In this document: piece after piece, positions 1 through 64,000 of the stretch
How the letters are laid out: each line of letters begins with the position of its first letter
How positions within the stretch are numbered: the stretch's first letter is position 1
Source: an uncultured Cytophagales bacterium
Lineage (GTDB): Bacteria; Bacteroidota; Bacteroidia; Cytophagales; 172606-1
Length of the DNA stretch: 64,000 nt
Assembly: GCA_902805615.1 (NCBI GenBank)
Contig: CADCTQ010000208.1
Coordinates: forward strand, 3,574 to 67,573
Direction of reading: 5' to 3'
The notes under the pieces: model-generated
The model's database searches: none
What the model was told of the DNA's origin: nothing
The model's input: only the letters and a program-made list of their open reading frames with translations
Position numbers and translations under genes: made by a program

Positions 1-270
1 CAAACTAACAACGACCAAAGCATGCGTGACGACACCGTAGCGACTGCCATGATCCAAATGAATGCAGACTTGCATAAAAGCTTCGAGGCAAGGTTGATCA
101 GGGAAAAGCTGATCTCGGACGTAAGCAATTACACCTATGATCTCACCAGTGAAAAATTTGTCGTCAACGGTAAGCCGCAGCCTGAAAAGGTCCACAAGGC
201 TTTCCTCGCGCTGTACGAGTCCATTGCCAAGACACCGATGACTGCCGGGAAACACCTGAGGAAACAATAG
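1..270 (+). CDS. hypothetical protein, probably 5'-truncated by the window edge
   Basis: Track ORF 22..270 (82 aa). The same frame stays open back to base 1 (caa act aac aac gac caa agc = QTNNDQS, no stop), so the ATG at 22 may be internal. I recognise no motif. Confidence 0.3.
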   Translation, partial: QTNNDQSMRDDTVATAMIQMNADLHKSFEARLIREKLISDVSNYTYDLTSEKFVVNGKPQPEKVHKAFLALYESIAKTPMTAGKHLRKQ

Positions 271-384
271 CAGCATCACCTGGTAGCGTAACGTCATGAA
301 TGCCCGTTTGCGGGGGCAAGGGTTGCCGGTAACATGGCAATGCGGGTAGGCAACATCCGGTTCTAACGTGATTGCGTAATCTGT

Positions 385-2330
385 ATGATCAAGTCCTTGA
401 ACGATTTTCTGGCCGGTAATGCAAAGGCATCCACCACGGGGATTACCTTCGTGGAAGGGGGCGCGTCGGATGAATTCCTCTCATACGCGCGGCTGTTTGA
501 CGAAGCCCGGCAGGTGCTTTACAACCTGCAGTTGCAGGGGGTGAAGCAGGGTGACGAGCTGGTGCTGCTGATGGAGGACAACCGATCGTTTCTCGTTGGC
601 TTCTGGGCGTGCCTGTTGGGCAAGATGATCGCCGTCCCCCTGCATACCGGCAACCAGGACGAACACATCAGCCGCTTCATGAAGGTCTGGGGTGGGCTGC
701 CTGCGCCGAAACTGTTAACGGATGAGGCGCACCTCAGCCGCATCCTTGAATTCGCCGGCAAAAGCGGCGTGAATGAGGCGGTAAAGGCAGACCTGCAACG
801 ACGCACCATGCTCGTCCGCGACGTCAGCAACGGGCACGCCATGGCCCCGGTTGCCCCGGGTAGTCCCGATGATCTGGCTTTCATTCAGTTCTCATCCGGA
901 TCTACTTCGGAACCTAAGGGCGTTCAGCTTACGCACCGGAACCTGGTTTTTAACTGCCAGGATATTATAGCCCGTTATCAGATCAACAGTTCCGACTCGT
1001 CGCTGAGCTGGATGCCCCTTACCCACGACATGGGATTGATCTGTTTTCACCTGACTTCCCTGCTGGCCGGCATCAATCAGTACATTATTCCCACCTCGCT
1101 GTTTATCCGGCGCCCTTTGCTGTGGATGGAGAAAAGCAGCCAGTACCGCATCACGCAAATTTACTCGCCGAACTTCGGCTACTATTACTTGCTTTCGGCG
1201 CTCGACAAAGAGAAAAACTACAATTGGGATCTGTCGCCCATCCGGCTGATCTACAACGGCGCCGAACCCATATCCCATCAGTTGTGCGATTCGTTTCTCC
1301 AAACCATGCGGCCGTTCGGGCTGAAGGAGAACACCATGTATCCCGGGTACGGCCTGGCGGAAGCTTCCGTAGCCGTTACCCTTCCCACCGTTCACGCCCC
1401 GTTCCGGTCCTATCACCTCGACCGCCGGCGGCTCAATACCGGCGACGTGATCCGTTTCTGCGAAAACGCCGGTGACGATACGGTCAATTTTGTCGACGTG
1501 GGCTATCCCATTGACCACTGCCGGCTGCGGATATGCGATGACCACGACCATGCTTTGCCTGAGTGTACAATCGGCCATATTCAGATCAAGGGAGAGAACG
1601 TCACCAAAGGGTATTACAACAATGAGCAAGTCACCCGGCAGGTTTTTACCCGCGATCAGTGGTTGAAGACCGGCGACCTGGGTTTTCTCATCGAAGGGCG
1701 GTTGGTAATCACCGGAAGGGCCAAGAACCTGGTCATTATCAACGGGCAGAATTACTATCCGCAGGACATTGAGCGCATCTGTGAAGGGGTAGAGCACGCC
1801 GGACCCGGCAGGATCGTGGCCTGTAGTGGCAGAAAGCCCGGAACGCACAGAGAGCAGCTGGTGCTGTTCGTTCTTTTCCGGCAGCCGCTGCCCGGTTTTA
1901 TCCCGCTCGTGGTGCGCATGCGGGCGAAGCTGGCCGAGAAAATGGGCCTTGTTCCGGACGCCATCGTCCCCGTCAGGCGAATTCCCAAAACAACCAGCGG
2001 AAAAATCCAGAACTTCAAGCTCGTTGCCCAGTACGAAAGCGGGGAGTTTGACCAAGAACTGAACCGGATCGATCAGTTGCTGCGGGAAACCGCCCGTGAC
2101 CTCTCGCCCGGGGAGCAGATCCTGGTCATTTGCCGGGAACTGACCGGCAACGGTGCCATTGCGCCCGACGATAATTTTCTTTCGGCGGGTGCGCACAGCC
2201 TCATCATTGCGCAAATGATCAGCAGGCTGCAGACCCGGTTCAACGTATCCCTGTGCGCGGAGGATTTATTCATCCACAACTCGGCCGACAAGCTCGCCGC
2301 GTACGTTGCGCAACGGGAAAAATCGCCGGC
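385..2330 (+). other. FAAL + acyl carrier domain (lipo-initiation unit of NRPS-1)
   Basis: N-terminal ~560 aa has FAAL hallmarks rather than amino-acid A-domain hallmarks: SSGSTSEPKG, WMPLTHDMGLI, SPNFGYYYL, NGAEPIS, YGLAEASVAV, GRAKNLVIINGQNYYPQDIE. It is followed by a carrier domain, DDNFLSAGAHSLIIAQ (Ser codon about 2197-2199), then a C domain. Confidence 0.9.
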
Positions 2331-5300
2331 AGAAAAAATTACGCCCACTGAAAACAACGGTTATTATGATTTGACCCCGGCCCAGCGGCGCCTGTGGATG
2401 TTAAGCCAGTTGCCCGGCGGATCAGCGGCCTTCAACCTTTTTCACGGCAGCGTGATCAATGCCGCCGTGGATATCGTTTGTTTCGAGAAGGCATTGGTGA
2501 CCCTGGTTGAAAGGCACGAAATACTAAGAACGACTTTTACGGCCCAGGAGGGCGTCCCCAAACAAAAAACCAGGAATGCCGGCGAACCCGGGTTCAAATT
2601 CGATTATGCCGACCTGAGGAACAGTGAGGTGACAATGGAAATGGTGCGGGCCTGGGCCGCCGACGAAGCAGCAAAGCCTTTTACGCTGGAAGAGGGTCCA
2701 TTGCTGCGGGTACGATTGCTGCAGGTAACCGACTGCCGGTTTGTTTTCTTCTTTACCATCCACCATTTGATTGCCGATGGCTGGTCCCTGGCGGTCATTG
2801 CGCGGGAGTTCAGCCAGTTATACGCGGCGTACCGGGGTGGAAAGACGTGCCACCTGCCCGCGCCGTCCATTCAGTATAAAGATTTTGTTGCCTGGCGCCT
2901 CCATAAACTGGAGGAGTCGCGCCTGGAAGCGCACCGGCAATTCTGGCTGAGCCAGTTCAGCGACGAAGTCCCCGCGGTGGAACTGCCCGTGCGCGGCAAC
3001 CGGCCCGCCGTACAAACTTTCAATGGCGGCAACGTAAGCACGGTCCTGCCGGCACCGGTGAACGCGGCGCTGAAGAAGCTGGGCAACCAGGAAGAGGCTA
3101 CGCACTTTATGGTGCTGCTGACCTGCATCAACCTGTTATTGCACAAGTACAGCGGCCAGGGAGACATTGTGCTGGGAACTGATACCGCCGGGAGAACCCT
3201 GCTGGAACTTGAAGACCAGGTCGGGTATTACCTGAATTTCGTTCCGGTCAGAACGACGGTTACGCCGCGCGGTACCTTCACCGGCCTGCTAGCCAAGGTC
3301 AAGCACCAAGTCCTGCAAAATTTTAAACACCAGGAATACCCGGTTGAATACCTGGTCGAAGACCTGCGCGCCCGGGAGAAGAACACGTGGCGGCAACCTT
3401 TCTTCGACGTAATGGTATTGCTGCAAAACCACGGTGCCAATGCGCATTTTGAGGACCTGGTGGAAGGGACTGCCGGCGAGACCATCGAAATTCCATCGCG
3501 GCACAGTGTCGCCGATTTACTCTTTGAATTCACGGAAAGGGGGGAAGTGCTGCACCTGAATGTTCAGTTTAACCCGGATTTGTACGGCAGTGCATTCATT
3601 GAACAGTTAGTAGCGCATTTCCGCGTTTTGGTCAATGCCGTCGTGGCACATCCCGAACGGCCCATTGCTGCCCACACACTGATGGATGCCCGGGAAATGC
3701 GGCAGTTCGCCGATGGGTTGAACGATACGCGCGTTTCGTACCCCGACGAATCAGTGATTACCTTGTTCGAAAAGCAGGCCGCCAGGACGCCCGGCCAGGT
3801 AGCCGTTATTTGCGCAGAACGCGCCGTAACGTACCAGGAACTCAATGCCAGGGCGAACGTGCTGGCCCGTTGTCTCCGGGATGAATACCACATCGGCCGC
3901 GAGGACCGGGTCGGCGTGATGATGCAGCGAACGGAACACGTCATCGTAAGCATCCTCGCCGTTCTGAAAGCCTCGGCCGCCTACGTGCCGGTTGATCCTG
4001 GCTACCCGGGAGAGCGGGTCCGGTACCTCGTCAAAGACAGTGCCTTGCGGCTTTTGCTTTCGGACCGCACCGTCGAAGAGTCACCGGGAACCGACGTGGT
4101 GTTGGTGCAATCGCTCGCATCGCGGACGGGAATTGATGCCGGGAATCTCGACTTTCGGCCGGCTCCCCACGACCTGGCGTACATCATCTATACTTCGGGC
4201 ACTACGGGGCAGCCAAAAGGGGTTATGATTGAGCACCGGGCGCTGGCCGATTACGTTTTGACATTTGCCCGTTATTTTAAAATAGATGAGCAGGCGTGCA
4301 TAATCCACCAGGCATCGCTTTCGTTCGACACGGCCGTTGAAGAGATTTACCCCGTTTTGATTTGCGGCGGCAAACTGGTCGTTTCGCGCAACGGCGGCAG
4401 CGATGCGGAAGCGCTGGCAAGCGAAATCGAGCAGAACAAGGTCACCTTGCTAAGCGCCACGCCCGTGGTGCTGAACCAGATCAGCAACTACGTACCCAAA
4501 TTGAGCAGCCTTGCTGCCATCATCAGCGGCGGCGACGTGCTGCACGTGGCTGACGTTGAAAGATTACTGCCAGTCGCCAGGGTATATAACACGTACGGCC
4601 CCACCGAATCGACCGTATGCGCGACCTACCAGGCCGTTGATTCCCCGGCCGATGTCGCCAGCATCGGAAAGCCGATTGCCAACCGGAGGGTATACCTGCT
4701 CGATGAGACCCTGGCACCCGTACCCGCCGGCGTAGTGGGAGAGATCTGCATCGGCGGGGCAGGGGTGGCAAGAGGGTATCTTAACCTGCACGAACTGACG
4801 GGGAAAGTATTTGTGGAGGACCCGTTCGTGCCCGGGGCGCGTTTATACAAAACCGGCGACTTGGGAAGATACCGGCCGGACGGCACGATTGAATTCCTGG
4901 GCCGGAAAGATGAGCAGGTAAAGATAAGGGGGTACCGGGTTGAACTACGCGAGATCGAAAACCTGCTCCTGCAACACGAGTCCGTCAGGCAGGCCGCCGT
5001 GGTTGCCCGCCAAATAGCGGGTGAACCGTGCCTGGTAGCCTACATCTGCCCGGTAGCGCCGGAAACGCAATGTGATTTTTACCAATACCTGTCGCGGCAC
5101 CTGCCGGCCTACCTGGTGCCTGCCCATTTTGTGGTGCTGGAGGCGCTGCCCTGGTTGCCCAACGGAAAACTAAACAAGCGGGCCTTGCCCGAGCCGGCGC
5201 AACACGCCAACACCCTTTACGTAGCGCCAGCCACTGCCATGGAAGCAGCGCTTGCGGCGGTGTTCGAAGCGGTGCTGGGCACCGGGCCCATTGGCGTGCT

Positions 5301-8300
5301 GGATAACTTTTTCAGCCGGGGCGGGCATTCTCTGAAAGCGGTGAAGGCAATATCCCGCATCAGGGCGCTGCATAACGACCGGCTCGAACTGAGGGATTTG
5401 TTTGAGCATCCGACCGTAAGGGCATTGGCGAGTCGGGTTTCGGCTGGCCGGTCGGAAGCCGGTCACGGCATCCCTGTAACGGGAGAAATGAGCTATTACC
5501 CCGTCACTTACGCCCAGCAGCAACTGTGGGTGCTGCACGAGATGGACCCCGCCAGGGCGGCTTTCAACTTAAGCTGGGCGTTTGCCATGGATGGGCCCCT
5601 GGATGCAGGAGCATTCGAAAAGGTGTTCCAGGCGCTGGTGCGCAGGCACGAGAACCTGAGGGCTACTTTCCTGATGATCGACGGCGAACTGCGCCAGCGG
5701 ATCAGCGCGGCAGACGACACCGGCTTTGCGGTCCAATACCTCGACTGCACCGGCGAAACGGTTGACGGCCAAACCGTGCAAAAACTCATTGACCGGAATG
5801 TCAGGGAGCCTTTTGACCTGGAGCGGGGCCCGCTGCTGCGGGTAAAGCTGGTGAGGCTGTCGGCCCGGCAGCACGTGTTCCTGTGCGCCTTGCACCACAT
5901 CATTTCCGACGGATGGTCGATGGAAGTACTGTCGGGCGAGATCAAAGCGCTGTACCTGCAATTCCGTTCGGCGGGCGCTGCCCCATTGCCACCGCCGCGC
6001 ATCCAGTACAAGGACTACGTTGCGTGGAAGCAACGGCTGAAGGTTGAATCGCAGAGGGCGTACTGGTTGAACGAACTGGCGGGGCCTTTGCCGGTCATCC
6101 AACTTCCCGTGTTCGGGCCGCGCCCAAAGGTCCGGTCATTCAAAGGCAAAAGCTTGGCATTCCAGCTTGGCGAGGGCACTTTGGCGGCGCTGCAACGGCT
6201 GAGCCGCGGCAATGACGCCACCCTGTTCATGGCAATTGTGACGGTATTGAAAGTGCTGCTCTGCCGGTATACCGGCCAGAAGGACATCATCATCGGGACG
6301 GATACGGCGGGCAGAAACCACCGGGACCTGGAGCCGCTGGTCGGGTATTTCCTAAACCCCATTGCAATACGGACGCAGTTGGAGGAGACCGAAAACTTTT
6401 GCGACTGCCTGGCGAGGGTGAAATCAAAAGTGCTTGGCGCCTTTGAGAACCAGGAGTATCCCTTCGACAAGCTGGTAACGGACCTGGCCCTGCCCCGCGA
6501 CAGCAGCCTCCCGCCCGTTTTCAGCATCCTGGTGCTGCTCCATAACTTTGACCAAGCGCTGCGGTTCGAGGCCTTATCCGACGACCTGCGGATCGTTGCG
6601 TTGGAACAGGAGATCACGAGCAGCATCACCGATCTGCAATTCGAATTCGTTGAACGGGGAAGCGGCTTGTCCCTGAAGGCCAGATTCAATGATGACGTTT
6701 ACGACGAGGCAGTCATCAGCCGGTTTGTCGGTCATTTCGAAAAACTGGTCAGGCTGGTGGACCATCATCCGGGCAAACCGGTGACGCGCCACGCCCTGGT
6801 CGAATATCCCCCGGTGGCGCATCTGCCCGGGAACGATCCCTTACCCCGCAAGCCGGATCAGGCCGACCCCTTGACCGGGCTGCTGGGCGGACTTGGTGCG
6901 GGGCGGGGCTCGCGGGTCGCCGTCGCATGCAACGACCGCGTACTGACCTACGCCGAATTGCATGAGCGTTCAAACCAACTGGCCCATTATTTAAGGGATT
7001 ACTGCCGCGTACCGGTGGAAGCGCGCATCGGGGTGTTGTTGCAACGATCCGAATACCTGGTCGTCGCCATGTTGGGGATATTGAAGGCCGGCGCCTGCTA
7101 CGTTCCCATCGATCCCGAGTACCCCGGAAAGCGGGTGAAGTTTCTCATTGAAGAGAGCAAGGTCTCACTGGTGCTGTCCGACCGGGAGTCGATGCGCCGG
7201 CACGATGACCTGCGCGACGAAAGATTCATCATCCGGGAAGACACGCAGGCGGCACTGGCCGGCTGTTCCAAACGCAATGTTCCCCTGCGGCACGCGCCGG
7301 ACAACCTCGCTTACATTATCTACACCTCGGGTTCTACCGGAACCCCGAAAGGGGTGATGATCGAACATCATTCCCTGACCGACTACGTTGCTACGTGCAT
7401 CGCTTATTTCAAACTGACCGCAGACGACGTGGTGGTGCAGCAGGCCTCGTTGTCGTTCGATACGGCCGTAGAGGAGATCTTTCCCATCCTGTGCGTGGCC
7501 GGTAAACTGGTGGTTGCCGAAGAAGGCGGACGCAACATTCCCGCGCTGGTCAGAACGATTGTTGCCAACAACGTTACGGTGCTCAGTACAACCCCCCTGG
7601 TGCTCAACGAGGTCAACCGGTTGGGTGACCAACTCCCGGCCCTGCGCCTCGTCATCAGCGGCGGCGACGAACTCAAGCCGCACTATGTTGACCAGTTGAT
7701 CAAAAGGGCTACGGTCTTCAATACGTACGGACCAACCGAATCCACCGTTTGCGCCACGTACCACCAAGTGACGGAACCCGCCGGCGCAGCCGTGATCGGC
7801 GTCCCGATTCCCGGCCGAAAGGTGTACCTCATGGACGAAAACCGCCAACTTGTACCCGATGGCGTGGTTGGCGAATTGTACCTGGGCGGTGCGGGACTGG
7901 CCCGGGGATACACCGATCCGGTGTTTGATGCGGTTTTCATCGGGAACCCGCATTGCCCCGCCGAAAGACTTTACCAGACGGGCGACCTGGCCCGGGTACT
8001 TCCCGACGGAAGCATTCAGTTTGTCGGCAGAAAGGACCTGCAAATCAAGCTGCGCGGGTACCGCATCGAGCCGGGCGAAATTGAAAGTGCGTTGCGCGCG
8101 CATGCGTCGGTGGAGGAGGCCCTTGTCGTGGTTGGCGAAACGCCCGCGGAGGAGAAATATTTAGCCGCCTATTATACCGGCGTGTCCGTACCCGCCGGCG
8201 ACCTGAGAAAATACCTCAAACAACGGTTGCCGTATTACATGGTGCCGCAATACCTGGTGTGGCTTGACCGGTTGCCGGTTACGTACAGCGGCAAGGTGGA

Positions 8301-11300
8301 TCGCGCCAGGCTGCCCGTTCCGCGGGAGTCTGGAGAAAGCGCAGTGGAATACGCGGCGCCCACCACCTCTTTGGAAGAAAAGCTCCTGCAACTCTGGAAG
8401 GAAGTACTGAACCGGGACCAGTTGGGGGTGCTTGATGACTTTTTCGAAGCGGGCGGCCACTCCTTGAAAGCGGCGCAGGTGATTTCCCGCCTGCAACTTG
8501 AATACAACGTGGGCATCGGGCTGAGGGACTTGTTTGCAAACCCGACGGTCAGTGCTTTGGCCGCCGCGCTGGCGGCCGGCCGCCAGCGCAGCGGCCGGTC
8601 CATCCGGCCCGTGGAGGAGCAACAGTTTTTCAACGTATCGCACGGTCAAAAAAGATTGTACATCCTGAGCCAGTTCGATGACGGGCGGGCGGCTTACAAT
8701 ATCTCGCTGGCGTACCGGCTGCTGGGCCGCGTGGAGGTGAGTCGGCTGGAGCAGGTGTTTGTGGCTCTGATCGAAAGGCACGAGGCGTTGCGGACTGTTT
8801 TCGTAAGCGTCGGTGGAGAGATCAGGCAACGGGTCCTGGAAAAAGAGCAGGTGCGCTGGGCCATTGACTTCGAAAACCCCGAAAGCCGGGAAGGCACGGA
8901 TGCGGAAGTCCGGGAAATCGCCAACCGGGTTGCCCGCCGCGTTTTTGACCTGGAGGCGGGACCGCTGCTGCACGTGAAGTTAGTTAGGCGCAGTGAGGAT
9001 GAGCATTTGCTAATCATTACCGTGCACCACATCGTATCGGATGCGTGGTCGATTGAGGTGCTGGCCCGGGAGGCGATGCGCTTGTACACCCGCCAGGTGG
9101 AACGCCTGCCTCCTTTGCCGATCCAGTATAAAGACTACTCGGCCTGGCAAAATGGAAATACTGCCGCGGGCAAATTCGGGGAAGACCGGGCTTACTGGCT
9201 GGAACAGTTCCGGGACGAAGTACCCGGGTTGAACCTGCCTGCGGTTTATGCCAGATCGCACGGGAAGAAGTACGCGGGCAACACGGTAAGGTCGGTGCTG
9301 GGCCGGCAGGTGTCGGATGGCCTCCTAAGCCTTTGCAGGCGCGAAAAGGCAACGCCTTTCATGGGTATGCTCGCGGCCGTCTACGCAATCCTGTACCGGT
9401 ACACGCAACAGGACGATCTGGTCATCGGCACGCCGGTGGCGGGCAGGGAGGGCGCGGACCTGGATGACCAAATCGGTTTTTACGTGAACACCTTGCCGCT
9501 GCGCGCGCGGGTAAAAGAGAAGGATTCGTTCGCTTCGCTGCTGAGGCGGGTGAAAAAGGTGGTGTCAGATGCCCTTCACCACCAGGCCTATCCGTTCGAC
9601 CTCCTGGTAAATGACCTGAACCTGAAGTACGACGCGGGGCGGAATGCCATGTTTGACGTGATGGTGGTGTTTTTGAATGACCACCACCCGCCGGTTGCCG
9701 CCCATCGCGGAAGCATGAAGACCGAGGCGTTCAGGATTGATTCGGCATTCAGTAAGTTTGATCTTTGCCTGAACGTTATTGAGACCGGCGGCGAAATGGA
9801 ACTGGCACTGGAATACAACACCGGCCTGTTTGACCAGCGCTGGATTGCCCGGTTTACCGATCATTTCACCCGCCTGCTGGCGTCCGTTGCGGCAAACGTT
9901 GACGGGCGGCTTGCGGCGATTGACTTTCTGTCGCCCGACGAAAAGAAAAGCCTGCTGAGCAAAAGCAGCGGCGGCCGCCTGCAAGCGGGTACGCCCGGGC
10001 TGTTGCACCAACTGGTCGAGGAACGGGCCCTGGCGTCGCCCTCGCAATGCGCGCTGGTCTGCGAAGAGGCCACGCTCAGCTACCAATCGTTAAACCGCCG
10101 GGCGAACCAGTTGGCACATTACCTGCGCACCCGGCACGCCATCGGCCGCAACGACCTGGTCGGCCTGTTGCTGGACCGGACAGCGGGGAGCGTCGTCAGC
10201 ATACTGGGCATCCTGAAAGCGGGCGCGGCGTACGTGCCAATCGACCCTGCTTACCCCGACGAACGCATCAACTACATCATTGAGGATGTGGGCCTGAAAG
10301 CAATCATTACAACGACGGATGTACTGCGTGCCGGCGCCACCGCTCCGGTGCCGTCAGCAATCCGATTCGACGCCATCGAAAAGGACCTGGATCAGTATCC
10401 CCACGAAAACCCGGCGACCGTAAATGATTCGTCGGACCTGGCCTACATCATATACACGTCGGGGTCGACCGGCCAACCGAAAGGAGTTGCCATCGAACAC
10501 CGCAACGCGGTTTCGTTCATCGACTGGGCAGGGACGGAATTCAGCAACTCTGTCTTTGATTACACCATCGCGTGCACTTCGTACTGTTTCGACCTGTCCA
10601 TCTTCGAACTGTTCTATACATTGCACGCGGGCAAGACCGTTCTGCTCGTCCCATCCGGGCTGGACATTCCCAAACACCTTTCCAGGAAAAACCTGCTGAT
10701 CAACACGGTGCCGTCCGTGGTTGAGGCGCTGATCGGGAATGGCTGCGACCTTGGCAACGTTACCGTGTTGAACATGGCCGGTGAGCCCGTGCCGTTGTCG
10801 GTAAAAAGGGCGCTGGACTGCACCAGGATGGAGATCAGGAACTTGTACGGTCCTTCAGAAGATACCACCTACAGCAGTTGTTACCGGTTTCGCCAGCAAG
10901 ACCCGGTTGTGCCCATCGGCCGGCCCATTGCCAATACACAGTTCTACGTACTGGATGCTCATTTGCAACTGGTGCCGGAAGGGGTTCCCGGGGAAATATG
11001 CATTGCCGGGTCGGGGCTGGCGCGCGGCTACATGAACAAAGTAACGCTCACCGACGAGAAGTTCGTCGAAAATCCGTTCGCGGCAGGAACAAAGCTTTAC
11101 CGGACCGGTGACCTGGGGTATTGGCTGCCCGATGGCAACCTGATGTTCGCCGGACGCAAAGACAACCAGGTGAAAATCCGGGGCTACCGCATAGAACTGG
11201 GCGAGATAGAGGGGGCGTTGCAGCTTCACCCGGCCGTAGCGCAAGCCCTCGTAACCGGGGTACAGGTGCAGGACGAAAAGCATTTGATCGCCTATTACAC

Positions 11301-13128
11301 GCTCCGCAACGAGGCTGGGCCGCAACACATCCGGGCGTACCTGCAGGGAAAAGTCCCGCCGTACATGGTGCCCGCTTACCTGATGCCGTTGCAGGCGTTC
11401 CCCATGACCGCCAACGGGAAGATCGACCGGAAAGCATTGCCCAAACCCAACGTTGCTTCCCAAACCGGTTACGACCCACCGGCGACTGGCACCGAGTCCG
11501 TCCTGGTGAAGATCACCGGCCAGGTGCTGGACCGGTCATTGGTAGGCGTGCGGGATAACTTCTTTGAAATCGGCGGGCATTCGCTCCGGGCCATGCAGTT
11601 GATCGCCGGCATTTACAACCATTTCAGCGTGAAGGTCACCCTGCGCGAAATATTCAACTACCCGGCCATCCGCGACCTGGCCGTACTGATCGAAACAAAA
11701 GCCAGGTCGCAGCACGAAAAGATTCTTCCCGTCGAGGAACAGGCGCACTACGGCGCCTCGAACGGCCAGCGGAGTGTATGGCTCATTCACGAGCTGGACC
11801 GCGCCAACGTCGCCTACAACATGTCGTCGGCTCATCTGCTTTCCGGCCCCCTGCAAGTGGACGCCCTGGAGAAAGCATTCCGCGCTTTGATCCGGCGGCA
11901 CGAAAGCCTGCGCACCTCTTTCGTGGCCGAAAACGGGTATCCCAGGCAGCGGGTGACCCCGGCAGACCAGGTGCACTTTACGCTCCGGTACACTGCTATA
12001 CCCGAAGACGTTGCGCACAAAGAGGTGGTACTGCACCAGGTATGCCGGCAGGAAGCAGATACGGTTTTTGATCTTGAGAACGGACCGCTGATGCGGGCTA
12101 ACTTGATCCGGGTGCGCGACCGTGAACACTGCCTCGTCATTACCCTGCACCATAGTATCTTCGACGGGTGGTCTTCGGCGGTTTTCGTGCAGGACCTGAC
12201 CGCCCTCTACCACCTGGCGCAACAAGGCAGCACCGGGTCGCTGCCCGCACTGTCCATTCAATACAAAGACTTTACCGCGTGGCAATCCCGGCAGTTGAGC
12301 GGCCGGCAGTTGATGCACCATCAGCAGTACTGGCTTTCCCGGTTCGGCGGCGGGGTGCCCGTACTGAATTTTCCCCTGGACTTCCCCCGGCCCGCCATCC
12401 GGACGTTTAACGGCAGCGTCACCGAAACCGTGCTGGACCAGCAACTGGCTGGCAAACTTGCCGGCCTGGGCGCGGAACGGAACGTAACAACGTACATGAC
12501 CATGCTCGCCTCGGTTAACGTACTGTTGCACTTCTATACCGGCCAAACCGACATCGTGGTAGGGACGCCAGTATCGAACCGGGCGCACTCCGAACTCAGT
12601 AACCAGATCGGGTTTTATACCAACACGCTGGCCCTGCGCACGACCCTTTCGGAAAACGACAGTTTTGCGGCTTTACTGGACCAGGTCAGAACCCATACCC
12701 TGGATGCCTTCGAGCACCAGATGTACCCGATGGATTGCCTGCTGGAAGACCTGGGCGTCCAGGGGCCGGCCCGGCGGTCGTCACTCTTTGACGTGATGCT
12801 CGCATTCGAGTCCTCCACCGAAAGGCATGGGCCGGTCAGCGGCGACTTAATGATCCGGGAGCACCGGGTTTTGCAGCCGACGGCCAAGTTTGACCTGATG
12901 TTCGGCGTGGTTGAAAGCGCCGGCCAACTCACCGTGAAGGTCACCTACGCTTCCGACCTGTTTTCAGCCCTGAAAATGGAATTATTGAACGACCGGTTCG
13001 TCGCCTTGCTCGGCGCAGTGGCCGATAACCCGTTCATCACCATCAAACAGCTTGCGCATTTTCTGCAGGATGATGCCTTGGCCGTGGAAAACCTGGACGT
13101 GGGGCTTTCACTGGAAATTGACCTGTAA
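385..13128 (+). CDS. NRPS-1: FAAL-ACP-C-A-T-C-A-T-C-A-T-C (lipo-initiation unit, 3 modules, extra terminal C domain)
   Basis: 4247-aa ORF. Motifs, in order:
- FAAL: FIQFSSGSTSEPKGVQLTH, LSWMPLTHDMGL, PGYGLAEA
- ACP: SAGAHSL
- C: HHLIADGWS
- A: YTSGTTGQPKG
- T: GGHSLKA
- C: HHIISDGWS
- A: YTSGSTGTPKG
- T: GGHSLKA
- C: HHIVSDAWS
- A: YTSGSTGQPKG
- T: GGHSLRA
- C: HHSIFDGWS
Hand-extracted Stachelhaus codes: DTESIGTVCK, DTESIGTVCK (both Lys-like, versus DAESIGSVCK) and DLFNNALTYK (Ala-type). Confidence 0.97.
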   Translation: MIKSLNDFLAGNAKASTTGITFVEGGASDEFLSYARLFDEARQVLYNLQLQGVKQGDELVLLMEDNRSFLVGFWACLLGKMIAVPLHTGNQDEHISRFMKVWGGLPAPKLLTDEAHLSRILEFAGKSGVNEAVKADLQRRTMLVRDVSNGHAMAPVAPGSPDDLAFIQFSSGSTSEPKGVQLTHRNLVFNCQDIIARYQINSSDSSLSWMPLTHDMGLICFHLTSLLAGINQYIIPTSLFIRRPLLWMEKSSQYRITQIYSPNFGYYYLLSALDKEKNYNWDLSPIRLIYNGAEPISHQLCDSFLQTMRPFGLKENTMYPGYGLAEASVAVTLPTVHAPFRSYHLDRRRLNTGDVIRFCENAGDDTVNFVDVGYPIDHCRLRICDDHDHALPECTIGHIQIKGENVTKGYYNNEQVTRQVFTRDQWLKTGDLGFLIEGRLVITGRAKNLVIINGQNYYPQDIERICEGVEHAGPGRIVACSGRKPGTHREQLVLFVLFRQPLPGFIPLVVRMRAKLAEKMGLVPDAIVPVRRIPKTTSGKIQNFKLVAQYESGEFDQELNRIDQLLRETARDLSPGEQILVICRELTGNGAIAPDDNFLSAGAHSLIIAQMISRLQTRFNVSLCAEDLFIHNSADKLAAYVAQREKSPAEKITPTENNGYYDLTPAQRRLWMLSQLPGGSAAFNLFHGSVINAAVDIVCFEKALVTLVERHEILRTTFTAQEGVPKQKTRNAGEPGFKFDYADLRNSEVTMEMVRAWAADEAAKPFTLEEGPLLRVRLLQVTDCRFVFFFTIHHLIADGWSLAVIAREFSQLYAAYRGGKTCHLPAPSIQYKDFVAWRLHKLEESRLEAHRQFWLSQFSDEVPAVELPVRGNRPAVQTFNGGNVSTVLPAPVNAALKKLGNQEEATHFMVLLTCINLLLHKYSGQGDIVLGTDTAGRTLLELEDQVGYYLNFVPVRTTVTPRGTFTGLLAKVKHQVLQNFKHQEYPVEYLVEDLRAREKNTWRQPFFDVMVLLQNHGANAHFEDLVEGTAGETIEIPSRHSVADLLFEFTERGEVLHLNVQFNPDLYGSAFIEQLVAHFRVLVNAVVAHPERPIAAHTLMDAREMRQFADGLNDTRVSYPDESVITLFEKQAARTPGQVAVICAERAVTYQELNARANVLARCLRDEYHIGREDRVGVMMQRTEHVIVSILAVLKASAAYVPVDPGYPGERVRYLVKDSALRLLLSDRTVEESPGTDVVLVQSLASRTGIDAGNLDFRPAPHDLAYIIYTSGTTGQPKGVMIEHRALADYVLTFARYFKIDEQACIIHQASLSFDTAVEEIYPVLICGGKLVVSRNGGSDAEALASEIEQNKVTLLSATPVVLNQISNYVPKLSSLAAIISGGDVLHVADVERLLPVARVYNTYGPTESTVCATYQAVDSPADVASIGKPIANRRVYLLDETLAPVPAGVVGEICIGGAGVARGYLNLHELTGKVFVEDPFVPGARLYKTGDLGRYRPDGTIEFLGRKDEQVKIRGYRVELREIENLLLQHESVRQAAVVARQIAGEPCLVAYICPVAPETQCDFYQYLSRHLPAYLVPAHFVVLEALPWLPNGKLNKRALPEPAQHANTLYVAPATAMEAALAAVFEAVLGTGPIGVLDNFFSRGGHSLKAVKAISRIRALHNDRLELRDLFEHPTVRALASRVSAGRSEAGHGIPVTGEMSYYPVTYAQQQLWVLHEMDPARAAFNLSWAFAMDGPLDAGAFEKVFQALVRRHENLRATFLMIDGELRQRISAADDTGFAVQYLDCTGETVDGQTVQKLIDRNVREPFDLERGPLLRVKLVRLSARQHVFLCALHHIISDGWSMEVLSGEIKALYLQFRSAGAAPLPPPRIQYKDYVAWKQRLKVESQRAYWLNELAGPLPVIQLPVFGPRPKVRSFKGKSLAFQLGEGTLAALQRLSRGNDATLFMAIVTVLKVLLCRYTGQKDIIIGTDTAGRNHRDLEPLVGYFLNPIAIRTQLEETENFCDCLARVKSKVLGAFENQEYPFDKLVTDLALPRDSSLPPVFSILVLLHNFDQALRFEALSDDLRIVALEQEITSSITDLQFEFVERGSGLSLKARFNDDVYDEAVISRFVGHFEKLVRLVDHHPGKPVTRHALVEYPPVAHLPGNDPLPRKPDQADPLTGLLGGLGAGRGSRVAVACNDRVLTYAELHERSNQLAHYLRDYCRVPVEARIGVLLQRSEYLVVAMLGILKAGACYVPIDPEYPGKRVKFLIEESKVSLVLSDRESMRRHDDLRDERFIIREDTQAALAGCSKRNVPLRHAPDNLAYIIYTSGSTGTPKGVMIEHHSLTDYVATCIAYFKLTADDVVVQQASLSFDTAVEEIFPILCVAGKLVVAEEGGRNIPALVRTIVANNVTVLSTTPLVLNEVNRLGDQLPALRLVISGGDELKPHYVDQLIKRATVFNTYGPTESTVCATYHQVTEPAGAAVIGVPIPGRKVYLMDENRQLVPDGVVGELYLGGAGLARGYTDPVFDAVFIGNPHCPAERLYQTGDLARVLPDGSIQFVGRKDLQIKLRGYRIEPGEIESALRAHASVEEALVVVGETPAEEKYLAAYYTGVSVPAGDLRKYLKQRLPYYMVPQYLVWLDRLPVTYSGKVDRARLPVPRESGESAVEYAAPTTSLEEKLLQLWKEVLNRDQLGVLDDFFEAGGHSLKAAQVISRLQLEYNVGIGLRDLFANPTVSALAAALAAGRQRSGRSIRPVEEQQFFNVSHGQKRLYILSQFDDGRAAYNISLAYRLLGRVEVSRLEQVFVALIERHEALRTVFVSVGGEIRQRVLEKEQVRWAIDFENPESREGTDAEVREIANRVARRVFDLEAGPLLHVKLVRRSEDEHLLIITVHHIVSDAWSIEVLAREAMRLYTRQVERLPPLPIQYKDYSAWQNGNTAAGKFGEDRAYWLEQFRDEVPGLNLPAVYARSHGKKYAGNTVRSVLGRQVSDGLLSLCRREKATPFMGMLAAVYAILYRYTQQDDLVIGTPVAGREGADLDDQIGFYVNTLPLRARVKEKDSFASLLRRVKKVVSDALHHQAYPFDLLVNDLNLKYDAGRNAMFDVMVVFLNDHHPPVAAHRGSMKTEAFRIDSAFSKFDLCLNVIETGGEMELALEYNTGLFDQRWIARFTDHFTRLLASVAANVDGRLAAIDFLSPDEKKSLLSKSSGGRLQAGTPGLLHQLVEERALASPSQCALVCEEATLSYQSLNRRANQLAHYLRTRHAIGRNDLVGLLLDRTAGSVVSILGILKAGAAYVPIDPAYPDERINYIIEDVGLKAIITTTDVLRAGATAPVPSAIRFDAIEKDLDQYPHENPATVNDSSDLAYIIYTSGSTGQPKGVAIEHRNAVSFIDWAGTEFSNSVFDYTIACTSYCFDLSIFELFYTLHAGKTVLLVPSGLDIPKHLSRKNLLINTVPSVVEALIGNGCDLGNVTVLNMAGEPVPLSVKRALDCTRMEIRNLYGPSEDTTYSSCYRFRQQDPVVPIGRPIANTQFYVLDAHLQLVPEGVPGEICIAGSGLARGYMNKVTLTDEKFVENPFAAGTKLYRTGDLGYWLPDGNLMFAGRKDNQVKIRGYRIELGEIEGALQLHPAVAQALVTGVQVQDEKHLIAYYTLRNEAGPQHIRAYLQGKVPPYMVPAYLMPLQAFPMTANGKIDRKALPKPNVASQTGYDPPATGTESVLVKITGQVLDRSLVGVRDNFFEIGGHSLRAMQLIAGIYNHFSVKVTLREIFNYPAIRDLAVLIETKARSQHEKILPVEEQAHYGASNGQRSVWLIHELDRANVAYNMSSAHLLSGPLQVDALEKAFRALIRRHESLRTSFVAENGYPRQRVTPADQVHFTLRYTAIPEDVAHKEVVLHQVCRQEADTVFDLENGPLMRANLIRVRDREHCLVITLHHSIFDGWSSAVFVQDLTALYHLAQQGSTGSLPALSIQYKDFTAWQSRQLSGRQLMHHQQYWLSRFGGGVPVLNFPLDFPRPAIRTFNGSVTETVLDQQLAGKLAGLGAERNVTTYMTMLASVNVLLHFYTGQTDIVVGTPVSNRAHSELSNQIGFYTNTLALRTTLSENDSFAALLDQVRTHTLDAFEHQMYPMDCLLEDLGVQGPARRSSLFDVMLAFESSTERHGPVSGDLMIREHRVLQPTAKFDLMFGVVESAGQLTVKVTYASDLFSALKMELLNDRFVALLGAVADNPFITIKQLAHFLQDDALAVENLDVGLSLEIDL

Positions 13129-13267
13129 TCCTGCCCGGGCGCATCCCGCCGCCTGATTGTTCCTTCCGGAAACAGATTGTACCTACCCGTAACCTTGGTG
13201 CCGGGGTAAAGCCGCCCCTTGCCGCCGCTCTTTTCCTTTCAATTACTTATTTTCCCGCAGGTCCCGT

Positions 13268-14000
13268 ATGAGTTCAACAGGAATACAAAGGCAACGCGCA
13301 CTGGAGTACTGGTTCAATAAGGCGAAACACCTTGCGTTGCCCCCCGCAGGCTTTTCTCCCGCCGGGGAGAAAAAATGTGCCACCCTTGCCTTTCCGGCGG
13401 CGCTTTCGCAAAAACTGAAAGCCGTTTCAAAAGGAGATGCTGCGGTTGAACTGGTGGTGTGCATGGCGGCGCTTTTTGTGCTGCTGGAGAAGTATAATGT
13501 CCGGAAGCCCGTTGTAAGCGCGGTCAACCTCCGTAATCAACCGCCCGACCCGCACGAGCCGCTTGCCTTTTTCAGTGCGGACTGTAGCGGTACCCGTACC
13601 GCGAAGGAAGTCGTCGGCACGATCCAACAACAATTCGGGGAGGCGGTGCGGCATGATTCCTACGACTTGGTCCTGCTTTCCGAAATGCTCACGGTGAACA
13701 ACGCGGGCTCGATCAACTCGTTTTACGCCACCGGGATCGGCCACCGCGCATTCAACGACTGCTCCCCGGAAAGCAAAAGTAAGTTCTCGCTGTACTTCGA
13801 CATTGCCAGCCAGGACGAAGCCTTCGCGCTAACTGTGTACGTGAGCGCCGATCACCAGTTGGGGCACTTTGCCGGGCAGGTTGGCCGTCACTTTATGCGT
13901 TCCCTCCAGGTTGTTCTCACCAGCGCTACCCAGGTATTGAGCCGTTTTTCACTCCTCGATGAGGGGGAAGTGAACGCCCTGGCCGCCGGCAGCAAACGAA
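13268..14000 (+). other. vestigial C-terminal subdomain of a condensation domain at the NRPS-2 N-terminus (no HHxxxDG half)
   Basis: The protein starts MSSTGIQRQRALEYWFNKAKHLALPP... This has the YW...lp / ...LLEKY... layout of the second half of a C domain and runs straight into an A domain (FESQAFTFPDRPAVV). No N-terminal C half or His motif is present. Confidence 0.6.
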
Positions 14001-17000
14001 CTGTTGCCGGCGGCAGCCTGCACGCGTTGTTTGAAAGCCAGGCCTTCACATTTCCGGATCGCCCGGCGGTGGTGGATGGCGCGCGCACCCTCACCTACCG
14101 GCAACTCAACGACCGTGCCGACCGCCTTGCTGGTTACCTGCAATCGCAGTTTGCAGTTAAGCCCGGAGACGCAGTGGGATTGCTGCTGGATCAGTCTCAC
14201 TGGGCAGTAATCGGAATCCTGGGAATCCTAAAGGCAGGGGCGACCTACATTCCCATTGATCCAGCCCATCCCGAGCAACGGATTGCGTACATGCTGCGGG
14301 ACGCGGCGCCGAAAGTGCTCATTGCCAATGCAGTACCGGGCCATGCCGACATTCCGGTCGTACTGCTCGGGCGCGATTGGGACAAGATCGAATCGGCCGG
14401 ACCCCTGCTCCACCACCGGGTTCCGGCCGATGCCCACCGGATTGCCTACGTGATTTATACCTCCGGATCAACCGGCACCCCCAAGGGGGTTCGGGTTTCG
14501 CACCGGGCAGTGGTCAACTTGGTGGAAGGCCTCGTAAGCGTGATGGGCCACGCGCAGGACTGGAAGTACGTTGTAACGGCTGCCCTTACGTTTGATGCTT
14601 CCGTCAAGCAGATTTTCGTCCCCCTTGCCATCGGCGCGGAATTGCACATTCCCGGTGAGCGGGAAGACGTCGGCGCCCTGGTGCGGTACCTGCGGGACAA
14701 ACGCATTGATGCCGTGCACGCCACGCCGCTTTTCTGGCGGGAAATCCTCGAAGCGGTGCGCCATTCGGGCACGAAACCAGACCTCAAATGCATTTCTTCG
14801 GGCGGCGACAGGCTTTCTGCCCGGCTGGCCAATGACCTGCGGCGCTGTTTCGGTGAAGCCCGATTCTACAACACCTACGGCCCCACGGAGGCGTGCATCA
14901 ATTGCCTGGCGCACCAGGTTGAAGGTCACCAGGAAGGTGGCGTGCCCATCGGCCGGCCGCTGCCCAACTACGAGGCGTACATCCTCAATGACAACAACGA
15001 GGTGTTGCCCCCCGGCGCAACCGGCGAGTTGTGCGTAGCGGGCGAAGGCCTCGCCGCCGGCTACCTGCACCGGGCGGACCTGACGGAGGCAAGCTTTGTG
15101 GACAACCCCTTCGCCTCTTCGGGGAAACTATACAAAACCGGCGACCTGGCCCGCTGGCTTCCGGACGGTACGGTCGAATTCCTCGGCAGAAAGGATAATC
15201 AGGTTAAGATAAGGGGAGTACGGGTTGAACCCGGCGAGATCGAAGCGGCGCTCATGGCGCATGAACAGGTCAGGGCCGCCGTGGTGCTTGGTACTGCGCG
15301 CGATTCGGCGGACAACGTGCTGAAGGCCTACATCATCCGGGTGCAGGGCGGCGGGCCGCTTGACTACCCGGCTTACCTGAGGCAACTGCTTCCGGATTAC
15401 CTGATCCCGGCGTATTTCACCGAGATGGAAGCGTTTCCCCTGACTGCGTCCGGCAAGTTGGACGTTGCGGCGTTGCCGGAAGCTGCGCTGACGCACTACG
15501 CCGCGCCAGCCAATGAACGTGAGCTGACCCTGCAACGCATCTGGCAAAAGGTTTTGCAGCGCGGCCGAATCGGCGTCCACGATAATTTCTTCCAACTGGG
15601 TGGGCACTCCCTGAAAGGCGTGCAGGTAATCGCCCAGGTGAACCAGGCCTTGGGGACGCAGTCGAGCCTGCGGGACCTGTTCACGCACCCGACCATTGCG
15701 TCGCTGAGCACGCACCTGGCGTCGTTTTTGGGCGGGGAGCCCTCGGCAATCCCCGTTGTTCCCGCGGCCAGGTACCATCCCCTTTCGAACGCCCAGCGCA
15801 GAATATGGATCGCCCAGGCGGCCGGTGGCGGTTCCGTCTACAATATTCCCGGCGTGTACGAGTTGAAAAACCTGGACGTCAAAGCCTTCGAGGCGGCGTT
15901 CCGGGAGATTATAGAAAGGCACGAAAGCTTACGGACGACGTTTGCCGTAGTGGACGGCATTCCCCGGCAGGTAGTGCACCCTTACGAAGCGCTGGACTTT
16001 GCCCTGGCCAGGATTGACCTCCGATACCGGGCAGACGCCCGGGCGCACTGCGCAAGACTTGCCCATGACGAAGCCACTGCGGTTTTCGACCTCGAACGCG
16101 GCCCGCTTGTCCGCGGCACGCTGATCGCACTCGACGAGGCCACCCATCTCTTGCTGCTGACCCTGCACCACATCATCAGCGACGGATGGTCCATGGGGGT
16201 GATGGCCAACGACCTGCTGACGCGATACGGGTCGTTGAAGAACGGTGACGGTCAACCGCTCCCGCCACTGCGCATGCAGTACAAAGACTACACGGCCTGG
16301 TTCGAGGCGAGGCTGAACGCCCCGCAAAGCGGGCGCAGCCGGTCTTACTGGTTAAAACAATTTGAGGGCGAACTGCCCGTCCTCGAACTGTCGGCGGGTA
16401 CGAGGCCCCCCGTAAAGACCCTGCGCGGGGCAAGTCTCGAATTCAGGCTGGAACGGGAGCTGAGCGAAGGGTTACACACGCTGGGACTGCACCACGGCAG
16501 CACGCTGTTCATGACGTTGCTGGCGGTGGTCAAAACCTTGATCTACCGCTATACCAACCAGAAGGATTTGATCATCGGCACCCCGGTGTCGGGGCGCCTG
16601 CACGCCGACCTGGAGAACCAGGTTGGGTTTTACGTCAACACAATCGCCCTCCGCACCCAGCTTGCCGGCGACGAAACTTTTGAACACTTATTGCGGCAAA
16701 TCCGGGCAACAACCCTCGATGCGTACGAGCACCAGGAGTACCCGTTCGACCTGTTGGTCGAATCGCTGAAGCTTACCAGGCACCCGAGCCGGTCGCCCTT
16801 GTTCGACGTACGGGTGGAGGTACAGCAGGGCACGAACGTAAACCTGCCGGGGTTCGGCGAAAACGGTTGGCGCGAAGCACGGGAACTGCTGAGCCATACC
16901 ACTGAGAGCAAAGACGATCTGCACTTTCTGTTCTATGAATCGGCCGAAGGGCTTGCGCTGATTGTCACCTATAACACCGACCTGTTTGCCGCGCAGTACA

Positions 17001-20000
17001 TACAAGCAATGGGCGCGCATTTTAAAATGCTCGCCCGGAGCATCATCAGCGACCCCCGCCAGCCGATCCGGGCGTTGGCGTACCTCACGGAAGGTGAGAC
17101 GGACGAATTGCTCCACGCATTCAACCGCACCCAAAGCACTTACCCGGCGGATAAGACAGTGGCGCAACTCTTCGAGGAACAGGTGCAGAAAAATCCCGCG
17201 GCAGTGGCAATCGTGCATAAAGAGCACGTACTCACGTATGATGAATTGAACCGGAAGGCCAACCAACTTGCGCACTACCTCAGAAATGAACACGGCGTGG
17301 GCTGCAACACCCTGGTGGGCGTGCTCATGAACCGGTCGCATACCCTGATCATCAGCCTGCTGGGGATTCTCAAGGCCGGCGCCTGTTACCTGCCGGTGGC
17401 GGTCGACAGCCCCGAAAAACGCCGGTCCTACATCTGGAGCGACGCGAACGTGGACGTGGTGGTTACCGAAACGGAATTCATGTTCGCACTGGGCGAATAC
17501 AGCAAGGCGATTGTGGCGGTTGACCTCCAGTTGCCGGCACTGGAGGTTGCCGACCACAATCCGGGGCCTACGAACTCGGCCGAAGACCTGGCCTATATCA
17601 TCTATACCTCGGGATCTACCGGCAAGCCCAAAGGGGTGATGATCACGCAGAGAAGCATGGTGAATACCCTCACCTGGCGGAATCGCTACTATCACTTTGA
17701 CGCCGGGGTAGTAAACCTCCAGTTCCCGTCTTATTCGTTCGACAGCTCGGTCGAGGATATTTTCTGCGTTTTGCTCTCCGGTGGCCGCTTGGTCATTCCC
17801 GACGAGCGGGAAAGGACGTCCGTGCCGTACGTGGCACAATTGCTGAAAGCGGAACGGGTCACGCATTTTTTGATTACGCCCTCTTTTTACAAGGCCCTGC
17901 TGGCCGAACTGAACCACCAGCTCTCCGGATTAAAAGCGGTTACCATTGCGGGTGAGGCAGTTACCACCGACATTGTCGAGAAGCACTACCAGTTGCTGCC
18001 GGGGGTGCCCTTGGTGAATGAGTACGGCCCGACTGAGAACGCAGTCTGTTCATCGGCCACTGTGCTGGAGCCGGGCAAGGCGATTACGATAGGCAAACCC
18101 ATTGCCAACGTGCGTATTTGCGTGCTCGACGAAAACCTGGCACTATTGCCCAAAGGGGTTGTCGGGGAAATCTGCGTGTCGGGGCCCGGGTTGGCGCGGG
18201 GATACCTGAACAACCCGGAGATGACCGCTGCTAAATTTCTGCCCTCGCCGCTGCCCGGCATTGACAGGATCTACCGGACGGGCGACACGGGCCGGTGGAC
18301 CGACAACGGCGAACTGGTTTTCCACGGCCGCAACGACGACCAGGTCAAGATCAGGGGGTACCGGGTAGAAGTCGCCGAAGTAGAGAATGCGATCCGGGAG
18401 GCCCCGCACGTGCACGATGCCTTTGTGCTGGCCCGAAAGGGAGAACCGCGTACACTGGTGGCATACGTCATTGCCGGGAACGCGGGGGATGCGCACGCGC
18501 TGAAATCATTCCTTGCGCGGCAACTGCCGGACTACATGATTCCGGCGCACTTCGTCTTCGTGGCATCATTTCATTTGACCATTAACGGAAAGATTGACCG
18601 GCAGGCGCTGCCCGACCCCGAAGCGGAACCAAGCCGGGTTCGTACGCTGCCGAGGAACCGGATCGAGGAATGCCTCGTGGAGATTTGGCAGGACGTGCTT
18701 GGCAAGCAAGCGGTCGACGTGTACGATAATTTCTTTGTTTCCGGCGGAGACTCCATCAAGGCCATCCAGGTTGCGTCGCGGATGAACACGGCCGGGTACA
18801 GGATTGAGGTGGCCGATATTCTCCGGCAGCCGGTAATTGCCGAACTTGGCCCGCTGGTAAAGGTGGCCGGCGCATCCGCAGACCAGGGAGCGGTAGTGGG
18901 TCCGGTGCCGCTTACCCCCATCCAGCAGTGGTTTTTCTCGACGTACGACGAGCACTGTGCGCATTACAACCAGGCTGTACTGCTGCAGACGCGTAGAAGG
19001 CTTACCCGCGAAGATACCCTGGCTGTCTTTGATAAACTGCTGCGGCAGCACGACGCCCTGCGAATGGTCTTTTACAAAAAGGAGGGCCGGTGGTTCCAGG
19101 AAAACAAAGGCACCGGCACCGACGTTCCCCTGATCGAGTACGATCTTTCCGGCCATTCGGAAGGAAGCCTGACCCATTTTTGCCAGAAGGTCCAGTCTTT
19201 GCTGGACCTGGGTGAGGGACCGGCCATCCGGGTTGGCTTATTTCACCTGGCCGAAAGCGATAGACTGTTTATCGCCGTTCATCACCTGGTCATTGACGGC
19301 GTGTCGTGGCGCATTTTGTTCCACGACCTGGGCGTGCTCTACGAGCAGGTGCTGAGCGGCGCACCGCTCGCGTTGCCGCCCAAAACGAATTCGTTCAGAG
19401 ACTGGGCCGCGTATTTGCAGGATTGCCGGCAGCGGCAGTTGTTCGACCCGGAAGCGGACTACTGGCAGCGGGTGCTGCGGGCGCCGTCCGGAACATTGCA
19501 AAGGGATTTTTCCGGTGGGCAAAACACTTTTGCCGAGGAAGCAAGCGTGGGATTCTCGCTCCATGCGGAGACAACCGGGCAACTGCTCAGGGAGTCGCAC
19601 CGCGCGTACCGCACCGAAATCAACGACATCCTGCTGGCCGCATTGGCCGGCGCCCTGTGCCAGATGTGGCGCAGCGACCAGTTCCTCGTCTGGCTGGAAG
19701 GGCATGGGCGCGAAGCCCTGGCGTCCGGCCTGGATGTAACCCGCACGGTAGGCTGGTTCACAACCGTTTATCCGGTGGTTCTGGAAATGATGCCGGACCC
19801 CGGGGCCCAGATCATCACTACCAAGGAGAACCTGCGGCGCGTTCCCAACAAAGGGGTTGGATACGGCGTGCTGAAGCAGCTGGCCAGTGCGCCCCTGCCC
19901 GAGCCGGCCGGCCCAAAAGTTCTTTTCAATTACCTGGGGCGGTTTGACGAAGACATTTCAAAATCAACTTTCACCATCGCCGGCGAGTCGGCCGGCAGCG

Positions 20001-23000
20001 CCGTGGGGCGCACGATGGACCGGGTGTACGACTGGACCATTACCGGCATCGTGTCCGGCGGCCGGCTCGGGATCAGCGTGACATTCAGCGACCAAATGTA
20101 TGACGCTGCGCTCATTCGCGCGTTCTGCGGGCACTACCAGGCAGCACTCGAAAGGTTGATTGCCCACTGCTGCGCGTGCAGCGAAGAAGTGCTGACCCCC
20201 AGTGACTTCGCATTCAAAGCAATAAGCACCGCGGAGTTGGCGGCGATGGGGGCGCAGTACGGCAAAATTGAGGACGTATACACCCTCTCGCCCATGCAGC
20301 AGGGGTTGTTGTTCCAGTCGTTGTTAGACAAAACCTCCGGGGCCTATTTCAACCAGATGTGGTTTGATGCGGCGGGCGAGATAGACATTGCGCTGGTGGA
20401 AGAAAGCCTCAATACCCTGACCAACCGGCACCCGGCACTCCGGACGGCGTTTTACCGGGGTGCGTCGGAGCACCTCCAACTCGTTTTAAAGCACCGGCAA
20501 ACCGAATTCAGGTACGAAGACATCCGGCATTTGGAGGATTGGGAAACCAAACAGGCCTACATGGAAGCGTCGCGGGCAGGGGACAGGGAACGGGCTTTCG
20601 ACCTGAGCAAAGACCCGCTCATGCGCATGGCGGTTTTCCGGTGGGATGACACGGCTTACCGGTACCTGTGGAGCCATCACCACATCCTGATGGACGGCTG
20701 GTGCGTGGGAATCCTGGTATCCGAGTACATGACTATATACGAAGGCTTGTTTCACCGGAAACCGGTTCATTTGCCGCCGTCCACCGCATACCGGGCATAC
20801 ATTGAATGGCTCAGCCGGCTCGACACGGCCCGGTCGTTGCGCTACTGGTCGGCGTACCTGAAGGAGTATCACGAACTGGCCGCCGTGCCTGCCGTACGCG
20901 ACCACGCGCAAACCCGGGAAAAGTACCACCCGGAAACGATCACGTTTCAGCTGAGTGCCGCAGAGACGGCCGCGCTGGGTGCCCTGGTAGGCAAATACCA
21001 GGTTACGTTGAACACAATCGTGCAAACGATCTGGGGTTGCCTGTTGGGAAAATACAATGGCCGCAAAGACGTGGTATTCGGCGCGGTTGTTTCGGGCCGC
21101 CCCGCCGCCATTCAGGGGATTGAAAAAATGATCGGCCTGTTTATCAATACGATTCCCGTCCGGATTTCCTGGACGGCCGAAACGACGTTCGAGGCGTTGA
21201 TCAAACAGGTCCAAGCGGCCAACCTTGCAGCGGAGCCCCACCATTACTGTTCCCTGGCAGACATACAGGCCCAAAGCGAATTGAAGCAAAATCTGCTCGA
21301 TCACCTCCTCGTGTTTGAGAACTACCCCGAAGAAAGCAATGTCAACCGGGACCGGTCCGGCGCTTTGTTCGAGGTGTCCAACGTGCACGTGCACGAGCAA
21401 ACAAATTATCACTTCAACCTGCTGGTTGCCACGGGCGAAGCACTAACAATCAAATTCATGTTCAACAACCGCGTTTACGACCCCCGGTTTGTCGGCAGGA
21501 TGGCCGGCCATTTCAGGCGGTTCGTCGAACACGTGGTGGGGCATCCGCAGGTCCGCATCGACGCCGCAGACGTGCTCCCGCCCGCCGAAAGGGAGGCCCT
21601 GTTGAACGGGCAGTACGTTCCGGGCACCTGGCCGGGCAAGCAGAGCGTTGCCGAGCTGTTCAGCGAACAGGCGGTAAAGTGCCCCGGCGGCATTGCGGTC
21701 GTAAGCGAAGACACCGTGCTTACGTACGGGGAACTGGACCGCCAAACCGATCAGTTGGCCCGGTACCTGCAAACCGAATTCCGGGTGCAGCCCAACGACC
21801 TGGTAGGCGTGCTTGTGGACCGGTCGCCGCTGATGATCGTGGCCCTGCTGGGGGTCCTCAAATCGGGGGCGGCCTACGTGCCGGTCGACCCCCAGTACCC
21901 CAGAGACCGAATTGACTATATCCTGTCCGACAGCAATCCCAGGTTGGTTGTCACGCAGGATAAATTTTGCAACCTCGTTGGCAGCAGAACTTTCGTGCGC
22001 ATCGAAGACATCCCGGGCCGGGATGCGGGGCCTGCCCGGGCCGCCGGCCGCCCGGCCGCCGAATCGGTTGCCTACGTGATTTATACTTCCGGCTCTTCCG
22101 GGCGGCCGAAAGGCGTGGTGCTCACGCATGCGAACGTAACGGCTTTCGTGGGGTGGGCGCAGGAAGAATTCCGGCATTCGCAGTTTGACGTGGTATACGC
22201 GACTACCTCTTACTGCTTCGACCTGTCCATCTTCGAGATTTTCTACACCCTGAGCGTTGGCAAACGAATCAGAATGCTCCCTTCCGGGCTTTACATCCAG
22301 GCATTTCTGGACCAGGACCGGCGGGTCCTCATCAACACGGTGCCTTCCGTGGTGGAAGAGCTGGTGGGTTCCGGGGCGGACCTGCGCAACGTCTCGGTGT
22401 TGAATATGGCCGGGGAAGTCATTCCCCGCAGCCTCATCAAAAAGATTGACTGTAGTGCGATGGAAGTCAGGAACCTGTACGGCCCGTCGGAGGACACCAC
22501 CTACAGCAGTTGTTACAGGATCAGGAGCGGCGATGCGGACATTCCGGTTGGAAAACCAATTGGGCAGACCCGGTTTTACGTGGTAAGCGAAGACCTCGCG
22601 TTGCTTCCTCAAGGCGTGCCGGGAGAAATCTGCATTACCGGGGCGGGGCTGGCGGCCGGATACCTCAACCAGGCGGAACTCACCGCCTCGAAGTTCATTG
22701 AGAGTCCCTTCCGGGCGGGAGAAAAACTGTACCGAACCGGCGACATCGGGTACTGGATGGCGGACGGAAACCTGATGTACGTGGGGCGTAAAGACAACCA
22801 GGTAAAGCTGCGGGGCTACCGGATTGAACTGGGAGAGGTTGAGGCCGCCCTGATGAAAAATAAGCTCGTAAAGAACGCCATTGTTTCCTGCAGGTTGAAC
22901 AACCGGCAGGAAAAAGTGCTGGTGGCCCACCTGGTTGCAGAGGCAGGGTTTGGGAAAGCCGAGGCCGATGCCTTTCTGCAGGCGGCGCTTCCATCCTACA

Positions 23001-23404
23001 TGATCCCCGAACAGCTTGTTTTCCTGGCGGCGTTCCCGTTGACCCCCAACGGTAAAATTGACCGCAGCGCTTTGCCGGATGCACCCCTACCGCCGGCAAG
23101 TGCCGAGGCGCAGCCAGAGGACGAAACCGAGCGGAAAATTGCCCGGATATGGGAGCAGATACTGGGGGTGCGCGGAATCGGTGCCCACGACAATTTCTTT
23201 GCCATCGGCGGGCATTCACTGAAAGCCCTGCAGGTCGTTTCGAGAATCAACAAAGAATTCGGAGTTGACCTTGAAGTCCGTACCATTTTCGAAAATCCCG
23301 GGCTGCGTAACCTCGCCCACGAACTCAAACGAGCCCTTTGGGTGCTCGAACCGGCGCAGGAAAATACGTTCAGTACAACCATGCATAACGAAATCATTTT
23401 ATGA
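13268..23404 (+). CDS. NRPS-2: dC-A-T-C-A-T-E-C(DCL)-A-T
   Basis: 3378-aa ORF. The N-terminal ~245 aa resembles only the C-terminal half of a C domain. Motifs then follow in order:
- A: YTSGSTGTPKGVRVSH
- T: LGGHSLKG
- C: HHIISDGWS
- A: YTSGSTGKPKG
- T: SGGDSIKAIQV
- E: HHLVIDGVSWRIL
- DCL-type C: YTLSPMQQGLLF, HHILMDGWC
- A: YTSGSSGRPKG
- T: IGGHSLKA
Hand-extracted codes: DAKHSGTINK (no match I know), DSELTAEVCK (no match; acidic positions 239 and 322) and DLFNNALTYK (Ala-type). Confidence 0.97.
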   Translation: MSSTGIQRQRALEYWFNKAKHLALPPAGFSPAGEKKCATLAFPAALSQKLKAVSKGDAAVELVVCMAALFVLLEKYNVRKPVVSAVNLRNQPPDPHEPLAFFSADCSGTRTAKEVVGTIQQQFGEAVRHDSYDLVLLSEMLTVNNAGSINSFYATGIGHRAFNDCSPESKSKFSLYFDIASQDEAFALTVYVSADHQLGHFAGQVGRHFMRSLQVVLTSATQVLSRFSLLDEGEVNALAAGSKRTVAGGSLHALFESQAFTFPDRPAVVDGARTLTYRQLNDRADRLAGYLQSQFAVKPGDAVGLLLDQSHWAVIGILGILKAGATYIPIDPAHPEQRIAYMLRDAAPKVLIANAVPGHADIPVVLLGRDWDKIESAGPLLHHRVPADAHRIAYVIYTSGSTGTPKGVRVSHRAVVNLVEGLVSVMGHAQDWKYVVTAALTFDASVKQIFVPLAIGAELHIPGEREDVGALVRYLRDKRIDAVHATPLFWREILEAVRHSGTKPDLKCISSGGDRLSARLANDLRRCFGEARFYNTYGPTEACINCLAHQVEGHQEGGVPIGRPLPNYEAYILNDNNEVLPPGATGELCVAGEGLAAGYLHRADLTEASFVDNPFASSGKLYKTGDLARWLPDGTVEFLGRKDNQVKIRGVRVEPGEIEAALMAHEQVRAAVVLGTARDSADNVLKAYIIRVQGGGPLDYPAYLRQLLPDYLIPAYFTEMEAFPLTASGKLDVAALPEAALTHYAAPANERELTLQRIWQKVLQRGRIGVHDNFFQLGGHSLKGVQVIAQVNQALGTQSSLRDLFTHPTIASLSTHLASFLGGEPSAIPVVPAARYHPLSNAQRRIWIAQAAGGGSVYNIPGVYELKNLDVKAFEAAFREIIERHESLRTTFAVVDGIPRQVVHPYEALDFALARIDLRYRADARAHCARLAHDEATAVFDLERGPLVRGTLIALDEATHLLLLTLHHIISDGWSMGVMANDLLTRYGSLKNGDGQPLPPLRMQYKDYTAWFEARLNAPQSGRSRSYWLKQFEGELPVLELSAGTRPPVKTLRGASLEFRLERELSEGLHTLGLHHGSTLFMTLLAVVKTLIYRYTNQKDLIIGTPVSGRLHADLENQVGFYVNTIALRTQLAGDETFEHLLRQIRATTLDAYEHQEYPFDLLVESLKLTRHPSRSPLFDVRVEVQQGTNVNLPGFGENGWREARELLSHTTESKDDLHFLFYESAEGLALIVTYNTDLFAAQYIQAMGAHFKMLARSIISDPRQPIRALAYLTEGETDELLHAFNRTQSTYPADKTVAQLFEEQVQKNPAAVAIVHKEHVLTYDELNRKANQLAHYLRNEHGVGCNTLVGVLMNRSHTLIISLLGILKAGACYLPVAVDSPEKRRSYIWSDANVDVVVTETEFMFALGEYSKAIVAVDLQLPALEVADHNPGPTNSAEDLAYIIYTSGSTGKPKGVMITQRSMVNTLTWRNRYYHFDAGVVNLQFPSYSFDSSVEDIFCVLLSGGRLVIPDERERTSVPYVAQLLKAERVTHFLITPSFYKALLAELNHQLSGLKAVTIAGEAVTTDIVEKHYQLLPGVPLVNEYGPTENAVCSSATVLEPGKAITIGKPIANVRICVLDENLALLPKGVVGEICVSGPGLARGYLNNPEMTAAKFLPSPLPGIDRIYRTGDTGRWTDNGELVFHGRNDDQVKIRGYRVEVAEVENAIREAPHVHDAFVLARKGEPRTLVAYVIAGNAGDAHALKSFLARQLPDYMIPAHFVFVASFHLTINGKIDRQALPDPEAEPSRVRTLPRNRIEECLVEIWQDVLGKQAVDVYDNFFVSGGDSIKAIQVASRMNTAGYRIEVADILRQPVIAELGPLVKVAGASADQGAVVGPVPLTPIQQWFFSTYDEHCAHYNQAVLLQTRRRLTREDTLAVFDKLLRQHDALRMVFYKKEGRWFQENKGTGTDVPLIEYDLSGHSEGSLTHFCQKVQSLLDLGEGPAIRVGLFHLAESDRLFIAVHHLVIDGVSWRILFHDLGVLYEQVLSGAPLALPPKTNSFRDWAAYLQDCRQRQLFDPEADYWQRVLRAPSGTLQRDFSGGQNTFAEEASVGFSLHAETTGQLLRESHRAYRTEINDILLAALAGALCQMWRSDQFLVWLEGHGREALASGLDVTRTVGWFTTVYPVVLEMMPDPGAQIITTKENLRRVPNKGVGYGVLKQLASAPLPEPAGPKVLFNYLGRFDEDISKSTFTIAGESAGSAVGRTMDRVYDWTITGIVSGGRLGISVTFSDQMYDAALIRAFCGHYQAALERLIAHCCACSEEVLTPSDFAFKAISTAELAAMGAQYGKIEDVYTLSPMQQGLLFQSLLDKTSGAYFNQMWFDAAGEIDIALVEESLNTLTNRHPALRTAFYRGASEHLQLVLKHRQTEFRYEDIRHLEDWETKQAYMEASRAGDRERAFDLSKDPLMRMAVFRWDDTAYRYLWSHHHILMDGWCVGILVSEYMTIYEGLFHRKPVHLPPSTAYRAYIEWLSRLDTARSLRYWSAYLKEYHELAAVPAVRDHAQTREKYHPETITFQLSAAETAALGALVGKYQVTLNTIVQTIWGCLLGKYNGRKDVVFGAVVSGRPAAIQGIEKMIGLFINTIPVRISWTAETTFEALIKQVQAANLAAEPHHYCSLADIQAQSELKQNLLDHLLVFENYPEESNVNRDRSGALFEVSNVHVHEQTNYHFNLLVATGEALTIKFMFNNRVYDPRFVGRMAGHFRRFVEHVVGHPQVRIDAADVLPPAEREALLNGQYVPGTWPGKQSVAELFSEQAVKCPGGIAVVSEDTVLTYGELDRQTDQLARYLQTEFRVQPNDLVGVLVDRSPLMIVALLGVLKSGAAYVPVDPQYPRDRIDYILSDSNPRLVVTQDKFCNLVGSRTFVRIEDIPGRDAGPARAAGRPAAESVAYVIYTSGSSGRPKGVVLTHANVTAFVGWAQEEFRHSQFDVVYATTSYCFDLSIFEIFYTLSVGKRIRMLPSGLYIQAFLDQDRRVLINTVPSVVEELVGSGADLRNVSVLNMAGEVIPRSLIKKIDCSAMEVRNLYGPSEDTTYSSCYRIRSGDADIPVGKPIGQTRFYVVSEDLALLPQGVPGEICITGAGLAAGYLNQAELTASKFIESPFRAGEKLYRTGDIGYWMADGNLMYVGRKDNQVKLRGYRIELGEVEAALMKNKLVKNAIVSCRLNNRQEKVLVAHLVAEAGFGKAEADAFLQAALPSYMIPEQLVFLAAFPLTPNGKIDRSALPDAPLPPASAEAQPEDETERKIARIWEQILGVRGIGAHDNFFAIGGHSLKALQVVSRINKEFGVDLEVRTIFENPGLRNLAHELKRALWVLEPAQENTFSTTMHNEIIL
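18890..20230 (+). other. epimerization (E) domain of NRPS-2 module 2
   Basis: Preceded by a GGDSI-type T domain. Contains PLTPIQQWFF and HHLVIDGVSWRIL (19280-19300), ends TPSDFAFKAIS, and is followed by a DCL-type C domain. Confidence 0.9.
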
Positions 23405-23570
23405 CAGAAAGTCAATTGATTGATGCGCTGATTGCGGCCGGCATCAAGGTGCAGTTGCTCAATAATGACCAGATAAAGATTACGGTTCCCGACGGTCCTT
23501 ACGACAAAGAGTTGCTGGAAAAGCTGCGGCGGCAGAAATCCGGGGTGGTCGAATACCTGAAAAAGATCGG
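23401..23570 (+). other. TubC-N-like NRPS docking domain
   Basis: MTESQLIDALIAAGIKVQLLNNDQIKITVPDGPYDKELLEKLRRQKSGVVEYLKK follows the pattern of TubC-type N-terminal docking domains (L..L...G..l......l....P.G....EL...L...K..l...L) and precedes the first C domain. Confidence 0.6.
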
Positions 23571-26500
23571 CAGAAGACGCGCCGGTGCCCGCGTGCTGGC
23601 CATCGAGGAACAGGAATACTACAAGCTGTCGAACGCCCAGCAGCGGGTGTGGCTCAAAGCCCGCCTCAGCAACCAGGAAAGCATCGTCCACAACAGCCCG
23701 TTGTCGTACAAGATAAAAGGCTTGGATAAGAACGCCTTTGCGTATGCTTTCCGGCAGTTGATCCACCGGCACGAAATCCTGCGGACGACCTTTATCACCG
23801 TAGCGGGCCAACCCAGGCAAAAGGTGCACGACAGCGCCTCCTTCTATTGCCGGATCGGGGAGGCAGACCTGCGCTGCGACCCGGATCAGGAACAGTCGCT
23901 CAACCGGTTGATGGCCCGGGAAATCAACGCGCGGTTCGACCTCGGGCAAGGGCCGCTGGTCAGGGCGACGCTGGTGCAGGTGGAGGACGACGAGCACGTG
24001 TTCCTGCTGGTCATGCACCACATCGTTATGGACGGGTGGTCTCTTGCCGTGATCGTGAACGAATTGCTGGCGCTGTACCAGGCGTATTGCCTGCAACGCG
24101 AGGACCCGCTGCCGCAACTGCAACTTCAGTACAAGGACTTCGTGCATTGGCAGCACAGGGCCATTACGCAGGAGGACGAAGCGTACTGGCTCGGTGAGAT
24201 CACCGGCGACGTGCCCAGGCTGGCGCTGCCGTCTGATTTTCCGCGGGGCAACCCGAGCAAGTTCAACGGCGGTCAGGTAAGGGTTTTGGTGCCGGCCCGG
24301 CAGGTGGGAACCCTCCGAACGTTTGCCACGGCGCGCAGCACGTCCCTGTCAACCGTTGTGTACTCGGTGTTCAGCATTTTACTGGCGCGCCTGAGCAATC
24401 AACCCCAATTCCTGGTTGGCGTCGCCAACGCCAATCGGAACCACCTTGACCTTGAACACCTGGTAGGTTTTTTCGTCAATACCCTGCTCATCAGGAACAC
24501 CATCGATGAGTCCTGCTCGTTCGAAGCGTACGTGGACCAGGTAACGCAACGGATGCTCAACGCGTTGCAACACCAGAATTACCCCGTTGACTTGCTGGTG
24601 GAGAAACTGAATCCCGAGCGAACCGCCGATCACCAGTCTTTTTTCAACGTCGTTTTCAGCTTCCAGAATTTTGGCGACCTGCGCCTGCCGGCAGGAAACG
24701 CGAACGACACCGCGGCGACCCTCCGGATCGAGGCGTTCCGGAATGATTTCGATTCGATGGAATTCGACCTGGTCTTTACCGTCATGGAATCCGACGGCGG
24801 CCTTTGGGTAAGCTTGCGCTACGACAAAGACGCTTTTTCCGCCGCATCGGTGGAACGGTGGGCGGGCATGTTTATGAAACTGGTTGCGCAGGTGTGCGAC
24901 AGCATGCCCGCCGGACGGCTCCGCCTGGCCGATTTGTCCGTGCTGGCGCCGGACGAGCATGAGCGGCTGGTCAACGCCTTCAACGACAACCGGACGGCGT
25001 ATCCCCGTACCGCAACCGTTCCGGGCCTTTTTCGCGAAGTCGTTGCAAAACACGGGGACAAACCCGCACTTCAATACCGGGGAAAGGTCTGCACCTACCA
25101 GGAACTGGAAGACCGGTCGAACCAGGTAGCCAATCTCCTGCACCAGCACCAGGTACAGACCGAAGACCGCGTTCTCCTGTTGATGGACCCCTCCGACGAG
25201 GCCATTGCCATCCTGCTGGGCATTCTCAAGGCTGGGGGGGCCTACGTTTTCATCAATCCGGATTACCCGGTCCGGAGAATCAACTACATCGCCGAAGACA
25301 CGGGCGCAAGGATCATTTTTTCCGAAAAGAAATACCTGCCCCTGATCGGGGAAATGCAGAAAAGCGGCAATGCTCCCGGCACCGTAGTGTACGTTGACGA
25401 TGAAGCGGACCTTGCGCACCTGAACGGCCGGGATACCCGCTACGCGCCGCCCGTGGTCACGGGCGACTGCCTCGCGTACATCACGTACACGTCGGGTTCG
25501 ACGGGTTATCCCAAGGGCGTATTGGTGGAGCATCGGGGCGTGGTCCGGCTGGTCAGGCAAACAAACTACATTGATATCCGTGACACCGACACCGTGGCCC
25601 AGACCGCGCCCATCGCTTTCGACGCGTCCACGTTCGAGATCTGGGGGGCGCTGCTTAACGGCGCCAAGTTGCACTTGCTCGACCCGCATGCGCTGCTGAA
25701 TGCGAAGCTCCTGCGAAGTTTCATGCGCGACAACGGCATCACCATTTGCTGGCTGACTTCCTCCCTGTTCAACCGGCTTGCCGACCTGGATGTCGAAATC
25801 TTTGCCCCGTTGCGGACTTTGCTGGTGGGCGGCGAGGCTTTGTCGGCGGCCCACGTCAACAAGGTACTCGGGGCGCACAAAGCCCTCACCCTCATCAATG
25901 GATACGGCCCCACGGAAAACACCACTTTCTCCAGTTGCTGGCCGGTTGAGCGGGAGTACGCCGCGGACATTCCCATCGGCAGGCCGGTAGCCAACAGCCA
26001 GTGCTACGTGCTCGATGACGCACGCCGGGTACAACCGATTGGCGTCGTGGGCGAGCTTTTTGTCGGGGGCGACGGCCTGGCCCGGGGCTACCTGAATGCT
26101 CCCGAGTTGACCCACGCAAAGTTTATCCGATCTCCCTTCGGGGGAGGGGAACGGTTGTACAGCACCGGCGACCAGGTGCGCTGGACGGAAGCGGGAATCC
26201 TTGAGTATAAAGGAAGGCGTGACCAGCAGGTGAAGATACGCGGATTCCGCATCGAGTTGAAAGAGGTCGAAGCGGTGATCAAACGCATCCCCGGCGTACG
26301 GGAGGCCGTCGTGGTGGAAGACCGGGACCAGGACCAGGAAAAATACCTGCAAGGCTATTTTACGTCGCCGGAGCACCTTTCGCCGAACGACGTCAGGAAA
26401 CAGATTGCCGGGTTCCTGCCGGCGTACATGGTGCCGGCGCAAATGCTCCAGGTCGATGCCATTCCGTTGCTGCCCAACGGCAAGGCAGACCACCGGGCAC

Positions 26501-29500
26501 TGCGAAACCTCAGGTTGCAGCTTAAATACGACCTGGCCGGCGACATTCAATTAAGCAGCACCGAAACAACCCTCCGGGCCATTTGGGAAAATATGCTGGA
26601 CCGGAAGAACATCCGGCCGGAAGATGACTTTTTCGAACTGGGCGGCCACAGCCTCAAAGCCGTCATGGTCGCCGCCTTGGTCTCGAAAGAGCTGGGAATC
26701 GACGTCGACATGAGTGCCCTCTTTAAGCATACGACCATTCGCGCCCTGGGCCGCGCCCTGGATGCGCAAATTCCGCAGAGGGGCCACGAAGCGATTCCCG
26801 GCATTGAAGAACAAGCCCACTACCCGCTTTCCCACGCGCAAAAAAGACTGTGGGTGCTCGAGCACGCCGGTACCGGCACGAGTGCTTACAACATGGGGTT
26901 TGCCTTCCTGCTGCGGGGGGCGGACTACGCCGTACTGGCCGGTGCCTTGCAGCGGGTGGTTGCCAGGCACGAAATCCTGCGGACGGTATTCAAAGTCATT
27001 GACGGCGAACCCCGGCAACGCGTGCTGCCACCGGATGTGCCGTTCCGGGTGCCTTGCGTTGATCTCGGGCACCTTGCCGATGGGATATCGTTGGCGAGGG
27101 AATCCGTTAAACGGGATGCGGACACCTTGTTCGACCTGGAAAACGGCCCGCTGCTGAGGGCGAAGCTTATCCGGGTGGATGACCACGCGCACGTCCTGTT
27201 CCTGGGGATGCACCACATCATTGCCGATGGCTGGTCAATGGATGTGCTCTTCAAGGAAATTGCCTCCTCCTACAATGCCATCCTGACGGGCGAGCCCTTG
27301 ACGCTGGACCCGCTCGCGGTGCAGTACAAAGATTTTACAGTGTGGCAGAACAAGCAACTCAGCGACGATCACTTCAGTGCGCACCGGCAGTACTGGCTCG
27401 ACACTTTCCGGGGCGACATTCCCGTACTGCCCTTGACCACCGACCGCCCGAGGCCCGCGCGGCAAACCTACCACGGCGACAAAGTAAGCATTGACCTCGA
27501 ACCGGCCCTGTGCGATCAGCTGAAAGCCATGGGGGTGGAGCGTTCGGCCAGTCTGTTCATGCTGCTGCTGGCGTCGGTGAAAACGTTTTTGCTGCGTTAT
27601 ACGGGGCAGGAAGACATCGTAGTGGGTACGGTTACCGCCGGCCGCAGCCACGTGGGGCTTAACAACCAGATTGGGTATTATCTAAACACGCTGCCCCTGC
27701 GCACGCGGTTGTCCGGCCGGGATACGTTCCTGGACGCCGTTGGCAAAGTCAGAAAGGCAACCCTCGACGCATTCAACCACGAAGGGTATCCTTTCGACAA
27801 ACTGGTGAGGGAGCTTGCATTGGACCGGGATCCCGGCCGGTTTCCGTTATTCGACGTGCTGGTAGCCCTGCAGAACGCCCCGGACGCGTCGGCCAGTTAC
27901 CCGATGCACAACGTACAGGTGTCGGCTTTCGATTTCGGCGCCACGCAGCACAGTAAGTTTGACCTCTCATTCATCTTTTCGGAGCAGGGGCCTGCGGTCA
28001 CCTGTGCGGTGGAATACAATACCGATCTTTTCGACCCGAACCGAATCGAGCGGCTGGCCCGCCACTACTTGCAGTTTCTGCGGGCAGTGCTGGCGTCGCC
28101 CGAAGCTGCCGTTGCGGCCCTGGCTTACACCACCGGAACCGAGCGCCGCCAGTTGGTGCAGCAGTTTTGCGGGGGAGAGGCTGTCGCCGTACCAAATTCT
28201 TTCATCGAAACCTTCGAGCAACGGGTTGCCGCCCACCCGCAGCGGGCCGCGATCCGGTACCAGGACCGCTCCATCAGCTACGAAGCATTGAACGCGGCGG
28301 CCAATAAAGTTGCCAACCATTTCCGGCAACAGTACGGGATCAGGCCCGACGATCTGGTCGGCGTGATGGTAGAACGGTCGCCCGAACTAATCATCGCGTT
28401 GCTGGCAATCCTGAAGTGCCGGGCGGCCTTCGTCGCCCTGGAGACAGCGTTTCCCAGGAAAAGAATGGAATATATGCTGTCGGATACCGGCATCGGCTTA
28501 CTGGTAACCGGTTCTGACAACCTGTTCAATCTCGACTTTTTCCAGGGCAACCTCTTCTGCATCGACCTGGAGCTGCCGCAGTTGGCGTCGTCGGCCGAAA
28601 ACCCCGCGGCCGATCAGACGGAAAATCCGCTGGCTTACGTCCTGTATACTTCCGGCACTACCGGCACCCCCAAGGGCGTGCAAATCGGCGCGGCCAGCCT
28701 GATGAATTACTTACAGTGGGCAAACAAACGCTACCTGGGTGACCTCGATAAGGCAGTGTTCGCCGTGTTTTCGCCGGTAACTTTTGACCTGACGCTTACC
28801 AGCATCTTTGCGCCGTTGGCCGGCGGGCATACCTTGAGGATATTCCCCCACCATTTGCCGGTGAACGAAGTCCTGTCAGAAGTGTTCGGCCACGGGAGTG
28901 ATGTTGCCGTGGTGAAGCTGACGCCCTCCCACCTCGACCTGCTGAACCTGTTAGACCTGCCCGAAACGGACGTGAAGAACGTGATCGTCGGCGGGGAAGC
29001 CCTGCTCGACCGGCACGTACAAACCCTGCGAAAGCTGAATCCTTCCGTCAAGATCTTTAACGAATACGGACCCACCGAGACCACCATCGGCTGCACCGTA
29101 GCCGAAGTGCTCGGGCAAATCCACATTGGCCGCCCCATCGACAACACCAACATTTACATCCTGGATGCGGACCTGCAACTGGCGGCCGTGGGCGTGCCCG
29201 GAGAGATTTGCATCGGCGGCGCCGCGGTCGGCGAGGGGTACTTGAACCGGGCCGAACTGACTCAGCAAAAGTTCATTGCCTACGCGGGGGAAGACGGCCG
29301 CACCGACCGGCTCTACCGGTCAGGCGACATGGGATACTGGACGCCCGGTGGCGACATCCGGTTGATGGGCCGGAAGGATGCGCAGGTAAAAGTGCGCGGA
29401 TTCAGGATAGAAACCGCTGAGGTGGAGCGCGTGCTGGTGAATCACCCGGCGGTAGCCCTGGCGCACGTGTACGTTACAAAGGACGCAACCCGCGAGCCGC

Positions 29501-32289
29501 GGCTCAGCGCGGCGATCCACCCCACCGACGACCAGGCGTTTACGCTGAACCGGTTGCTGCACCTGAGAAAGCACAATCCGAAGGCCGCCGACAAACTGTA
29601 CCAGTTGCCCAATGGCATGGTCGTCTGTCATAACAACAAGAACGAAACGGACCTGGTGTATTTCGAAATTTTTGAAGACCTCACCTATCTCAAATACGGC
29701 ATCGAGATCAACGCCGGGGACGTGGTCGTTGATGTCGGGGCCAACATCGGTCTTTTTTCATTGTTCGTAGGCAACCATTTCCCCGGCACCAAAATCTACA
29801 GTTTTGAACCGGTGGCACCCGTGTATGAGGTGCTTAAAGTAAATTTATCGCTGTACGACATCCAGGCGACTCCTTTCAATGCCGGCATGGGCGATAAGCG
29901 CGAAAAAGTAACCTTTCAGTACTATCCCAACAACACCGTTTTATCGGGGCGTTTCGGCAGCGCGGACGAAAAGGTGAACGTCAAGAAGTACGTTCAAAAC
30001 CGCGCCGCCTTCGACCGGCTCAGTATTTCCGATGACCAAATCGACGCCCTGATTGAAGAACGGGTGCTGTCGGAAGAAGTGGAATGTGAGCTGACGGCCT
30101 TGTCCGACTTTATCCGTGAGCAATCCCTGACCTGCATCGACCTGCTTAAGATCGACGCCGAGAAAAGCGAGCTGAACATCATCCGGGGCATCCGCGAAGA
30201 GGATTGGCGCAAGATAAAGCAGGTCCTCATCGAGGTGCACGACATCGGCGACAGCATCAGTGAAATAGAATTCATCCTGAGGGCGCAAGGCTTCCAGGTT
30301 CAGCGGGACCAGGACGACCTGCTGCAAGGCACCGACATCTACAACCTGTATGCCTCCCGCAAGCCGCTTAAAGACAAACACGCCGTACTAACACCCGCCA
30401 AAGCATTCAATGCAAACGGCAACTGGACCCTCGGCGATGCCCTTATCAATGAGCTGAAGGCTTTCTGCAAGGACTACCTGCCGGAATACATGATTCCGTC
30501 CCAATTCGTTCTGGTGGATCACATTCCGCTGACGGCCAACGGCAAGCTCGACCTGAAGGCCATTGGCGCAATGGAAACGCCGCAACCGCCCACCGTGGAC
30601 GAAGGGTACGCGACCTGGACCCATACCCAGAAGGTCCTGGCGGCGATCTGGACCGGGATTGTTGGCAAGCAGCACGTCAAATTATCGGACGACTTTTTCA
30701 AAATCGGCGGGCATTCCCTGAACTCGGTTCAGTTGATTGCCAGGATTCAACACCACTTCAACAAGGTGCTTTCGGTAGCGGATGTGTTTAAGCACTCCAC
30801 CCTGGAGCAGCTTTCCCGAATCGTTGAGGCAAAACCGGCGTCGGCTTCCAATCCGATAACCCCCATTGAGGAGCAGGAGTTTTATGAGATGTCTCACACC
30901 CAGAAAAGGATCTGGCTGTCGAGCCAACTGGAAGAAAACCGCCTCATCTACAATATACTCTCGGCGCACGAAATCAAGGGGCTCAACGTGGACGCTTTCA
31001 TGCGGGCCCTGTCGTGCATCATCCTCCGGCACGAGATCCTGCGGACCACTTTTAAGGAGTTGAACGGGGCACCCCGGCAGTTCGTCAACCGTGCCCCGCA
31101 GCCGGCCAGTTACGTGTGCACGATCAAACTACCCGCTGAACAGCGGAGAGAGCTGATCAAAGCTGAAGCGGCCCGGTTGTTTGACCTGGAAAACGGACCG
31201 CTGTTACACGTTACCATTGCCGATGCGGGCAACGACAGCCACCTGGTCGTGCTGACGATGCACCACATCATCAGTGACGGATGGTCCTTGGACGTTTTCT
31301 TTAAGGAGTTCATTGCCTTGTATGACCTGATCGTGGATGGAAAAGAAAAAGCAATGATCCCCCTGCGCATCCACTACAAGGACTACACGGCGTGGCAGAA
31401 AGCGCAACTGAACGGGGAGGTTTTTGAGCGGCTCGGGTTGTTCTGGCACCACAAACTAGGCAAACAGATCGTGGCGCTGAATTTCACGCCGGATTTTCCA
31501 AGGCCGGCCATCCAGACCTTCAACGCGAACAGGATATCAATGGTGCTCGACAGCGAGCTGACCCGGCAGATCAGGAGTTTTACGCGCACACGTGACACTA
31601 CTCTGTTCATGATGTTCACTTCGGTCATGTACATCCTGTTCCGCTACTACACCGGGGAAGATGACATCATCATCGGAACGCCGGTGGGAGGCCGGGAGAA
31701 CCTGGCCCTCGAAAATCAGATCGGTCCGTACATCAATACGTTGCCCGTACGCTTCCGGACCGACGTGCAGGCAGATTTCGAGCAGCACCTCAAAAATGTG
31801 CGCGCGGATATTTTGTCGATGTACGATCACCAGGCTTACCCGTTCGATCTGATGCTGAATGCGCCCGGGGTGACCATTGACCGGGCGCGGTCGCCCCTGT
31901 TCGACGTAGGGTTTACCTGGCAGAATACCGACGGGATTTCGGGCGAATCAGCGTACAAAGCCCACCGGTCCCTGGAGATTGAGGGGGTAGAAGTACAGGC
32001 AGAAAGGGTTAAGACCGACTTCTGGTTCCACGCCTGGGAGGAGGGGGAGTCGGTAGTTTTCAGTCTCATGTACAACGCCAATCTGTACAAAAAGGCCACG
32101 TGCGAAAACCTGCTGAGCGATTACAGAACGTTGATTACCCAGCTCATCCTCAAGCCCGGGGTTCCGGTTGAAGACCAGTTGGACGGATTGCGCCAGAAAA
32201 AACTGGATCGGCAATCGGCCGCGGCGCACAGTGCCTACAACAGCAACCTGCAGAAGCTATTGCAGTTTACCACAACCCAGAAAGACTAA
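23401..32289 (+). CDS. NRPS-3: docking-C-A-T-C-A(FkbM-type MT insert)-T-C
   Basis: 2962-aa ORF. Its ATG overlaps the NRPS-2 stop (ATGA at 23401-23404). Motifs, in order:
- C: HHIVMDGWS
- A: YTSGSTGYPKGVLVEH
- T: LGGHSLKA
- C: HHIIADGWS
- A: YTSGTTGTPKG, interrupted by a methyltransferase domain
- T: IGGHSLNS
- terminal C: HHIISDGWS
Hand-extracted codes: DAFWLGGTFK (Val-type) and DLTKIGEIGK (Asp/Asn-type). Confidence 0.97.
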   Translation: MTESQLIDALIAAGIKVQLLNNDQIKITVPDGPYDKELLEKLRRQKSGVVEYLKKIGRRRAGARVLAIEEQEYYKLSNAQQRVWLKARLSNQESIVHNSPLSYKIKGLDKNAFAYAFRQLIHRHEILRTTFITVAGQPRQKVHDSASFYCRIGEADLRCDPDQEQSLNRLMAREINARFDLGQGPLVRATLVQVEDDEHVFLLVMHHIVMDGWSLAVIVNELLALYQAYCLQREDPLPQLQLQYKDFVHWQHRAITQEDEAYWLGEITGDVPRLALPSDFPRGNPSKFNGGQVRVLVPARQVGTLRTFATARSTSLSTVVYSVFSILLARLSNQPQFLVGVANANRNHLDLEHLVGFFVNTLLIRNTIDESCSFEAYVDQVTQRMLNALQHQNYPVDLLVEKLNPERTADHQSFFNVVFSFQNFGDLRLPAGNANDTAATLRIEAFRNDFDSMEFDLVFTVMESDGGLWVSLRYDKDAFSAASVERWAGMFMKLVAQVCDSMPAGRLRLADLSVLAPDEHERLVNAFNDNRTAYPRTATVPGLFREVVAKHGDKPALQYRGKVCTYQELEDRSNQVANLLHQHQVQTEDRVLLLMDPSDEAIAILLGILKAGGAYVFINPDYPVRRINYIAEDTGARIIFSEKKYLPLIGEMQKSGNAPGTVVYVDDEADLAHLNGRDTRYAPPVVTGDCLAYITYTSGSTGYPKGVLVEHRGVVRLVRQTNYIDIRDTDTVAQTAPIAFDASTFEIWGALLNGAKLHLLDPHALLNAKLLRSFMRDNGITICWLTSSLFNRLADLDVEIFAPLRTLLVGGEALSAAHVNKVLGAHKALTLINGYGPTENTTFSSCWPVEREYAADIPIGRPVANSQCYVLDDARRVQPIGVVGELFVGGDGLARGYLNAPELTHAKFIRSPFGGGERLYSTGDQVRWTEAGILEYKGRRDQQVKIRGFRIELKEVEAVIKRIPGVREAVVVEDRDQDQEKYLQGYFTSPEHLSPNDVRKQIAGFLPAYMVPAQMLQVDAIPLLPNGKADHRALRNLRLQLKYDLAGDIQLSSTETTLRAIWENMLDRKNIRPEDDFFELGGHSLKAVMVAALVSKELGIDVDMSALFKHTTIRALGRALDAQIPQRGHEAIPGIEEQAHYPLSHAQKRLWVLEHAGTGTSAYNMGFAFLLRGADYAVLAGALQRVVARHEILRTVFKVIDGEPRQRVLPPDVPFRVPCVDLGHLADGISLARESVKRDADTLFDLENGPLLRAKLIRVDDHAHVLFLGMHHIIADGWSMDVLFKEIASSYNAILTGEPLTLDPLAVQYKDFTVWQNKQLSDDHFSAHRQYWLDTFRGDIPVLPLTTDRPRPARQTYHGDKVSIDLEPALCDQLKAMGVERSASLFMLLLASVKTFLLRYTGQEDIVVGTVTAGRSHVGLNNQIGYYLNTLPLRTRLSGRDTFLDAVGKVRKATLDAFNHEGYPFDKLVRELALDRDPGRFPLFDVLVALQNAPDASASYPMHNVQVSAFDFGATQHSKFDLSFIFSEQGPAVTCAVEYNTDLFDPNRIERLARHYLQFLRAVLASPEAAVAALAYTTGTERRQLVQQFCGGEAVAVPNSFIETFEQRVAAHPQRAAIRYQDRSISYEALNAAANKVANHFRQQYGIRPDDLVGVMVERSPELIIALLAILKCRAAFVALETAFPRKRMEYMLSDTGIGLLVTGSDNLFNLDFFQGNLFCIDLELPQLASSAENPAADQTENPLAYVLYTSGTTGTPKGVQIGAASLMNYLQWANKRYLGDLDKAVFAVFSPVTFDLTLTSIFAPLAGGHTLRIFPHHLPVNEVLSEVFGHGSDVAVVKLTPSHLDLLNLLDLPETDVKNVIVGGEALLDRHVQTLRKLNPSVKIFNEYGPTETTIGCTVAEVLGQIHIGRPIDNTNIYILDADLQLAAVGVPGEICIGGAAVGEGYLNRAELTQQKFIAYAGEDGRTDRLYRSGDMGYWTPGGDIRLMGRKDAQVKVRGFRIETAEVERVLVNHPAVALAHVYVTKDATREPRLSAAIHPTDDQAFTLNRLLHLRKHNPKAADKLYQLPNGMVVCHNNKNETDLVYFEIFEDLTYLKYGIEINAGDVVVDVGANIGLFSLFVGNHFPGTKIYSFEPVAPVYEVLKVNLSLYDIQATPFNAGMGDKREKVTFQYYPNNTVLSGRFGSADEKVNVKKYVQNRAAFDRLSISDDQIDALIEERVLSEEVECELTALSDFIREQSLTCIDLLKIDAEKSELNIIRGIREEDWRKIKQVLIEVHDIGDSISEIEFILRAQGFQVQRDQDDLLQGTDIYNLYASRKPLKDKHAVLTPAKAFNANGNWTLGDALINELKAFCKDYLPEYMIPSQFVLVDHIPLTANGKLDLKAIGAMETPQPPTVDEGYATWTHTQKVLAAIWTGIVGKQHVKLSDDFFKIGGHSLNSVQLIARIQHHFNKVLSVADVFKHSTLEQLSRIVEAKPASASNPITPIEEQEFYEMSHTQKRIWLSSQLEENRLIYNILSAHEIKGLNVDAFMRALSCIILRHEILRTTFKELNGAPRQFVNRAPQPASYVCTIKLPAEQRRELIKAEAARLFDLENGPLLHVTIADAGNDSHLVVLTMHHIISDGWSLDVFFKEFIALYDLIVDGKEKAMIPLRIHYKDYTAWQKAQLNGEVFERLGLFWHHKLGKQIVALNFTPDFPRPAIQTFNANRISMVLDSELTRQIRSFTRTRDTTLFMMFTSVMYILFRYYTGEDDIIIGTPVGGRENLALENQIGPYINTLPVRFRTDVQADFEQHLKNVRADILSMYDHQAYPFDLMLNAPGVTIDRARSPLFDVGFTWQNTDGISGESAYKAHRSLEIEGVEVQAERVKTDFWFHAWEEGESVVFSLMYNANLYKKATCENLLSDYRTLITQLILKPGVPVEDQLDGLRQKKLDRQSAAAHSAYNSNLQKLLQFTTTQKD
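29500..30440 (+). other. FkbM-family (Methyltransf_21-like) methyltransferase domain inserted between A8 and A9 of the NRPS-3 second A domain
   Basis: About 300 aa lie between A8 (GRKDAQVKVRGFRIETAEVE, ~29365-29425) and A9/A10 (LPEYMIP at 30478-30498; NGKLD). The insert contains VVDVGANIGLFS (29722-29757), KIYSFEPV and IDLLKIDAEKSELNIIRG, the FkbM-type signature. Confidence 0.85.
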
Positions 32290-32378
32290 TACCCATTCGT
32301 TGTCGGTTGCTGGCAATGACCAGGTTTTCAACGACGGCAGTCCGGTCAGGTACGCAATTCTAAATTCATTTCATACTG

Positions 32379-32789
32379 ATGCATACGATGAAAAAGAAAG
32401 CCTATATCGCTCTTTCGAAAATACCGAGCGCCGGCAATGGACTATTCGCCAAAATGATTATTCGGCCCAACGAACTGATCGAAGACAACGCAGTCGCAGT
32501 CACGCGTTACGACAACCCTACCGCCCTGCGCCTGATGAAAGAGTTTAACCTCAACTACGTGGAAGACCAGTACCTGGCCTTCGAATGGGGGGAGCGGGAA
32601 AAGTACCTGACGTTCTGCCAGGGACTGATCCAGTACGTGAATCATTCGGACGCACCCAATACCCGGGTGGAGCGTGACTACGTGAATAACCGGCTCAGGC
32701 TTTACTCGTTGCGCGAAATTTCAAAAGACGAAGAATTTACGCACTACTACGTGGACCGCGACGAATACATCAAAAACAACAAGTTCTGA
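32379..32789 (+). CDS. SET-domain protein (putative protein/peptide lysine methyltransferase-like)
   Basis: 136 aa. SET hallmarks: IPSAGNGLFAKMIIRPNELI (GxG region), YVNHSDAPNTRV (NHSxxPN) and REISKDEEFTHYY (EELxxxY). Alternative start at 32388 (MKKK). Confidence 0.75.
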   Translation: MHTMKKKAYIALSKIPSAGNGLFAKMIIRPNELIEDNAVAVTRYDNPTALRLMKEFNLNYVEDQYLAFEWGEREKYLTFCQGLIQYVNHSDAPNTRVERDYVNNRLRLYSLREISKDEEFTHYYVDRDEYIKNNKF

Positions 32790-32796
32790 CTGTTGA

Positions 32797-32824
32797 GTAC
32801 CCGGACGAAATCCGTTCGGGGTAC
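32797..32824 (+). terminator. imperfect GC-rich stem-loop just after the SET gene stop (possible terminator or attenuator)
   Basis: GTACCCGGACG-aaat-CCGTTCGGGGTAC: 6 bp plus 5 bp of pairing with one bulge and one G-U pair, 8 nt after the TGA at 32787-32789. No U-tract follows. Confidence 0.3.
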
Positions 32825-32923
32825 AATCAGCAGTGCTCCGTTGCTTGCTATTGCGCTGCTATCCGAACAACGAACCACTCGTAACCAGCAACTAAACCTT
32901 GAACCAGTAGTCCTTCTGAAATT

Positions 32924-34549
32924 ATGGATATGGAACAGCAACTCTTCTTAAAACCCAATGTAGTCATCGAACCTTTGTTTGATAAATGGTACGCCTGGCC
33001 TCACCTGATTTCGCCCGCCACTGCCGCACTCAACATCCTTGACCGGCATTTGAAAATCATGAACTCATACGTTCAGGCGCCCCAGATCCACGCCGCGGCG
33101 GTTAAGAATCCGAAGATGTTGGGAGGGCCGTTCATGGACCTGGGCGGCAAGCGCGTGGAGGAAGTAAAGGAACTGAAAGCCAACACCCTGGCGCGGCAGC
33201 AGGACCTTATTGAACTGGCCCATGCCATCAAGCAACTCAATAAAATGCTGAAGGAGTCGGCAAAGGGCTATTCGTTGGAAGGTTTGTACGAAAAAGTCCC
33301 TGATCCCCTGAAAGGGTACGTTGAACTGGTGTATGACCTGAACCACAATCCCTCGTTCAGATTCTACGAAAGCCTGTTGTACAACAGCAAGTATTATAAA
33401 CCATCGTCGCAGAGCGTTGCCCTGTGGCTGACCGAAAACGACGAACGTCCCTTCGTGTTAAGTACGCCCCGGCTGCCCGACGACAAGGTACTGCACCTGG
33501 ACATGCCGTTCGCCCACCCCGGCATTGATGAATTGTCGAAGATGAGGCGGCTGCCCAACACCTTGTCGCACATCCGTAAAGTGTTGCCGCTTTCCGGAAA
33601 GGATGAAAAACTGCTGGAGACTTTTTTTACGACCGATCCCTACATTCCTTACAAAAAATACGAGGGCGACAGCATCAGGATGCGCTACTTCGGGCACGCC
33701 TGTATTCTTATCGAGACGAAAGATGTCTCCGTGCTGGTGGACCCGTTGATCAGCTATTACGGGTACATGAGCAGTATCAATCATTTTTCCGACTACGACC
33801 TTCCCGATACCATTGACTACGTGCTCATCACGCATAACCACCAGGACCACATCCTCTTCGAGACGCTGCTTCCGCTAAGGCACCGGATCAAGCACCTGGT
33901 GGTGCCGAGAACAACCAGTGGCGCGTTGCAGGACCCCAACCTCAAATACATGTTCAACGCCATTGGCTTCCGCAACGTCATTGAGATCGGCGACATGGAG
34001 CAACTCACTTTCAGTGATTGCGTGATCACGGGTATTCCTTTCATCGGTGAGCACAGTGACCTGAACATCCAGGCTAAAATCTGTCACCACATCAGGATCG
34101 GCCAGTTCTCGGTGCTGTTCGTGGCTGATTCCTGCAACATCGAACCGCGGTTGTACCAGCACATTCACGCCCAGACGGGAGACGTTGACGTCTTATTCCT
34201 CGGAATGGAGTGTGAGGGGGCGCCGCTTTCCTGGTTATACGGTCCATTGCTGCCCGAGGAAATGGAACGCGACAAGGATTTTTCAAGAACACTGTCAGGC
34301 TCCAATTTCAAGCGGGGAAAGGCGCTGGTAGACGTCTTCAACCCCCGTGAGGTGTACGTCTACGCCATGGGACTGGAGCCCTGGCTGGAGTTCATCAGCA
34401 GCAAACGGTACACCGACCAGGACCACCCAATCAAGGAGTCAGGAAACCTGGTGACCTATTGCAGAAGCAAAAATATCGTTTCTGAACGCCTGTTCGGGGA
34501 GAAAGAGCTGATGCGTGAAAAATACCTTGAACCCGCGCTGGTGAACTAG
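32924..34549 (+). CDS. CmlA-like non-heme diiron beta-hydroxylase (metallo-beta-lactamase fold) for carrier-bound amino acids
   Basis: 541 aa, close to the CmlA length class. It has an N-terminal non-MBL domain followed by an MBL-fold core with FGHACILIE, VLITHNHQDH (HxHxDH), IGEHSD and FVADSC. Confidence 0.75.
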   Translation: MDMEQQLFLKPNVVIEPLFDKWYAWPHLISPATAALNILDRHLKIMNSYVQAPQIHAAAVKNPKMLGGPFMDLGGKRVEEVKELKANTLARQQDLIELAHAIKQLNKMLKESAKGYSLEGLYEKVPDPLKGYVELVYDLNHNPSFRFYESLLYNSKYYKPSSQSVALWLTENDERPFVLSTPRLPDDKVLHLDMPFAHPGIDELSKMRRLPNTLSHIRKVLPLSGKDEKLLETFFTTDPYIPYKKYEGDSIRMRYFGHACILIETKDVSVLVDPLISYYGYMSSINHFSDYDLPDTIDYVLITHNHQDHILFETLLPLRHRIKHLVVPRTTSGALQDPNLKYMFNAIGFRNVIEIGDMEQLTFSDCVITGIPFIGEHSDLNIQAKICHHIRIGQFSVLFVADSCNIEPRLYQHIHAQTGDVDVLFLGMECEGAPLSWLYGPLLPEEMERDKDFSRTLSGSNFKRGKALVDVFNPREVYVYAMGLEPWLEFISSKRYTDQDHPIKESGNLVTYCRSKNIVSERLFGEKELMREKYLEPALVN

Positions 34550-34597
34550 CACCTTTGGCCGTGAACGAATTCTTCGCCTGACTCTAAAACAAGCACT

Positions 34598-36319
34598 ATG
34601 ACAATTTGCGGAATAAAGTTGACTCACGATGGGGCAATTGCGCTTATCGATAACGGGAAGTTGATTTTTTCCATTGAAATGGAAAAACTTGACAACAACA
34701 AGCGCCACGCAGCTTTTAACCTGACGCTTGAAAAGATCAACGCCCTGATGGGCGAGTACGGGTACAGCCTGGACGAGCTGGACCGCCTGGTGATCGACGG
34801 CTGGGGCAATGAGCTGAACCCCGCCGGCGACGGAAGCAAAAACTATTCACTGGACGTGAGTTTGCGGGGAACCGACAAACTGACCATCGGCCTGGCCTCG
34901 TACGGCCACTTGGTGGCCGATGAAGACCTGCTCAAAGGCTTGGCCTTTCATTACAACGTGGATGGATTTGAGCTGAGATACAACAGCTACCCGCACGCCG
35001 CCGGGCACATCTTAGGCGCTTATTGTACAAGCCCCTTTGCCAGTCGGAACGAAGATTCCTTCGTGTTGGTCTGGGATGGCGGCATGCCCCCGCAGCTTTT
35101 TTACTACCGGTGTCAAGAAAATAAAGTAGAAAATCTCGGCCCGTTATTCCTGCTGATGGGATTCATCTACATTAATTTTCCCCATGCGTTCGAACCCTTC
35201 AGCAAGTTGCCCAAGGACCTCTCGATTGCCGGCAAAGCCATGGCCTACATCGCACTCGGCAACGTGCAGGGTGAACTGTTACAAGTGTACAGGCAAACGT
35301 TCGCAGCGGTGCTCAACGAGGCGAAAGACCTGCGGGTGACGCCCGAGCTGTGCGTCATTGTAACGCAGGAATTCATTAAAAACGCCACGACCCCCGCAAT
35401 CAGGAGCCAGTATACGTCGGATGACATGCTCACCACCTTTCACGCCTTCATGGAAGAATTGCTGGTTGAAAGCATCGGACGGAAAGTAAAGGACTATCCC
35501 GGCTATAAAAGGAATCTGTGTTTTGCCGGAGGATGCGCCTTGAACATAAAATGGAACAGCGCCCTGCGCGAAAGCAAGCTCTTTGAAGGCGTGTGGGTGC
35601 CGCCTTTTCCCAACGATGCGGGCAGCGCCATCGGTACCGCGTGCTGCGAGATGGTCAATCAGGGTATGCGCAGCCTGGCGTGGAACGTATACAGCGGGCC
35701 GGCCCTGAGGGTATCCGGGATGGACCAAGGCTGGCAAGCGGCCAAGTGCTCCGTTGAAGAACTGGCACGTATGCTGCACGAAGTAGGAGAGCCGGTCGTC
35801 GTCCTGAACGGACGGGCAGAACTAGGCCCGCGTGCGCTTGGGAACCGAAGCATTGTAGCGCCGGCGACTGACTTTGGCATGAAGCAACTCCTGAACACAA
35901 TCAAGGTCCGGGAGCATTACCGTCCCGTGGCTCCGATCTGCCTGGAGCAGGATGCACCCGCCATTTTTGACCCGGGTTCCCCCGACCCTTTCATGTTATA
36001 CGACCATTTGGTGAGGCCGGATTGGCTGGCAAAGATCCCGGCCGTGTGTCACCTGGACCAGACGGCCCGCCTGCAAACGGTAAACGCTGCCGATAACCCG
36101 GTCATTTATAACTTGCTGACCTGTTACAAGGCGCTCAGCGGAATTCCCCTGTTGTGTAACACCAGCGCCAACTTCAAAGGGAAAGGTTTTTTTCCCGATG
36201 CCGAAAGCGCGATGACGTGGGGAATGGTCAACTACGTTTGGAGTGAGGGCATTCTGTTCACGAAAGCCGGAAAAGACCAATGGACGGCAGTAAGTCGGCT
36301 GCAATCAGAAAAAATATAA
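34598..36319 (+). CDS. NodU/CmcH-family carbamoyltransferase
   Basis: 573 aa. Motifs: MTICGIKLTHDGAIALIDNGKLIFSIEMEKLDNNKRH (N-terminal motif), FAGGCALNIKWN, GRAELGPRALGNRSI, KVREHYRPVAP, HLDQTARLQTV and LCNTSANFKG. Confidence 0.9.
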   Translation: MTICGIKLTHDGAIALIDNGKLIFSIEMEKLDNNKRHAAFNLTLEKINALMGEYGYSLDELDRLVIDGWGNELNPAGDGSKNYSLDVSLRGTDKLTIGLASYGHLVADEDLLKGLAFHYNVDGFELRYNSYPHAAGHILGAYCTSPFASRNEDSFVLVWDGGMPPQLFYYRCQENKVENLGPLFLLMGFIYINFPHAFEPFSKLPKDLSIAGKAMAYIALGNVQGELLQVYRQTFAAVLNEAKDLRVTPELCVIVTQEFIKNATTPAIRSQYTSDDMLTTFHAFMEELLVESIGRKVKDYPGYKRNLCFAGGCALNIKWNSALRESKLFEGVWVPPFPNDAGSAIGTACCEMVNQGMRSLAWNVYSGPALRVSGMDQGWQAAKCSVEELARMLHEVGEPVVVLNGRAELGPRALGNRSIVAPATDFGMKQLLNTIKVREHYRPVAPICLEQDAPAIFDPGSPDPFMLYDHLVRPDWLAKIPAVCHLDQTARLQTVNAADNPVIYNLLTCYKALSGIPLLCNTSANFKGKGFFPDAESAMTWGMVNYVWSEGILFTKAGKDQWTAVSRLQSEKI

Positions 36320-36434
36320 CGTTCCGGCGTTTGCCGCCGGCACATGCGGCTGCTTCACGCCGTCCGGGCGCCGGCCACACTGCCAAAACAGTGCCGGGCT
36401 CCCGCAGTCTGCTGAATTACTAAAATCAAGTGAA

Positions 36435-37472
36435 ATGGAAACCCACAACGCATTGGCTCTGCCTGAAAATACGCTCCGCCCGTTTCTGTGGGTGGAGCAG
36501 CAATCTTGTGCGCTCCGGACGCGTGCCGGGCTACCCGGAATACCGGCGGGCGACATACCCGGATTGCCTCTGGTGATCGCCGCGGGAAACAAAGACGTTG
36601 ATTTAAGCGCCTGGATGAGCGAGAACAGGGCCGAACTCCGACAACTGCTGAGGAAGTGCGGCGGGATTCTGTTCAGGGGGTTTGGTATCCGGTCCTCGGG
36701 TGACTTCAAGGCTTTGGTGACCCAGTGGAGTGGCAGACAGATGGAATACTTCGACCAAACTTCCCCCAGAAGCCTGATTGACGACGCCGTGTATACCTCC
36801 ACCGACTACCCGTCCGATCAACGCATCAAAATGCACAACGAGCTTTCGTATGCCCACCGGTGGCCGCTGGAGATATTCTTTTTTTGCGTGCAGCCCGCCG
36901 ACGCAGGGGGCGAAACGCCCATCGCCGACTGCCGGAAAGTGCTTTCGAAATTAAGCAAAAGGACACTGGAAAAATTCTCGGCGAAAGGAGTGATGTACGT
37001 CAGGAACATGATTGATGGCCTGGGGCTTTCCTGGCAGCGGGTTTACCAAACGGATGATCCCGAAAAAGTAAATGCACACTGTACCAGGAATGGGATCCGC
37101 TTCGCGTGGAAAGGCGAAGATCACCTTAAAACGGTTTGGACCAGGCCGGCGGTCGGCAAGCACCCGGTTACCGGTGAAGCCACCTGGTTTAATCACGCCT
37201 ATTTCTATAACATTCTGTCAACCAACCCTTTGTTGCTCGACTTGGTCGACGATAAGGACGAGTTGCCATTTAACACCTATTACGGCGACGGGTCGGAGAT
37301 TGAACCGGAGGTGATCGAAGAGATCGGCGGCGCGTTCGACAACACCCGCGTCACGTTTACATGGGAGACGGGAGACCTGCTCCTGCTGGACAATATGCTG
37401 ACTGCGCACGGCAGAAGTTCCTACACGGGTCAGCGTAAAGTTCTCGTTTCCATGTGCGAGCCCGTGTTCTGA
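36435..37472 (+). CDS. TauD/TfdA-family Fe(II)/2-oxoglutarate dioxygenase, SyrP-like (putative aspartyl beta-hydroxylase)
   Basis: 345 aa. Motifs: GGILFRGFGI, YTSTDYPSDQRIKMHNELSY (HxE facial-triad part), FFFCVQPADAGGETPIADCRKV, WFNHAYF and LTAHGR. Confidence 0.85.
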   Translation: METHNALALPENTLRPFLWVEQQSCALRTRAGLPGIPAGDIPGLPLVIAAGNKDVDLSAWMSENRAELRQLLRKCGGILFRGFGIRSSGDFKALVTQWSGRQMEYFDQTSPRSLIDDAVYTSTDYPSDQRIKMHNELSYAHRWPLEIFFFCVQPADAGGETPIADCRKVLSKLSKRTLEKFSAKGVMYVRNMIDGLGLSWQRVYQTDDPEKVNAHCTRNGIRFAWKGEDHLKTVWTRPAVGKHPVTGEATWFNHAYFYNILSTNPLLLDLVDDKDELPFNTYYGDGSEIEPEVIEEIGGAFDNTRVTFTWETGDLLLLDNMLTAHGRSSYTGQRKVLVSMCEPVF

Positions 37473-37537
37473 CGCCGGTTTTGCAAATGCAGTGTACCCC
37501 CGCCTAAGTATTATTCATTGTGTGAAAAGTTTGCTGT

Positions 37538-38830
37538 ATGCCTGATTTCGTTGTAAAAAGCCTGCGGTCACCTTCCCAACGCTGGATCGAAAACCATTCT
37601 AACCACGCGTTAGGAACCCTCATCCGACTTTCGCTCCGGGAAGTCCCCGAGGCTGACCCGTTTACCGCATCCTTCCGGCAGTTATTGTCGCGGCATCACA
37701 TCCTGAGCGCCAGTGGCACTGATCCGTACCAGGAGGCGCCGTCGCTGGAGGTACTGGACAGGGCCGGTCTGGCCGCTGCCAATGGCCGGGAAGCAGACCC
37801 GTGGCTTGGGTTCAAACGGCGCATTGTGAACGAACGCGCCTTCAGGGTGTGGCTGGTAAAATCTGCCGGCGGGGCCAAAGTGTTTTTGTACCTGCCCGCG
37901 GTCATCGGCGACGCCGCGTCGGCGGTGCACCTGTGCCGGGAGTTGATCGGGTTTTACCGGGGCAGTGAAACTTTGCCAACTTCCGCGCCGCCACTGCAAT
38001 TTGCCCAGTACGCCGCCTGGCACAATGAGCTTTTGGACGAACCCAACGCGGAAGCGGAAATGTTTTGGCAGCAGTTCTCCGGCCGGATGCCATTGCCGAG
38101 AAAACTTACCGTTGAAAAAAATGGCGGACCAGAAAGGGATTCGTTACTGGACAGCATCCGGTTTGCGATTCCCGGGGGGGACAACGTGCGCACCCCTGCG
38201 GGCGGGGAGCGCCTGCCCGGGGAGTCGTTTATGTTGACCTGCTGGAGCGTCGTGCTTGCCCAGTACCTGGTGGAAGCAGATTACGTGATGGGCAGAATCG
38301 GTTCCGGGCGTTCGTATGATTTGTTTGAGAATATTACCGGTCCTTTTTCGCGGCCGTACCCCGTGAATATAGCCTTTCCTGCGTCAACGACGTTCGCAAC
38401 GGCGGTACGGGAAGTAACGGCCCAGTTGGCCCTCGCCCAAGCGTGGCAGGACCACCTGAACCTGGAAAAGTTTAACCCGCCCCCAACCTCGTCCGCCGGT
38501 TCCTTCTTCCCGTTCGGTTTTGAGCTGATTCCCGCGGATGAAACGTTACGCCAGTTTACGGACGAATGCATAGAAGACGTGTATACCCTGTGCGAGCCGT
38601 TCAAGCTGAAATTGCTGGCCTTGGCCGGGAAGGCTGACGTACAGTTTCAACTGTATTTTGATCCGGCGCTTTACGACCGCGAATTCGTGGTGGTGTTGCG
38701 GGACCGGTTCACCCGTGTTTTCAGTAAAGCGGTTTCCGATCCGGAGGTGACCCTGACCGACCTGCGGGCGGCTACCGCCGAGGATCTGCAATACATTGCG
38801 GCGCACGCCGGATGGAACGACGACCGCCCC
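37538..38830 (+). other. full-length condensation-like domain lacking the catalytic His motif (interface-like or pseudo-C domain)
   Basis: Fold-length region with C-like features (FAQYAAWHNELL, MFWQQF, PLPRKL) but no HH: the motif position reads LPAVIGDAAS. It lies directly downstream of the SyrP-like gene and directly upstream of an Asp-type A domain. Confidence 0.65.
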
Positions 38831-41800
38831 GGATTAAAGGGCAACTTTAAGGAATTGTTTGAGGAGCGGGCGCTGACGACACCGGACCAGGCCGCCGTTT
38901 CTTACGAGGGGCAACACCTCACGTTCGGGCAACTGAACGCCCGGGCCAACCAACTGGGCGCGTACCTGCGGCGGCATTTCGGCCTGCGGAGCGAAGACAT
39001 CGTTGCCGTGAAATGTGAGCGCTCCATCGAGATGATTGTTGCATTGCTCGCCGTTATAAAGGCCGGCGGCGCCTTTCTGCCCGTGGATGGGCAATCACCG
39101 GAAGCCAGGTTGAACAGCATCCTTGCCGACAGCAACGCCAGGCTACTGATCACGTCCGGGGATACCGTTGAGCGCAACGTCACCCGGGTGGACCTGAAAA
39201 GGCAGGAGGAAGAAATTCAAAAAGAGGACGTAGGCAATCTGCCGGCCGCCATCCGGCCGTCTTCCGGGGTCTACGTCATCTATACGTCGGGTTCAACGGG
39301 GCAGCCCAAGGGCGTGATGGTCTCTCACGGGGCATTGGTCAATTACCTGACCTGGTTTATTGATGCCTACCAGATCGGTGTCCGGGACAGAACGCTGGTT
39401 TTGTCATCGGTGGCCTTCGATCTTACGTACACAAGTTTGTTCTCGTCGCTGCTCGCCGGGGCTTCGCTACACCTATTGAAGGAACGGGAACACTTTGATG
39501 CAGAAGACATGACCACCGCCCTGATTGCGCAGGGGATTACCTACCTCAAGTTAACCCCTTCCCATTTTGGCCTGCTGGTGAATGATCCGGCGTTCGAGGA
39601 GCAGCGGGAAAAATACCGGCTGCGGCTGGTTATCCTCGGGGGAGAGGAGATCAACGTCGCTGACGTACAAAAGTACATGTCCGGCAACCCCGATTGCCTG
39701 TTCGTGAATCACTACGGGCCTACCGAAACAACCATTGGAGCTGCCGTCAGGGAGATCAGCAGCCATACCCTCGGGACGTTCGCGCAAAAGCCGGTCATTG
39801 GAAAACCAATCCGGAACAACAAGGTGATCATACTCGACGATGCCGGCCGCGTTGCGCCCGTTGGCGTACCGGGTGAAATTTGCATTGCCGGAGCGGGCCT
39901 GGCCAACGGGTACCTCAACAGTCCGGTACTCACCGGCGAGAAATTCGCGTGGTTTGATTCCGGTGCCGGATTTTTCAATCAGCGCCTCTACAGAAGCGGC
40001 GACGCCGGTTTCCTGCTGGCCGATGGGAACATCGCTTTCCTGGGCAGAAAAGACAACCAGGTGAAAATAAACGGCTTCAGGGTGGAGACCGGTGAAGTGG
40101 AACATGCCCTCGAAGGGTACCCGGGAGTCGATAAGGCAGTGGTGATCCCCGTGAAGAACACCGCGGGAAAACATGAGTTGTACGGCTACCTGTGTGCCGG
40201 CAATGCGGTGACGGCGGCCTCGCTCAACGCATACCTCCGGGAACGCATTCCGCAGTACATGATTCCCAAAGACTACAAAAGAGTGCCTGCCATTCCCCTC
40301 ACCCCCAACGGGAAGGTGAACCGTAAAAAACTACTGGAAATGCCGGCCGTCCCGTTGGTGCGGGAAAACGCCGTTGAACTGCCGGCGAACGAGGTGGAGC
40401 AGAAACTGGTGGAGGTCTGGAAAAGCGTGTTGAACTGCGACGGCGTGGGCGTGAATGATAATTTCTTTCACGTCGGCGGCGATTCGATCAAAGCCATCCA
40501 GGTTGCTTCCCGGATGCACGCTTCGGGATACAAACTGAACATCCGGAATTTGCTGAAGTTTCCCGTGCTCAAGCAAATGGCCACCAAGGTTGAGGTGGTC
40601 CGCCAGGCACCCGACCAGTCGAGCGTACAGGGCGTAATCCCGTTAACGCCAATCCAGGCCAGGTTTTTACGGAACATAAAGACCGACCCGAGTCATTATA
40701 ACCAGTCGTTTCTGCTCCGGTTTGACCAAACGCTGGACCGGAGGACCGTCGAAATACTCTTCGACAAACTGCTGGCGCACCACGACATGCTGCGGGTTAC
40801 CTTCCGGAGAGAAGGTTCGCGGTACGTGCAACTGGCCAATGGCACCGGTCAGCGGCTCGCCGTTGAGGAAGTTGACCTGGCAGAACACCCGGATGCGGCG
40901 TCCCGTTTTCAAGCCCACGCAACCGACCTCCAGCGGCGGCTTGCTATCACCGAAGGTCCGCTGGTCAAAGTCGCGCTCTTTCATTTTGCCGGCCACGCGA
41001 AGCTGTTGGTGGTGATCCACCATTTAATTGTTGATTTCGTGTCGTGGCGCATCCTGCTGGAAGACCTCAATACCCTGGTGCAGCAGCATCAACAAGGCGC
41101 ACCGTTGCAGTTACCGCCCAAAACCAGCTCCTACAAAGCCTGGTCGGAGAGCCTGCTGGCCTACGCCGGGTCGGATGACTTCGCCAGGGAGAAGGGCTAC
41201 TGGGAAAATCAGGCGCAGCTCGACGTACCGGCCATCCAGCCTGACTATGCGCAGGCAACGAACCTGACCAGGGATGAGGCATCCGTGTCTTTCGCGCTTA
41301 CCGAGGCGCAAACCCACGTGCTCCAGGCCAGGATAAACCCGGCGTTCGGAACCAACATGAATGACGTATTAATTACCGCGGTCGTCGTGGGTTTCAGGGA
41401 AGTATTCGGGCACAACCGGCTGTCCATCGACTTGGAAGGACACGGCCGGGAAGATATTCAGGAGGCCGTTGATACCAACAGAACGGTCGGCTGGTTTACC
41501 AGCATTTACCCGGTCGTGCTCGATGCGTACGGCAAGGGGAGTCTGGTGGAGGAGCTGGTAAACGTTAAAGAGACTTTGCATAAAGTCCCGCGCGGGGGAA
41601 TCGCCTACGGCGTGATGCGTTACTTGGGCAGCGAAGGCGTTACACTCCCCGGGAGAGAGCCCGCTTCGCAAATAATTTTTAATTATCTTGGTCAATTTAA
41701 CAGTGAAATAAGTCAACTTTCTTATATATTAGCTAACGAAACGAAGGGCGTCGAACGCAGTGGTCGCCAGGACCTGCTGTACGAATTCAGGATTGGCGCC

Positions 41801-42010
41801 ATCTCGGTAAACGGAGTAATGCATGTATCCATCCATTACAACAAGAACCGCTACCGGGAGGCTACGGTAAATAGGATTTCGGCATCGATGAAGGAAGCGA
41901 TGACGAAACTGGTTGCAGTGGCCGATGAAATCAAAGGACTCACTGTAACTCCGAGTGACTTTACCTACAAGGATCTATCCGTAGATGACTTGGAGAACAT
42001 ATTCAGTTAG
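37538..42010 (+). CDS. NRPS-4: C*(degenerate)-A-T-E, single Asp-type module
   Basis: 1490-aa ORF.
- N-terminal ~430 aa: C-domain-sized, but YLPAVIGDAAS stands where HHxxxDG is expected (37889-37921).
- A: YTSGSTGQPKGVMVSH, hand-extracted code DLTKIGHIGK (Asp-type)
- T: VGGDSIKAIQV
- E: HHLIVDFVSWRIL
- C-terminus: TPSDFTYKDLSVDDLENIFS. Confidence 0.95.
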   Translation: MPDFVVKSLRSPSQRWIENHSNHALGTLIRLSLREVPEADPFTASFRQLLSRHHILSASGTDPYQEAPSLEVLDRAGLAAANGREADPWLGFKRRIVNERAFRVWLVKSAGGAKVFLYLPAVIGDAASAVHLCRELIGFYRGSETLPTSAPPLQFAQYAAWHNELLDEPNAEAEMFWQQFSGRMPLPRKLTVEKNGGPERDSLLDSIRFAIPGGDNVRTPAGGERLPGESFMLTCWSVVLAQYLVEADYVMGRIGSGRSYDLFENITGPFSRPYPVNIAFPASTTFATAVREVTAQLALAQAWQDHLNLEKFNPPPTSSAGSFFPFGFELIPADETLRQFTDECIEDVYTLCEPFKLKLLALAGKADVQFQLYFDPALYDREFVVVLRDRFTRVFSKAVSDPEVTLTDLRAATAEDLQYIAAHAGWNDDRPGLKGNFKELFEERALTTPDQAAVSYEGQHLTFGQLNARANQLGAYLRRHFGLRSEDIVAVKCERSIEMIVALLAVIKAGGAFLPVDGQSPEARLNSILADSNARLLITSGDTVERNVTRVDLKRQEEEIQKEDVGNLPAAIRPSSGVYVIYTSGSTGQPKGVMVSHGALVNYLTWFIDAYQIGVRDRTLVLSSVAFDLTYTSLFSSLLAGASLHLLKEREHFDAEDMTTALIAQGITYLKLTPSHFGLLVNDPAFEEQREKYRLRLVILGGEEINVADVQKYMSGNPDCLFVNHYGPTETTIGAAVREISSHTLGTFAQKPVIGKPIRNNKVIILDDAGRVAPVGVPGEICIAGAGLANGYLNSPVLTGEKFAWFDSGAGFFNQRLYRSGDAGFLLADGNIAFLGRKDNQVKINGFRVETGEVEHALEGYPGVDKAVVIPVKNTAGKHELYGYLCAGNAVTAASLNAYLRERIPQYMIPKDYKRVPAIPLTPNGKVNRKKLLEMPAVPLVRENAVELPANEVEQKLVEVWKSVLNCDGVGVNDNFFHVGGDSIKAIQVASRMHASGYKLNIRNLLKFPVLKQMATKVEVVRQAPDQSSVQGVIPLTPIQARFLRNIKTDPSHYNQSFLLRFDQTLDRRTVEILFDKLLAHHDMLRVTFRREGSRYVQLANGTGQRLAVEEVDLAEHPDAASRFQAHATDLQRRLAITEGPLVKVALFHFAGHAKLLVVIHHLIVDFVSWRILLEDLNTLVQQHQQGAPLQLPPKTSSYKAWSESLLAYAGSDDFAREKGYWENQAQLDVPAIQPDYAQATNLTRDEASVSFALTEAQTHVLQARINPAFGTNMNDVLITAVVVGFREVFGHNRLSIDLEGHGREDIQEAVDTNRTVGWFTSIYPVVLDAYGKGSLVEELVNVKETLHKVPRGGIAYGVMRYLGSEGVTLPGREPASQIIFNYLGQFNSEISQLSYILANETKGVERSGRQDLLYEFRIGAISVNGVMHVSIHYNKNRYREATVNRISASMKEAMTKLVAVADEIKGLTVTPSDFTYKDLSVDDLENIFS
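40625..42007 (+). other. epimerization (E) domain of NRPS-4
   Basis: Contains IPLTPIQARFL and HHLIVDFVSWRIL (His pair at 41028-41033; Phe replaces the usual Gly after Asp). It has a COM-donor-like tail, TPSDFTYKDLSVDDLENIFS. Confidence 0.85.
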
Positions 42011-42028
42011 GTTTTAACCTTCCCTGCC

Positions 42029-44431
42029 ATGATCAAAAGTTATTTCAAAACCGCGTTCAGGTACCTTCAAGCGAACAAGCTGTTCACCCTCGTAAACGTT
42101 TTTGGCCTGGCAGTGGGAATGGCAGCATTCATTTTGCTGCTTCAGTTCAACGCCTTCCAGCTAAGCTATGACACTTTCAATAAGAGAAGTGCGGATATTT
42201 ACAGGATTGGTTTGGGTATTTACGGGGAAAGGAAGGAACACATTATTGACGATGCCACCAATTTTGCGTTTATCGGCGAGGAACTTAAAGAAGACTTTCC
42301 GGAAGTTGAAGCCTTCTGCCGGATGAGGAAAGGGTCTGCCGTCATTTCCTACAAAGACCTGTTGCTCAGTGAAGATTTCGACGAGGGCGCCTTGTACTAC
42401 GCCGACCCCTCTTTTTTCAAGGTCTTCGACTACGAGCTGGTCCGGGGCGACCGCGCCAGTGCGTTGAGTCACCTCAACAGCGTAATCATCTCGGAGCCGG
42501 TAGCCGAACGGTTTTTCAAGGGCGAAGATCCCATGGGCAAAATCATAAAAAGCAACGCGGAAAACTTCACGGTTACGGGCGTGATCCGCGTGCCCAAAAA
42601 TTCACATCTTCAGTTTGATTACCTGTTCCCGCTCGATAAATTCTTCGAACAGAAAAAGGACCTGTCCACGGAAGAGGGCAAAAGAAAGTGGAGCGGTTAT
42701 TATACCTACGTACTGCTGGGCCCGGCGGCCGACGTCAAAACGTTTGAGTCAAAGTTGCCGGCCTTTTACCGGCAGAATTGTTACAAGGAAGAATGCAATA
42801 ACAAACTGATCGTTCAGCCGCTGGAACGAATCCACCTGTACTCCCACATGCAGGCGGAAGCCTCCGCCAACGGGGACGGAAAAACGGTATACTTTTTAAC
42901 CGTCCTTGCCTTTTTCATCCTGGTGGTGGCCTGGGTAAATTACATCAGCCTTTCCACGGCGGGGGTCAGCAAAAGGTTTAAGGAGGTAGGCGTCAGGCTT
43001 TTGCTGGGGGGCAGGAAAAAGACGCTGATGATGCAGTTCCTGTGTGAATCGATCCTGATCAACCTGATTGCCGGAATGATTGCGTTTGCCGTCGTGAGCA
43101 TCGGCTGGGTCTACCTGGAAAGGTACGTCCAGGTTACGCTGTCGTTCAGTGTTCTTTCGAATGCCTATTTCTGGCTTGTCGTTGCCCTGATCCTCCTGGC
43201 CGGCGCGATTCTGTCCGGCCTTTATCCTGCCTACGTATTGTCCTCGTTTGAACCGGTGGCAATGCTGAAAGGCACCATTAAAAACGTGCGGGGCGTCTCT
43301 TTCAGAAAAGTACTTACCTCGGTTCAGTTCGTGTTTTCCATCTTCCTGCTGCTGGGTACCATCATCGTTTCGCAGCAGGTCCGCTTTATGCGGTCCCGCG
43401 ACCTGGGTTTCTCGCTCAATAACGTGCTGGTAATCAAGGTGCCCGGCGACATCCAGAAAGACTTTAACAACCACGCCGTATTGAAAAACAAGCTGCTCAC
43501 CATCGCGTCGGTTGACGGGGTGAGCGGTTCCACCCTGGTTCCCGGGAAGCACTTCAACCTTTCGGAGGGAAACGTTAAAAAAGTAAACGCCGAGGGCGAC
43601 GGGGTTTCGTGTAAACTGGTTTTTATTGATTCGGATTTTCCGAAGGTCTATTCGATGGACGTAAAGCAAGGGAAGGAATTTTTCAATACTTTTTTCACGG
43701 CTCCTGCCTACGTTTTGAATGCAGCCGCGGCCAAACTGTTCGGGATTGAAGACGTGCGCGCAGTCAACCAGAGCCTCGACGTGTGGGGCAATAAGCTCAA
43801 CGTTGCCGGCATTATCGAGAACCACTACCAGAATACCGTCAAAGTGACGCCCGAGCCAATCGTTTACATATGCGTTCCGCCCCGTCACAGCAGTATATTC
43901 TACGTTTCCGTGAAACTAAACAATGCACCCACGGAAATGACGGTGAGGGCAGTTGAGGCGGCTTGGAAGGAAGTGTTCCCCCAGGTTCCCTTCGAGTTTT
44001 TCTTCGCGGATGACGTCTACAACGAACAATACAAAGACGACCTCCAGTTGAATAAGCTCTTCAATATTTTTGCCTCTTTGTCCATCGTTATCTTCGCTTT
44101 CGGCCTTTTCAGCCTTTCCCTGTTCACCGCTTTGCAGCGAACCAAGGAAGTAGGGATCCGAAAAGTACACGGCGCATCGTCGTTCCAGATCGTGATGCTC
44201 TTTCTGAAGAATATAACCATGCTGGTGCTGCTCTCCTGTTGCATTGCGTGGCCTTTCACCTACTTCCTGGCCGACAGCTGGCTGGCGAATTTCTCGCAGC
44301 GGGTACCCATCGCCTGGTGGTGGTTCCTGTTGTCGGGCCTCATCGTCCTGATCATTTCCTACATTGGTGCTGGTTACTACTTGGTGAGGGCGGCAATGGC
44401 AAGCCCGGTGAAATCCCTGAAGTACAACTAG
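42029..44431 (+). CDS. ABC-transporter permease, FtsX/MacB-like, double FtsX-domain type (~800 aa)
   Basis: 800 aa.
- N-terminal TM helix: FTLVNVFGLAVGMAAFILLL
- large extracytoplasmic region
- TM bundle: VLAFFILVVAWVNYISL ... GVRLLLGG
- second extracytoplasmic region
- C-terminal FtsX repeat: EVGIRKVHGAS ... LLSCCIAWPFTYF
This architecture is common in Bacteroidota. No ATPase gene is adjacent. Confidence 0.85.
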   Translation: MIKSYFKTAFRYLQANKLFTLVNVFGLAVGMAAFILLLQFNAFQLSYDTFNKRSADIYRIGLGIYGERKEHIIDDATNFAFIGEELKEDFPEVEAFCRMRKGSAVISYKDLLLSEDFDEGALYYADPSFFKVFDYELVRGDRASALSHLNSVIISEPVAERFFKGEDPMGKIIKSNAENFTVTGVIRVPKNSHLQFDYLFPLDKFFEQKKDLSTEEGKRKWSGYYTYVLLGPAADVKTFESKLPAFYRQNCYKEECNNKLIVQPLERIHLYSHMQAEASANGDGKTVYFLTVLAFFILVVAWVNYISLSTAGVSKRFKEVGVRLLLGGRKKTLMMQFLCESILINLIAGMIAFAVVSIGWVYLERYVQVTLSFSVLSNAYFWLVVALILLAGAILSGLYPAYVLSSFEPVAMLKGTIKNVRGVSFRKVLTSVQFVFSIFLLLGTIIVSQQVRFMRSRDLGFSLNNVLVIKVPGDIQKDFNNHAVLKNKLLTIASVDGVSGSTLVPGKHFNLSEGNVKKVNAEGDGVSCKLVFIDSDFPKVYSMDVKQGKEFFNTFFTAPAYVLNAAAAKLFGIEDVRAVNQSLDVWGNKLNVAGIIENHYQNTVKVTPEPIVYICVPPRHSSIFYVSVKLNNAPTEMTVRAVEAAWKEVFPQVPFEFFFADDVYNEQYKDDLQLNKLFNIFASLSIVIFAFGLFSLSLFTALQRTKEVGIRKVHGASSFQIVMLFLKNITMLVLLSCCIAWPFTYFLADSWLANFSQRVPIAWWWFLLSGLIVLIISYIGAGYYLVRAAMASPVKSLKYN

Positions 44432-44448
44432 CGTACAACCAAGGCACG

Positions 44449-44478
44449 GTTGCCGGGCGGTAAAAAAAAGCCGGCAAC
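44449..44478 (+). terminator. perfect 8-bp inverted repeat (hairpin) 18 nt after the permease stop
   Basis: GTTGCCGG (44449-44456) pairs with CCGGCAAC (44471-44478). The 14-nt loop is gcggtaaaaaaaag. No downstream U-tract, so terminator function is uncertain. Confidence 0.3.
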
Positions 44479-44523
44479 TGACCAGCCATTCCTGTTCTTC
44501 CCGCCTTTTACTTCCGGTGTCAT

Positions 44524-44613
44524 CGCCACCGCAGTTCGCGCGTGGGTATGGCAAACTGCTGCCCCGGGAGTTTGTGCCGGCGCCCGCCACCCTAGCTCGC
44601 GCGGGGGTATGGC
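44524..44613. repeat. 29-nt imperfect direct repeat (25/29 identical), 61-bp period, in the 281-bp intergenic region upstream of NRPS-5
   Basis: cgccaccgcagttcgcgcgtgggtatggc (44524-44552) versus cgccaccctagctcgcgcgggggtatggc (44585-44613), compared base by base. A nearby tandem 9-mer, TTCGCCCTT, lies at 44644-44652 and 44656-44664. Confidence 0.8.
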
Positions 44614-44712
44614 CGTGTGAGCTATTGCTTCAAAAAAGCTTGATTCGCCCTTTTCTTCGCCCTTGCAGAAAGGCGATGCGGCTTCTCATTTGGATAAAAA
44701 CCACTACCCGGT

Positions 44713-47700
44713 ATGTTGTCGAAGGAAAACATAAAAGACATTTATGGATTATCTCCCTTGCAGGAAGGCATACTTTTCCACAACCTGCTTGATGCCGAAG
44801 AGGACACCTACTTCCGGCAGTCCGCCTACAGAATTGAGGGATCGCTGGACGTGGAGGCGGCCAGGAAAAGCTTCAACGGTTTGTCGGCCCGTCACGACGT
44901 CTTAAGGACCGTGTTCAACTACTCGAAGGGCATGAAGCCGCTGCAAATTGTACTGAAGCAACGCGACGTGGATTTTTATTACGAAGATTTGCGCACGCTT
45001 AGCCCGGCCGGCAAGGAGCAGTACATTGAGGAATTCAAGAAATCGGATGCTAAAAAATCTTTCGACATCACCAAGGATGTTTTAATCCGGATATCGATCT
45101 TCCGGCGCGAAGAGAACAGCTACGAATTGATTTGGAGTGACCACCATATTTCAATGGATGGCTGGTGCAGAAAAATTCTTTACACGGAATTCGCGCAACT
45201 CTACATTGGTCACCTGAAAGGCATCCCGGCTGCCTTCCAGCCGGTTACCCCCTTCAGCGCGTACATCAAGTGGATTGAGAGCCGGAATAAGAGCGCTTCA
45301 CTGGCGTACTGGTCCGGCTATCTGAAGGGGTACGACGTGCCCGTGGAGATCCCCCGGCTGAGGATTGCCGAGGGTACAACCTACAAAAGCGAGGTCGTGA
45401 GCCGCCCGCTGACTGAGGAGAAGACAAGCGCATTGAAAGCGCTGGCGAAGACATTCGGGACCACCTTAAACGTGCTGTTCCAGGTAATCTGGGGATCAAT
45501 CATCGCCAAATACCACAACAGGAATGACGTTGTGTTCGGTGCCGTCGTATCCGGCAGGCCCCCGGAAATACCCGGGATCGAGTCGATGGTAGGGCTGTTT
45601 ATCAATACAATACCGGTCAGGGTACAGTTTGCCCACGACCAAGCCTTCGACGACGTATTGCTTCAGTGCCACCAGCATTTCACCGAGGCCGAGTCGCACC
45701 ACTACTGCCAGCTCGCCGACATACAATCCGCCTCCGAGCTGAAACACAAGCTCTTTGACCACATCCTTATTTTTGAAAACGTTCCGGTCAGCGAGTCCGA
45801 TGAAGCGGCCACCGATGCCGGCCTTGGGTTTCAACTCTCCCATCATGATGCACGGGAACATACCAATTATGACCTCGACGTGACGATTGGCATTGGTCAG
45901 CAGTTGACGCTGCAGATTACTTACAATGAACACGTGCACGACCGCTGCTTTGTCGAGAACCTGTTTGAGCACTTCGGGAACGTGGCCGACCAGGTGCTGG
46001 CCAATCCCCGCCTGGGCATGAGCCGCCTCAAACTGATCTCCCCGGCTGAAGAAGCCCAGGTATGCTTTGGGTTCAACAAGGCCGAAAAGCGGTATGACGG
46101 CGACCTGACAATCATCGGGCGGTTTGAATACCAGGCGGAAAAGAATCCGGGGGCACCGGCGGTCATTCACAACGGCCGGCAATTGACCTACGGGGCGCTT
46201 AACCAGCAGGCAAACTGCCTGGCGAATTTCCTAATCGGGTCCGGATTCAGGAAGGGAAGTTTTGCGGGGGTTTGCCTGGACAGAGGCTTGGACCTCGTCG
46301 TTGCCATGCTGGCTATTGCAAAGGCAGGGGGCGTATACGTGCCGTTCTCTACCGGTCATTCGGTTTCCAGAACGCACCTGATGATTGAGCAGAGTGAGGT
46401 TTCCGTTCTTTTTGCAACGGCCCGTTTCGTGAACGAGAATGCGGAATTTCTGCAAAAGGGTAGCTTCCCGGAGACCATTGTGCACTTTGCGGACCACGGC
46501 GGCTGGAAGGCTCCGGACGAGGTGCTGGCGGAACGCACCGTATCGGCGGCTGCCATTTACGCATCGGGCAACGGCAATAATCCGCCTGCGGGTTTGTTGC
46601 AGGCGGATAACCTGTACATGATCTATACCTCCGGTTCAACCGGAACGCCCAAAGGCGCCCTTATCCGTCAAGACGGCGCCCTGAACCATATATTGGCTGA
46701 GTTCGAATTCCTGCGATTGAACGGGGCTTTAAGGATCCTGCAAAGCGCCAATATTTCGTCCGACATTTCGGTCTGGCAGATACTGGCGCCCCTCACTTGT
46801 GGAGGCGCCACGGTGGTCATCGATCACGACGACCTGCTCGAGTACGACAAACTTTGTGAGGTCATCACCGGGGGAAAGATAGACCTGATGGTACTGGTCC
46901 CTTCCTTTCTGGTGGGATTCCTGGAGTACCTGGGCAGCGCGGCCGGGCCTGCAAACCGTTTTCCGGACCTGAAGTACGTACTGGTCGGAGGGGAAGACGT
47001 TACGGTTGGTTTGGTCAACGCGTGGCTTCGCCTTTTCCCCCACGTTCCGGTAGTGAACGCCTACGGGCCTGCCGAAGCTTCCGACGACGTGCTGCAAAAC
47101 ATTGCGACGCAGCCATTGCCCCCGGGAACCCGGAAATTTCCCATCGGCAAGCCGTTGTCCAACATAAACGTTTTTATTGTCGACAATGCCATGAACCTGC
47201 AACCGGTCGGGGCCTGCGGTGAGATATGCGTTTCCGGCGTAGCCGTCGGCGCTGGTTACTGGCGGGACGAGGAACGGACCAGGCAGGCTTTTGTGCCTAA
47301 CCCTTTTGCGGGAACGCTGGGCGATACGATCTATAAAACGGGTGACATCGGAAGGTGGTTGCCGGATGGCAACGTCGAATTCTTCGGCCGGGCTGATCGC
47401 CAGGTTAAGATCAGGGGCCACCGGATTGAACTTGAGGAAGTGGATTTTGCCCTGAAATCGGACGCGGCGGTGATGGATGCGGTCACCGACGTGCGAAAGA
47501 ACGAGCAGGGCAACCAAGTCATCGCTGCGTACCTCATACCGCGGGTGAAGCCCGGCGAAGCAGCCCGGGAGCAGGCGTTTATCGACGCCGTCCGCAATAA
47601 CGTCAAGGGAAGACTGCCGGAATACATGCGGCCGGCCTGGTACGTGGTGATGGATCACTTTCCCGTCAACCGGAATCACAAGGTGGACCGGAAGGCATTA

Positions 47701-50700
47701 CCCGATCCGGTATTCGGGCGAATCCACGGGGCGGCGGAAAACCTGCACCCGAAAACGGAGGTGGAACGGGAACTCCTCAAAATCTGGTCATCGGTGCTGG
47801 GCGTGAGCCACCCGGGCCCGACCGACAATTTCTTCGACCTGGGCGGCCATTCCCTGAAGGCCGTCCAGCTGATGATGCAGATTCAGAAGGTGTTTGGTCA
47901 TAAGATCAGTTTAAAATCCATATTTTCTTACAGCACGTTGCGGGAGCAGGCGGCGTACATCGAAAAAGCAACGGTCGTCAAAAGGTCGGGTCCCGGCAAC
48001 GCGGAGGCCTACCGGCTTTCCCCGTTCCAGAAACGGGTCTGGGTAATCGACGCTTTCCCGCACAGCAGCACGATCAACAATCTTTTCTTTGCCTACCGGT
48101 TTTCGGGCCTCGACCCCGCCGTTTTCAAAGCGGCGTTTCACCACTTCATCCGCCGGCACGACGTACTGCGGAACACCTTTTTACTGGTGAACGGGGAGCC
48201 CCACCAAACTACCAACGAGACCGACGCATTCGGCGACGACCTGCTGGCCGGTGAGGTGCATGACCCACGGCAACTGGCGCTGCCCGAAATGGCAGCAGCC
48301 GAGTTGATGCGGCCGTTTGATCTGCAAAAAGGGCCTTTGTTCCGCGCAAAGCTGATGAACGTGGGCCGGGAAGAATACCTGTTCGTCTTCTGCCTGCACC
48401 GGATCGTTTCCGAAGGGCTTTCGGAACCCGTGATCATGAAGGACCTGGTGCGGATGTACCGGAATCAACTTGACGCCCACGCGGAAGGGCGGCAGGCAGC
48501 CAGCAAAAAGCACAAGGAAACCCTCGACGACTTCTACCAACGGCTGCATGGCGGCTTCTTCGAAAAGCAAAAATTATTCTGGCGTTCGAAGTTGGATGAT
48601 GACTTGCCGCGCCTGGAAGTGCCGCACGACCTGCCGCGCCCTGCCGATAAGTCTTACCGGGGCGGTACGGACGTAATGGTGTTGGATGAGCAGCTTTCGG
48701 ACGAGATTGCAACGCTGGGGCACCGGTTCGGCATCACCACCGGCGAGTTGCTGGTGTCGCTGTGCAAGGTGTTATTGTACCGCTATACGGGGCAGACGGA
48801 CGTCGTCGTAGGATACCTTCCCTGGATGGAAGCACCGGCCGGTGGATCGGGCCGCAATCCGCTGGCCAGCCCGCTGCCGCTGCGCACAACGTTCGTTGCC
48901 GGTGACCGTTTCGAAGGCCTGCTTGCCAACGTACGTGCCGGGGTTTCGGACCTCAAAAACAACTTCCTGTATCCCTTCGAGCTGATCATTCAGGATTTGC
49001 AGCTTACCCGGGACGTCAGCCGGGCGCCGCTTTTCGACGTGGTCATGGCCGAGAAAAGGGAGTTGGTGTTTGGCCCGGAATCCGAAGCGTACCGGCGGGG
49101 TGTGGCAACAAGGGAATCCGTCGAGATCCCGTTTTGCAGCCACGACCTGATCATCCATTTCGGCAGGAACGCCCGCGCCATCGTTCTGGAGATCGCCTAC
49201 AGTAAAGACTTGTTTTCCCCCGGCTGGATTCAGCGGTTCAAGGCCCACTTTGCGCAACTGGCGTCGGCGGTGCTGAGGGCGCCGGCCCAGAAACTGGCGG
49301 AACTGGACTACCTGACGGAAGCCGAAAAGCATGCGGTGGTATCATCGTTTAATTCCGGACCGGATCTTTACCCTGCGGGGAGCGTGCTGAAGCTGTTCGA
49401 GGAGCAGGTCCGGGCAACCCCCGGTGCGGTCGCGGTGCAGTACGGCAACCAGGGGCTGACGTTTGCCGACCTGGATAAGCAAGGGCGCCGGCTGGCAAAC
49501 CGGATGGCGGCTGAATACGGCATTGCGAAGGGCGATTTCGTGGGCATCCTGGCAAGGCATACCGACCAGATGATCGTTGCGTTGGTCGCCACGCTAAAAC
49601 TAGGCGCCGTGTACATCCCCATCGACGCTGAATCTCCGGATAACCGCATCCTGGCAATCGTGCGGGACGCCGCGGTCAAATTACTCATCAGTGACCGGCT
49701 GGTCTCCCCGGAAATCGGGCATGCCGTGGCAATGCTTCAGCTGGGCGGCGCGATGGACGAGGTCCCCGGTACGCCGGATGCACCAATGCCGCCGGAAATG
49801 CTGCCCGACGACGTTGCGTACGTACTGTACACTTCGGGAACGACGGGGCGGCCCAAGGGGGTGATGGTCACGCACCGGGGACTAAGCAACTACGCGCAAT
49901 GGCTCGGCGAAAAATTTGAAATCGGCCCGGGCGACCATACCATGCTGCTGTCTTCCTTTGCGTTTGATCTCGGGTATACCAGCCTGTGGGGAAGCTTGCT
50001 TTCCGGAATGACGCTGCACCTGGCAGATGATCTTCTGATCCGTACCCCGGAACGTTTGATTGCCTACATCGCCGAAAACAAGATCACTTTTCTCAAACTT
50101 ACCCCATCCCTGTTTCACGTACTTTGCCTGGGCGCCAATTTCGGTACGCTGCAAAGGAGCCACTTGCGGTTCGTCCTGCTGGGCGGCGAAAGTCTTCACC
50201 CGGCCGACATTCTCAAATTCAAACAGGTAAACGATAAAGTAGTCTTCGTTAACCACTACGGACCCACTGAGGCGACCATCGGGTGTATCGTTAAAGTGCT
50301 GGACGATGCGTACCTCCGGAATTTCGACGGAAACCCGGTGATTGGGACGCCGATCCGCAATGCACAGTGCTACGTGCTTGACGACCAACTGAATGTATTG
50401 CCGGCCGGCATCCCGGGAAACCTGTACGTAGCCGGCAGCGGATTGGCCCGGGGGTACCTCAACAACCCCGAATTAACGCGCACAGCGTTTATCAGCCCGG
50501 ACTTTCCCGGAGGAAGAACCCTGTATAAAACCGGGGACAAGGCAAAGTGGCTTCCCACGGGCGAGATTGTGTTTTTAGGCAGGGGCGACAGCCAGGTAAA
50601 GATCCGCGGGTACCGGGTGGAACCGCTCGAGGTACAAGCCCTCCTGCAAAAGTTGCCCGGCGTTGACAAAGTTGCCGTTGTTGTTCAGAAGAACAACCAA

Positions 50701-53700
50701 AATCAGAACGTCCTTGCCGCGTACCTTGCCACGCGCCGCCCCAACGACATTGCCTACTACCGGAAGTACCTGGGCGAACACCTGCCGGAGTTCACGATTC
50801 CGGCTTACTTCTACGAAGTCGAAGAATTTCCCTTAACCCGGAACGGGAAAGTTGATTTGCGGACGTTGACGGCAGCCAGTAAGCCGCTGGCGTCGGCGCA
50901 GGAGCGGGTTGCGCCCCGGACGGCAATCGAACGTGAATTAGCGGCAATTTGGGAAGAGGCACTCGAACGGACCGCAGTCGGGGTGTACGACAACTTCTTC
51001 GAAATTGGCGGGGATTCGCTCGTGGCGGCTTACATCATTGCCGTCATTCACAAGAAACTCAACGTGCTGGTGAGCCTCGGCATTTTGTTCAGGCACCCGA
51101 CCATTGCGTCGCTGGCGCAGGAGATCGAACAATTAAAGCCGGACCTCTACGAGGAAATACGGCCCGTCGAAGAGCAGGAATTTTACGGTCTGTCGCACGC
51201 CCAGAAAAGATTATGGATCGTAAATCACATCGGTGGCAGCCAAAAGGCCTACATCATGCTCTGGCCCTACGTACTCGACACCTTGGACCGCAATGCCTTT
51301 GAACGGGCCCTCCTGGCCCTCGTGCGCCGCCACGACATTCTGCGAACCGTCTTTCTTACCGTAGACGGCGAACCCCGGCAGAAAGTCCTCAGTCCGGAAG
51401 CATTTGCTTTTAGGGTGGAGTACGTCGACCTGCGCGGCCACGCGGGGCAGAACGAACGGGTGCAGCAATACGTAAACGACGAGCTAAACCTACCGTTCGA
51501 TTTTACCAGGGCCCTGCTCAGGTGCAAGCTCATCCAGGTGGACCAGCAGAAATTCGTGCTGCTGTTTACCATGCACCACATTACCTCCGACGGCTGGTCG
51601 GAGTACATCATACAAGACGAAATACTAAAGCTGTACCATGCTTTCCGCAACGGGGGGCAAGATCCGCTCGCGCCCCTGCGCATTCAGTACAAAGACTATT
51701 GCGCGTGGCAGAACGTGCAGCTTTCCGGAAGCCGGTTGAAACGGCACCAGTCGTACTGGCTGAAGCAATTCGAGGAGCCGGTATCCAGGCTGAAATTGCC
51801 CACCGATTTCCCGCGGCCGGCGCTGCAGACGTTCAGCGGTGCAATCCATTTTTTTCGCATCGACCCGGAGTTGCAGCAACGCCTCAATGGGATGGCCCGC
51901 GAAAACGGGGCGAGTCTGTTCATGACCTTGCTGAGCGGGGTCAGCGTGCTGTTGTACAAATACACCCACCAGACGGACATCGTGCTCGGCACGGCAGCCG
52001 CGGGCCGGGACCACGTGGACCTCGGCAGCCAGGTCGGTTTCTACGCCAACATTTTACCGATCAGGTTGCGGTTCTCCGACGCAGGAAGTTTTCACCAACT
52101 GCTCACCGATGCCCTCGACGTAACCCTGGAAGCATTCGAACACCAACTCTACCCGTTTGACCTGCTCATCGACGATCTTAACCTGGAACGGGACCTGAGC
52201 CATTCTCCGTTGACCGACGTAATGGTGGTGATGCAGAACATCGCTTCCGGCGATGAAGATGCCGGCAACCTGGGAGACGTGTCACCCGAGGCGCTCAGCG
52301 ACGTAGAATATGCCGCGGCAAAATATGACCTGATCTTCACCTTCCGGGAAACGGCGGGAGGCATTCAGGCCAAGGTCTCCTACAACACTGACCTGTTTAA
52401 AAAGGATACCATCGAACGCTTGTCCGAACAACTGATCATTCTGCTGAATGAGATCGTCAAGGACCCGGCGGCCCCGGTGGTGGCGCTGAATTACCTCAGC
52501 GAAAAAGACTCACGAGACATTCTTTTCGGGTACAACCATACTGCCGTTCCTTATCCGTCGTCTTCGTCGCTGCCGCTGCTGTTTGAGCAAACCGTAAACG
52601 CCAACCCGGACGCAGTCGCACTGGTCAGTGAGCACTCAACTCTTACGTACCGCCAGCTGAACGAACGGGCCAACGCAATTGCCAACCACGCGCGGGATGT
52701 TTATCGAATCGGGCCCAACGCGCTGGTAGGCCTGATGATTGACGAACCCGAACTGGCCATTGTTTGTATGCTTGGCATTGTCAAGGCCGGCGCTGCCTAC
52801 GTGCCCATTGATCCGAACTACCCGGCCGAAAGGAAAAAATTCATTCTTGACGACACCAACCTCGGGGTCCTCATCACCAGGGCCGGACACGGGCGGGACC
52901 TGGCCTCGTTTTACACCGGGGCCTTGCTGGAAGTAGACGCGGAACGGGATGACTGGGTGGAAAACGGGAATAAGACGAACCCTCCCGTTGTCAACGGGCC
53001 GCATGACCTGACCTACGTGATATACACCTCCGGCTCTACCGGGCAGCCCAAAGGGGTGATGGTTGAACACCGGAGTGTGATCCGGCTGGTACGCAATACA
53101 AACTATATCTCCGTTGAACCCGACGACCGGATTCTGCAGGCATCGCCCCTGGCTTTTGACGCATCGACCTTCGAAATCTGGGGAACCTTGCTCAATGGCG
53201 CGTCTTTGTACCTGACCACCAAAGACACTTTGCTGTCTGCCCAGCGACTGGGCGCTTTTCTGAAGGCAAGCGAAATCACCAAAGCGTTTCTCACCACGGC
53301 ACTCTTTAACCGGCTGATCGACGCGGATGAAGACATTTTCGCCGGGTTGAAGGTGCTTTTGGTCGGCGGCGAAATCCTTTCCCCTTCTCACATTCAAAAA
53401 GCCCGGAAAAGTGCCTCCTTGTCCATCAATAACATTTACGGCCCGACGGAGAACACTACCTATTCAACTTACTGGGAGATCACAACCGACTACGCGCACA
53501 ACATTCCCATCGGCCGGCCGATAGCCAATAGCACGGCCTATATTCTCGATGCCCACCTGAACCCGGTGGGGACAGGAATACCCGGTGAGTTGTACGTAGG
53601 AGGGGACGGCCTGGCCCGGGGGTATTTGAACAATGCAGCCCTCACCGCGGAACGGTTTATCGGCAACCCTTTCGTACCCGGCGACCGCCTCTATAAGACC

Positions 53701-55737
53701 GGCGACGTGTGCCGGTGGCTGAGTGACGGGGCAATTGCCTTCCTGGGCCGGAATGATGACCTGGTCAAGCTGCGGGGTTACCGCATTGAGCCGGGTGAGA
53801 TCGAAAACAAGTTGCTCGAGCATCCCGGCGTCAACGAAGCGATTGTGGTCGTCAACAGCGATCCGGCCGGCGACAAGTACCTGGCGGTATACTACACGAC
53901 CCAAAGGGACCTGCCGGTGCACGAGGTAAAGCACTTTCTGACGACGTCTTTGCCCGCCTACATGGTGCCGTCTTACTTCGTTGCATTGCAAGCAATGCCG
54001 TTGAACGCAAACGGCAAGATTGACCGCACGAAGTTGCCGGCGGCGAATGTTTCCGGGGAAGACGGCGGAATTGCCAGCCTGGCTACGCACAATGAAACCG
54101 AAATGCAACTGGTCGAAATCTGGAAAAATATTCTTGGGAAAGACCAAATCGGCGTGCACGCCAACTTCTTTGAAAGGGGCGGCCACTCCTTAAAAGCCGT
54201 GCAGCTGATCACGCAGGTGCACAAGTTGCTGGACGTAAAAATCGAGTTGAAAGATATTTTTCTGGCGCCTACCGTAGCGTTGCTGGCCGGGGTGATAGCC
54301 GGCAAAGCCAGACAGGCGTACCAGGAGCTGGATGCAATTGAAGAACAGCAGCATTACCGCGTCTCGCACGCCCAGAAGAGGCTCTGGGTGCTCAGCCAGT
54401 TCAGGCGCGCAGACAGCAGTTACAATGTTTCGTCCGCTTACGAACTCGAAGGACTGGATTTGCGGGCTTTTGAAAAGGCCTTCGAAACGATTGTGCAGCG
54501 GCACGAAATCCTGCGTACCACGTTTATTGTGGCCGACGGCGAGCCCAAACAGAAAGTCCACGACCTCGCGACCATTGCGTGCAAGCCGGAACAGGTTGAT
54601 CTCACCGGCCTAGTCCACCCGGCGGAAGTGGCCCGGGAGATGGCCGACAATGAGAGCAGCACCCCTTTCGACCTGGAAAGGGGGCCCCTGATCCGTTGCA
54701 AGCTGCTTAAGTTGGGGGATCGCAGTCACATGCTCCTGCTCACCATGCACCACATCATTACCGATGGAGATTCCGCCGGCGTGTTCATCAAAGAATTCTT
54801 AGCGTTGTACTACGCCTTTAAGAACGGCACTGTCCCCCGGCTGCCCCCGTTGAACATCCAGCACAAGGATTATTCCGCCCGGCAGAACGGCCAGGTAAAG
54901 CAGGGCAAACTGGATGAACATCGTGCGTATTGGCGGGAGAAGTTCAGGGACCATGCCGCCAACTCGGGGATACCCGTTGACTACGAACGGCCCAAACTCC
55001 GGTCGGTGCAGGGAAGCCGCGTGGGAACCACCCTGCCCGCGGAACAAGCCGCCGGCCTCCGGAGCATCGGTGAACAAAGCGGCACCACGTTGTTTACGAC
55101 ATTTCTATCCGTCGTGAACGTACTGCTCTACAAGTATACTGACCGGTCCGACATTACCATCGGAACGCCCGTCAGCAACCGGGAATTAAAGTCTTTGGAG
55201 AATCAGATTGGGTTTTACGTCAATCTTTTGCCCCTGAAAAATGAGGTCCGGGGCGATCTTACCTTCACGGCGTTTCTGCAAACCGTTAAAAACAATTGCA
55301 TTGAGGCGTTCAGCCACCAGGCGTATCCTTTTGATTTGCTCGTCGAAGACGTGGTCAAACTGCGCGATCCGAGCCGGCACCCGTTATTCGATGTATTGAT
55401 CAACGTCAGGCTGTTTGAACGGCCGGCTTCGCCCGACGGGCCGCATTCGTTCGATCAGGACCTGATCATCAGAAATGTGGATGCTGACAAAGGAGAAGAA
55501 AGCAAACTGGATTTGCGCATCGTGTTGCAGGACCTGGGCGATGAAATGCAGATTGAAATCTACTATAACACCGATTTGTTCAAGAAAGAACGGATCAATG
55601 TCCTGTTGGGCAAGCTCGAAAAGTTGATCACGGAAATTGTTTCCGGGCCAAACCGGAAAATCGATGATTTAACGGTGAACCCTCCCCACGAGAGCACCCG
55701 GAAGGCAAAGAAATTCAAGGCCGACTTCACATTCTAA
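44713..55737 (+). CDS. NRPS-5: C(DCL)-A-T-C*(HRxxxEG)-A-T-C-A-T-C
   Basis: 3674-aa ORF. Motifs, in order:
- N-terminal DCL C: IYGLSPLQEGILFH, HHISMDGWC
- A: YTSGSTGTPKGALIRQ
- T: LGGHSLKA
- C-like domain with CLHRIVSEG
- A: YTSGTTGRPKG
- T: IGGDSLVA
- C: HHITSDGWS
- A: YTSGSTGQPKGVMVEH
- T: RGGHSLKA
- terminal C: HHIITDGDS
Hand-extracted codes: DIWVLGADDK (no confident match), DLTKLGHIGK (Asp-type) and DAFFLGITYK (Ile/Val-like). Confidence 0.97.
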   Translation: MLSKENIKDIYGLSPLQEGILFHNLLDAEEDTYFRQSAYRIEGSLDVEAARKSFNGLSARHDVLRTVFNYSKGMKPLQIVLKQRDVDFYYEDLRTLSPAGKEQYIEEFKKSDAKKSFDITKDVLIRISIFRREENSYELIWSDHHISMDGWCRKILYTEFAQLYIGHLKGIPAAFQPVTPFSAYIKWIESRNKSASLAYWSGYLKGYDVPVEIPRLRIAEGTTYKSEVVSRPLTEEKTSALKALAKTFGTTLNVLFQVIWGSIIAKYHNRNDVVFGAVVSGRPPEIPGIESMVGLFINTIPVRVQFAHDQAFDDVLLQCHQHFTEAESHHYCQLADIQSASELKHKLFDHILIFENVPVSESDEAATDAGLGFQLSHHDAREHTNYDLDVTIGIGQQLTLQITYNEHVHDRCFVENLFEHFGNVADQVLANPRLGMSRLKLISPAEEAQVCFGFNKAEKRYDGDLTIIGRFEYQAEKNPGAPAVIHNGRQLTYGALNQQANCLANFLIGSGFRKGSFAGVCLDRGLDLVVAMLAIAKAGGVYVPFSTGHSVSRTHLMIEQSEVSVLFATARFVNENAEFLQKGSFPETIVHFADHGGWKAPDEVLAERTVSAAAIYASGNGNNPPAGLLQADNLYMIYTSGSTGTPKGALIRQDGALNHILAEFEFLRLNGALRILQSANISSDISVWQILAPLTCGGATVVIDHDDLLEYDKLCEVITGGKIDLMVLVPSFLVGFLEYLGSAAGPANRFPDLKYVLVGGEDVTVGLVNAWLRLFPHVPVVNAYGPAEASDDVLQNIATQPLPPGTRKFPIGKPLSNINVFIVDNAMNLQPVGACGEICVSGVAVGAGYWRDEERTRQAFVPNPFAGTLGDTIYKTGDIGRWLPDGNVEFFGRADRQVKIRGHRIELEEVDFALKSDAAVMDAVTDVRKNEQGNQVIAAYLIPRVKPGEAAREQAFIDAVRNNVKGRLPEYMRPAWYVVMDHFPVNRNHKVDRKALPDPVFGRIHGAAENLHPKTEVERELLKIWSSVLGVSHPGPTDNFFDLGGHSLKAVQLMMQIQKVFGHKISLKSIFSYSTLREQAAYIEKATVVKRSGPGNAEAYRLSPFQKRVWVIDAFPHSSTINNLFFAYRFSGLDPAVFKAAFHHFIRRHDVLRNTFLLVNGEPHQTTNETDAFGDDLLAGEVHDPRQLALPEMAAAELMRPFDLQKGPLFRAKLMNVGREEYLFVFCLHRIVSEGLSEPVIMKDLVRMYRNQLDAHAEGRQAASKKHKETLDDFYQRLHGGFFEKQKLFWRSKLDDDLPRLEVPHDLPRPADKSYRGGTDVMVLDEQLSDEIATLGHRFGITTGELLVSLCKVLLYRYTGQTDVVVGYLPWMEAPAGGSGRNPLASPLPLRTTFVAGDRFEGLLANVRAGVSDLKNNFLYPFELIIQDLQLTRDVSRAPLFDVVMAEKRELVFGPESEAYRRGVATRESVEIPFCSHDLIIHFGRNARAIVLEIAYSKDLFSPGWIQRFKAHFAQLASAVLRAPAQKLAELDYLTEAEKHAVVSSFNSGPDLYPAGSVLKLFEEQVRATPGAVAVQYGNQGLTFADLDKQGRRLANRMAAEYGIAKGDFVGILARHTDQMIVALVATLKLGAVYIPIDAESPDNRILAIVRDAAVKLLISDRLVSPEIGHAVAMLQLGGAMDEVPGTPDAPMPPEMLPDDVAYVLYTSGTTGRPKGVMVTHRGLSNYAQWLGEKFEIGPGDHTMLLSSFAFDLGYTSLWGSLLSGMTLHLADDLLIRTPERLIAYIAENKITFLKLTPSLFHVLCLGANFGTLQRSHLRFVLLGGESLHPADILKFKQVNDKVVFVNHYGPTEATIGCIVKVLDDAYLRNFDGNPVIGTPIRNAQCYVLDDQLNVLPAGIPGNLYVAGSGLARGYLNNPELTRTAFISPDFPGGRTLYKTGDKAKWLPTGEIVFLGRGDSQVKIRGYRVEPLEVQALLQKLPGVDKVAVVVQKNNQNQNVLAAYLATRRPNDIAYYRKYLGEHLPEFTIPAYFYEVEEFPLTRNGKVDLRTLTAASKPLASAQERVAPRTAIERELAAIWEEALERTAVGVYDNFFEIGGDSLVAAYIIAVIHKKLNVLVSLGILFRHPTIASLAQEIEQLKPDLYEEIRPVEEQEFYGLSHAQKRLWIVNHIGGSQKAYIMLWPYVLDTLDRNAFERALLALVRRHDILRTVFLTVDGEPRQKVLSPEAFAFRVEYVDLRGHAGQNERVQQYVNDELNLPFDFTRALLRCKLIQVDQQKFVLLFTMHHITSDGWSEYIIQDEILKLYHAFRNGGQDPLAPLRIQYKDYCAWQNVQLSGSRLKRHQSYWLKQFEEPVSRLKLPTDFPRPALQTFSGAIHFFRIDPELQQRLNGMARENGASLFMTLLSGVSVLLYKYTHQTDIVLGTAAAGRDHVDLGSQVGFYANILPIRLRFSDAGSFHQLLTDALDVTLEAFEHQLYPFDLLIDDLNLERDLSHSPLTDVMVVMQNIASGDEDAGNLGDVSPEALSDVEYAAAKYDLIFTFRETAGGIQAKVSYNTDLFKKDTIERLSEQLIILLNEIVKDPAAPVVALNYLSEKDSRDILFGYNHTAVPYPSSSSLPLLFEQTVNANPDAVALVSEHSTLTYRQLNERANAIANHARDVYRIGPNALVGLMIDEPELAIVCMLGIVKAGAAYVPIDPNYPAERKKFILDDTNLGVLITRAGHGRDLASFYTGALLEVDAERDDWVENGNKTNPPVVNGPHDLTYVIYTSGSTGQPKGVMVEHRSVIRLVRNTNYISVEPDDRILQASPLAFDASTFEIWGTLLNGASLYLTTKDTLLSAQRLGAFLKASEITKAFLTTALFNRLIDADEDIFAGLKVLLVGGEILSPSHIQKARKSASLSINNIYGPTENTTYSTYWEITTDYAHNIPIGRPIANSTAYILDAHLNPVGTGIPGELYVGGDGLARGYLNNAALTAERFIGNPFVPGDRLYKTGDVCRWLSDGAIAFLGRNDDLVKLRGYRIEPGEIENKLLEHPGVNEAIVVVNSDPAGDKYLAVYYTTQRDLPVHEVKHFLTTSLPAYMVPSYFVALQAMPLNANGKIDRTKLPAANVSGEDGGIASLATHNETEMQLVEIWKNILGKDQIGVHANFFERGGHSLKAVQLITQVHKLLDVKIELKDIFLAPTVALLAGVIAGKARQAYQELDAIEEQQHYRVSHAQKRLWVLSQFRRADSSYNVSSAYELEGLDLRAFEKAFETIVQRHEILRTTFIVADGEPKQKVHDLATIACKPEQVDLTGLVHPAEVAREMADNESSTPFDLERGPLIRCKLLKLGDRSHMLLLTMHHIITDGDSAGVFIKEFLALYYAFKNGTVPRLPPLNIQHKDYSARQNGQVKQGKLDEHRAYWREKFRDHAANSGIPVDYERPKLRSVQGSRVGTTLPAEQAAGLRSIGEQSGTTLFTTFLSVVNVLLYKYTDRSDITIGTPVSNRELKSLENQIGFYVNLLPLKNEVRGDLTFTAFLQTVKNNCIEAFSHQAYPFDLLVEDVVKLRDPSRHPLFDVLINVRLFERPASPDGPHSFDQDLIIRNVDADKGEESKLDLRIVLQDLGDEMQIEIYYNTDLFKKERINVLLGKLEKLITEIVSGPNRKIDDLTVNPPHESTRKAKKFKADFTF
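48000..49330 (+). other. internal condensation-like domain with a degenerate active site (H-R-I-V-S-E-G instead of HHxxxDG)
   Basis: tgc ctg cac cgg atc gtt tcc gaa ggg at 48391-48417 encodes CLHRIVSEG. The second (catalytic) His is replaced by Arg and the Asp by Glu. The domain is otherwise C-like (YRLSPFQKRVW, FDLQKGPLFRAKL, LFWRSKL, LPRPADKS). Confidence 0.8.
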
Positions 55738-55843
55738 CGTTTCTTTCCTGCTTCGTTGCTGGCATCGCCGTCAATGCGCGTTTCCGCGCAGCCGGGAAGC
55801 TTGTCTCATGCCCTTTGGACAAACTGTTCTAAAACCACTCTTT

Positions 55844-56590
55844 ATGATAAAGGAAGAAGGATTGGTCAACTATGACCTGGCAGAAGATTATTGGCTAAAA
55901 AAAGTAAAAAACGTCGAGTGGCGCCGACTCCCCGTTTTTCATTCCGGAAAAGCGTACGGTTCCGGCGCGGGCTTGGAAGAGTTCAGGTTTCCTTTTCCGC
56001 CGAAACTTTCCGCCGAGCTTCGTTCCAAGTCAAAGGATACGCCCTCCAACGTGTACTTGTTGCTTTTAACGGCATGCAACATCTTACTGCATAAGTACTG
56101 GCAACATCCCGACGTACTGGTCGCCACTACGGGGTTTGCTGACCAGGAAGAAGATGCCGCCGAAGACGTCCTCCTGTTTTTTAGAAATTCTATCACCGAT
56201 GCCACCACGCCGCGCGAACTGCTCAACAACGCGCTGGATGATCTGAACCTGGCCTATGAACACCAAAGATTCGACTTCGAATCCCTGGTGAAGACGTTCA
56301 CGGCCAATGAAGCGGGTGATCTACACGCGCTCTACCAGGTGGGACTGGTTTTAATGGGCTTCAACCGGGTAAACAAAAACGGGCTGCTTGACCGGCTCAA
56401 GCTCTTGTTCAGGATTGACCAGGAAGACAGTGGTTTTGGGCTGAGCGTACAATATGATCCCGTCTTCTTCGACCGGTTCATTGTGCAGCAGATGGCCCGG
56501 AACTTCATCCACCTGATCGGCGCGGCCATGAAGGAGATTGACCAGCCGGTTGCCCTGCTGAGCGCAGCGTCACCCGAAGAAAAACTGCAC
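55844..56590 (+). other. vestigial C-terminal subdomain of a condensation domain at the NRPS-6 N-terminus
   Basis: LAEDYWLKKVKNVEWRRLP...LLLLTACNILLHKYWQHPDVLV...AYEHQRFDFESLV has the same layout as the NRPS-2 N-terminus. It has no HHxxxDG half and runs into an Asp-type A domain (ELFEQHAAANPDGIAL). Confidence 0.6.
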
Positions 56591-59500
56591 CTGCTTGGAA
56601 CACCGGAGCGGATCACCCCGCTCCATCCCGGATGGTCCGTTAAAGAACTGTTCGAGCAACACGCCGCGGCCAATCCGGACGGCATTGCCCTGCGGGCCGC
56701 GGAGGTACGCATGACCTTTCGGGAACTCAATGAACACACCAACCGGATTGCGCACCAGTTGCGGGAGCAATACCAGGTGATGCCCGGCGATTTTGTGGCC
56801 GTCATTTCTGACAGGGCGCATTTGGCGGTTATTGGCATGCTGAGTGCGATCAAGTCCGGGGCTGTATTTGTACCCATTCCCGTGGAAATGCCCCGGGAGC
56901 AGGTCGCGTACGTGCTCCGCGATACCCGGGCCAAGGTCCTGCTGACGGATTCGCGGCTGCTTTTTCATCTTACCGACCTGACTCAGTGCGAATTGTTCGC
57001 GCTGGACCTGCAGGTAGCGGCCGAAGCCGATGGCCGCAATCCCGAACTTTCCCTTTCCCCCGAAGACCCGCTTTACGCGATTTATACGTCCGGCACCACG
57101 GGAGTGCCCAAGGGAGTGCTCATCAGGCACGGGGCTTTGCTCAACTACGTGGGCTGGTTTACGGAAAAATTCGGCCTCACGCCTCAGGACCGGACGGTCC
57201 TCCTCTCGTCGTACGGGTTTGACCTGGGCTATACCAGCATTTGGGGAAGCTTGCTGAACGGCGCCGCCCTCCACGTGGTGGACAACCAGACCATCAAGGA
57301 CCCCGACCGCCTGGTTGCTTACTTAACGGCGCACGAAATTACGTTTATCAAGCTGACGCCGTCGTTGTTTTTTATGTTGATGCAGGCGTCCAACCGGCAT
57401 CAGTTAACCACGAGCAAGGTTCGCCTGGTGCTGTTGGGGGGGGAGGAAATTAACGTAAAGATCATTGCGGATTATAAAAAACTGAAAGGCGATACCGTTT
57501 TCGTCAATCACTACGGCCCGACGGAAGCAACGATAGGCTGCATCACGCACGTGATTGATGATGGGGAACTGACGCAATACCAACCGCAGCCCGTCATCGG
57601 GCGCCCGGTAAAGAACGCCAGTTGTTACATCCTCGATACCCATTTTCAGCCCGTCCCCGTCGGGGTGAAAGGGGAGCTTTGCATCTCCGGGCCCGGCCTG
57701 GCCGCGGGCTACCTGAACCAACCCGAGCTGACGAACGAAAAGTTTGTGAGCAATCCGTTCGCGAAAGGAGAATTTCTGTACCGCACCGGCGACCTCGCCC
57801 GGTGGTTGCCGGAAGGGACGATCCAATTCCTGGGAAGAGGAAAGGGCGATGAGCAGGTTAAAATACGGGGGTACCGGGTGGAATTGTCCGAAATAAAAAA
57901 AGTGCTGGAAGAACATGCCGCCGTCCGGGACAGCCTGCTGATCGTCCACCAGGATTCCGAAGGACACAAAAACATCGCGGCGTACGTGCTCACGGCCGCT
58001 GAACCGAAAGAGTTGCGGGAGTACCTGACCAGGCACCTGCCCGAGTACAAAGTGCCCGCTTACCTGATGAAGTTGGATGCCATTCCTTTGACGCCTAACG
58101 GGAAGATCAATTTCAAAGCGCTGCCCGATCCCCGGCAGGAGGCAGGCAGGAATCATTTCCAGGTACCACCCCAGAACAAAACCGAAGAAACCCTGCTGGA
58201 AATCTGGCAGCAGGTGCTCGGCCGCCAGTACATCGGCGTTACGGATGACTATTTCGAGTTGGGCGGCAATTCGTTGAAAGGCGTGCTCATCATCAATAAA
58301 ATGAGGTCGCACTTTAAACGGGACCTGTCGGTTGTTGACTTATTTGATTTCCCCACGATCAGGGCGCTGGCCGGCCACCTGCTGAAGGAGGAAACCGGGA
58401 AGGCCCGCGGTGCGGAAACGGGTGGGGAGGCCGGGTTCGGGAATGCCATCCGGCCGGTGGAAAGCAGCACGTACTACGAGGTTTCCCACGCCCAGAAACG
58501 CTTGTGGATTGTTTCGCAGCTGGGCAACGAGGGCCTGGCCTACATCCAGCCGAGGGCGTACGTGCTGAACGGCGAACTATCGGTGGAGGCACTGACAAAG
58601 TCCTTCAAGACGCTGGTAGAAAGGCACGAAGTATTGAGGACAACTTTCGTTTCGGTGGATGGCCAACCCAAACAGCAGGTCCACCCGGCGGCCTCCTCCG
58701 GTTTTGCCGTAAAATGCGTTGACATTGAAAAAGAACCGGAAGCAATTCAGTCGGAAACTGTACGGGAACTGGTCCGGCAGGACGCAACCACGCTTTTCGA
58801 CCTCCAGAAAGGGCCCCTGCTGCGGGTGATGCTGGTCCGCAAGAGCGCACAGTGCCATGTGCTGTTATTTACGACGCACCACATTGTTTGCGATGCGTGG
58901 TCGATGCAGATCATTGTCGATGAACTGTCCACCTTGTACGGCCACTACAAAAAAGGTGGTTTGTTCAATCCGCTGCCGCCGCTGCCGATTCAATACAAAG
59001 ATTACGCCGCCTGGCATAACCAGCAGGTGATTGAAAATGCGGATGATGCGCATAAAGCTTACTGGATCGGCCAGTTTGCGTCCGGCATCACAACCCTCGA
59101 CCTGCCTACCGATTACAACAGGCCCTTGGTGAAGACCGTTAACGGGAAGACGGTGCGGAGGGTGCTCAACGAGCGTCACGTTGCCGCGCTGAAGGGGATC
59201 GGCAACAAACAGGGCGCCAGCTTCTTCATGACGATCCTGGCAACGATCAACGCGCTGTTCAACAGATACGTCAATAAGGAAGACATCGTCATTGGGGTTC
59301 CGGTTGCGGGAAGGTACAACGCCGATTTGAACAACCAGGTTGGGTTTTACGTCAATAACCTGGCCATCCGCACCCGGTTCAGCAGTGAAGAAAGTTTCGA
59401 AGCGTTGTTGACGAACGTCAAGCAAAGGTCACTCGAAGCGTTCAGGCATCAGGCCTACCCCTACGATTTGCTGGTTGAAGACCTGGACCAGCAGCGGGAC

Positions 59501-62500
59501 CGGAGCCGCAATCCCTTGTACGACGTTGTATTGCTGGTGGAAGAGGCCGGCGACCCGGCGCTTGAGCGCAGCCTGGAAGGGATTGAGATTGAGAATTTCC
59601 AGACTGATTTCAACGTGAGCTGGGTCGACTTGCGGATCACCGTGGTGGAGCGACCGGGGAAGGCCGTCATCAACGTTGATTACAATACCGACCTCTTCGA
59701 GGAGTCACGGATTGCGCGGTTGTTGACCTGCTACGAGGTCCTGGTTGGATCCATTGTCGACGCCCCCGGGAAGGCCTTGTCAGCGCACGCATTTTTGCCC
59801 GCCGACGAACGGGCGTTGCTTACGGATGCGTTCAATGCAACCCGGCGGGAATTTCCGGTGAACGATACGATTGTTGACCGGTTTGAGGATTGCGTCCGGA
59901 AGTACCCGCAGGGCGTGGCCGTCTGCTTCGGCGACGAGCGGCTGACCTACGATGCCCTGAACGGGCTGGCCAACCGGCTCGCGCACCACCTGATCCACAA
60001 TTACGGCACCCGGCCCAATGAAGTCGTGGGCATCCTCCTCGACCGCTCCGTCAACGCGGTGATCAGCTTGCTGGCCGTGCTCAAAGCAGGCGCGGCGTAC
60101 ACCGTGATTGATCCGGCGCTGCCCGATTCCCGGAAAGCCTACATCTGCTCCGATCTCAACGTAAGATCAATCCTGACGGAATCCCAGCATTTATTTCAAT
60201 TGTCGGGCATTGATGCTGCCCTGTTTGCCGTTGACATTCAGTTGGCGCAGCTAGAGGAATCCCCCGAGAATCCCGGCAGGATCTGCAGCCCTTCCGACCT
60301 GGCCTACGTGATCTATACTTCCGGTTCCACCGGCAATCCCAAAGGGGTGATGCTGGAGCACATGGGGATCGTGAACCTGGCCCTCTGGCAACAGCACGCG
60401 TTCAACCTTACCAGCCAAAGCCGCGTCCTGCAGATGTTTTCGTACAGCTTCGACGGGGCGGTGGGCGAAACATTCATGGCTTTGCTGAACGGCGCCACCC
60501 TCTGCATGGCCGATACCACCAGCCTTTCGGCGGAAGGAATGATGAAGTTCATCAACGAGCACCGCATCAACGTGGCGGTATTCGTTCCTTCCTTCCTCAA
60601 GCAGCTTGATCCGGAGGAGCTAAGGGTGCCCGACTGCTGCATCGTTTCGGTAGGAGAAGTGTGCACCCCGGAACTGGCCGCCAAGTGGAGCCGCCGGTGC
60701 AAGTTCATGAACGCCTACGGACCGACCGAATACAGCGTATACTCCCACTACAACGTGGTGAATCCGGACACGCTGTCGGGTAAAGTACCGGCAGTTGCCA
60801 TCGGCGGTCCCATCTTCAATACCGCATCGTTTGTGCTGGACAAAAACGGGGAGCCCGTTGCCATCGGCCTGGACGGCGAACTATACCTGTCGGGGGTAGG
60901 GATTGCGAGGGGATACGTCGGCAAGACGAGCGAAACCCTGGCAAAATTCGTCCCGAACCGATTCTTCCTCAAGGATGTATGCCGGGATCACGGCCAGGTC
61001 GAAATGCCGGAATCACTGGCGGCACTCGCGTCGTTCCGGGCGGCCTGCCGGGAGAAACTACCCACGTCGGAGCGCTGGGGCTGCGCCATACCCGACATCC
61101 TCAGCAGTGAGTGCATGCCGCTGTACATGAACCGGCTCGATGCCGACCTGCAGCAGGAAGTGAACCGGATTCTGGAGGGGTATCTCACCAACCGGGAAGG
61201 CTACCAGGGGTACTGCCGGTATTTTATGGAAGGCTTTTACGGAACCTATGAATCGTGCGGCATGACCGGCGAGGTGCTCCGGTGGATTCTGCCGTTTGCT
61301 GACTTTGGCGGGAAAAAAGGGATAGACTTCGGGTTTGGTAACGCGGAAGTAATGAAAACCCTTGCGGAACTGGGCGCCTGCATGAAGGGGTTGGACTGGA
61401 GCCCCTACTTCGTGCAAAACGCCCGGCGGGCCGGGTTGGATGTGCACCTGGGAAAGATAGACCAGGATTTGGAAAGCCTGCTGGACACCTGCAACCTGGA
61501 GACCGGCTCATTCGATTTTGCAACCTCCACCTTGTTGCTGGACCGGCTCGAGAAACCAACCCATTTTATCAGTAACCTCTTTACTTTGCTCAAGGTGGGC
61601 GGCCGTTTTGCCATACAGACGCTTTTGCCGGTGCAGTCGGAAGACGATGGGGACAACGACCCGAAAATCGTATACACTGCCGAAAACAACCGGATCACGC
61701 CGGGCAGAAACGTCGAGGAAGACAAGTGGTACCTCACGCAGTTGCTCTACGAGTACGGCGCCGGGCACATCGAAATCTGCCAGATTCCCTATTCCGTCGT
61801 GAGCCGGGACGGCCTGCAGGATTACCAGATGTGGAGCTTCTACGGAACGAAGGCCGAACACGCAGCCCCGGCGTTGAGGAGCCGTTTGAGCAGGATGTAC
61901 AAGACGGGTGACGTCGTCCGCTATTTGCCCAACGGGCACCTGCAATTCCTCGGGCGCATGGATCACCAGGTCAAGCTGAGGGGGTTCCGCATCGAACTCG
62001 GCGAAGTCGAAAGGGCCATTACCGAAGACCCCCGCATCGAAGACGCGCTGGTAACGGCGCAGCACGACCAGGGGCAGGAGCAGTACCTGGTGGCGTACGT
62101 AGTGCCGAAGGAAAAAATTGATTTCACGGCGCTCCGCGAACGGCTCGCCAACCGGCTGCCGGGTTTCATGCTCCCCGCTTATTTTGTCGGCATTGATAAA
62201 TTTCCCCTGACAGCCAGCGGCAAGATCAACCGCAACGCCCTGCCCAACCCCGCCGCACCGGCGCAACGGCAACACGAAGGGTACGTGCCCCCGGGTACGG
62301 CGTTGGAAAAGCAACTGGCGACTCTGTGGGAACAGGTACTGAACAAGGAACGCATCGGCCTGCGCGACAATTTCTTCTTGCTGGGCGGCCACTCCCTGAA
62401 AGCAATCCAGGTCATATCCAGGGGGGCGAAAGAATTCGGCATTAAGCTCGACCTGAAGGACATCTTCAACAACCCTACGATAGCAGCACTTGCAAAAATT

Positions 62501-64000
62501 GCCGGTGCTCAACATCGCAGGCAGGCCCCCGTTGCACCAATTGCCGAGCAGGATTATTACGCGGTTTCTCACGCCCAGAAGCGGCTTTGGATCCTCGACC
62601 AGCTCGGCGGTAAACAGGCCGCCTACAATATACCCCTGTCCTACGTCATGAGAGGGCTGCGGCCGGAGCGGTTGGAGCAGGCATTCGCCGTGCTGTTGCA
62701 ACGGCACGAGAGCCTCCGGACCGTCTTCGTGCTCGTGGATGGGGAAGTAAAACAGCGGGTAAAACCATTCGGCATGCTGGCGCCCTGGCTTGAGCACCAT
62801 GATCTTACCGGCCGGGAGGACCGGGATTCGGTGGTAGCAACCCTGGCGGCTGCCGAAGTTGCCACGCCGTTTGACCTGGAGCAGGGCCCGCTGCTGAGGG
62901 TCAAGTTGCTACGGGTTGAAGAAGATGCCTTCGTCTTGTTGCTGACCCTGCATCACATCATCGCCGATGGCTGGTCGATGGATATGCTCGTGCGGGAGAT
63001 CCGGCAGTTGTACAATGCCGCCGCGGCCGGCGAAGCGCACCCTTTACCGGCTTTGTCGGTTCAATACCGGGATTACGCGGCGTGGCAGAACGCGCTGCTC
63101 AAACGGGGCGGGTTCGGCAGCATGGAATCTTTCTGGCTGGACCAGTTCGACGCACCGCATCACGGCGAGTTGCCCGGTGATTTCCCGAGGCCGGGCGTGC
63201 GGACCCACGCCGGCAAACGGCTGAATTTCACGCTGCCACCGGAAGGAAGCAAAAAGGTAATCGAGTGGGGACGGGAATTCGAAACAAGCACTTTTATCGT
63301 GCTGTTGGCCCTGGCAAACGTATTGTTGTACAAGTACACGGGTACCGCGACGGTGGTGGTAGGAACCCCGGTGGCCGGCCGGGACCAGCCGGAGCTGGAA
63401 AATCAGATCGGGCTTTACCTAAACACCATTGCCCTCAAAAATACGCTGCCCGAATCGGATCCGTTTGCCGACACGCTCCGGCAAGTGAAAGCCAGCACGA
63501 TCACTGCCTACGAAAACCAACTGTATCCTTTCGACCTGTTACTGGAAAGACTGGACTTCAAGTGGGAGCCCAGCCGGTCACCGTTGTTTGACGTACTGGT
63601 GACGTTTCAGGCCGCGGCCCCGCCGGATGCCCCCACCATGGAAGGGGTGACGATCACAAACTACCAAACCGCTACCCAGGCGGCCAAGTTCGACCTGACC
63701 CTCGACTTCATCGCGTCCGGTGACGATATCAGCCTGAGCGTTTCCTACAACACCGATCTGTTCACCAGGGGCCGGGTGGTAAAAATACCGCAACACTTCG
63801 CCCGGTTGATCGAAGATGCCGCCCGGCGGCCCGAAGCGGCGATCCGCGACCTGAACCCGTACGATGAGGAAGAACAGTTCATGATCAACCTGTTCGGCGG
63901 GGTGTCCCGGCAGTGCCCGTCCGGGGTAAACCTCGACGTGCATTTTACGGACGGCGGCAATGTAAGCGCCGGCGGGAAACAGATCATCGAAGCAATCCAC
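55844..64000 (+). CDS. NRPS-6 (3'-truncated by the window end; absent from the ORF track): dC-A-T-C-A(MT-like insert)-T-C-...
   Basis: Hand translation of the frame starting at ATG 55844 (MIKEEGLVNYDLAEDYWLKK...) runs 2719 codons to base 64000 with no stop. An in-frame ATG at 55808 is an alternative start. Motifs, in order:
- half C-like N-terminus
- A: YTSGTTGVPKGVLIRH, hand-extracted code DLTKLGHIGK (Asp-type)
- T: LGGNSLKG
- C: HHIVCDAWS
- A: YTSGSTGNPKGVMLEH, hand-extracted code DGGVVVAVYK (no match)
- T: LGGHSLKA
- C: HHIIADGWS. Confidence 0.93.
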   Translation, partial: MIKEEGLVNYDLAEDYWLKKVKNVEWRRLPVFHSGKAYGSGAGLEEFRFPFPPKLSAELRSKSKDTPSNVYLLLLTACNILLHKYWQHPDVLVATTGFADQEEDAAEDVLLFFRNSITDATTPRELLNNALDDLNLAYEHQRFDFESLVKTFTANEAGDLHALYQVGLVLMGFNRVNKNGLLDRLKLLFRIDQEDSGFGLSVQYDPVFFDRFIVQQMARNFIHLIGAAMKEIDQPVALLSAASPEEKLHLLGTPERITPLHPGWSVKELFEQHAAANPDGIALRAAEVRMTFRELNEHTNRIAHQLREQYQVMPGDFVAVISDRAHLAVIGMLSAIKSGAVFVPIPVEMPREQVAYVLRDTRAKVLLTDSRLLFHLTDLTQCELFALDLQVAAEADGRNPELSLSPEDPLYAIYTSGTTGVPKGVLIRHGALLNYVGWFTEKFGLTPQDRTVLLSSYGFDLGYTSIWGSLLNGAALHVVDNQTIKDPDRLVAYLTAHEITFIKLTPSLFFMLMQASNRHQLTTSKVRLVLLGGEEINVKIIADYKKLKGDTVFVNHYGPTEATIGCITHVIDDGELTQYQPQPVIGRPVKNASCYILDTHFQPVPVGVKGELCISGPGLAAGYLNQPELTNEKFVSNPFAKGEFLYRTGDLARWLPEGTIQFLGRGKGDEQVKIRGYRVELSEIKKVLEEHAAVRDSLLIVHQDSEGHKNIAAYVLTAAEPKELREYLTRHLPEYKVPAYLMKLDAIPLTPNGKINFKALPDPRQEAGRNHFQVPPQNKTEETLLEIWQQVLGRQYIGVTDDYFELGGNSLKGVLIINKMRSHFKRDLSVVDLFDFPTIRALAGHLLKEETGKARGAETGGEAGFGNAIRPVESSTYYEVSHAQKRLWIVSQLGNEGLAYIQPRAYVLNGELSVEALTKSFKTLVERHEVLRTTFVSVDGQPKQQVHPAASSGFAVKCVDIEKEPEAIQSETVRELVRQDATTLFDLQKGPLLRVMLVRKSAQCHVLLFTTHHIVCDAWSMQIIVDELSTLYGHYKKGGLFNPLPPLPIQYKDYAAWHNQQVIENADDAHKAYWIGQFASGITTLDLPTDYNRPLVKTVNGKTVRRVLNERHVAALKGIGNKQGASFFMTILATINALFNRYVNKEDIVIGVPVAGRYNADLNNQVGFYVNNLAIRTRFSSEESFEALLTNVKQRSLEAFRHQAYPYDLLVEDLDQQRDRSRNPLYDVVLLVEEAGDPALERSLEGIEIENFQTDFNVSWVDLRITVVERPGKAVINVDYNTDLFEESRIARLLTCYEVLVGSIVDAPGKALSAHAFLPADERALLTDAFNATRREFPVNDTIVDRFEDCVRKYPQGVAVCFGDERLTYDALNGLANRLAHHLIHNYGTRPNEVVGILLDRSVNAVISLLAVLKAGAAYTVIDPALPDSRKAYICSDLNVRSILTESQHLFQLSGIDAALFAVDIQLAQLEESPENPGRICSPSDLAYVIYTSGSTGNPKGVMLEHMGIVNLALWQQHAFNLTSQSRVLQMFSYSFDGAVGETFMALLNGATLCMADTTSLSAEGMMKFINEHRINVAVFVPSFLKQLDPEELRVPDCCIVSVGEVCTPELAAKWSRRCKFMNAYGPTEYSVYSHYNVVNPDTLSGKVPAVAIGGPIFNTASFVLDKNGEPVAIGLDGELYLSGVGIARGYVGKTSETLAKFVPNRFFLKDVCRDHGQVEMPESLAALASFRAACREKLPTSERWGCAIPDILSSECMPLYMNRLDADLQQEVNRILEGYLTNREGYQGYCRYFMEGFYGTYESCGMTGEVLRWILPFADFGGKKGIDFGFGNAEVMKTLAELGACMKGLDWSPYFVQNARRAGLDVHLGKIDQDLESLLDTCNLETGSFDFATSTLLLDRLEKPTHFISNLFTLLKVGGRFAIQTLLPVQSEDDGDNDPKIVYTAENNRITPGRNVEEDKWYLTQLLYEYGAGHIEICQIPYSVVSRDGLQDYQMWSFYGTKAEHAAPALRSRLSRMYKTGDVVRYLPNGHLQFLGRMDHQVKLRGFRIELGEVERAITEDPRIEDALVTAQHDQGQEQYLVAYVVPKEKIDFTALRERLANRLPGFMLPAYFVGIDKFPLTASGKINRNALPNPAAPAQRQHEGYVPPGTALEKQLATLWEQVLNKERIGLRDNFFLLGGHSLKAIQVISRGAKEFGIKLDLKDIFNNPTIAALAKIAGAQHRRQAPVAPIAEQDYYAVSHAQKRLWILDQLGGKQAAYNIPLSYVMRGLRPERLEQAFAVLLQRHESLRTVFVLVDGEVKQRVKPFGMLAPWLEHHDLTGREDRDSVVATLAAAEVATPFDLEQGPLLRVKLLRVEEDAFVLLLTLHHIIADGWSMDMLVREIRQLYNAAAAGEAHPLPALSVQYRDYAAWQNALLKRGGFGSMESFWLDQFDAPHHGELPGDFPRPGVRTHAGKRLNFTLPPEGSKKVIEWGREFETSTFIVLLALANVLLYKYTGTATVVVGTPVAGRDQPELENQIGLYLNTIALKNTLPESDPFADTLRQVKASTITAYENQLYPFDLLLERLDFKWEPSRSPLFDVLVTFQAAAPPDAPTMEGVTITNYQTATQAAKFDLTLDFIASGDDISLSVSYNTDLFTRGRVVKIPQHFARLIEDAARRPEAAIRDLNPYDEEEQFMINLFGGVSRQCPSGVNLDVHFTDGGNVSAGGKQIIEAIH
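60966..61890 (+). other. ~300-aa class-I methyltransferase-like insertion between A6 and A7 of the NRPS-6 second A domain
   Basis: A6 reads LYLSGVGIARGYVGKTSETLAKFVPNRF (ends ~60965). A7, MYKTGDVVRY, starts at 61895. Normal A6-A7 spacing is about 25-35 aa. The insert contains GKKGIDFGFGNAEV (motif-I-like), KGLDWSP (acidic residue after beta-2), SFDFATSTLLLDRL and LLKVGGRFAIQT (motif-III-like). Confidence 0.7.

What the first reader, a model, noticed from the sequence alone, without database searches (positions are those of the whole stretch)
11740..14000. Module split at the C|A boundary: NRPS-1 ends in a complete C domain and NRPS-2 begins with only the C-terminal half of a C domain
NRPS-1 terminates with a full C domain (HHSIFDGWS ... 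ends 13128). After a 139-bp gap, NRPS-2 opens with ~245 aa that look like the second subdomain of a C domain (ALEYWFNKAK..LPP...LLEKYN...) fused to its A domain.

This suggests that an ancestral C-A fusion was broken and a remnant was kept, possibly as a pseudo-docking surface for the trans C domain. The A domain behind it has an unrecognised code (DAKHSGTINK).
Basis: partly seen in the sequence, partly recalled or inferred. Interest (0 to 1): 0.65.

Follow-up and report, generated by a model that had tools for sequence, protein, structure and literature searches.

The report
Half condensation domain at NRPS junction
Two neighbouring peptide-synthetase genes are split between the bond-forming domain and the amino-acid-activating domain, and the second protein keeps a non-catalytic half of the bond-forming domain; the same arrangement occurs at other junctions and in polymyxin-type synthetases, so it is real but not unique.

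Summary
NRPS-1 (385-13128) ends in a complete condensation (C) domain with HHSIFDG. After 139 bp, NRPS-2 (13268-23404) opens with 245 aa that match only the C-terminal lobe of a C domain. Evidence: Pfam positions 190-454 of 456; hhalign columns 202-457 of 458; the family profile gives E 3e-38. The N-lobe and the catalytic motif are missing. No alternative start lies upstream. The code DAKHSGTINK is correct.

It is not a local accident. The window holds a second copy of the junction (N9 | N10 at 55737/55844). All four related loci from other phyla show it too, at five junctions. A PmxA-like polymyxin-synthetase subunit starts with the same half-domain and ends in a full C.

These N-terminal half-C domains resemble each other more than any internal C-lobe, so they form an old, separate lineage. 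An AlphaFold model (pLDDT 85) places the half-C on the A-domain core, as in solved C-A structures.

Most likely it is a non-catalytic C-lobe relic. It keeps the A domain's native interface and probably helps to dock the upstream terminal C domain, whose short tail usually ends in Phe. Docking is inferred, not shown.

Verdict: new member of a known kind; moderate interest.

The parts
11716..13086 (+). Terminal, complete C domain of N1 (aa 3778-4234). It has both lobes and HHSIFDGWS, and is the presumed catalyst of the N1-to-N2 condensation.
   Evidence: Pfam Condensation positions 2-444 of 456, E 3e-102; HH motif at aa 3922; phmmer domain map.
13051..13128 (+). C-terminal tail of N1 after the C domain (..LAHFLQDDALAVENLDVGLSLEIDL, net charge -6) plus the stop codon. 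It is the counterpart of the Phe-ending tails at the other junctions.
   Evidence: Translation; tail comparison; charges.
13129..13267 (.). 139-bp intergenic gap. It holds no start codon in the N2 frame and one weak terminator-like hairpin (13136-13155) that is not above the shuffle expectation.
13268..14002 (+). Half-C of N2 (aa 1-245). It is a C-terminal lobe of a condensation domain without N-lobe or HHxxxDG, basic (pI 8.3), with degenerate C5-C7 motifs.
   Evidence: AlphaFold model and Foldseek.
14003..15487 (+). A domain 1 of N2 (aa 246-740), Stachelhaus code DAKHSGTINK, substrate not assignable.
   Evidence: Pfam AMP-binding and AMP-binding_C; code.
15518..15742 (+). T (carrier) domain 1 of N2 (aa 751-825). 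This is the acceptor carrier that must reach the C domain of N1 in trans.
   Evidence: Pfam PP-binding; phmmer.
54334..55737 (+). Second instance, upstream side: the terminal complete C domain of N9 (HHIITDGDS) and its tail ..STRKAKKFKADFTF, with the stop codon.
   Evidence: Pfam positions 2-451 of 456, E 6e-102.
55844..56593 (+). Second instance, downstream side: the half-C of N10, followed by an Asp-type A domain (DLTKLGHIGK). Possible starts are ATG 55808, ATG 55844 or TTG 55862. The ORF runs off the window.
   Evidence: Pfam Condensation positions 194-453 of 456, E 1e-12, 47.9 bits, above the gathering score. BLASTP against the N2 half-C gives 25% identity, E 9e-15. P0001; code.
30856..32289 (+). 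Related third junction, upstream side: the terminal complete C domain of N3 (HHIISDGWS). Its tail lacks the terminal Phe motif.
37538..38842 (+). Related third junction, downstream side: a full-length but non-catalytic C-like domain at the N-terminus of o7 (PAVIGDAAS in place of HHxxxDG). It precedes an Asp-type A domain and lies directly after a TauD-family gene.
   Evidence: Pfam Condensation positions 140-449, E 3e-19; sequence; code DLTKIGHIGK; TauD.

Best explanation
The first 245 aa of N2 are a non-catalytic relic of the C-terminal lobe of a condensation domain (a 'C*' or half-C). It belongs to an old, widespread lineage of such N-terminal domains.

The assembly line is cut between C and A, so its subunits have an A-T-...-C layout. 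The complete C domain that joins the N1-bound lipopeptide to the first amino acid of N2 sits at the end of N1 and must work in trans on the carrier domain of N2.

The half-C stays fused to the A domain for two proposed reasons. First, the C-lobe forms the native packing partner (the 'platform') of the A-domain core, and so supports A-domain folding, activity or selectivity. Second, it probably gives the upstream subunit a surface to dock on. That subunit's C domain is followed by a tail of about 20-25 aa that ends in a hydrophobic-x-hydrophobic motif, usually with a terminal Phe.

Shown here: homology, truncation, loss of catalytic residues, recurrence of the junction, and separate descent of the half-C family.
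Model level only: packing of the half-C on the A core.
Inferred: the docking role, the role of the tail, and trans condensation.
For: Identity as a C-lobe:
- Pfam. N10 scores above the gathering threshold.
- hhalign, E 3.5e-6 for N2 alone and 3e-38 for the family, over columns 194-458 of 458.
- Exhaustive search: 22,089 hits.
- No N-lobe is possible upstream, and no HHxxxDG is present.

Structure:
- AlphaFold2 model of N2 aa 1-745 from a 20-sequence alignment: pLDDT 84.6, pTM 0.82.
- Foldseek matches whole C-A structures: EntF 5ja2 with query TM-score 0.81 over 798 columns, also Txo2, SrfA-C and McyB C1A1. A-only structures reach only about 0.60.

Recurrence:
- N9 | N10 in the window.
- L001 (Ca. 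Deferrimicrobium MAG), L002 (Omnitrophota MAG), L003 (Puia sp., two successive junctions) and L004 (metagenome).
- All seven junctions whose context was recovered have an upstream gene ending in a complete C domain, at most 139 bp before the half-C gene.

Separate lineage: the best BLAST hits of genuine N-terminal half-Cs are other N-terminal half-Cs, although internal lobes outnumber them about 720 to 30. The top four hits of N2 are all N-terminal.

Known system: P0118 has the A-domain codes Leu/Thr/Dab/Dab and the layout half-C-A-T-E-C-A-T-C-A-T-C-A-T-C. This matches PmxA of P. polymyxa E681 as tabulated in PMC3708778. It starts with the half-C and ends in C plus ..IEFAF.

Tail: about 24 of 45 C-terminated proteins in the sample end in a hydrophobic-x-Phe C-terminus.

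Charge pattern within the window: the N1 tail is -6 and the N2 half-C has pI 8.3; the N9 tail is +1 and the N10 half-C has pI 5.2.

Literature: the C-A interface affects A-domain activity and specificity (bioRxiv 10.1101/2021.08.23.457306).
Against:
- The AlphaFold alignment contains canonical C-A modules, and the network was trained on such structures. The canonical packing may therefore be partly imposed.
- Half-C domains of a sister clade head assembly lines with no upstream NRPS gene (L002 first ORF; P0106, which runs through to a C-terminal thioesterase-like end; ThdA C*). The lobe can evidently be kept without a docking partner.
- The N1 tail ends in ..EIDL, not Phe.
- The charge complementarity rests on two pairs, and the L003 pairs do not show it.
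- If the relic occupies the canonical site on the A core, how the N2 carrier domain reaches the acceptor side of N1's C domain is unexplained.
- Only seven junctions have genomic context.
Confidence: 0.55

Rival explanations
1. The half-C is a purely structural buttress. It is kept only because the A domain needs its native C-lobe interface for folding, solubility, activity or selectivity. Contact with N1 is made elsewhere, or only through the carrier domain.
For: - The half-C is predicted to sit on the A core as in C-A didomain structures.
- Sister-clade half-Cs occur at the true start of assembly lines without an upstream C (ThdA C*, PMC7253712).
- The C-A interface influences A-domain activity.
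Against: - It does not explain why a conserved tail with a terminal Phe accompanies the upstream terminal C domains.
- It does not explain why junction-type half-Cs form clades distinct from starter-type ones.
- Two subunits that must exchange an intermediate need some recognition, and no COM, TubC_N or other docking element is present at this junction.
Confidence: 0.28
2. The half-C is a recruitment platform for a trans-acting tailoring enzyme, such as the CmlA-like diiron beta-hydroxylase at 32924-34549. That would make it a shortened form of the 'interface' domain proposed for beta-hydroxylase partners.
For: - The cluster encodes a CmlA-like and a TauD-type hydroxylase.
- o7 starts with a full-length non-catalytic C-like domain directly after the TauD gene.
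- The half-C of N10 precedes an Asp-type A domain.
Against: - A domains behind half-Cs have many specificities: Val, Thr, Ser, Gln, Asn, Ala, Leu, Asp and unknown codes.
- The same half-C occurs in a PmxA-like polymyxin synthetase subunit; the five-gene pmx cluster as described in PMC3708778 holds only three synthetase and two transporter genes.
- The A domain of N2 is not Asp-type.
- The half-C lacks the whole N-lobe, unlike the full-length C-like domain of o7.
Confidence: 0.08
3. Lobe swap. The half-C of N2 pairs with the N-lobe of N1's terminal C to form the working active site across the two proteins, as in a naturally split C domain. N1's own C-lobe would then be spare.
For: C domains are pseudo-dimers of two lobes, and a lone C-lobe has an exposed face that normally meets an N-lobe (established structural knowledge of C domains). 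This is inference only.
Against: - The C-lobe of N1 has well-kept C5-C7 motifs, whereas those of the half-C are degenerate.
- The terminal C domains score like ordinary C domains.
- The half-C lineage evolves apart from catalytic lobes.
Confidence: 0.05
4. Artefact: a frameshift, an assembly error, a pseudogene or a wrong start codon makes an ordinary C-A module look split.
For: The Pfam score of N2 aa 1-245 alone is below the gathering threshold.
Against: - N1 already ends in a complete C domain, so nothing is missing there.
- The 139-bp gap cannot hold an N-lobe of about 190 aa.
- The same layout is seen twice in the window and in four independent loci.
- The start region (ALEYW) is conserved with homologues that begin at the same point.
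Confidence: 0.02

Closest known systems
Polymyxin synthetase PmxE / PmxA / PmxB of Paenibacillus polymyxa (subunits built as A-T-C, A-T-E-C and A-T-TE)
   Same: - Subunits are cut between C and A. The upstream protein ends in a complete C, and the next begins with the A-containing part of the module (PMC3708778).
- The PmxA-like representative P0118 has codes Leu/Thr/Dab/Dab. It carries the same N-terminal half-C (aa 13-259) and ends in C plus the tail ..IEFAF.
   Different: - The window's cluster is a different, unassigned lipopeptide line of probable Bacteroidota origin. Its closest half-C loci include a Puia sp. MAG.
- The N2 and N10 half-Cs fall in a different clade from the Paenibacillus-like ones.
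- The polymyxin papers read here describe PmxA and PmxB as starting with 'A' and do not mention the half-domain.
- P0118 was identified as PmxA-like from its codes and layout, not from an accession.
Truncated, presumed inactive N-terminal condensation domains (C*) of initiation modules, e.g. ThdA of thermoactinoamide synthetase, and C* in fungal NRPSs
   Same: A partial C domain in front of the first A domain of a protein, thought inactive and possibly tuning the A domain (PMC7253712; PMC10212144). The sister clade B in my sample looks like this type (L002 first ORF, P0106).
   Different: N2 is not an initiation module. It follows a subunit ending in a full C, and its half-C groups with junction-type rather than starter-type half-Cs.
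C-A catalytic platform, and C-domain subdomain boundaries used in NRPS engineering (XUC units; 'extended gatekeeping' of the C-A interface)
   Same: The unit 'C-lobe + A + T' kept together here is the one that engineering work treats as co-adapted (plus my own knowledge of the XUC concept). The model puts the half-C on the A core as in EntF, SrfA-C and Txo.
   Different: The natural unit here carries a dead C-lobe and is followed by a whole C, not by an N-lobe. The active site is not split.
Interface (I) domain of beta-hydroxylase partner modules (Reitz et al. 2019, PNAS; cited in PMC12230676; paper not readable here)
   Same: A non-catalytic member of the C-domain superfamily placed before an A domain. 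The N-terminal domain of o7 in this window fits that description: full length, no HH motif, Asp-type A domain, TauD gene adjacent.
   Different: The half-C of N2 is only the C-lobe, precedes a non-Asp A domain, and its relatives are not tied to hydroxylases. The details of the I-domain definition are from memory.
Known NRPS docking systems: COM helix-hand (E|C), beta-hairpin docking / TubC_N with a C-terminal short motif (T|C), and PAX-type docking domains
   Same: A short C-terminal tail on the upstream protein and a folded N-terminal element on the downstream one. The same assembly line uses TubC_N at N2|N3 and a COM-like pair at o7|N9.
   Different: These systems join T or E to C. A 2021 review lists only COM, PAX and beta-hairpin classes for NRPSs (PMC9113145). 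The C|A junction with a half-C is not among them, and N2 aa 1-245 has no TubC_N or COM features.

Membership tests
Condensation domain superfamily (PF00668): C-terminal lobe only (C*, half-C) | Sequence or profile homology restricted to the C-terminal subdomain | tested here: met
   Pfam positions 190-454 of 456; hhalign columns 202-457 of 458, E 3.5e-6; family profile E 3e-38.
Condensation domain superfamily (PF00668): C-terminal lobe only (C*, half-C) | Absence of the N-lobe and of the HHxxxDG catalytic motif | tested here: met
   The ORF frame opens at 13193 and the first start codon is 13268. No HHxxxDG in aa 1-245.
Condensation domain superfamily (PF00668): C-terminal lobe only (C*, half-C) | C-lobe fold packed against the A-domain core | tested here: met
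   AlphaFold model, pLDDT 84.6. Foldseek query TM-score 0.80-0.81 to EntF C-A-T structures, against about 0.60 for A-only hits. This is model-level evidence only.
Condensation domain superfamily (PF00668): C-terminal lobe only (C*, half-C) | Lack of condensation activity | not testable with these tools
   Needs an enzyme assay.
C|A-split subunit junction (A-T-C layout, polymyxin-synthetase type) | The upstream subunit ends in a complete, motif-bearing C domain | tested here: met
   N1 terminal C, E 3e-102, HHSIFDGWS.
C|A-split subunit junction (A-T-C layout, polymyxin-synthetase type) | The downstream subunit begins with an A-T unit without a catalytic C of its own | tested here: met
   N2 is half-C-A-T-C....
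C|A-split subunit junction (A-T-C layout, polymyxin-synthetase type) | Same half-C and same terminal C plus tail in a polymyxin-type subunit | tested here: met
   P0118 is PmxA-like by codes and layout, with a half-C at aa 13-259 and the tail ..IEFAF (PMC3708778).
C|A-split subunit junction (A-T-C layout, polymyxin-synthetase type) | Condensation in trans between the two proteins | not testable with these tools
   Needs reconstitution or genetics.
Interface (I) domain of beta-hydroxylase partner modules | Full-length C-like domain lacking the catalytic His motif | tested here: not met
   The N2 domain is only 245 aa, the C-lobe alone. The N-terminal domain of o7 does meet this feature.
Interface (I) domain of beta-hydroxylase partner modules | Placed before an Asp- or His-activating A domain that is served by a beta-hydroxylase | tested here: not met
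   The N2 A1 code is DAKHSGTINK, not Asp or His. Relatives precede many specificities.
Known NRPS docking domains (COM, TubC_N / beta-hairpin, PAX) | Junction of T or E with C, and the matching N-terminal docking fold | tested here: not met
   The junction is C|A. Pfam finds no TubC_N in N2 aa 1-245, whereas it does in N3.
Starter-module C* (initiation relic) | Located in the first module of the assembly line with no upstream donor | tested here: not met
   N2 follows N1 (FAAL-T plus three modules plus C) on the same strand. Its nearest relatives are junction-type.

The most novel reading that the evidence does not exclude
The C-lobe-derived N-terminal domain and the short tail after the upstream terminal C domain, which ends in hydrophobic-x-Phe, together form a distinct and so far undescribed class of NRPS docking for C|A junctions. 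Pair specificity would be set partly by charge: acidic tail with basic half-C at N1|N2, and basic tail with acidic half-C at N9|N10. The class would be used from Bacteroidota to Paenibacillus, polymyxin synthetase included.
Probability: 0.3. Interest if true: 0.65.

Novelty: new member of a known kind. Interest (0 to 1): 0.4.

Why it matters
- NRPS engineering depends on knowing where assembly lines can be cut and how subunits find each other.
- Natural C|A cuts that always carry a dead C-lobe suggest that the A domain should not be separated from its C-lobe partner.
- They also suggest that a terminal C domain can act in trans when such a lobe and a short tail are present.
- If the tail and half-C prove to be a portable docking pair, they would add a new, orthogonal connector. 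It would also apply to polymyxin-type synthetases.
- For annotation: proteins that start with 'half a C domain' after a C-terminated neighbour are not fragments or pseudogenes.

Tried and rejected
- The search for homologous proteins with N2 aa 1-245, and with the 12-sequence half-C alignment, returned nothing. The word index evidently does not reach these giant proteins. As a result, the look-up of encoding contigs could not be used for the representative hits.
- The look-up of encoding contigs for N2 found no record, so the source genome was not identified.
- The first AlphaFold run, on a 2-sequence alignment of the half-C alone, was unusable (pLDDT 45).
- phmmer of the half-C against PDB sequences gave only noise. 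The sole NRPS hit was TomB C at E 1.1.
- The scan with the 4-member N10-type alignment found only 3 loci, and the metagenome scan found 1. The survey is therefore small.
- The Reitz et al. 2019 paper on interface domains is not held. A literature search on docking in polymyxin synthetase found nothing relevant.
- I considered whether half-Cs are tied to Asp modules and beta-hydroxylases, and rejected it.
- I considered that o7 | N9 was a 'C|C' junction, and rejected it. The last domain of o7 is an E domain (PLTPIQ.., HHLIVDFVS) with a COM-type tail.

Full report
**What is in the window**

All large ORFs lie on the + strand and form one NRPS cluster.

| ORF | Coordinates | Layout |
|---|---|---|
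| N1 | 385-13128, 4247 aa | FAAL-like A - T, then three C-A-T modules, then a terminal C |
| N2 | 13268-23404, 3378 aa | 245 aa (half-C) - A-T-C-A-T-E-C-A-T |
| N3 | 23401-32289 | TubC_N docking domain - C-A-T-C-A (FkbM-type methyltransferase insert) - T-C |
| o4, o5, o6 | 32924-37472 | CmlA-like diiron beta-hydroxylase; carbamoyltransferase; TauD-family dioxygenase |
| o7 | 37538-42010 | non-catalytic C-like domain - A-T-E |
| o8 | 42029-44431 | MacB/FtsX-type permease |
| N9 | 44713-55737 | C-A-T-C-A-T-C-A-T-C |
| N10 | from about 55844, runs off the window | half-C-A-T-C-A(MT)-T-C... |

**Check of the observation**

The last domain of N1 matches Pfam Condensation positions 2-444 of 456 (E 3e-102). 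It has HHSIFDGWS and normal C-lobe motifs. The stop codon is at 13126-13128 and the next ORF starts at 13268, so the gap is 139 bp.

The N2 frame opens only at 13193 and holds no start codon before 13268. An N-lobe of about 190 aa cannot be hidden upstream, and N1 is already complete.

N2 aa 1-245 match Pfam Condensation positions 190-454 weakly (E 1.8e-4, below the gathering score). Against nine C domains of the window, aa 13-238 align to columns 202-457 of 458 (probability 87.6%, E 3.5e-6). A 12-member alignment of such N-termini gives probability 99.95% and E 3e-38 over columns 194-458.

An exhaustive profile search of 1.84 billion representatives found 22,089 hits, the best mostly being C-lobes inside giant NRPSs.

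The code DAKHSGTINK was reproduced.

**Structure**

A 2-sequence model failed (pLDDT 45). A model of N2 aa 1-745 from a 20-sequence alignment reached pLDDT 84.6 and pTM 0.82.

Foldseek against the PDB returns whole C-A(-T) structures over about 800 columns. EntF 5ja2 gives a query TM-score of 0.81, with Txo2, SrfA-C, McyB C1A1 and LgrA behind it. A-domain-only entries stop at about 0.60.

In the model, therefore, the half-C has the C-lobe fold and sits on the A core as in the canonical C-A platform. One caveat applies: the alignment includes canonical modules, and the network knows these structures.

**It is a recurrent junction, not a local scar**

1. The window has a second copy. N9 ends in a complete C (E 6e-102) with the tail ..KAKKFKADFTF. 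About 100 bp later, N10 opens with 250 aa that match Condensation positions 194-453 (E 1e-12, above the gathering score). That region is 25% identical to the N2 half-C (E 9e-15).

2. Scans with an N10-type alignment gave four loci: a Ca. Deferrimicrobium MAG, an Omnitrophota MAG, a Puia sp. MAG with two successive junctions, and one metagenome contig. In every case the gene before the half-C gene ends in a complete C domain followed by a short tail..IQIEGEF..KNKFKGGF..KPTFDFE..SSFNITF and ..KNKFKGGF. Together with the window, that makes 7 of 7 junctions.

3. Among the 150 best representatives, about 25 start with a half-C and 45 end in a full C. About 24 of those 45 have a tail ending in hydrophobic-x-Phe. 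Seven proteins have both features.

4. P0118 (4993 aa) has the layout half-C-A-T-E-C-A-T-C-A-T-C-A-T-C. Its codes are DAWIVGAIVK, DFWNIGMVHK, DVGEISAIDK and DVGEISAIDK. These are the codes and the architecture given for PmxA of P. polymyxa E681. Polymyxin synthetase is described as built from A-T-C, A-T-E-C and A-T-TE units, with PmxB (1102 aa) called 'A-T-TE' (PMC3708778). A PmxA-like subunit thus shows the same half-C start and the same C-plus-tail end, although the papers I could read do not mention the half-domain. That PmxB also carries it is inferred from its length only.

**Descent**

I compared about 750 C-lobes from the representatives, the window and the loci. Genuine N-terminal half-Cs have other N-terminal half-Cs as best hits, even though internal lobes outnumber them about 720 to 30. 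Mere fragments at contig ends behave differently: they hit the internal lobes of their own protein at about 50% identity.

Three groups appear.
- **Clade A:** N10, P0009, P0024/L002b, L001b, L003b, P0084 and P0082, with N2 as a distant member whose top four hits are all N-terminal.
- **Clade B:** P0137, P0106, P0057, P0056, P0018 and the first ORF of L002. This clade looks like starter-module relics. L002a has no NRPS gene upstream, and P0106 runs through to a thioesterase-like end.
- **Clade C:** P0077, P0079, P0118 and P0125, which look Paenibacillus-like.

The half-C of N2 is not a copy of N1's C-lobe. A phmmer search against the window's own proteins found only a marginal hit. The remnant is therefore inherited as a domain type. 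The 'break' is ancient.

**Mechanism**

Shown: the only catalytic C available for the N1-to-N2 step is on N1, and the half-C lacks the catalytic lobe.

Inferred: the C of N1 acts in trans on the first carrier domain of N2. The half-C keeps the A domain's native interface; work from the Bode laboratory argues that this interface affects A-domain activity and specificity. The half-C also provides a docking surface for the upstream subunit.

In favour of a docking contribution:
- The tail that accompanies terminal C domains is conserved.
- Junction-type and starter-type clades are separate.
- No other docking element lies at this junction, while the same line uses TubC_N at N2|N3 and a COM-type pair at o7|N9.
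- Within the window, the acidic N1 tail (-6) pairs with a basic N2 half-C (pI 8.3), and the basic N9 tail (+1) pairs with an acidic N10 half-C (pI 5.2). This rests on two pairs only, and the Puia pairs do not follow it.

Against a docking contribution:
- Starter-type half-Cs exist without a partner.
- The N1 tail lacks the terminal Phe.
- Nothing was measured.

A 2021 review lists only COM, PAX and beta-hairpin docking for NRPSs (PMC9113145). A C|A docking class would therefore be new, if it is real.

**Rivals**

- A pure buttress role is the main rival.
- Recruitment of a tailoring enzyme is unlikely. The A domains behind half-Cs have many specificities, and the same half-C occurs in a polymyxin-type subunit.
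- A lobe swap is unlikely, because N1's own C-lobe is well kept while the half-C motifs are degenerate.
- An artefact is excluded by recurrence.

**Comparison and verdict**

The feature is a truncated, non-catalytic C domain (C*) at a C|A-split subunit junction. Both elements are known. C* is annotated in ThdA and in fungal NRPSs, and the A-T-C layout is known from polymyxin synthetase. This is a new member of a known kind.

What seems under-described is threefold: junction-type half-Cs form their own lineages, they always follow a C-terminated subunit, and that subunit carries a characteristic tail. This is worth a test but is not a surprise for specialists. Interest is 0.4.

Noticed in passing
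window 37538-38842 (o7 aa 1-435), with 36435-37472 (TauD-family gene): o7 begins with a full-length C-like domain whose catalytic motif reads PAVIGDAAS instead of HHxxxDG. An Asp-type A domain (DLTKIGHIGK), a T and an E domain follow, and the gene lies directly after a TauD-family dioxygenase. This fits the 'interface domain plus stand-alone Asp beta-hydroxylase' arrangement, and it forms a third 'C | pseudo-C-A' junction with N3.
   Followed up: partly
window 48010-49332 (N9 aa 1100-1539): The second C domain of N9 is full length (Pfam 207 bits) but has LHRIVSEG where HHxxxDG should be: the second His is Arg and the Asp is Glu. It precedes an Asp-type A domain. All three Asp-type A domains in the window (o7, N9 module 2, N10 module 1) follow a non-canonical or truncated C-like domain.
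   Followed up: partly
window 23401-23570 (N3 aa 1-55) and 23380-23404 (N2 C-terminus ..HNEIIL): N3 starts with a TubC_N beta-hairpin docking domain, and N2 ends in a short hydrophobic tail after its last T domain. One assembly line thus uses at least three junction types: C|half-C, T|TubC_N-C and E|COM-C.
   Followed up: partly
window 41950-42010 (o7 C-terminus) and 44713-44790 (N9 N-terminus): o7 ends in TPSDFTYKDLSVDDLENIFS after an E domain, and N9 starts MLSKENIKDIYGLSPLQEG. This looks like a classic COM donor/acceptor pair with a D-donor-type C domain. The Puia locus L003 has the same E | C pair upstream of its half-C junctions, which suggests a related cluster.
   Followed up: partly
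window 29479-30459 (inside the second A domain of N3) and 60941-61903 (inside the second A domain of N10): Two A domains carry inserted methyltransferases of different families. N3 has an FkbM-type insert (PF05050, E 9e-20) in an Asn-like A domain (DLTKIGEIGK). N10 has a class I SAM methyltransferase (Methyltransf_11, E 3e-10) in an A domain with the unassigned code DGGVVVAVYK.
   Followed up: partly
window 32924-36319: A CmlA-like diiron beta-hydroxylase (CmlA_N plus a metallo-beta-lactamase fold) and a two-domain carbamoyltransferase sit between N3 and o7. The product is probably a hydroxylated and carbamoylated lipopeptide of at least 14 residues.
   Followed up: no
window 385-2400 (N1 aa 1-642): N1 starts with a divergent AMP-binding domain (fatty-acyl-AMP-ligase-like, E 5e-54) and a carrier domain. 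This suggests lipo-initiation without a starter C domain.
   Followed up: no
L003 5956-9945 and L002 1792-5964: Single-module proteins of the form half-C-A-T-C, with a Phe-ending tail, occur as stand-alone genes in a row. They look like natural 'exchange units' bounded by a dead C-lobe and a live C domain.
   Followed up: partly
window 45274-47706 (first A domain of N9); also P0024, L001 and L004: The unassigned code DIWVLGADDK of N9 resembles DIWELTADDK, which appears in three unrelated half-C-led modules from MAGs. This may be a shared unusual substrate.
   Followed up: no

Follow-up and report, generated by a model that had tools for sequence, protein, structure and literature searches.

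An FkbM-type methyltransferase embedded in the Asn-like adenylation domain of a Cytophagales nonribosomal peptide synthetase

The window, a 64,000-nucleotide stretch of DNA from an uncultured Cytophagales bacterium, carries a nonribosomal peptide synthetase (NRPS) gene which we call N3 (23401-32289, + strand) and which is read without a stop across 2,962 codons. Pfam searches of the 2,962-aa ORF return three Condensation, two AMP-binding and two PP-binding domains, a TubC_N docking domain and a Methyltransf_21 domain, in the layout dock-C-A(Val)-T-C-A(Asn-like)[MT]-T-C. The second module begins with a Condensation (C) domain at 26812-28158 (+), the best Pfam Condensation stretch (aa 1138-1586, full profile covered), in which the catalytic HHxxxDG motif is kept as HHIIADG (27211-27231). 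The adenylation (A) domain that follows is in two parts. Its N-terminal part (a2-a8) spans 28186-29523 (+), the start being approximate, and a motif scan places A2 at 28411, A3 at 28642, FDLTLTS at 28783, A5 at 29059, A6 at 29200, A7 at 29314 and A8 at 29368-29412. Its C-terminal remainder (30439-30576, +) holds a9 (LPEYMIP, 30478) and a10 (NGKLD, 30538). Between the two lies an embedded FkbM-type (type II) methyltransferase (MT) of about 303 aa (29524-30438, +; Pfam core 29731-30297). The module is completed by a carrier (T) domain at 30628-30825 (+), one of the two PP-binding stretches, with its phosphopantetheine serine within FFKIGGHSL (30694-30720), and the protein ends in the third Condensation stretch (30865-32205, +), which carries HHIISDG at 31261-31281; the limits of both domains are approximate. 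All A motifs from a2 to a10 and the carrier serine are therefore present in module 2.

The initial annotation had described a domain of about 300 aa splitting this A domain between A8 and A9, and the spacing of the motifs bears this out: A8 (GRKDAQVKVRGFRIE, aa 1990) and A9 (aa 2360) are 370 aa apart, whereas the interval is 66-68 aa wherever both motifs were found in an uninterrupted A domain of the window (four domains). This difference places an insert of about 303 aa between a8 and a9. The start given for it earlier, 29500, falls exactly at the boundary between the A and M domains, where the A domain ends in RLSAAIHP. A second interrupted A domain with another insertion site, also claimed for the window, is present in the NRPS whose gene continues past the end of the window; its site is a6-a7.

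The insert in N3 is an intact FkbM-family methyltransferase. PF05050 (Methyltransf_21/FkbM) matches aa 2111-2299 with an E value of 1.9e-18 when the whole protein is searched and scores 71.7 bits (E = 1.1e-19) on the insert alone, against a cut-off of 22.7; the NCBIfam model TIGR01444 (fkbM_fam) gives 89.7 bits, where the cut-off is 37.7. With both profiles above their curated cut-offs, the FkbM-type identity first assigned to the domain stands, and the signature strings quoted for it (VVDVGANIGLFS, FEPV and IDLLKIDAEKSE) are all found in N3. BLASTP aligns the insert with FkbM (34% identity, E = 2e-58), LptK (33%, E = 3e-49) and CymP (29%, E = 1e-39). The closest relatives share 45% identity in the protein database and 48% in GTDB representative genomes; a scan of JGI metagenomes returned no close relatives, and a PDB sequence search with the insert returned no match at E ≤ 1. 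An exact look-up of the whole N3 protein gave no identical record.

The AF2 model of the insert (pLDDT 89.1, pTM 0.87) displays a predicted Rossmann-type fold. Its top PDB match in Foldseek is 2PY6, an FkbM methyltransferase, at a TM score of about 0.5, and the other matches are class I methyltransferases. Class I methyltransferases bind the ribose of SAM at a Glu following strand 2. In the modelled insert the SAM motif, DVGANIG, is intact and a conserved Glu is found after strand 2. In an alignment of the domain with seven homologues, all 38 invariant columns are kept; the invariant columns of the MT include DxGANIG, FE, DLLK and ExH.

An FkbM-type methyltransferase embedded between a8 and a9 is a known design and is not new. 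Interrupted A domains of family 2a, which carry type II M domains at this site, include KtzH and ColG, numbered 149 NCBI sequences by 2020 and account for about 14% of the interrupted A domains known (PMC8341866). Type II M domains measure 290 ± 13 aa and have six motifs, i-vi, including (V/I)(F/I/V)DVGx(N/H)xG(L/M)F(S/T)L (PMC8341866). The N3 domain agrees in site, in having all six motifs (at 29665, 29725, 29806, 29914, 30136 and 30205) and in size, its approximately 303 aa reaching the top of the published span. Four of the six (EIFEDLTYLKYG, VVDVGANIGLFSL, IDLLKIDAEKSE and WRKIKQVLIEVH) fit the published motifs exactly, FQYYPNNTVLSG departs from the consensus once and motif iii (EPVAPVYEVLKVN) twice. 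The slight straying of motif iii and of motif iv (FQYYP...) would suit an inactive relic in a module that adds plain or merely hydroxylated Asn, as would the result of a motif scan for an MbtH-like partner gene, which found none in the window. We judge a relic very improbable: the family-invariant residues are all kept, the reading frame is intact, the modelled fold is confident and well formed, and the EPVAPV variant seen in motif iii recurs in an Asn-coded relative (L032).

Where the N3 module differs from family 2a is in its host. The family carries the label Ms(O,Ser/Thr), that is, it was described for Ser and Thr (PMC8341866), and the code of the N3 host is Asn-like. We read specificity codes by alignment to a reference segment of GrsA, which reproduced the known GrsA code. 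The second A domain of N3 gives DLTKIGEIG(K), with Glu322, and the hand-read DLTKIGEIGK is recovered in this way; by its residues this is an Asn-like code and not a DVWH.. (Ser) or DFWN.. (Thr) code. Its description as intermediate between canonical codes for Asp and for Asn likewise held, since Glu322 is of the Asn type and Leu236 is common with the Asp code. A single position of the code decides here between Asp and Asn, and reports assign at least one code to both. β-Cyanoalanine derives from Asn. The code DLTKIGEVGK, one residue off, is reported for an A domain that gives β-cyano-Ala (PMC12283262); in the published sources searched for the exact code, only this one was mentioned and not DLTKIGEIGK itself.

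The sharing of Leu236, and reports of DLTKVGHVGK-type codes for both amino acids, speak for a domain that instead activates Asp; the module would then make 3-methoxy-aspartate by hydroxylation and O-methylation as in A54145 but with the MT in cis. The window MT is homologous over its full length to LptK, to which O-methylation is assigned in the formation of 3-methoxy-Asp in A54145. The acceptor of LptK is a β-hydroxylated Asx residue. LptK differs in being a separate protein that is not embedded in an A domain and in serving Asp rather than Asn, and its role is assigned from the product structure only. An Asp substrate is nevertheless unlikely for N3: the standard Asp code, DLTK[IL]GHIG with His322, is found in three others of the cluster's A domains (N4, N5-A2 and N6-A1), and the second A domain of N3 alone has Glu322.

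The Asn-type code also sets the N3 domain apart from KtzH(A8-MII-A9)4 of the kutzneride pathway, to which we compared it by published motifs. The two are alike in the a8-a9 site, the size class, the six motifs including DVGxNxG and membership of PF05050. KtzH, however, takes up Ser, a residue that brings its own hydroxyl for methylation; with an Asn-type host, the hydroxyl at N3 must first come from another enzyme. FrsG (FR900359) and ColG are similar in that their O-methylating half is a type II/PF05050 domain between a8 and a9, and differ in having back-to-back O- and N-methyltransferases (family 5a), with a second, N-methylating domain, and in acting on Thr or Ser.

Candidates for the enzyme that would supply a hydroxyl at N3 are encoded downstream: the two β-hydroxylase genes that had been counted in the cluster were found again here. 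A SET-domain ORF sits between N3 and the first of them (32924-34549, +), which encodes a CmlA-like diiron β-hydroxylase, a candidate for acting on carrier-bound Asn; it matches Pfam CmlA_N (E = 1.6e-100) and metallo-beta-lactamase domains and, among PDB sequences, 8A90 (E = 1e-128) and CmlA (E = 1e-112); a literature search on 8A90 gave no relevant match. Then come a carbamoyltransferase gene (34598-36319, +; Pfam Carbam_trans_N and Carbam_trans_C), for whose product the other installed hydroxyl group could be the substrate, and the second candidate hydroxylase gene, encoding a TauD-family Fe/2-oxoglutarate oxygenase (36435-37472, +; Pfam TauD, E = 9e-45). Outside the window, this TauD protein was found only on Logan contigs, from runs ERR3870344, ERR10032606 and ERR10032681. 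The next gene, NRPS N4 (37538-42010, +), encodes a weak C-like domain followed by A(Asp, DLTKIGHIG)-T-C, a hydroxylase-type cassette without an MT. The N-terminal 440 aa of N4 score only 69.6 bits for Condensation, and a motif scan of the C-like domain found no HHxxxDG. N4 is probably the partner of the TauD oxygenase, and we consider the CmlA-like enzyme, two genes downstream of N3, more likely to serve N3 module 2, with TauD as the alternative.

Hydroxylase genes in the cluster bring this locus close to AmbE-type embedded O-methylation, which depends on hydroxylases. In the biosynthesis of AMB (L-2-amino-4-methoxy-3-butenoic acid), the embedded PF05050 MT of AmbE O-methylates a hydroxyl that the oxygenases AmbC and AmbD install in trans on a carrier-bound residue. 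The substrate there is Glu, methylated at the 4-OH and then dehydrated and decarboxylated, and both oxygenases are TauD-type enzymes; at N3 the substrate would be Asx, the β-OH is the expected site and the cluster offers a CmlA-type diiron enzyme as well. By analogy, we take AmbE as the mechanistic model for N3 module 2. AmbE, KtzH, FrsG and the aurantimycin NRPS are among the PF05050 matches listed in a survey of MIBiG, in which FkbM-family members with an assigned role all methylate hydroxyls, bar one N-methylase.

The association with hydroxylases extends to relatives of N3. We collected 159 related loci, read the host code in 72 of them (27 Ser/Thr, 11 Asx, 17 Glx and 17 other) and sought hydroxylases in flanks of 6-8 kb. 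A TauD or CmlA homologue is present in the flanks of 17 of the 28 Asx/Glx-coded hosts and of 2 of the 27 Ser/Thr-coded hosts (Fisher p = 4e-5, uncorrected for shared ancestry). Besides the host in the window, five of the 159 loci have Asn-coded and six have Asp-coded hosts. TauD adjoins the module in all three of the Asn-coded loci L032, L087 and L090, and in L021 a CmlA-like gene lies directly 3' of the A(MT)-T-C gene. No hydroxylase lies within 8 kb of the closest architectural analogue, L159, an in-line module with the Asn code DATKVGEVG. The six Asp-coded hosts of the same MT type (L005, L015, L029, L044, L088 and L110; TauD adjacent in three) show that an Asp code too can be paired with this domain, which is a point for Asp activation at N3. 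A neighbour-joining tree of the MT domains showed no grouping by host code, and we found no motif that separates the hydroxy-Asx/Glx-type from the Ser/Thr-type MTs.

In the layout seen most often among the relatives, a TauD gene immediately precedes a non-catalytic C-like domain and then A(MT)-T, and most Asx/Glx-coded A(MT) cassettes have a TauD homologue as their direct upstream neighbour. N3 module 2 departs from this arrangement: it has a catalytic C domain and a preceding T domain, and no hydroxylase is encoded directly upstream. The combination of TauD and a weak C domain is found in the window at N4, which lacks an MT.

Two readings dispense with the hydroxylase by having the embedded MT act on the Asx side chain itself, as an N-methyl on the Asn carboxamide or an ester on Asp, and we regard such action as quite unlikely overall; we know of no A-embedded FkbM-type domain for which either reaction has been shown. 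Esterification of the side-chain carboxylate to an Asp β-methyl ester would fit the occurrence of the same MT type in A domains whose code, for Asp or Glu, implies a carboxylate, and the 11 of 28 Asx/Glx-coded loci with no hydroxylase seen in their flanks. Many of these hydroxylase-free loci are short contigs, however, hydroxylase genes are strongly enriched beside Asx/Glx-coded hosts, and the roles assigned in MIBiG are, with the one exception, methylations of hydroxyls. The ester is also made less likely by the host code, of Asn type with Glu322 here versus His322 in the three Asp modules of the cluster, and we hold it to be very unlikely. N-methylation of the Asn carboxamide has a precedent of a sort in EreM, an FkbM-family enzyme shown to N-methylate backbone amides (PMC9259500), and Asn does offer an amide nitrogen and no hydroxyl. 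Yet no member of the family other than EreM is reported to N-methylate, and the two hydroxylases of the cluster, like the hydroxylase association of the Asn-coded relatives, fit O-methylation, which leaves the N-methyl product extremely doubtful. Comparative evidence, too, favours a 3-methoxy-Asx residue, one of the products suggested in the initial annotation.

We return to β-methoxy-asparagine. By analogy with these systems, N3 module 2 is probably a working in-line C-A[MT]-T elongation module which most likely installs this residue in a predicted lipopeptide with the help of a hydroxylase in trans, an assignment that we hold with moderate confidence. The split A domain, to judge from its code, would activate L-Asn and load it onto its own carrier domain, where a trans-acting β-hydroxylase would hydroxylate C3. 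The FkbM-type MT, which sits in the a8-a9 loop of the mobile C-terminal A subdomain, would then O-methylate the hydroxyl with SAM while the residue is still carrier-bound, and the terminal C domain of N3 would join the peptide to the next residue. The O-methylation step is assigned from family membership and precedents.

The predicted chemistry is that of the cystobactamid enzymes CysH, CysJ and CysQ, in which carrier-bound L-Asn is β-hydroxylated by CysJ and O-methylated by CysQ to yield β-methoxy-L-Asn (PMC7966384). The organization differs: CysQ acts in trans, and CysH is a stand-alone module whose insert is an AMDH and not an MT, from which the residue must be shuttled to reach the assembly line. 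The window as a whole encodes at least 15 ordinary amino-acid modules, which is why a cystobactamid/albicidin-type cluster was rejected; a theopapuamide-type sponge peptide was also rejected, its residue order failing to match that predicted here (two Lys-like residues, Ala, Val, Asn and three Asp).

In the literature searched, β-methoxy-Asx residues are traced only to free-standing methyltransferases (LptK and CysQ), and we found no description of an MT built into a module for Asn or Asp. Judged by its code, the departure of N3 from family 2a lies in the Asn-type host and would extend a known kind only modestly, which leaves the view of how interrupted-A enzymes work unchanged. In public genomes and metagenomes, a hydroxylase gene is usually adjacent to Asp-, Asn-, Glu- and Gln-coded hosts. 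The occurrence of the domain in A domains with all four of these codes means that type II M domains have been labelled too narrowly as Ser/Thr in the literature. For genome mining, a simple rule may serve, by which an FkbM-type MT inside an Asx/Glx-coded A domain, with a hydroxylase gene close by, predicts a methoxy amino acid, and the A[MT]-T portion of N3 offers a compact construct for enzymology. If our reading is true, N3 would make a β-methoxy-Asn residue entirely on the assembly line.

The second A domain of the NRPS N3, which is encoded at 23401-32289 (+ strand) by an unbroken frame of 2,962 codons and has the architecture dock-C-A-T-C-A[MT]-T-C, is interrupted by a methyltransferase. 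Its a8 motif (GRKDAQVKVRGFRIE, aa 1990) and a9 motif (LPEYMIP, aa 2360) lie 370 residues apart. Wherever both motifs could be located in uninterrupted A domains of the window (four cases), the spacing is 66-68 residues, so the insert between a8 and a9 measures about 303 residues. The initial annotation had placed an FkbM-type domain here with a start at nt 29500, which is the exact A/M boundary (RLSAAIHP), and had proposed a profile search to check it: the insert scores 71.7 bits (E 1.1e-19, cut-off 22.7) against Pfam Methyltransf_21/FkbM and 89.7 bits (cut-off 37.7) against NCBIfam TIGR01444. It can be aligned over its entire length with FkbM (34%, E 2e-58), LptK (33%, E 3e-49) and CymP (29%, E 1e-39), and its closest relatives in the databases searched share 45-48% identity with it. 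An AlphaFold model, calculated from an eight-sequence alignment with the window domain first, displays a Rossmann-type fold (pLDDT 89.1, pTM 0.87) that matches the FkbM methyltransferase 2PY6 best among PDB entries, with the remaining matches all being class I methyltransferases. Every invariant column of that alignment is kept, among them DxGANIG, DLLK, ExH and the FE that follows strand 2, and the degenerate SAM site that had been considered is apparent neither in the sequence nor in the predicted structure. With these columns intact and a confident model, an inactive methyltransferase is improbable.

FkbM-type domains at this site have been described before. Interrupted A domains fall into seven families with six M-domain types (Lundy, Mori and Garneau-Tsodikova, PMC8341866). 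The type II M domain occupies the a8-a9 site, spans 290 ± 13 aa and carries six motifs, one of which is an unusual SAM motif, DVGx(N/H)xG. Family 2a, which includes KtzH and counted 149 NCBI sequences in 2020, is defined by this domain, which also forms the O-methylating half of ColG (PMC8341866). NRPSs carrying PF05050 in a survey of MIBiG include KtzH, FrsG, the aurantimycin NRPS, OciA and AmbE (PMC9259500 supplement). All six type II motifs are present in the window insert, four of them exactly (EIFEDLTYLKYG, VVDVGANIGLFSL, IDLLKIDAEKSE and WRKIKQVLIEVH), one with one deviation and one with two. The finding of the initial annotation is real and was correctly interpreted. Its statement that most embedded methyltransferases are N-methylating also holds (about 69% of interrupted A domains by count), yet at about 14% (type II) the FkbM type is no rarity (PMC8341866). 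The window domain is an Asx-type variant within a known class of bifunctional A domains rather than a class of its own, and what differs is the host: family 2a is named for Ser/Thr substrates (PMC8341866), whereas the window host has an Asn-type code.

All A domains of the window were aligned to a GrsA reference segment, which yields the known code DAWTIAAIC. The interrupted domain gives DLTKIGEIG(K), the same code as had been extracted by hand. It alone has Glu322, whereas N4, N5-A2 and N6-A1 have His322 in the standard Asp code, DLTK[IL]GHIG. We take Glu322 to be the residue of Asn codes (Stachelhaus-type), and β-cyano-Ala derives from Asn. A code one residue off, DLTKIGEVGK, is reported for an A domain yielding β-cyano-Ala (PMC12283262). 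Because of Glu322 and this neighboring code, the sequence is read as specifying Asn, with the caveat that published surveys show overlap between the codes for Asp and those for Asn (PMC12283262). That overlap leaves some room for Asp as the substrate, giving 3-methoxy-Asp, but the His322 of the Asp-coded modules makes this rather unlikely.

Known systems indicate what the embedded enzyme may do. In the AMB pathway, the methyltransferase embedded in AmbE methylates the 4-OH that AmbC and AmbD install on carrier-bound Glu (PMC10880069); LptK has been assigned the O-methylation that forms the 3-methoxy-Asp of A54145 (PMC9259500 supplement); and β-methoxy-Asn arises from carrier-bound Asn through the action of CysJ and CysQ (PMC7966384). 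The most likely route here is likewise hydroxylation in trans followed by O-methylation: the A domain would activate Asn and load the carrier, a trans-acting enzyme would hydroxylate C3, the embedded methyltransferase would O-methylate the installed hydroxyl, and the terminal C domain of N3 would hand the residue onward. One practical value lies in product prediction, namely β-methoxy-Asn. Formation of a side-chain methyl ester is improbable by comparison, and N-methylation of the carboxamide, for which EreM provides an FkbM-family N-methylase as precedent (PMC9259500), is the least probable outcome.

Nearly the whole 64-kb window is one NRPS cluster on the + strand, comprising N1 (385-13128), N2 (13268-23404), N3, N4 (37538-42010), N5 (44713-55737) and N6, which opens near 55.8 kb and continues past the window end. 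An acyl-ligase-like A domain plus a carrier domain stand at the start of N1, which makes a lipopeptide with 15 or more residues the probable product. The N3-N4 interval encodes a SET-domain protein, a CmlA-like diiron β-hydroxylase, a carbamoyltransferase and a TauD-family oxygenase, and a MacB/FtsX-type permease gene follows N4. The SET-domain gene (32379-32789, + strand; 136 aa; PF00856, 38.8 bits, E 1.4e-9), which separates N3 from the CmlA-like gene, is unusual inside an NRPS cluster; its protein might target the two Lys-like modules of N1 (code DTESIGTVC). A motif scan of the window in all six frames returned no gene for an MbtH-like protein. Characterized interrupted A domains, KtzH and TioS for example, need such a partner, and its gene may lie outside the window. 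The A-domain core (28900-29500) has a G+C content of about 0.61-0.63, which falls to 0.52-0.54 in the methyltransferase insert (29500-30300), stays near 0.53-0.57 up to the N3 end and is about 0.50 in the following intergenic/SET region; the drop hints at a mosaic origin of the 3' part of N3.

A second interrupted A domain with another insertion site, also claimed initially, is found in N6. Its second A domain (code DGGVVVAVY) contains about 340 aa (window 60872-61898) between a6 (DGELYLSGVGIARGY) and a7 (YKTGD). This insert includes a class I methyltransferase (Pfam Methyltransf_11), and its motifs GIDFGFGNA, GACMKGLDWSPYFV, DFATSTLLLDR and GGRFAIQTLLP agree with those of the type VI M domain, which belongs to family 6 (a6-a7). 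That family had only 14 sequences and no characterized member in 2020 (PMC8341866), and the N6 insert is arguably rarer than the FkbM-type one.

GTDB representative genomes contributed 79 loci with relatives of the N3 insert, and JGI metagenomes another 80; the host code was extracted for each embedded copy. Leaving out the window, hosts are Ser/Thr-coded at 27 loci, Asp-coded at 6 (L005, L015, L029, L044, L088, L110), Asn-coded at 4 (L032, L087, L090, L159; five members with the window), Glu-coded at 13, Gln-like-coded at 4 and other-coded at 17. The ten Asx-coded relatives, mostly from Acidobacteriota and soil metagenomes, make the window one of a recurring set, among which no characterized host was found. 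One group of hosts of the same embedded methyltransferase (L043, L047, L064, L081, L102, L130, L158) has an unusual code ending Q[LM]GM[IV]W, which starts GIDQ/GVDQ in one alignment and DFLQ/DFFQ in another, the first positions being uncertain.

All loci were searched with the window TauD and CmlA-like proteins, in flanks of 6-8 kb. These flanks contain a hydroxylase homolog for 17 of 28 Asx/Glx-coded hosts, against 2 of 27 Ser/Thr-coded ones (Fisher p = 4e-5, without correction for relatedness), an association that fits the AmbC/AmbD/AmbE, LptK and CysJ/CysQ cases. Most Asx/Glx-coded A(MT) cassettes (e.g. L005, L087, L088, L090) share one layout: a TauD gene and, immediately downstream of it, a gene that opens with a C-like domain without HHxxxDG and continues with A[MT]-T. 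This arrangement is similar to the "interface domain" of siderophore Asp β-hydroxylases. L087 and L090 (DLTKIGEVG) have TauD upstream; Asn-coded L032 carries two TauD copies, the first fused to the NRPS upstream and the second just downstream; and in L021 a CmlA-like gene overlaps the stop of an A[MT]-T-C gene. The window TauD lies directly upstream of N4 (together 36435-42010), which has an Asp-coded A domain and only weak C-like character in its first 440 residues (69.6 bits, without HHxxxDG); N4 is the common hydroxylase cassette without a methyltransferase. Because of this layout, and because N3 module 2 is in-line with a catalytic C domain, we favor the CmlA-like enzyme, whose gene is the second one after N3, as serving Asn, and TauD as serving the N4 Asp. 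The carbamoyltransferase could act on one installed hydroxyl.

One or two TauD genes also adjoin the A domain with the embedded FkbM-type methyltransferase at Glu-coded L018, L067, L076, L084, L096, L104 and L115 and at Gln-coded L094, L098 and L108, which is the AmbE/AmbC/AmbD pattern. By analogy, this suggests a wide occurrence of AMB-like or methoxy-Glx chemistry among Micromonospora, Acidobacteriota and soil metagenomes. A second point of practical value is that "Ser/Thr" is too narrow a label for type II M domains.

Follow-up and report, generated by a model that had tools for sequence, protein, structure and literature searches.

To our knowledge, every SET enzyme characterized so far has a protein or a peptide as its substrate. 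The best profile and structural matches to the protein described here, vSET (PBCV-1 A612L) and S. pombe Set7, methylate histone H3 (K27, K37) in eukaryotic nuclei, and the SET proteins secreted by bacteria, among them Legionella RomA/LegAS4, Chlamydia NUE and B. anthracis BaSET, are effectors that pathogens direct at their hosts. In the NRPS pathways known to us, N-methylation falls to class I methyltransferase domains, and no SET protein was reported as an NRPS tailoring enzyme in bacteria in the literature that we searched. An earlier note on this DNA knew of no SET domain used in NRPS tailoring, and here a correction is due, as one precedent, the only one that we found, does exist among peptide natural products: GigC, a SET protein of the Epichloe festucae epichloecyclin RiPP cluster, is genetically required for N6-mono- and dimethyl-Lys in a small cyclic peptide (PMC10540207). 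Bacterial JmjC/JOR dioxygenases occur in NRPS neighborhoods with a predicted role in peptide tailoring (Iyer et al. 2010, PMC2938197), and the passages of that article consulted here mention no SET domains in neighborhoods of this kind. Among other candidate precedents, we set aside a paper on muscarine and trimethyl-lysine, where the enzyme is not identified, and the chitinopeptins (Chitinophaga lipodepsipeptides), considered for N-methyl-Lys, where the paper shows no SET and traces N-methyl-Val to an in-line MT domain.

The gene that we compare with these systems lies in a window of 64,000 nucleotides, the whole stretch of DNA analyzed, from a soil MAG of an uncultured Cytophagales bacterium. 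The window carries a lipopeptide NRPS cluster of at least 55 kb, whose genes, from 385 to 55737, all lie on one strand (+ for every feature given below). NRPS-1 (385 to 13128; Pfam at the N-terminus, motif and BLAST domain maps) opens with FAAL-T, followed by three C-A-T modules and a final C domain. NRPS-2 (13268 to 23404; domain maps and codes) is arranged as A-T, C-A-T-E and C-A-T, the last with an Ala code, and NRPS-3 (23401 to 32289; Pfam, domain maps and codes) as a C-A-T module with a Val-like A domain and then C-A-T-C, with an Asn-like A domain split by an FkbM-type methyltransferase. The SET gene is followed by a CmlA-type diiron beta-hydroxylase (32924 to 34549), recognized by Pfam CmlA_N at 335.6 bits with an MBL fold and matched to solved structures (PDB 8a90 at 1e-128, CmlA 4jo0 at 1e-112); a NodU/CmcH-type carbamoyltransferase (34598 to 36319) with Pfam Carbam_trans_N and Carbam_trans_C, which scores 629 bits with NCBIfam NodU, under the equivalog cutoff; and a TauD-family Fe/2OG dioxygenase (36435 to 37472; Pfam TauD, 154 bits). 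Assignment of the TauD protein as a trimethyllysine dioxygenase was rejected as too weak, the score being 31 bits where the cutoff is 268. The assembly line then continues with NRPS-4 (37538 to 42010; Pfam, codes and domain maps), a C-A-T-E module with an Asp code, a MacB/FtsX-type duplicated ABC permease for export (42029 to 44431; Pfam MacB_PCD and FtsX, NCBIfam ADOP family), and NRPS-5 (44713 to 55737; domain maps, codes and Pfam), with three modules (an unassigned code, Asp and Ile-like) and a final C domain. The five NRPS genes have 12 A domains between them, and the thioesterase is located beyond this window on the 87-kb contig. Pfam scans of the neighboring ORFs thus confirm the tailoring-cassette context previously claimed for the SET gene, which is co-directional with its neighbors and sits between NRPS-3 and the CmlA/carbamoyltransferase/TauD cassette.

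The SET gene itself (32379 to 32789; ORF, Pfam SET, and AF2 with Foldseek) encodes 136 aa, a complete minimal SET-domain protein. The ORF and its gaps are as described earlier: the NRPS-3 stop (32289) lies 89 nt before it and the CmlA-like start (32924) 134 nt after it. The GenBank model CAA9257904.1, of 133 aa, begins at the second in-frame ATG, 32388, and is identical from M4 onward; 32388 is the probable start, rather than 32379. All three SET hallmarks that the earlier note had read in the translation are present and intact: the GxG of the SAM-binding loop as GNG (32433 to 32441), motif III as NHSDAPN (32640 to 32660), and motif IV with its catalytic Tyr as EEFTHYY (32730 to 32750). Conservation among 50 homologues underlines each of them, with G16 and G18 conserved in at least 90%, N85, H86, S87, P90 and N91 nearly invariant, E116 nearly invariant and Y121 invariant; H119, within EEFTHYY, is part of a subfamily signature considered below. 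The hmmscan check proposed at the outset gave a PF00856 match of 38.8 bits, where the cutoff is 22.4 (E=1.4e-9), spanning model positions 1-104 of 105, and the Pfam scan of the protein found no second domain above its curated cutoff. With a single Cys in 133-136 aa, the protein consists of the SET core alone, without the Cys-rich pre- and post-SET zinc modules. The AF2 model (pLDDT 82.5) has the SET beta-fold, with the first SET strand from residue 5 and a helix at 124-130 as the last confident element. Its best Foldseek matches are 3KMA vSET (target-normalized TM 0.85) and 5H6Z Set7; 376 matches have E<=0.001, and among the matches listed 50 of 50 are SET/KMT entries. A profile built from the 50 homologues likewise finds S. 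pombe Set7 (1e-32) and vSET (3.5e-27) among solved SET structures. By these features the gene product is predicted to be a catalytically complete, minimal SAM-dependent SET methyltransferase of the vSET/Set7 type, and it is presumably enzymatically active.

The relatives of this protein are scattered. A word-index homologue search returned only a 98% identical copy. A full HMMER search of 1.84 billion representatives placed the closest non-self relatives, at 37-41% identity, in protist transcriptomes and uncharacterized metagenome/SRA contigs, none of them from BGCs. The protists include Vexillifera abyssalis (41%) and Bolivina argentea (37%, fused to a cystatin domain), and no other bacterial protein more than about 40% identical was found in that search. 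Both observations would suit a passenger: a transferred SET gene, possibly from protists or shared with them, that methylates a cellular protein or a protein of prey or host and not the peptide. The same can be said of the description of known bacterial SET proteins as host-chromatin-directed (review PMC3980110), of the total GC of the SET gene, which is below that of the NRPS genes, and of the fact that the gene has its own 89- and 134-nt spacers and a hairpin. We nonetheless regard a passenger as unlikely, if a serious contender. The gene had been described, by eye, as more AT-rich than its flanks; this holds for total GC (0.499, compared with 0.58-0.59 in the NRPS genes) but not for GC3, which at 0.686 equals that of all its neighbors (0.68-0.75). 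The lower GC is thus an effect of amino-acid composition, and CmlA (0.525) and MacB (0.509) are also low in total GC, near the SET gene. We found no flanking repeats or signs of mobile elements around the gene, and, because the first SET strand of the AF2 model starts at residue 5, the protein has no N-terminal extension for secretion.

The 89-nt spacer (32290 to 32378) folds in an ordinary way (z = +0.87), with neither a sigma-70-like promoter nor a terminator called in it, and the Bacteroidetes-type promoter motif TTTG...TAnnTTTG has no match in the whole window. The stem-loop that was said to follow the SET gene is indeed present after its stop (32797 to 32824; dG -15.6 kcal/mol), but it lacks a U-tract and was not called as a terminator; it has no second copy within the window. 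Around the SET gene as a whole, neither a promoter nor a canonical terminator was called.

A further argument against a passenger comes from a sister strain (L001), 97% identical at the DNA level, which has the SET gene in the same slot. There 5 of the codon changes in the gene are synonymous and 3 non-synonymous, compared with 13/15 and 22/13 in the flanking genes, and the 89-nt spacer differs at 4 of 89 bases, while 105 nt at 32788-32892, hairpin included, have been replaced by 81 unrelated nt. In this diverged strain the SET gene has been kept, and under constraint, while the adjacent spacer was replaced. The identical gene arrangement is found in two further loci (L018 and L019), and the same SET arrangement is seen in four independent assemblies. 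Together with the GC3 match and the lack of repeats, the retention in L001 and the four assemblies weaken the earlier suggestion of an unrelated passenger gene.

If the SET enzyme is dedicated to the pathway, SET homologues might be expected in related clusters, and on this point the evidence is divided. An orthologous cluster in another species was not found. A synteny scan of GTDB genomes with the CmlA protein gave 15 Bacteroidota loci (64-68% identity; the source genome itself is not among the matches), none with SET, carbamoyltransferase, TauD or MacB, and because all four are missing we do not take these loci for orthologous clusters. The check for co-occurrence that had been proposed gave a mixed result: these searches for syntenic clusters in other species count against it, and in its favor tandem-SET proteins are conserved within the operons of a different family of lipopeptide NRPS clusters. 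Four such proteins (P0012, P0103, P0104 and P0105) have 7-8 of 8 signature residues in common with the window SET, a signature that includes D60, R96-D97, N100, H119 and D123, compared with at most 6 of 8 in the other aligned SET sequences (n=48); over the C-terminal half they are 33-41% identical to it. Three of the four lie directly after a C-A-T module with the code DDRH(I/V)GLPDK, acidic at both position 236 and position 331, and the conserved operon reads FAAL-T-C / A-KR-T / C-A-T / SET / ABC / FtsX / ... / diaminobutyrate transaminase / PPTase. Tandem-SET genes are found in NRPS operons at three metagenome loci (L021, L025 and L026) and beside NRPS-associated genes at a fourth (L023); P0103, on a 3.6-kb contig, adjoins a transaminase and a PPTase-like ORF. 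A DNA-pattern scan with a 111-nt pattern returned 3 loci. From cluster membership and adjacent accessions, Massilia sp. GER05 (WP_440964820.1) would also carry a tandem-SET gene in an NRPS operon, and a fifth relative, P0085, belongs to an operon of the form transaminase / EctC-like / formyltransferase / SET.

On this comparative evidence, SET genes recur independently in further NRPS operons, ones equipped to make a diamino acid, a recurrence that again counts against a passenger, and the acceptor in the tandem-SET clusters is likely diaminobutyrate, not Lys. The N-terminal half of the tandem proteins keeps NHS, PN and Tyr and has lost GxG, and the C-terminal half is degenerate. Neither tree nor profile shows the window SET to be sister to the tandem-SET proteins: in an NJ distance tree a clade of the two has a bootstrap of 0.04, with distances saturated, and with an HMM of the tandem family some unrelated minimal SETs score at least as high as the window SET. 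For the two-domain tandem model, considered as a possible pseudo-dimer, the Foldseek matches are weak (E about 1e-3).

What, then, might the window SET methylate? The A domains of NRPS-1 modules 1 (3766 to 5181) and 2 (6913 to 8304), whose codes we extracted against a GrsA-PheA reference, both give DTESIGTVCK, reproducing the earlier reading, and they do so despite being only about 49% identical overall. The code matches DAESIGSVCK, which we take to be the Lys reference, at 8/10; the literature that we searched had no match for Stachelhaus codes, DAESIGSVCK included. Both modules are accordingly described as Lys-like, an assignment that rests on the 8/10 match to this reference. Another peptide nucleophile, in a residue chosen by one of the unassigned codes or at an N-terminal, hydroxylated or His-like group, could instead be the target of a pathway SET. 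Four A-domain codes have no assignment (among them DIWVLGADDK, DAKHSGTICK and DSELTAEVCK), SETD3 is described as a SET fold that methylates histidine (PMC6400499), and the acceptor suggested for the tandem-SET clusters is Dab and not Lys. Such a different acceptor nevertheless strikes us as rather improbable: a recognizable primary-amine side chain is offered at the Lys-like modules only, and the protein's motifs match those of canonical SET enzymes that target lysine.

Overall, the reading that we favor, and to which we give about even chances of being right, is that the SET protein is a pathway-dedicated N-methyltransferase acting on side-chain amines, most likely those of the Lys-like residues. 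Its gene would be dedicated to the lipopeptide NRPS operon in which it sits. Modules 1 and 2 would put Lys-like residues beside the fatty-acyl chain, and the SET enzyme would move one to three methyls from SAM to their side-chain (epsilon) amines. The substrate might be a carrier-bound aminoacyl or peptidyl intermediate or the released lipopeptide, with free lysine before activation less likely; methylating Lys in free or carrier-bound form would be new chemistry for a family whose characterized members modify proteins or peptides. That the enzyme is active and that its substrate is a peptide Lys and not a protein are inferred, as are the methyl count and the timing. A protein substrate is what a role in self-resistance or regulation would call for, with the SET enzyme methylating the producer's target protein, an NRPS or a regulator, and so protecting the cell or tuning synthesis. 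Protein methylation is the default activity of SET enzymes, the gene's place in the operon suits expression together with the pathway, and BGCs often carry target-modifying resistance genes. A cationic lipopeptide, however, is more likely to be membrane-acting, and a MacB-type exporter is already encoded in the cluster; moreover, the diaminobutyrate transaminase is a constant partner of tandem-SET, even where an 8-kb contig shows no NRPS gene, which points to a small-molecule amine and not to a protein target. We therefore hold such a role to be distinctly improbable.

Returning to side-chain methylation in the pathway, we can also ask how far it might extend. In a broader and more tentative proposal, one that we think possible but would not bet on, the scattered bacterial minimal SETs would be small-molecule or peptide-metabolite N-methyltransferases whose acceptors are diamino acids, methylated at the side-chain amine. 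The diamino acid would be Lys in the present cluster and 2,4-diaminobutyrate both in the lipopeptide of the Massilia type and in the EctB/EctC-like operon. If that proposal holds, non-ribosomal peptides would have a tailoring chemistry that had gone unrecognized, these proteins would parallel the bacterial JmjC proteins of NRPS neighborhoods, the idea that histone-modifier families arose from bacterial tailoring enzymes of peptide metabolites would gain support, and the protist relatives of the SET gene would mark transfer between domains of life. Regardless of how far the proposal extends, methylation of Lys or Dab side chains by a SET fold would, if confirmed, constitute a new enzyme class in NRPS tailoring. 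Cationic lipopeptides would gain a tunable or permanent charge, with a bearing on antibiotic activity and protease resistance, and PF00856 inside a BGC would become a new marker for genome mining. Bacterial SET proteins, treated until now mostly as effectors aimed at host chromatin or as genes acquired from eukaryotes, would gain a native function, and the finding would matter for the proposed descent of eukaryotic chromatin-modifying enzymes from peptide-modifying enzymes of bacteria. The idea is testable now, since Massilia sp. GER05, which has a related cluster, is in culture.

Set against the systems with which we began, the window SET is closest in build to vSET and Set7. Like them, it is a protein of about 120-135 aa made up of the SET core only, with no pre- or post-SET zinc clusters and with the GxG, NHSxxPN and ELxxxY motifs in common; it is only 22-25% identical to them, has a distinct residue signature, and belongs to a bacterial NRPS operon and not to a eukaryotic nucleus. 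From the secreted effectors it differs in being operonic with biosynthetic genes, in having no extra terminal regions, N-terminal ones included, and in coming from a soil Cytophagales MAG and not from a host-associated organism. GigC is alike in its described role, as a SET enzyme in a peptide natural-product cluster, but it belongs to a fungus and modifies a precursor peptide made on the ribosome (RiPP), whereas the window SET is bacterial and its peptide non-ribosomal. We do not file the window SET as GigC-type because the Pfam scans of its neighbors gave NRPS, hydroxylase, carbamoyltransferase and permease domains and neither of the RiPP maturation domains DUF3328 and peptidase S8 in the large ORFs near the SET gene. 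The tandem-SET operons of Massilia sp. GER05 and of the four loci named above resemble the locus in layout, with SET directly after an NRPS module and MacB/FtsX-type export after it; their proteins are two fused SET-like halves in a different NRPS, while the window SET is a single domain. The JmjC/JOR dioxygenases, finally, have another fold and another chemistry, hydroxylation or demethylation, but they too are a family known above all for modifying eukaryotic chromatin, with bacterial members in NRPS neighborhoods.

Overall, we believe SAM-dependent methylation of the epsilon-amines of the first two, Lys-like residues of a lipopeptide is the best-supported reading of the SET gene at 32379-32789 (+), a putative role to which the combination of a full set of lysine-directed SET catalytic elements with a lipopeptide operon predicted to place Lys-like residues at the first two positions points most directly. 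The 136-aa ORF described in the earlier note exists, and a second in-frame ATG at 32388 is the start of the public model CAA9257904.1 (133 aa), from an 87-kb contig of the 'uncultured Cytophagales bacterium' MAG AVDCRST_MAG56. Residues 19-124 match the whole Pfam SET model (PF00856) at 38.8 bits, above the cutoff of 22.4 (E=1.4e-9); no NCBIfam model matches the protein. The three SET hallmarks claimed for it are present as GNG, NHSDAPN and EEFTHYY, and aligning the protein with 49 homologues shows full or at least 90% conservation of both glycines, N-H-S, P-N, the Glu and the catalytic Tyr. Against solved structures, the alignment profile ranks S. pombe Set7 (1.3e-32) and PBCV-1 vSET (3.5e-27) at the top, an AlphaFold2 model (pLDDT 82.5) matches vSET 3KMA (target-normalised TM 0.85) and Set7, and every one of the best 50 Foldseek matches listed is a SET-type lysine-methyltransferase structure. 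Thus, the protein is a complete minimal SET enzyme, a vSET/Set7-like member of the superfamily without pre- or post-SET modules.

From 385 to 55737 all genes lie on the (+) strand, in the order NRPS-1 (385..13128), NRPS-2 (13268..23404), NRPS-3 (23401..32289), SET, a CmlA-type diiron beta-hydroxylase, a NodU/CmcH-type carbamoyltransferase, a TauD-family dioxygenase, NRPS-4 (37538..42010), a MacB/FtsX-type permease and NRPS-5 (44713..55737), and the gaps flanking SET are the 89 and 134 nt reported previously. NRPS-1 begins with a fatty-acyl-AMP-ligase-like domain, a carrier domain and a C domain, an arrangement for lipo-initiation. A C domain closes NRPS-5 and the window holds no thioesterase domain, so the assembly line is incomplete here; positions 55738-64000 contain no long (+) ORF, and for the largest ORFs there, which run on the (-) strand (57404-58312 and 61508-62800), Pfam gives no match up to E<=1. 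For the TauD-family dioxygenase (36435-37472), the sole NCBIfam match is a partial one to trimethyllysine dioxygenase, at 31 bits versus a cutoff of 268 far too weak to interpret.

Ten-residue specificity codes were read by aligning each A domain to a GrsA-PheA segment. The code DTESIGTVCK was reproduced in both module 1 (A domain 3766-5181) and module 2 (6913-8304), where it is labelled Lys-like by its 8/10 match to DAESIGSVCK, which we take to be the Lys reference code. The two A domains are only ~49% identical, and that all ten code residues nonetheless agree argues for selection for one common substrate. Downstream, the codes read as Ala in module 6 (DLFNNALTYK), Val-like in 7 (DAFWLGGTFK), Asn-like in 8 (DLTKIGEIGK), Asp in 9 (DLTKIGHIGK) and 11 (DLTKLGHIGK), and Ile-like in 12 (DAFFLGITYK), with E domains following modules 5 and 9. 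The codes of modules 3 (DLFTLMLTYK), 4 (DAKHSGTICK), 5 (DSELTAEVCK) and 10 (DIWVLGADDK) carry no assignment, which lends something to the view that the enzyme acts on another group in the peptide, an alternative we consider distinctly unlikely. In NRPS-3, an FkbM-family methyltransferase domain (29731-30297; Pfam Methyltransf_21, 70 bits) is inserted into the A domain of module 8, between the A8 and A10 motifs, so that the cluster has a second, in-line methyltransferase of a type unusual for NRPS.

Among 1.84 billion representative proteins, a full HMMER scan found just 93 matches at E<=1e-3; of these, only the organism's own variant exceeds 50% identity. Next come a transcriptome protein of the amoebozoan Vexillifera abyssalis (41%), a Tara Oceans contig (37%) and the foraminiferan Bolivina argentea (37%), whose protein has SET fused to a cystatin domain. 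The two protist relatives (P0002 and P0005), both transcriptome proteins, hint at transfer between bacteria and protists, in either direction. Other SET genes turned up elsewhere: an archaeal-looking contig (GCA_003173915.1; L020, 8001-8970) has two adjacent SET genes flanked by an EF-Tu-family (GTP_EFTU) gene and the one for ribosomal protein S10, with mevalonate-pathway genes upstream, and one locus type on high-GC contigs (L022, 62-1056, and L024) has SET-like genes in overlapping or adjacent pairs, the NHS motif being lost from the second. Searching GTDB representative genomes with CmlA gave 15 Bacteroidota loci at 64-68% identity; SET, carbamoyltransferase, TauD and MacB are found within 10 kb of none of the 15 (tblastn; SET HMM on six-frame ORFs), and no other species yielded an orthologous cluster with this query.

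Protist-like nearest relatives, and the fact that protein methylation is the default biochemistry of the SET family, are what one would expect of a passenger gene or an unrelated protein methyltransferase. We regard this as rather unlikely, since it fits poorly with the missing N-terminal extension, with GC3 and with the conservation of the gene. The AT-richness remarked on earlier holds for total GC (0.499 versus 0.58-0.59 in the NRPS genes) but not for GC3 (0.686, neighbours 0.68-0.75), and total GC is also low in CmlA (0.525) and MacB (0.509), so the lower value reflects amino-acid composition rather than foreign DNA. No repeats flank the gene. The stem-loop said to follow it is real as a hairpin (32797-32824, dG -15.6 kcal/mol, a single occurrence in the window) but lacks a U-tract and a terminator call. 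In L001, a Logan contig from another sample with ~97% nucleotide identity, the NRPS-3 end, SET and CmlA occur in identical order, with synonymous/non-synonymous codon changes of 5/3 in SET, 13/15 in the NRPS-3 tail and 22/13 in CmlA. The two sequences part exactly where the SET stop codon lies, the L001 ORF being 3 aa longer; the hairpin-bearing 105 nt at 32788-32892 are replaced by 81 unrelated AT-rich nt (L001 1538-1618), and similarity returns 31 nt upstream of the CmlA start. Between the two, then, conservation extends to the SET gene but not to the hairpin. Two further assemblies share the arrangement, which is therefore no assembly artefact.

A passenger also fits poorly with the recurrence of SET genes in NRPS operons. 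The gene for P0012 (265 aa), a weaker match, follows an NRPS C-A-T gene at a distance of 25 nt. Further members, P0103, P0104 and P0105, on the loci L023, L025 and L026-L028, came from a subfamily alignment and a degenerate DNA pattern; P0069 and P0085 were already among the first HMMER matches, the latter recognised as a member by a tandem-family HMM. These tandem proteins have NHS, PN and E..H.Y without GxG in the N-terminal half and a degenerate C-terminal half, a fused counterpart of the intact and degenerate gene pairs of L022 and L024. Their genes (L021 8001-8798; L025 10001-10756; L026 10001-10720; L023 527-1270) belong to a small, conserved type of lipopeptide NRPS operon that also encodes a PPTase, a MacB-type exporter and a diaminobutyrate transaminase. 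On three long contigs the order is FAAL-like-T-C, A-KR-T, C-A-T, SET, ABC ATPase, FtsX permease, TP_0789-like protein, an uncharacterised gene, class-III aminotransferase and phosphopantetheinyl transferase, with a fatty-acid hydroxylase between the last two in some operons; in L025 the SET stop overlaps the ABC start. The adjoining C-A-T has the code DDRH(I/V)GLPDK, in which residues 236 and 331 are acidic, and against the diaminobutyrate-2-oxoglutarate transaminase model (cutoff 438) the aminotransferase reaches 554-602 bits. The operon is probably present in the cultured Massilia sp. GER05 (complete genome), judging by 90%-cluster membership: WP_440964820.1 clusters with P0104, and the NRPS WP_440964822.1 with the adjacent C-A-T protein.

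The P0085 operon (L029 4471-7668) comprises a diaminobutyrate-type transaminase, 49% identical to that of L026, an EctC-like cupin, a formyltransferase-like protein and the tandem SET; its 8-kb contig holds no NRPS gene, and the operon may serve to make an N-methylated solute derived from Dab. A weak class-I methyltransferase-like ORF precedes it. Diamino acid supply is thus the constant partner of SET in the tandem clade, which suggests that the acceptor is an amine of a small molecule or peptide metabolite. Resistance or regulation through methylation of a protein has nothing specific in its support, and the Dab linkage speaks against a protein target in the sister clade; we consider it very unlikely.

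The two cases may or may not share ancestry; either way, the SET-NRPS association is more than a one-off. Eight signature residues (D60, F65, W67, R96, D97, N100, H119 and D123 in the 133-aa numbering) are matched at 7-8 of 8 positions by the window SET, its protist-like relatives and the tandem N-domains, and at no more than 6 by 48 other aligned SETs. At the same time, their joint clade in a crude distance tree has a bootstrap of 0.04 with saturated distances, the tandem N-domain HMM gives the window SET 58.7 bits, a score that some other minimal SETs equal or exceed (P0021, 63 bits), and the NRPS modules adjoining the two types show no specific relatedness.

Enzymes of the SET family bind their peptide in extended form, with the lysine reaching into a narrow channel, which makes an acyl-Lys-Lys peptide a more natural substrate than free lysine. 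In the preferred reading, the enzyme, made from within the lipopeptide operon, would methylate the predicted Lys-like residues of such a peptide with SAM, either on the carrier or after release; the transaminase/EctC-like/SET operon keeps a free amino acid as an option. The usual Phe/Tyr switch position would fall near V94/E95, in an uncertain register. For the window enzyme, the analysis establishes identity, fold and motifs, along with the place in the operon, conservation and recurrence, and from these we infer activity, acceptor and timing, and likewise the number of methyl groups.

The earlier note's observation of the gene is confirmed, and its interpretation is partly supported, as to SET identity, operon setting and the two Lys-like codes. 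Its remark that it knew of no SET domain used in NRPS tailoring holds, in the literature searched, for NRPS pathways and for bacteria; for peptide tailoring in general there is a precedent. Our literature search (SET domain with NRPS, tailoring or natural product) found only fungal chromatin-regulation work and the fungal protein GigC, and a review of bacterial SET proteins (PMC3980110) has no mention of 'peptide synthetase', 'secondary metabol' or 'operon'. A SET methyltransferase appears, from gene content, to have been recruited to bacterial non-ribosomal lipopeptide pathways; if true, this would be new chemistry for NRPS, with a sister system in a cultured strain, and it has a bearing on where SET enzymes came from. 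The closest characterised case by role is GigC, which genetic evidence shows to be needed for N6-mono- and dimethyl-Lys in the epichloecyclins (PMC10540207); GigC, however, is fungal and acts in a RiPP pathway, whereas the window SET is bacterial and lies in an NRPS cluster. A conceptual parallel is provided by the bacterial JmjC-family dioxygenases in NRPS neighbourhoods, which another study proposes as peptide-tailoring ancestors of histone demethylases (PMC2938197).

Follow-up and report, generated by a model that had tools for sequence, protein, structure and literature searches.

The interface (I) domain was reportedly described by Reitz, Hardy, Suk, Bouvet and Butler (PNAS, 2019; cited in PMC12971057, PMC7100376 and PMC10212144) together with the aspartyl β-hydroxylases of siderophore NRPSs. 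I domains are detected automatically by antiSMASH 8 (PMC12230676), and two pathways that have been studied biochemically give different answers as to whether the domain is needed. In glidomide biosynthesis (Chen et al., Angew Chem 2022, as summarized in PMC13638107), the I domain is required for the β-hydroxylation of carrier-bound His by the stand-alone enzyme GlmF. In myxoglucamide biosynthesis, which involves MxgA (ending in C-Ox) and MxgB (beginning with I-A-T), β-hydroxylation likewise takes place on the carrier protein and is coupled to condensation by the upstream C domain, whereas the in vitro reaction can do without the I domain (PMC13638107, 2026). Two further groups of systems are relevant to lipopeptides. 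The syringomycin pathway, as described in PMC7100376, uses SyrP, a stand-alone TauD-family enzyme that hydroxylates T-bound Asp on SyrE (Singh et al. 2008). The chitinopeptins of Chitinophaga are cyclic lipodepsipeptides of 14 to 15 residues with three β-hydroxy-Asp and N-methylated residues; their authors credit a CmlA-like enzyme with all of the hydroxylations, namely, those of Asp, Phe, and Ile, in a paper that mentions neither TauD nor I domains (PMC9248904).

Here we analyze a stretch of 64,000 nucleotides (the window) from an uncultured Cytophagales soil bacterium that encodes an NRPS line opening with an acyl ligase and an ACP and comprising at least 14 modules. We propose that one module of this line, that of NRPS-4, probably forms a trans-acting aspartyl β-hydroxylation unit in which a TauD-type dioxygenase paired with an I domain hydroxylates Asp within a lipopeptide NRPS line.

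Organization of the locus

All of the features described below lie on the forward strand. NRPS-3 (ORF 23401-32289) closes with a canonical C domain (30841..32286) bearing the motif HHIISDGWS at nucleotides 31261-31287 (aa 2621); this domain scores 405.5 bits with a held-out canonical profile versus 192.4 bits with an I-type profile. It is separated from the dioxygenase gene by two genes coding for a CmlA-like diiron β-hydroxylase (32924-34549) and a NodU-like carbamoyltransferase (34598-36319), which we treat as the genomic context of the NRPS-4 module. The gene for the Fe(II)/2-oxoglutarate dioxygenase of the TauD/TfdA (SyrP-like) type (36435-37472; 345 aa) is thus placed inside the NRPS cluster, adjoining the Asp module, and the NRPS-4 ORF (37538-42010; 1490 aa), a single module of the form I-A-T-E, begins 65 nt 3′ of it. 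The annotated neighbors of NRPS-4 are the TauD protein, the CmlA-like hydroxylase, the carbamoyltransferase, and a permease, none of which is a P450, and siderophore transport genes are not visible within the window.

The A domain of NRPS-4 (38846..40342) has the specificity code DLTKIGHIGK (Asp), read by alignment to a GrsA-PheA sequence, whose own ten code positions give DAWTIAAICK, as expected. It is followed by an intact T domain (40373..40603) with Ser983 in a GGDSI motif, the form typical of T domains ahead of an E domain, and by an intact E domain (40613..42007) that has the motifs HHLIVDFVSW and EGHGRE, carries a C-terminal docking tail, and matches the window's other E domain with 291 bits. 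The first C domain of NRPS-5 (44713..46062) matches the post-E C domain of NRPS-2 with 369 bits and clusters with it in a tree; being closest to a C domain of this position (the DCL type), it should accept a D-configured donor. The sequence-only reading had described the canonical C domain closing NRPS-3, the SyrP-like dioxygenase directly upstream of NRPS-4, and the Asp code followed by T and E domains, and all of these were recovered at the coordinates given above. Across the window, three A domains have Asp-type codes and one has an Asn-type code, versus a single TauD protein; no second TauD homologue was found elsewhere in the window.

C-lobe-only stubs are present at two other C|A protein junctions of the line, NRPS-1|2 and NRPS-5|6. 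In both, a full C domain is followed by a C-like N-terminal piece and then by the A domain, and neither junction has a dedicated hydroxylase. When the stubs of NRPS-2 and NRPS-6 are scored as truncated I domains, the scores are weak, and they are slightly higher as canonical C lobes. Comparable C-lobe stubs are also present in other loci.

A His-less domain with a condensation fold

The N-terminal 435 aa of NRPS-4 (37538..38842) constitute an interface-type domain with a condensation fold, in which LPAVIGD (nucleotides 37892-37912) replaces the HHxxxDG motif. When the domain is aligned with C and E domains of the canonical kind, its residues 119-128 (LPAVIGDAAS) fall exactly on HHxxxDGxS, so that HH is replaced by LP and Gly by Ala, with the Asp being retained. 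Residues 1-435 alone match the Pfam Condensation model with an E value of 2.8e-19, the match being confined to aa 122-414. The AlphaFold2 model of the domain (pLDDT 76.8; pTM 0.84) superposes on full-length C domains over ~440-470 alignment columns with TM scores of 0.73-0.75; hence, the description of the domain as having a full-length C fold, as the sequence-only reading had claimed for this His-less start, holds. Its first ~95 aa give no match to the I-type profile and are degenerate even within its own family, as is the RHEILRT motif. Given that the catalytic second His of HHxxxDG is missing, we rejected assignment of the domain as a canonical LCL domain, and it is predicted to be noncatalytic.

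Identity with the X domain of glycopeptide NRPSs, a degenerate C fold that recruits oxygenases in trans (PDB entries 4tx2 and 4tx3; complex with the P450 OxyB), was also considered and rejected. The X domain is the top PDB match in sequence (E value, 1.7e-6), but only by a negligible margin, and in the fold search, where it takes ranks 28 and 39 among the matches of the C-like model, ordinary C domains outrank it. The two also differ in position and partners: the X domain is found in the final NRPS module, numbered 7 in the name of the PDB entry, whereas the C-like domain of NRPS-4 is N terminal, and X-domain partners are P450s, whereas those of I domains are 2-oxoglutarate enzymes. The likeness to the X domain is therefore an analogy and not a matter of membership, the similarity being no closer than that to ordinary C domains. 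The X domain precedes a TE domain. In the PDB copies that we searched, no entry is named as an interface domain.

Membership in the I-domain family

We used the C-like domain in an exhaustive search of 1.84 billion protein representatives and rescored the results per domain, since giant NRPSs, with their many C domains, crowd the top of the whole-protein ranking. The sole close representative is the protein of the window itself, 100% identical although given as 84% in the results. Besides this self-match, the best-scoring domains (55-121 bits) lack the HH, whereas canonical HH-containing C domains reach 63.5 bits at most in the same search. Nearly all of these HH-less domains are N terminal (41 of 42), and the A domain that follows is of the Asp type in 21 of the 42 and of the Asn type in another 5. 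They share a distinctive motif of their own, xLPALCADxxTL (consensus LPALCAD), in which the Asp is invariant and the Pro nearly so. The C-like domain of NRPS-4 is one of a large family of C-like domains that are N terminal and His-less, while being only 17-25% identical to the 21 other members in our alignment (A1). A word-indexed protein search with the domain alone or with this alignment returned no matches, which is apparently a limit of that type of search for such queries.

Profile comparisons placed the domain in the same way. As I-type references we used an operational set (HH-less, N terminal, and next to a TauD gene), which is distinct from the curated set of Reitz et al. and from the antiSMASH profile. 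The C-like domain scored 212.5 and 163.6 bits with held-out I-type profiles versus 66.9 bits with the canonical C profile, a margin of 97-146 bits toward the I-type family. The raw I-profile score does not discriminate, as canonical C domains of the window reach 98-218 bits, and it is the comparison with the held-out canonical profile that is informative: by this measure, each of the other 15 C and E domains in the window scores 100-262 bits higher with the canonical profile. The N terminus of NRPS-4 is the single full I-type domain in the window. In a neighbor-joining tree, the domain is sister to an I-type domain from Chitinophagaceae and branches basally in the main I clade, with weak support: of 200 bootstraps, 86 put it in a split made up of I domains only, and 6 grouped it with canonical partners. 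Four other I-like domains from Bacteroidota lie outside the I clade, on long branches. We take the C-like domain of NRPS-4 to be a very divergent new example of the already described I domain. The sequence-only reading had compared it with the interface-domain concept, a comparison with which the loss of the His residues, the C fold, the held-out profiles, the Asp- and Asn-type A domains, and the adjacency to TauD all agree.

The stand-alone dioxygenase and its genomic associations

The dioxygenase matches the Pfam TauD family (PF02668) with an E value of 9.2e-45. Its AlphaFold2 model (pLDDT 86.4) has PDB entry 1y0z as its top fold match (TM scores, 0.77/0.83), and the iron- and 2-oxoglutarate-binding residues align on the H-x-E…H…R pattern of that structure. 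The metal ligands H134, E136, and H325, along with R327 and R334, are invariant across 30 relatives (alignment A2). The protein thus has the TauD/TfdA fold with a 2-His-1-carboxylate site and the 2-oxoglutarate-binding Arg. Its relatives include both C-fused versions (P0004, with 54% identity, L086, and L087) and stand-alone versions, the latter in siderophore-like Nostoc loci (L004), indicating that its clade mixes both arrangements. Among carrier-protein-dependent aspartyl β-hydroxylases, the named clades TbH_Asp, IbH_Asp, SbH_Asp, and CyanoBH_Asp serve to predict whether the product is threo or erythro.

To survey gene neighborhoods, relatives of the dioxygenase were found by scanning genomes with its alignment. 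An I-type domain starts within 400 nt downstream on the same strand in 64 of the 95 related TauD genes that have room downstream, and a C domain ends within 700 nt upstream in 69 of 103, 27 of these 69 being fused C-TauD proteins. The pairing of TauD and I-type domains extends over Bacteroidota, Acidobacteriota, Cyanobacteria, and Chloroflexota; about one third of the related TauD genes have no I-type neighbor. The converse test relied on four informative I-type relatives that were found via the C-like domain alone, independently of TauD: two follow an NRPS that ends in C-TauD, a third lies 4 nt behind a stand-alone TauD gene, and the fourth lacks any TauD within 4 kb. The A domains that follow I-type domains beside TauD relatives also include ones with Asn-, Gln-, and Glu-type codes and the code DSASIAEVWK, which suggests that the substrate is not fixed by the TauD clade.

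One related locus (L001), with a dioxygenase 93% identical to that of the window, has the same gene order, and the synteny extends to the carbamoyltransferase and to a CmlA-like ORF that is cut off. Between the two loci, dN/dS is 0.34 for the C-like domain, 0.20 for the A domain, 0.22 for the E domain, and 0.14 for TauD; the value for the C-like domain indicates purifying selection. This selection, together with the gene order kept in L001, argues that the arrangement of the TauD gene and the C-like domain is not a matter of chance.

Proposed mechanism and alternative explanations

In the mechanism that we propose, the A domain of NRPS-4 would load L-Asp onto the adjacent T domain, and the stand-alone TauD-type dioxygenase would then hydroxylate C-3 of Asp-S-T, being positioned by the I domain and possibly also by the upstream C domain. 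The terminal canonical C domain of NRPS-3 would form the peptide bond in trans, the E domain of NRPS-4 would invert C-2, and the DCL-type C domain of NRPS-5 would hand on a chain with D-β-hydroxy-Asp at residue 9. Inferred in this scheme are the residue that is hydroxylated, the docking on the I domain, whether hydroxylation precedes condensation, and the configuration of the product. D-β-hydroxy-Asp is a reasonable inference as the product, because an intact E domain is followed by a DCL-type C domain opening the next NRPS. The practical outcome is the prediction of a β-hydroxy-Asp, probably D configured, as residue 9 in the lipopeptide product, whose chain would run to at least 14 residues.

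The I domain might instead be a structural remnant that holds the split module together through contacts with the A domain and with the NRPS-3 C domain, the dioxygenase finding the loaded T domain, or the C domain upstream, unaided. The stubs at the NRPS-1|2 and NRPS-5|6 junctions, which occur without a dedicated hydroxylase and have counterparts in other loci, mean that C-like remnants may serve a general role at protein junctions. In the same direction point the dN/dS of the C-like domain, which exceeds that of the catalytic domains, the degeneracy of its ~95 N-terminal residues, and the in vitro dispensability of the MxgB I domain (PMC13638107), from which it follows that the presence of an I domain is no proof that it is required. 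Against this, the domain is full length and comes from a family that has its own conserved motif and is tightly tied to TauD genes and to Asp- and Asn-type A domains across phyla, the stubs of NRPS-2 and NRPS-6 fail to score as I type, and the I domain is required in the glidomide pathway according to the work cited in PMC13638107. We therefore regard the remnant explanation as unlikely, though deserving of consideration. It is extremely unlikely that the domain still catalyzes condensation through an unusual active site, which would leave another role to the C domain that ends NRPS-3. Some members of the C superfamily tolerate motif changes, and the fold is complete; however, the second His of HHxxxDG is generally held to be critical, both His residues are gone, and this loss is common to the whole family. 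Further, a canonical C domain lies directly upstream in the line, and the profile test clearly parts the C-like domain from the catalytic C domains.

The other question is whether the dioxygenase acts on this module at all. It could instead work on the Asn-type module within NRPS-3, on an Asp module in NRPS-5 or NRPS-6, or on some free amino acid, with the Asp of NRPS-4 being left unmodified or being hydroxylated by the CmlA-like enzyme. The presence of three Asp codes and one Asn code for one TauD protein leaves room for this, as do the Asn, Gln, Glu, and DSASIAEVWK codes beside other TauD relatives, the third or so of related TauD genes without an I-type neighbor, and the credit given to CmlA-like enzymes for Asp hydroxylation in the chitinopeptins (PMC9248904). 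Nevertheless, a TauD gene directly upstream of an I-bearing module is a conserved pattern, and the only I-type domain of the window sits on the Asp module of NRPS-4, 65 nt from the TauD gene, making such a target highly improbable. The proposed hydroxylation of the NRPS-4 Asp by an I domain-guided dioxygenase can also be taken a step further. The domain might represent a distinct diverged I-domain subtype in a fully split arrangement (the C domain of NRPS-3, a free TauD protein, and I-A-T-E) that organizes several trans-acting tailoring enzymes on one carrier-bound residue, for example, TauD and then the carbamoyltransferase to give O-carbamoyl-β-hydroxy-D-Asp; the stubs of NRPS-2 and NRPS-6 could then be minimal adaptors, for example, for the CmlA-like hydroxylase. 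We consider this elaboration speculative and rather improbable.

Comparison with known systems

A specialist would find no surprise in the NRPS-4 system: domains of this type are already in the literature, antiSMASH 8 detects them, and two nonsiderophore pathways have served to test them. The sequence-only reading had implied novelty for an I domain outside siderophores, which is its weak point, given that I domains are already published and tested in the glidomide pathway, as far as PMC13638107 summarizes it, and in the myxoglucamide pathway. What our survey adds is that the pairing of TauD and I domains reaches well beyond siderophore producers, to four phyla and to Asn-, Gln-, and Glu-type and DSASIAEVWK modules. 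With the published biochemistry split between an I domain that is required (glidomide, as reported in PMC13638107) and one that is dispensable (myxoglucamide), a very divergent member that has its C domain, hydroxylase, and I domain on three different proteins could be of help in sorting out the key contacts.

Several features are shared with the siderophore systems of Reitz et al. In both, a C-superfamily domain without HHxxxDG opens the Asp-loading NRPS protein, a canonical C domain closes the preceding NRPS, a TauD-type hydroxylase is the partner (stand-alone or C fused in theirs), and the Asp-type A code is identical. Unlike those systems, the present one belongs to a Cytophagales MAG and to a lipopeptide line of at least 14 modules, its I domain is no more than 25% identical to any aligned member of the family and is degenerate in its N-terminal part, and two extra tailoring genes lie between the C-ending NRPS and the hydroxylase gene. 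The glidomide pathway, compared by its description in PMC13638107, where it is not treated as a siderophore pathway, similarly combines a stand-alone 2-oxoglutarate dioxygenase with a module starting with an I domain, but its substrate is His, in contrast to the Asp proposed here, and its host belongs to Burkholderiales. Likewise by description (PMC7100376), SyrP resembles the present enzyme in being a stand-alone TauD-family protein of a lipopeptide pathway, and it hydroxylates T-bound Asp, as proposed here. The chitinopeptin clusters share a Bacteroidota host and a CmlA-like hydroxylase gene with the NRPS-4 locus; they differ in the predicted residue order, and their β-hydroxy-Asp is L-threo, whereas NRPS-4 has an E domain. 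Finally, the myxoglucamide system, like the present one, distributes C, dioxygenase, and I-A-T over more than one protein, although its dioxygenase is C fused and its substrate is Glu. The coupling of hydroxylation to condensation in that system provides a testable model for the C domain of NRPS-3, the TauD protein, and NRPS-4.

Organization of the NRPS cluster

Every large gene of the window lies on the + strand, and together they form one NRPS cluster. NRPS-1 (385-13128; acyl ligase, ACP, three C-A-T modules, and a terminal C domain) is followed by NRPS-2 (13268-23404; a 250-aa C-like stub, then A-T-C-A-T-E-C-A-T) and NRPS-3 (23401-32289; C-A-T-C-A-T-C, with an insert of ~310 aa in its second A domain). 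Two further tailoring genes, for a CmlA-like diiron beta-hydroxylase (32924-34549) and a NodU-like O-carbamoyltransferase (34598-36319), lie between NRPS-3 and the tailoring gene for a TauD/TfdA dioxygenase (36435-37472). NRPS-4 (37538-42010; C-like domain, A-T-E) starts 65 nt downstream of the latter. Transport is represented by an 800-aa MacB/FtsX-type permease of the ADOP family (42029-44431), 18 nt past NRPS-4, and none of the window genes was identified as encoding a TonB-dependent receptor or another siderophore uptake function. NRPS-5 (44713-55737; C-A-T-C-A-T-C-A-T-C) and NRPS-6 (from about 55808; a 277-aa C-like stub, an A domain, and more, extending past the window end) complete the set. 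The next closest source is a Logan assembly (L001), with a 93% identical dioxygenase and equal gene order, in which the permease is conserved, as are the carbamoyltransferase and a CmlA-like ORF that is cut off; among the species representatives of the genome collection, none has a dioxygenase more than ~50% identical. CmlA-like genes also occur near TauD genes in Acidobacteriota loci (L019, L033, L041, L057, and L073).

The A-domain codes read DTESIGTVCK, DTESIGTVCK, and DLFTLMLTYK in NRPS-1; DAKHSGTICK, DSELTAEVCK (with E), and DLFNNALTYK (Ala) in NRPS-2; DAFWLGGTFK (Val-like) and DLTKIGEIGK (Asn-type) in NRPS-3; Asp (with E) in NRPS-4; DIWVLGADDK, Asp, and DAFTLGITYK in NRPS-5; and Asp and then DGGVVVAVYK in NRPS-6 up to the window end. 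We know of no compound matching this predicted order. Insertions of ~300 aa between core motifs of two A domains, namely, the Asn-type domain of NRPS-3 (29500-30426), in the module directly before the Asp module, and the second A domain of NRPS-6 (beyond 59800), are likely to be embedded methyltransferases. The second C domain of NRPS-5 (48001-49332), otherwise canonical (Pfam, 6.2e-62), has HRIVSEG (48397-48417) in place of HHxxxDG; it is the sole one available for joining modules 10 and 11, and the A domain after it is Asp-type (DLTKLGHIGK). NRPS-2 (13268-14017) and NRPS-6 (55808-56638) open with 250- to 280-aa C-terminal-lobe pieces of a condensation domain, covering only positions ~190-455 of the Pfam Condensation profile. 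Both come after an NRPS that already closes with a full C domain, and neither scores clearly as I-type; the NRPS-6 stub is followed by an Asp-type A domain (DLTKLGHIGK).

A condensation fold without catalytic histidines

The sequence-only reading had proposed a SyrP-like dioxygenase immediately upstream of an NRPS that opens with a His-less, full-length C-like domain and continues with an Asp-type A domain, T, and E, the preceding NRPS already ending in a canonical C domain. Each of these elements is borne out. The dioxygenase matches Pfam TauD (E=9.2e-45), its iron site (H134-x-E136...H325) and Arg residues are invariant in an alignment of 30 relatives, and these residues line up with their counterparts in 1y0z, a solved clavaminate-synthase-like protein that is the nearest structure to the confident model (pLDDT 86.4). 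NRPS-3 ends in a C domain with HHIISDGWS, and NRPS-4 has the A code DLTKIGHIGK, the T motif GGDSI, and the E motifs HHLIVDFVSW and EGHGRE.

The first 435 aa of NRPS-4 match Pfam Condensation only over aa 122-414 (E=2.8e-19); the first ~95 residues are degenerate. Alignment with the window's LCL, DCL, starter, and E domains places LPAVIGDAAS on HHxxxDGxS, with both histidines gone and the aspartate retained. An AlphaFold2 model from 22 family sequences (pLDDT 76.8; pTM 0.84) shows a complete two-lobed C fold that superposes over its whole length on the C domains of LgrA, SrfA-C, Txo, and TomB (TM 0.73-0.75). By comparison with L001, the C-like domain is under purifying selection, its dN/dS being 0.34; the values for A, E, and the dioxygenase are 0.20, 0.22, and 0.14, respectively. 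The PDB copies searched contained no solved structure named as an interface (I) domain.

Membership in the I-type family

HMMER, run exhaustively against 1.84 billion representative proteins, returned the window's own protein as the sole close entry, identity falling to about 25% beyond it. When the matches were re-scored domain by domain, the top domains apart from the self-match were 42 that lack HHxxxD (55-121 bits), all but one of them (41/42) N-terminal in an NRPS protein; canonical motif-bearing C domains reached at most 63.5 bits. In 21 of the 42, the next A domain carries an Asp-type code (DLTKxGHxGK); in 5 it is Asn-type, and in the rest Gln-/Glu-type or other. Across the window domain and 21 Asp/Asn-associated members, xLPALCADxxTL replaces HHxxxDG, with the Asp invariant and the Pro nearly so.

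Because circular classification was to be avoided, three profiles were built: an I-type one without the window's own domain, a second I-type one from domains adjoining TauD genes of other genomes, and one of canonical C domains from other genomes, with I-type defined operationally as HH-less, N-terminal, and adjoining TauD. The C-like domain scored 212.5 and 163.6 bits on the I-type profiles versus 66.9 on the canonical one, while all 15 other C/E domains of the window favored the canonical profile by 100-262 bits. In a neighbor-joining tree its neighbor is an I-type domain from a Chitinophagaceae MAG, and the placement is at the base of the main I clade with weak bootstrap support (an I-only split in 86 of 200 replicates, canonical partners in 6 of 200). 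The TauD-adjoining C-like domains of L003 (Chitinophaga; 11044-12450), L006 (Chitinophaga), L071 (Rapidithrix), and L080 (Hymenobacter) lack LPxLxxD, which in L003 reads AEAIVMD; their branches are long and fall outside the main I clade, and they may be a separate subtype.

Linkage to TauD in other genomes

The dioxygenase alignment was scanned against one genome per species, and the best 80 loci came from Chitinophaga, many Acidobacteriota, Nostocales, Chloroflexota, and some Streptomyces. Among TauD genes followed by 1.5 kb of sequence or more, 64 of 95 have an I-type domain that starts within 400 nt downstream on the same strand, which, with the profile scores, upholds the earlier interface-domain reading. 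A C domain ends within 700 nt upstream in 69 of 103 with room upstream (27 of the 69 fused to the dioxygenase), and both flank 50 of 86. Conversely, four I-type relatives with DNA were picked via the C-like domain alone: in two, the upstream NRPS ends in a C-TauD fusion; one has a stand-alone TauD upstream across a 4-nt gap; and in one the upstream NRPS ends in C, with no TauD within 4 kb. Loci read by eye include Chitinophaga sp. YR627 (...A-T-C, TauD, an AEAIVMD-type C-like domain, then an Asp-type A domain), Nostoc carneum (acyl ligase-ACP-C, TauD, an LPGLSAD-type domain), and a metagenomic locus (C-TauD fusion, then an LPALAAD-type domain). The window itself has a single TauD homologue and a single full I-type domain.

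By type, the A codes after TauD-adjoining I-type domains in loci L008-L084 (e.g., L024, L036, L040, L049, and L061) were Asn (14), Asp (10), Gln (8), SSRD (6), Glu (4), and DSASIAEVWK (3); the unusual SSRD code, without Asp235, is from Nostoc siderophore-like loci. This variety suggests that the pairing serves several amino acids in Acidobacteriota and Cyanobacteria.

Proposed mechanism and alternatives

The domain assignments, motif loss, family membership, and gene linkage are observations; the substrate, docking role, step order, and stereochemistry are our inferences. The A domain would put L-Asp onto the NRPS-4 T domain, and the dioxygenase, positioned by the I domain, would hydroxylate C-3 of the tethered Asp. 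The terminal C domain of NRPS-3 would then attach the eight-residue lipopeptide to this residue in trans, the E domain would invert C-2, and the chain would pass to the first C domain of NRPS-5, which resembles the cluster's other post-E C domain (369 bits).

That the C-like domain is an adaptor working with the dioxygenase on the Asp of NRPS-4 is, in our view, probable. The main rival, which we consider unlikely, holds that it is a remnant with a purely structural role at split C/A junctions, a reading supported by the C-lobe-only stubs that open NRPS-2 and NRPS-6 and recur in Nostoc, cyanobacterium PCC 7702, and Acidobacteriota loci (L049, L050, L058, and L081). There is a slim chance that the dioxygenase acts on a different substrate, and residual catalysis by a domain devoid of both histidines is very improbable.

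Comparison with known systems

An arrangement of this kind was reportedly named the "interface domain" by Reitz et al. in 2019, and the NRPS-4 C-like domain with its dioxygenase is that arrangement. The domain is very divergent but of a kind already known. Its divergence, the fully split three-protein arrangement, the adjoining carbamoyltransferase, the C-lobe stubs, and the broad spread of TauD-I pairs with non-Asp A domains might merit follow-up. With the glycopeptide synthetase X domain, the parallel is one of functional analogy only. Profiles for interface domains and their hydroxylases are part of antiSMASH 8 (PMC12230676). In the myxoglucamide pathway, hydroxylation and the upstream condensation depend on each other, and the I domain is dispensable (2026, PMC13638107); hence, the presence of an I domain is no proof that it is required. 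Occurrence in a lipopeptide line, which the sequence-only reading had put forward as the point of interest, is not new. Hydroxylase profiles also catch nonsiderophore peptides such as turnercyclamycin (eLife genome-mining paper, PMC12971057), and the chitinopeptins are long lipodepsipeptides of Bacteroidota with three beta-hydroxy-Asp residues (PMC9248904).
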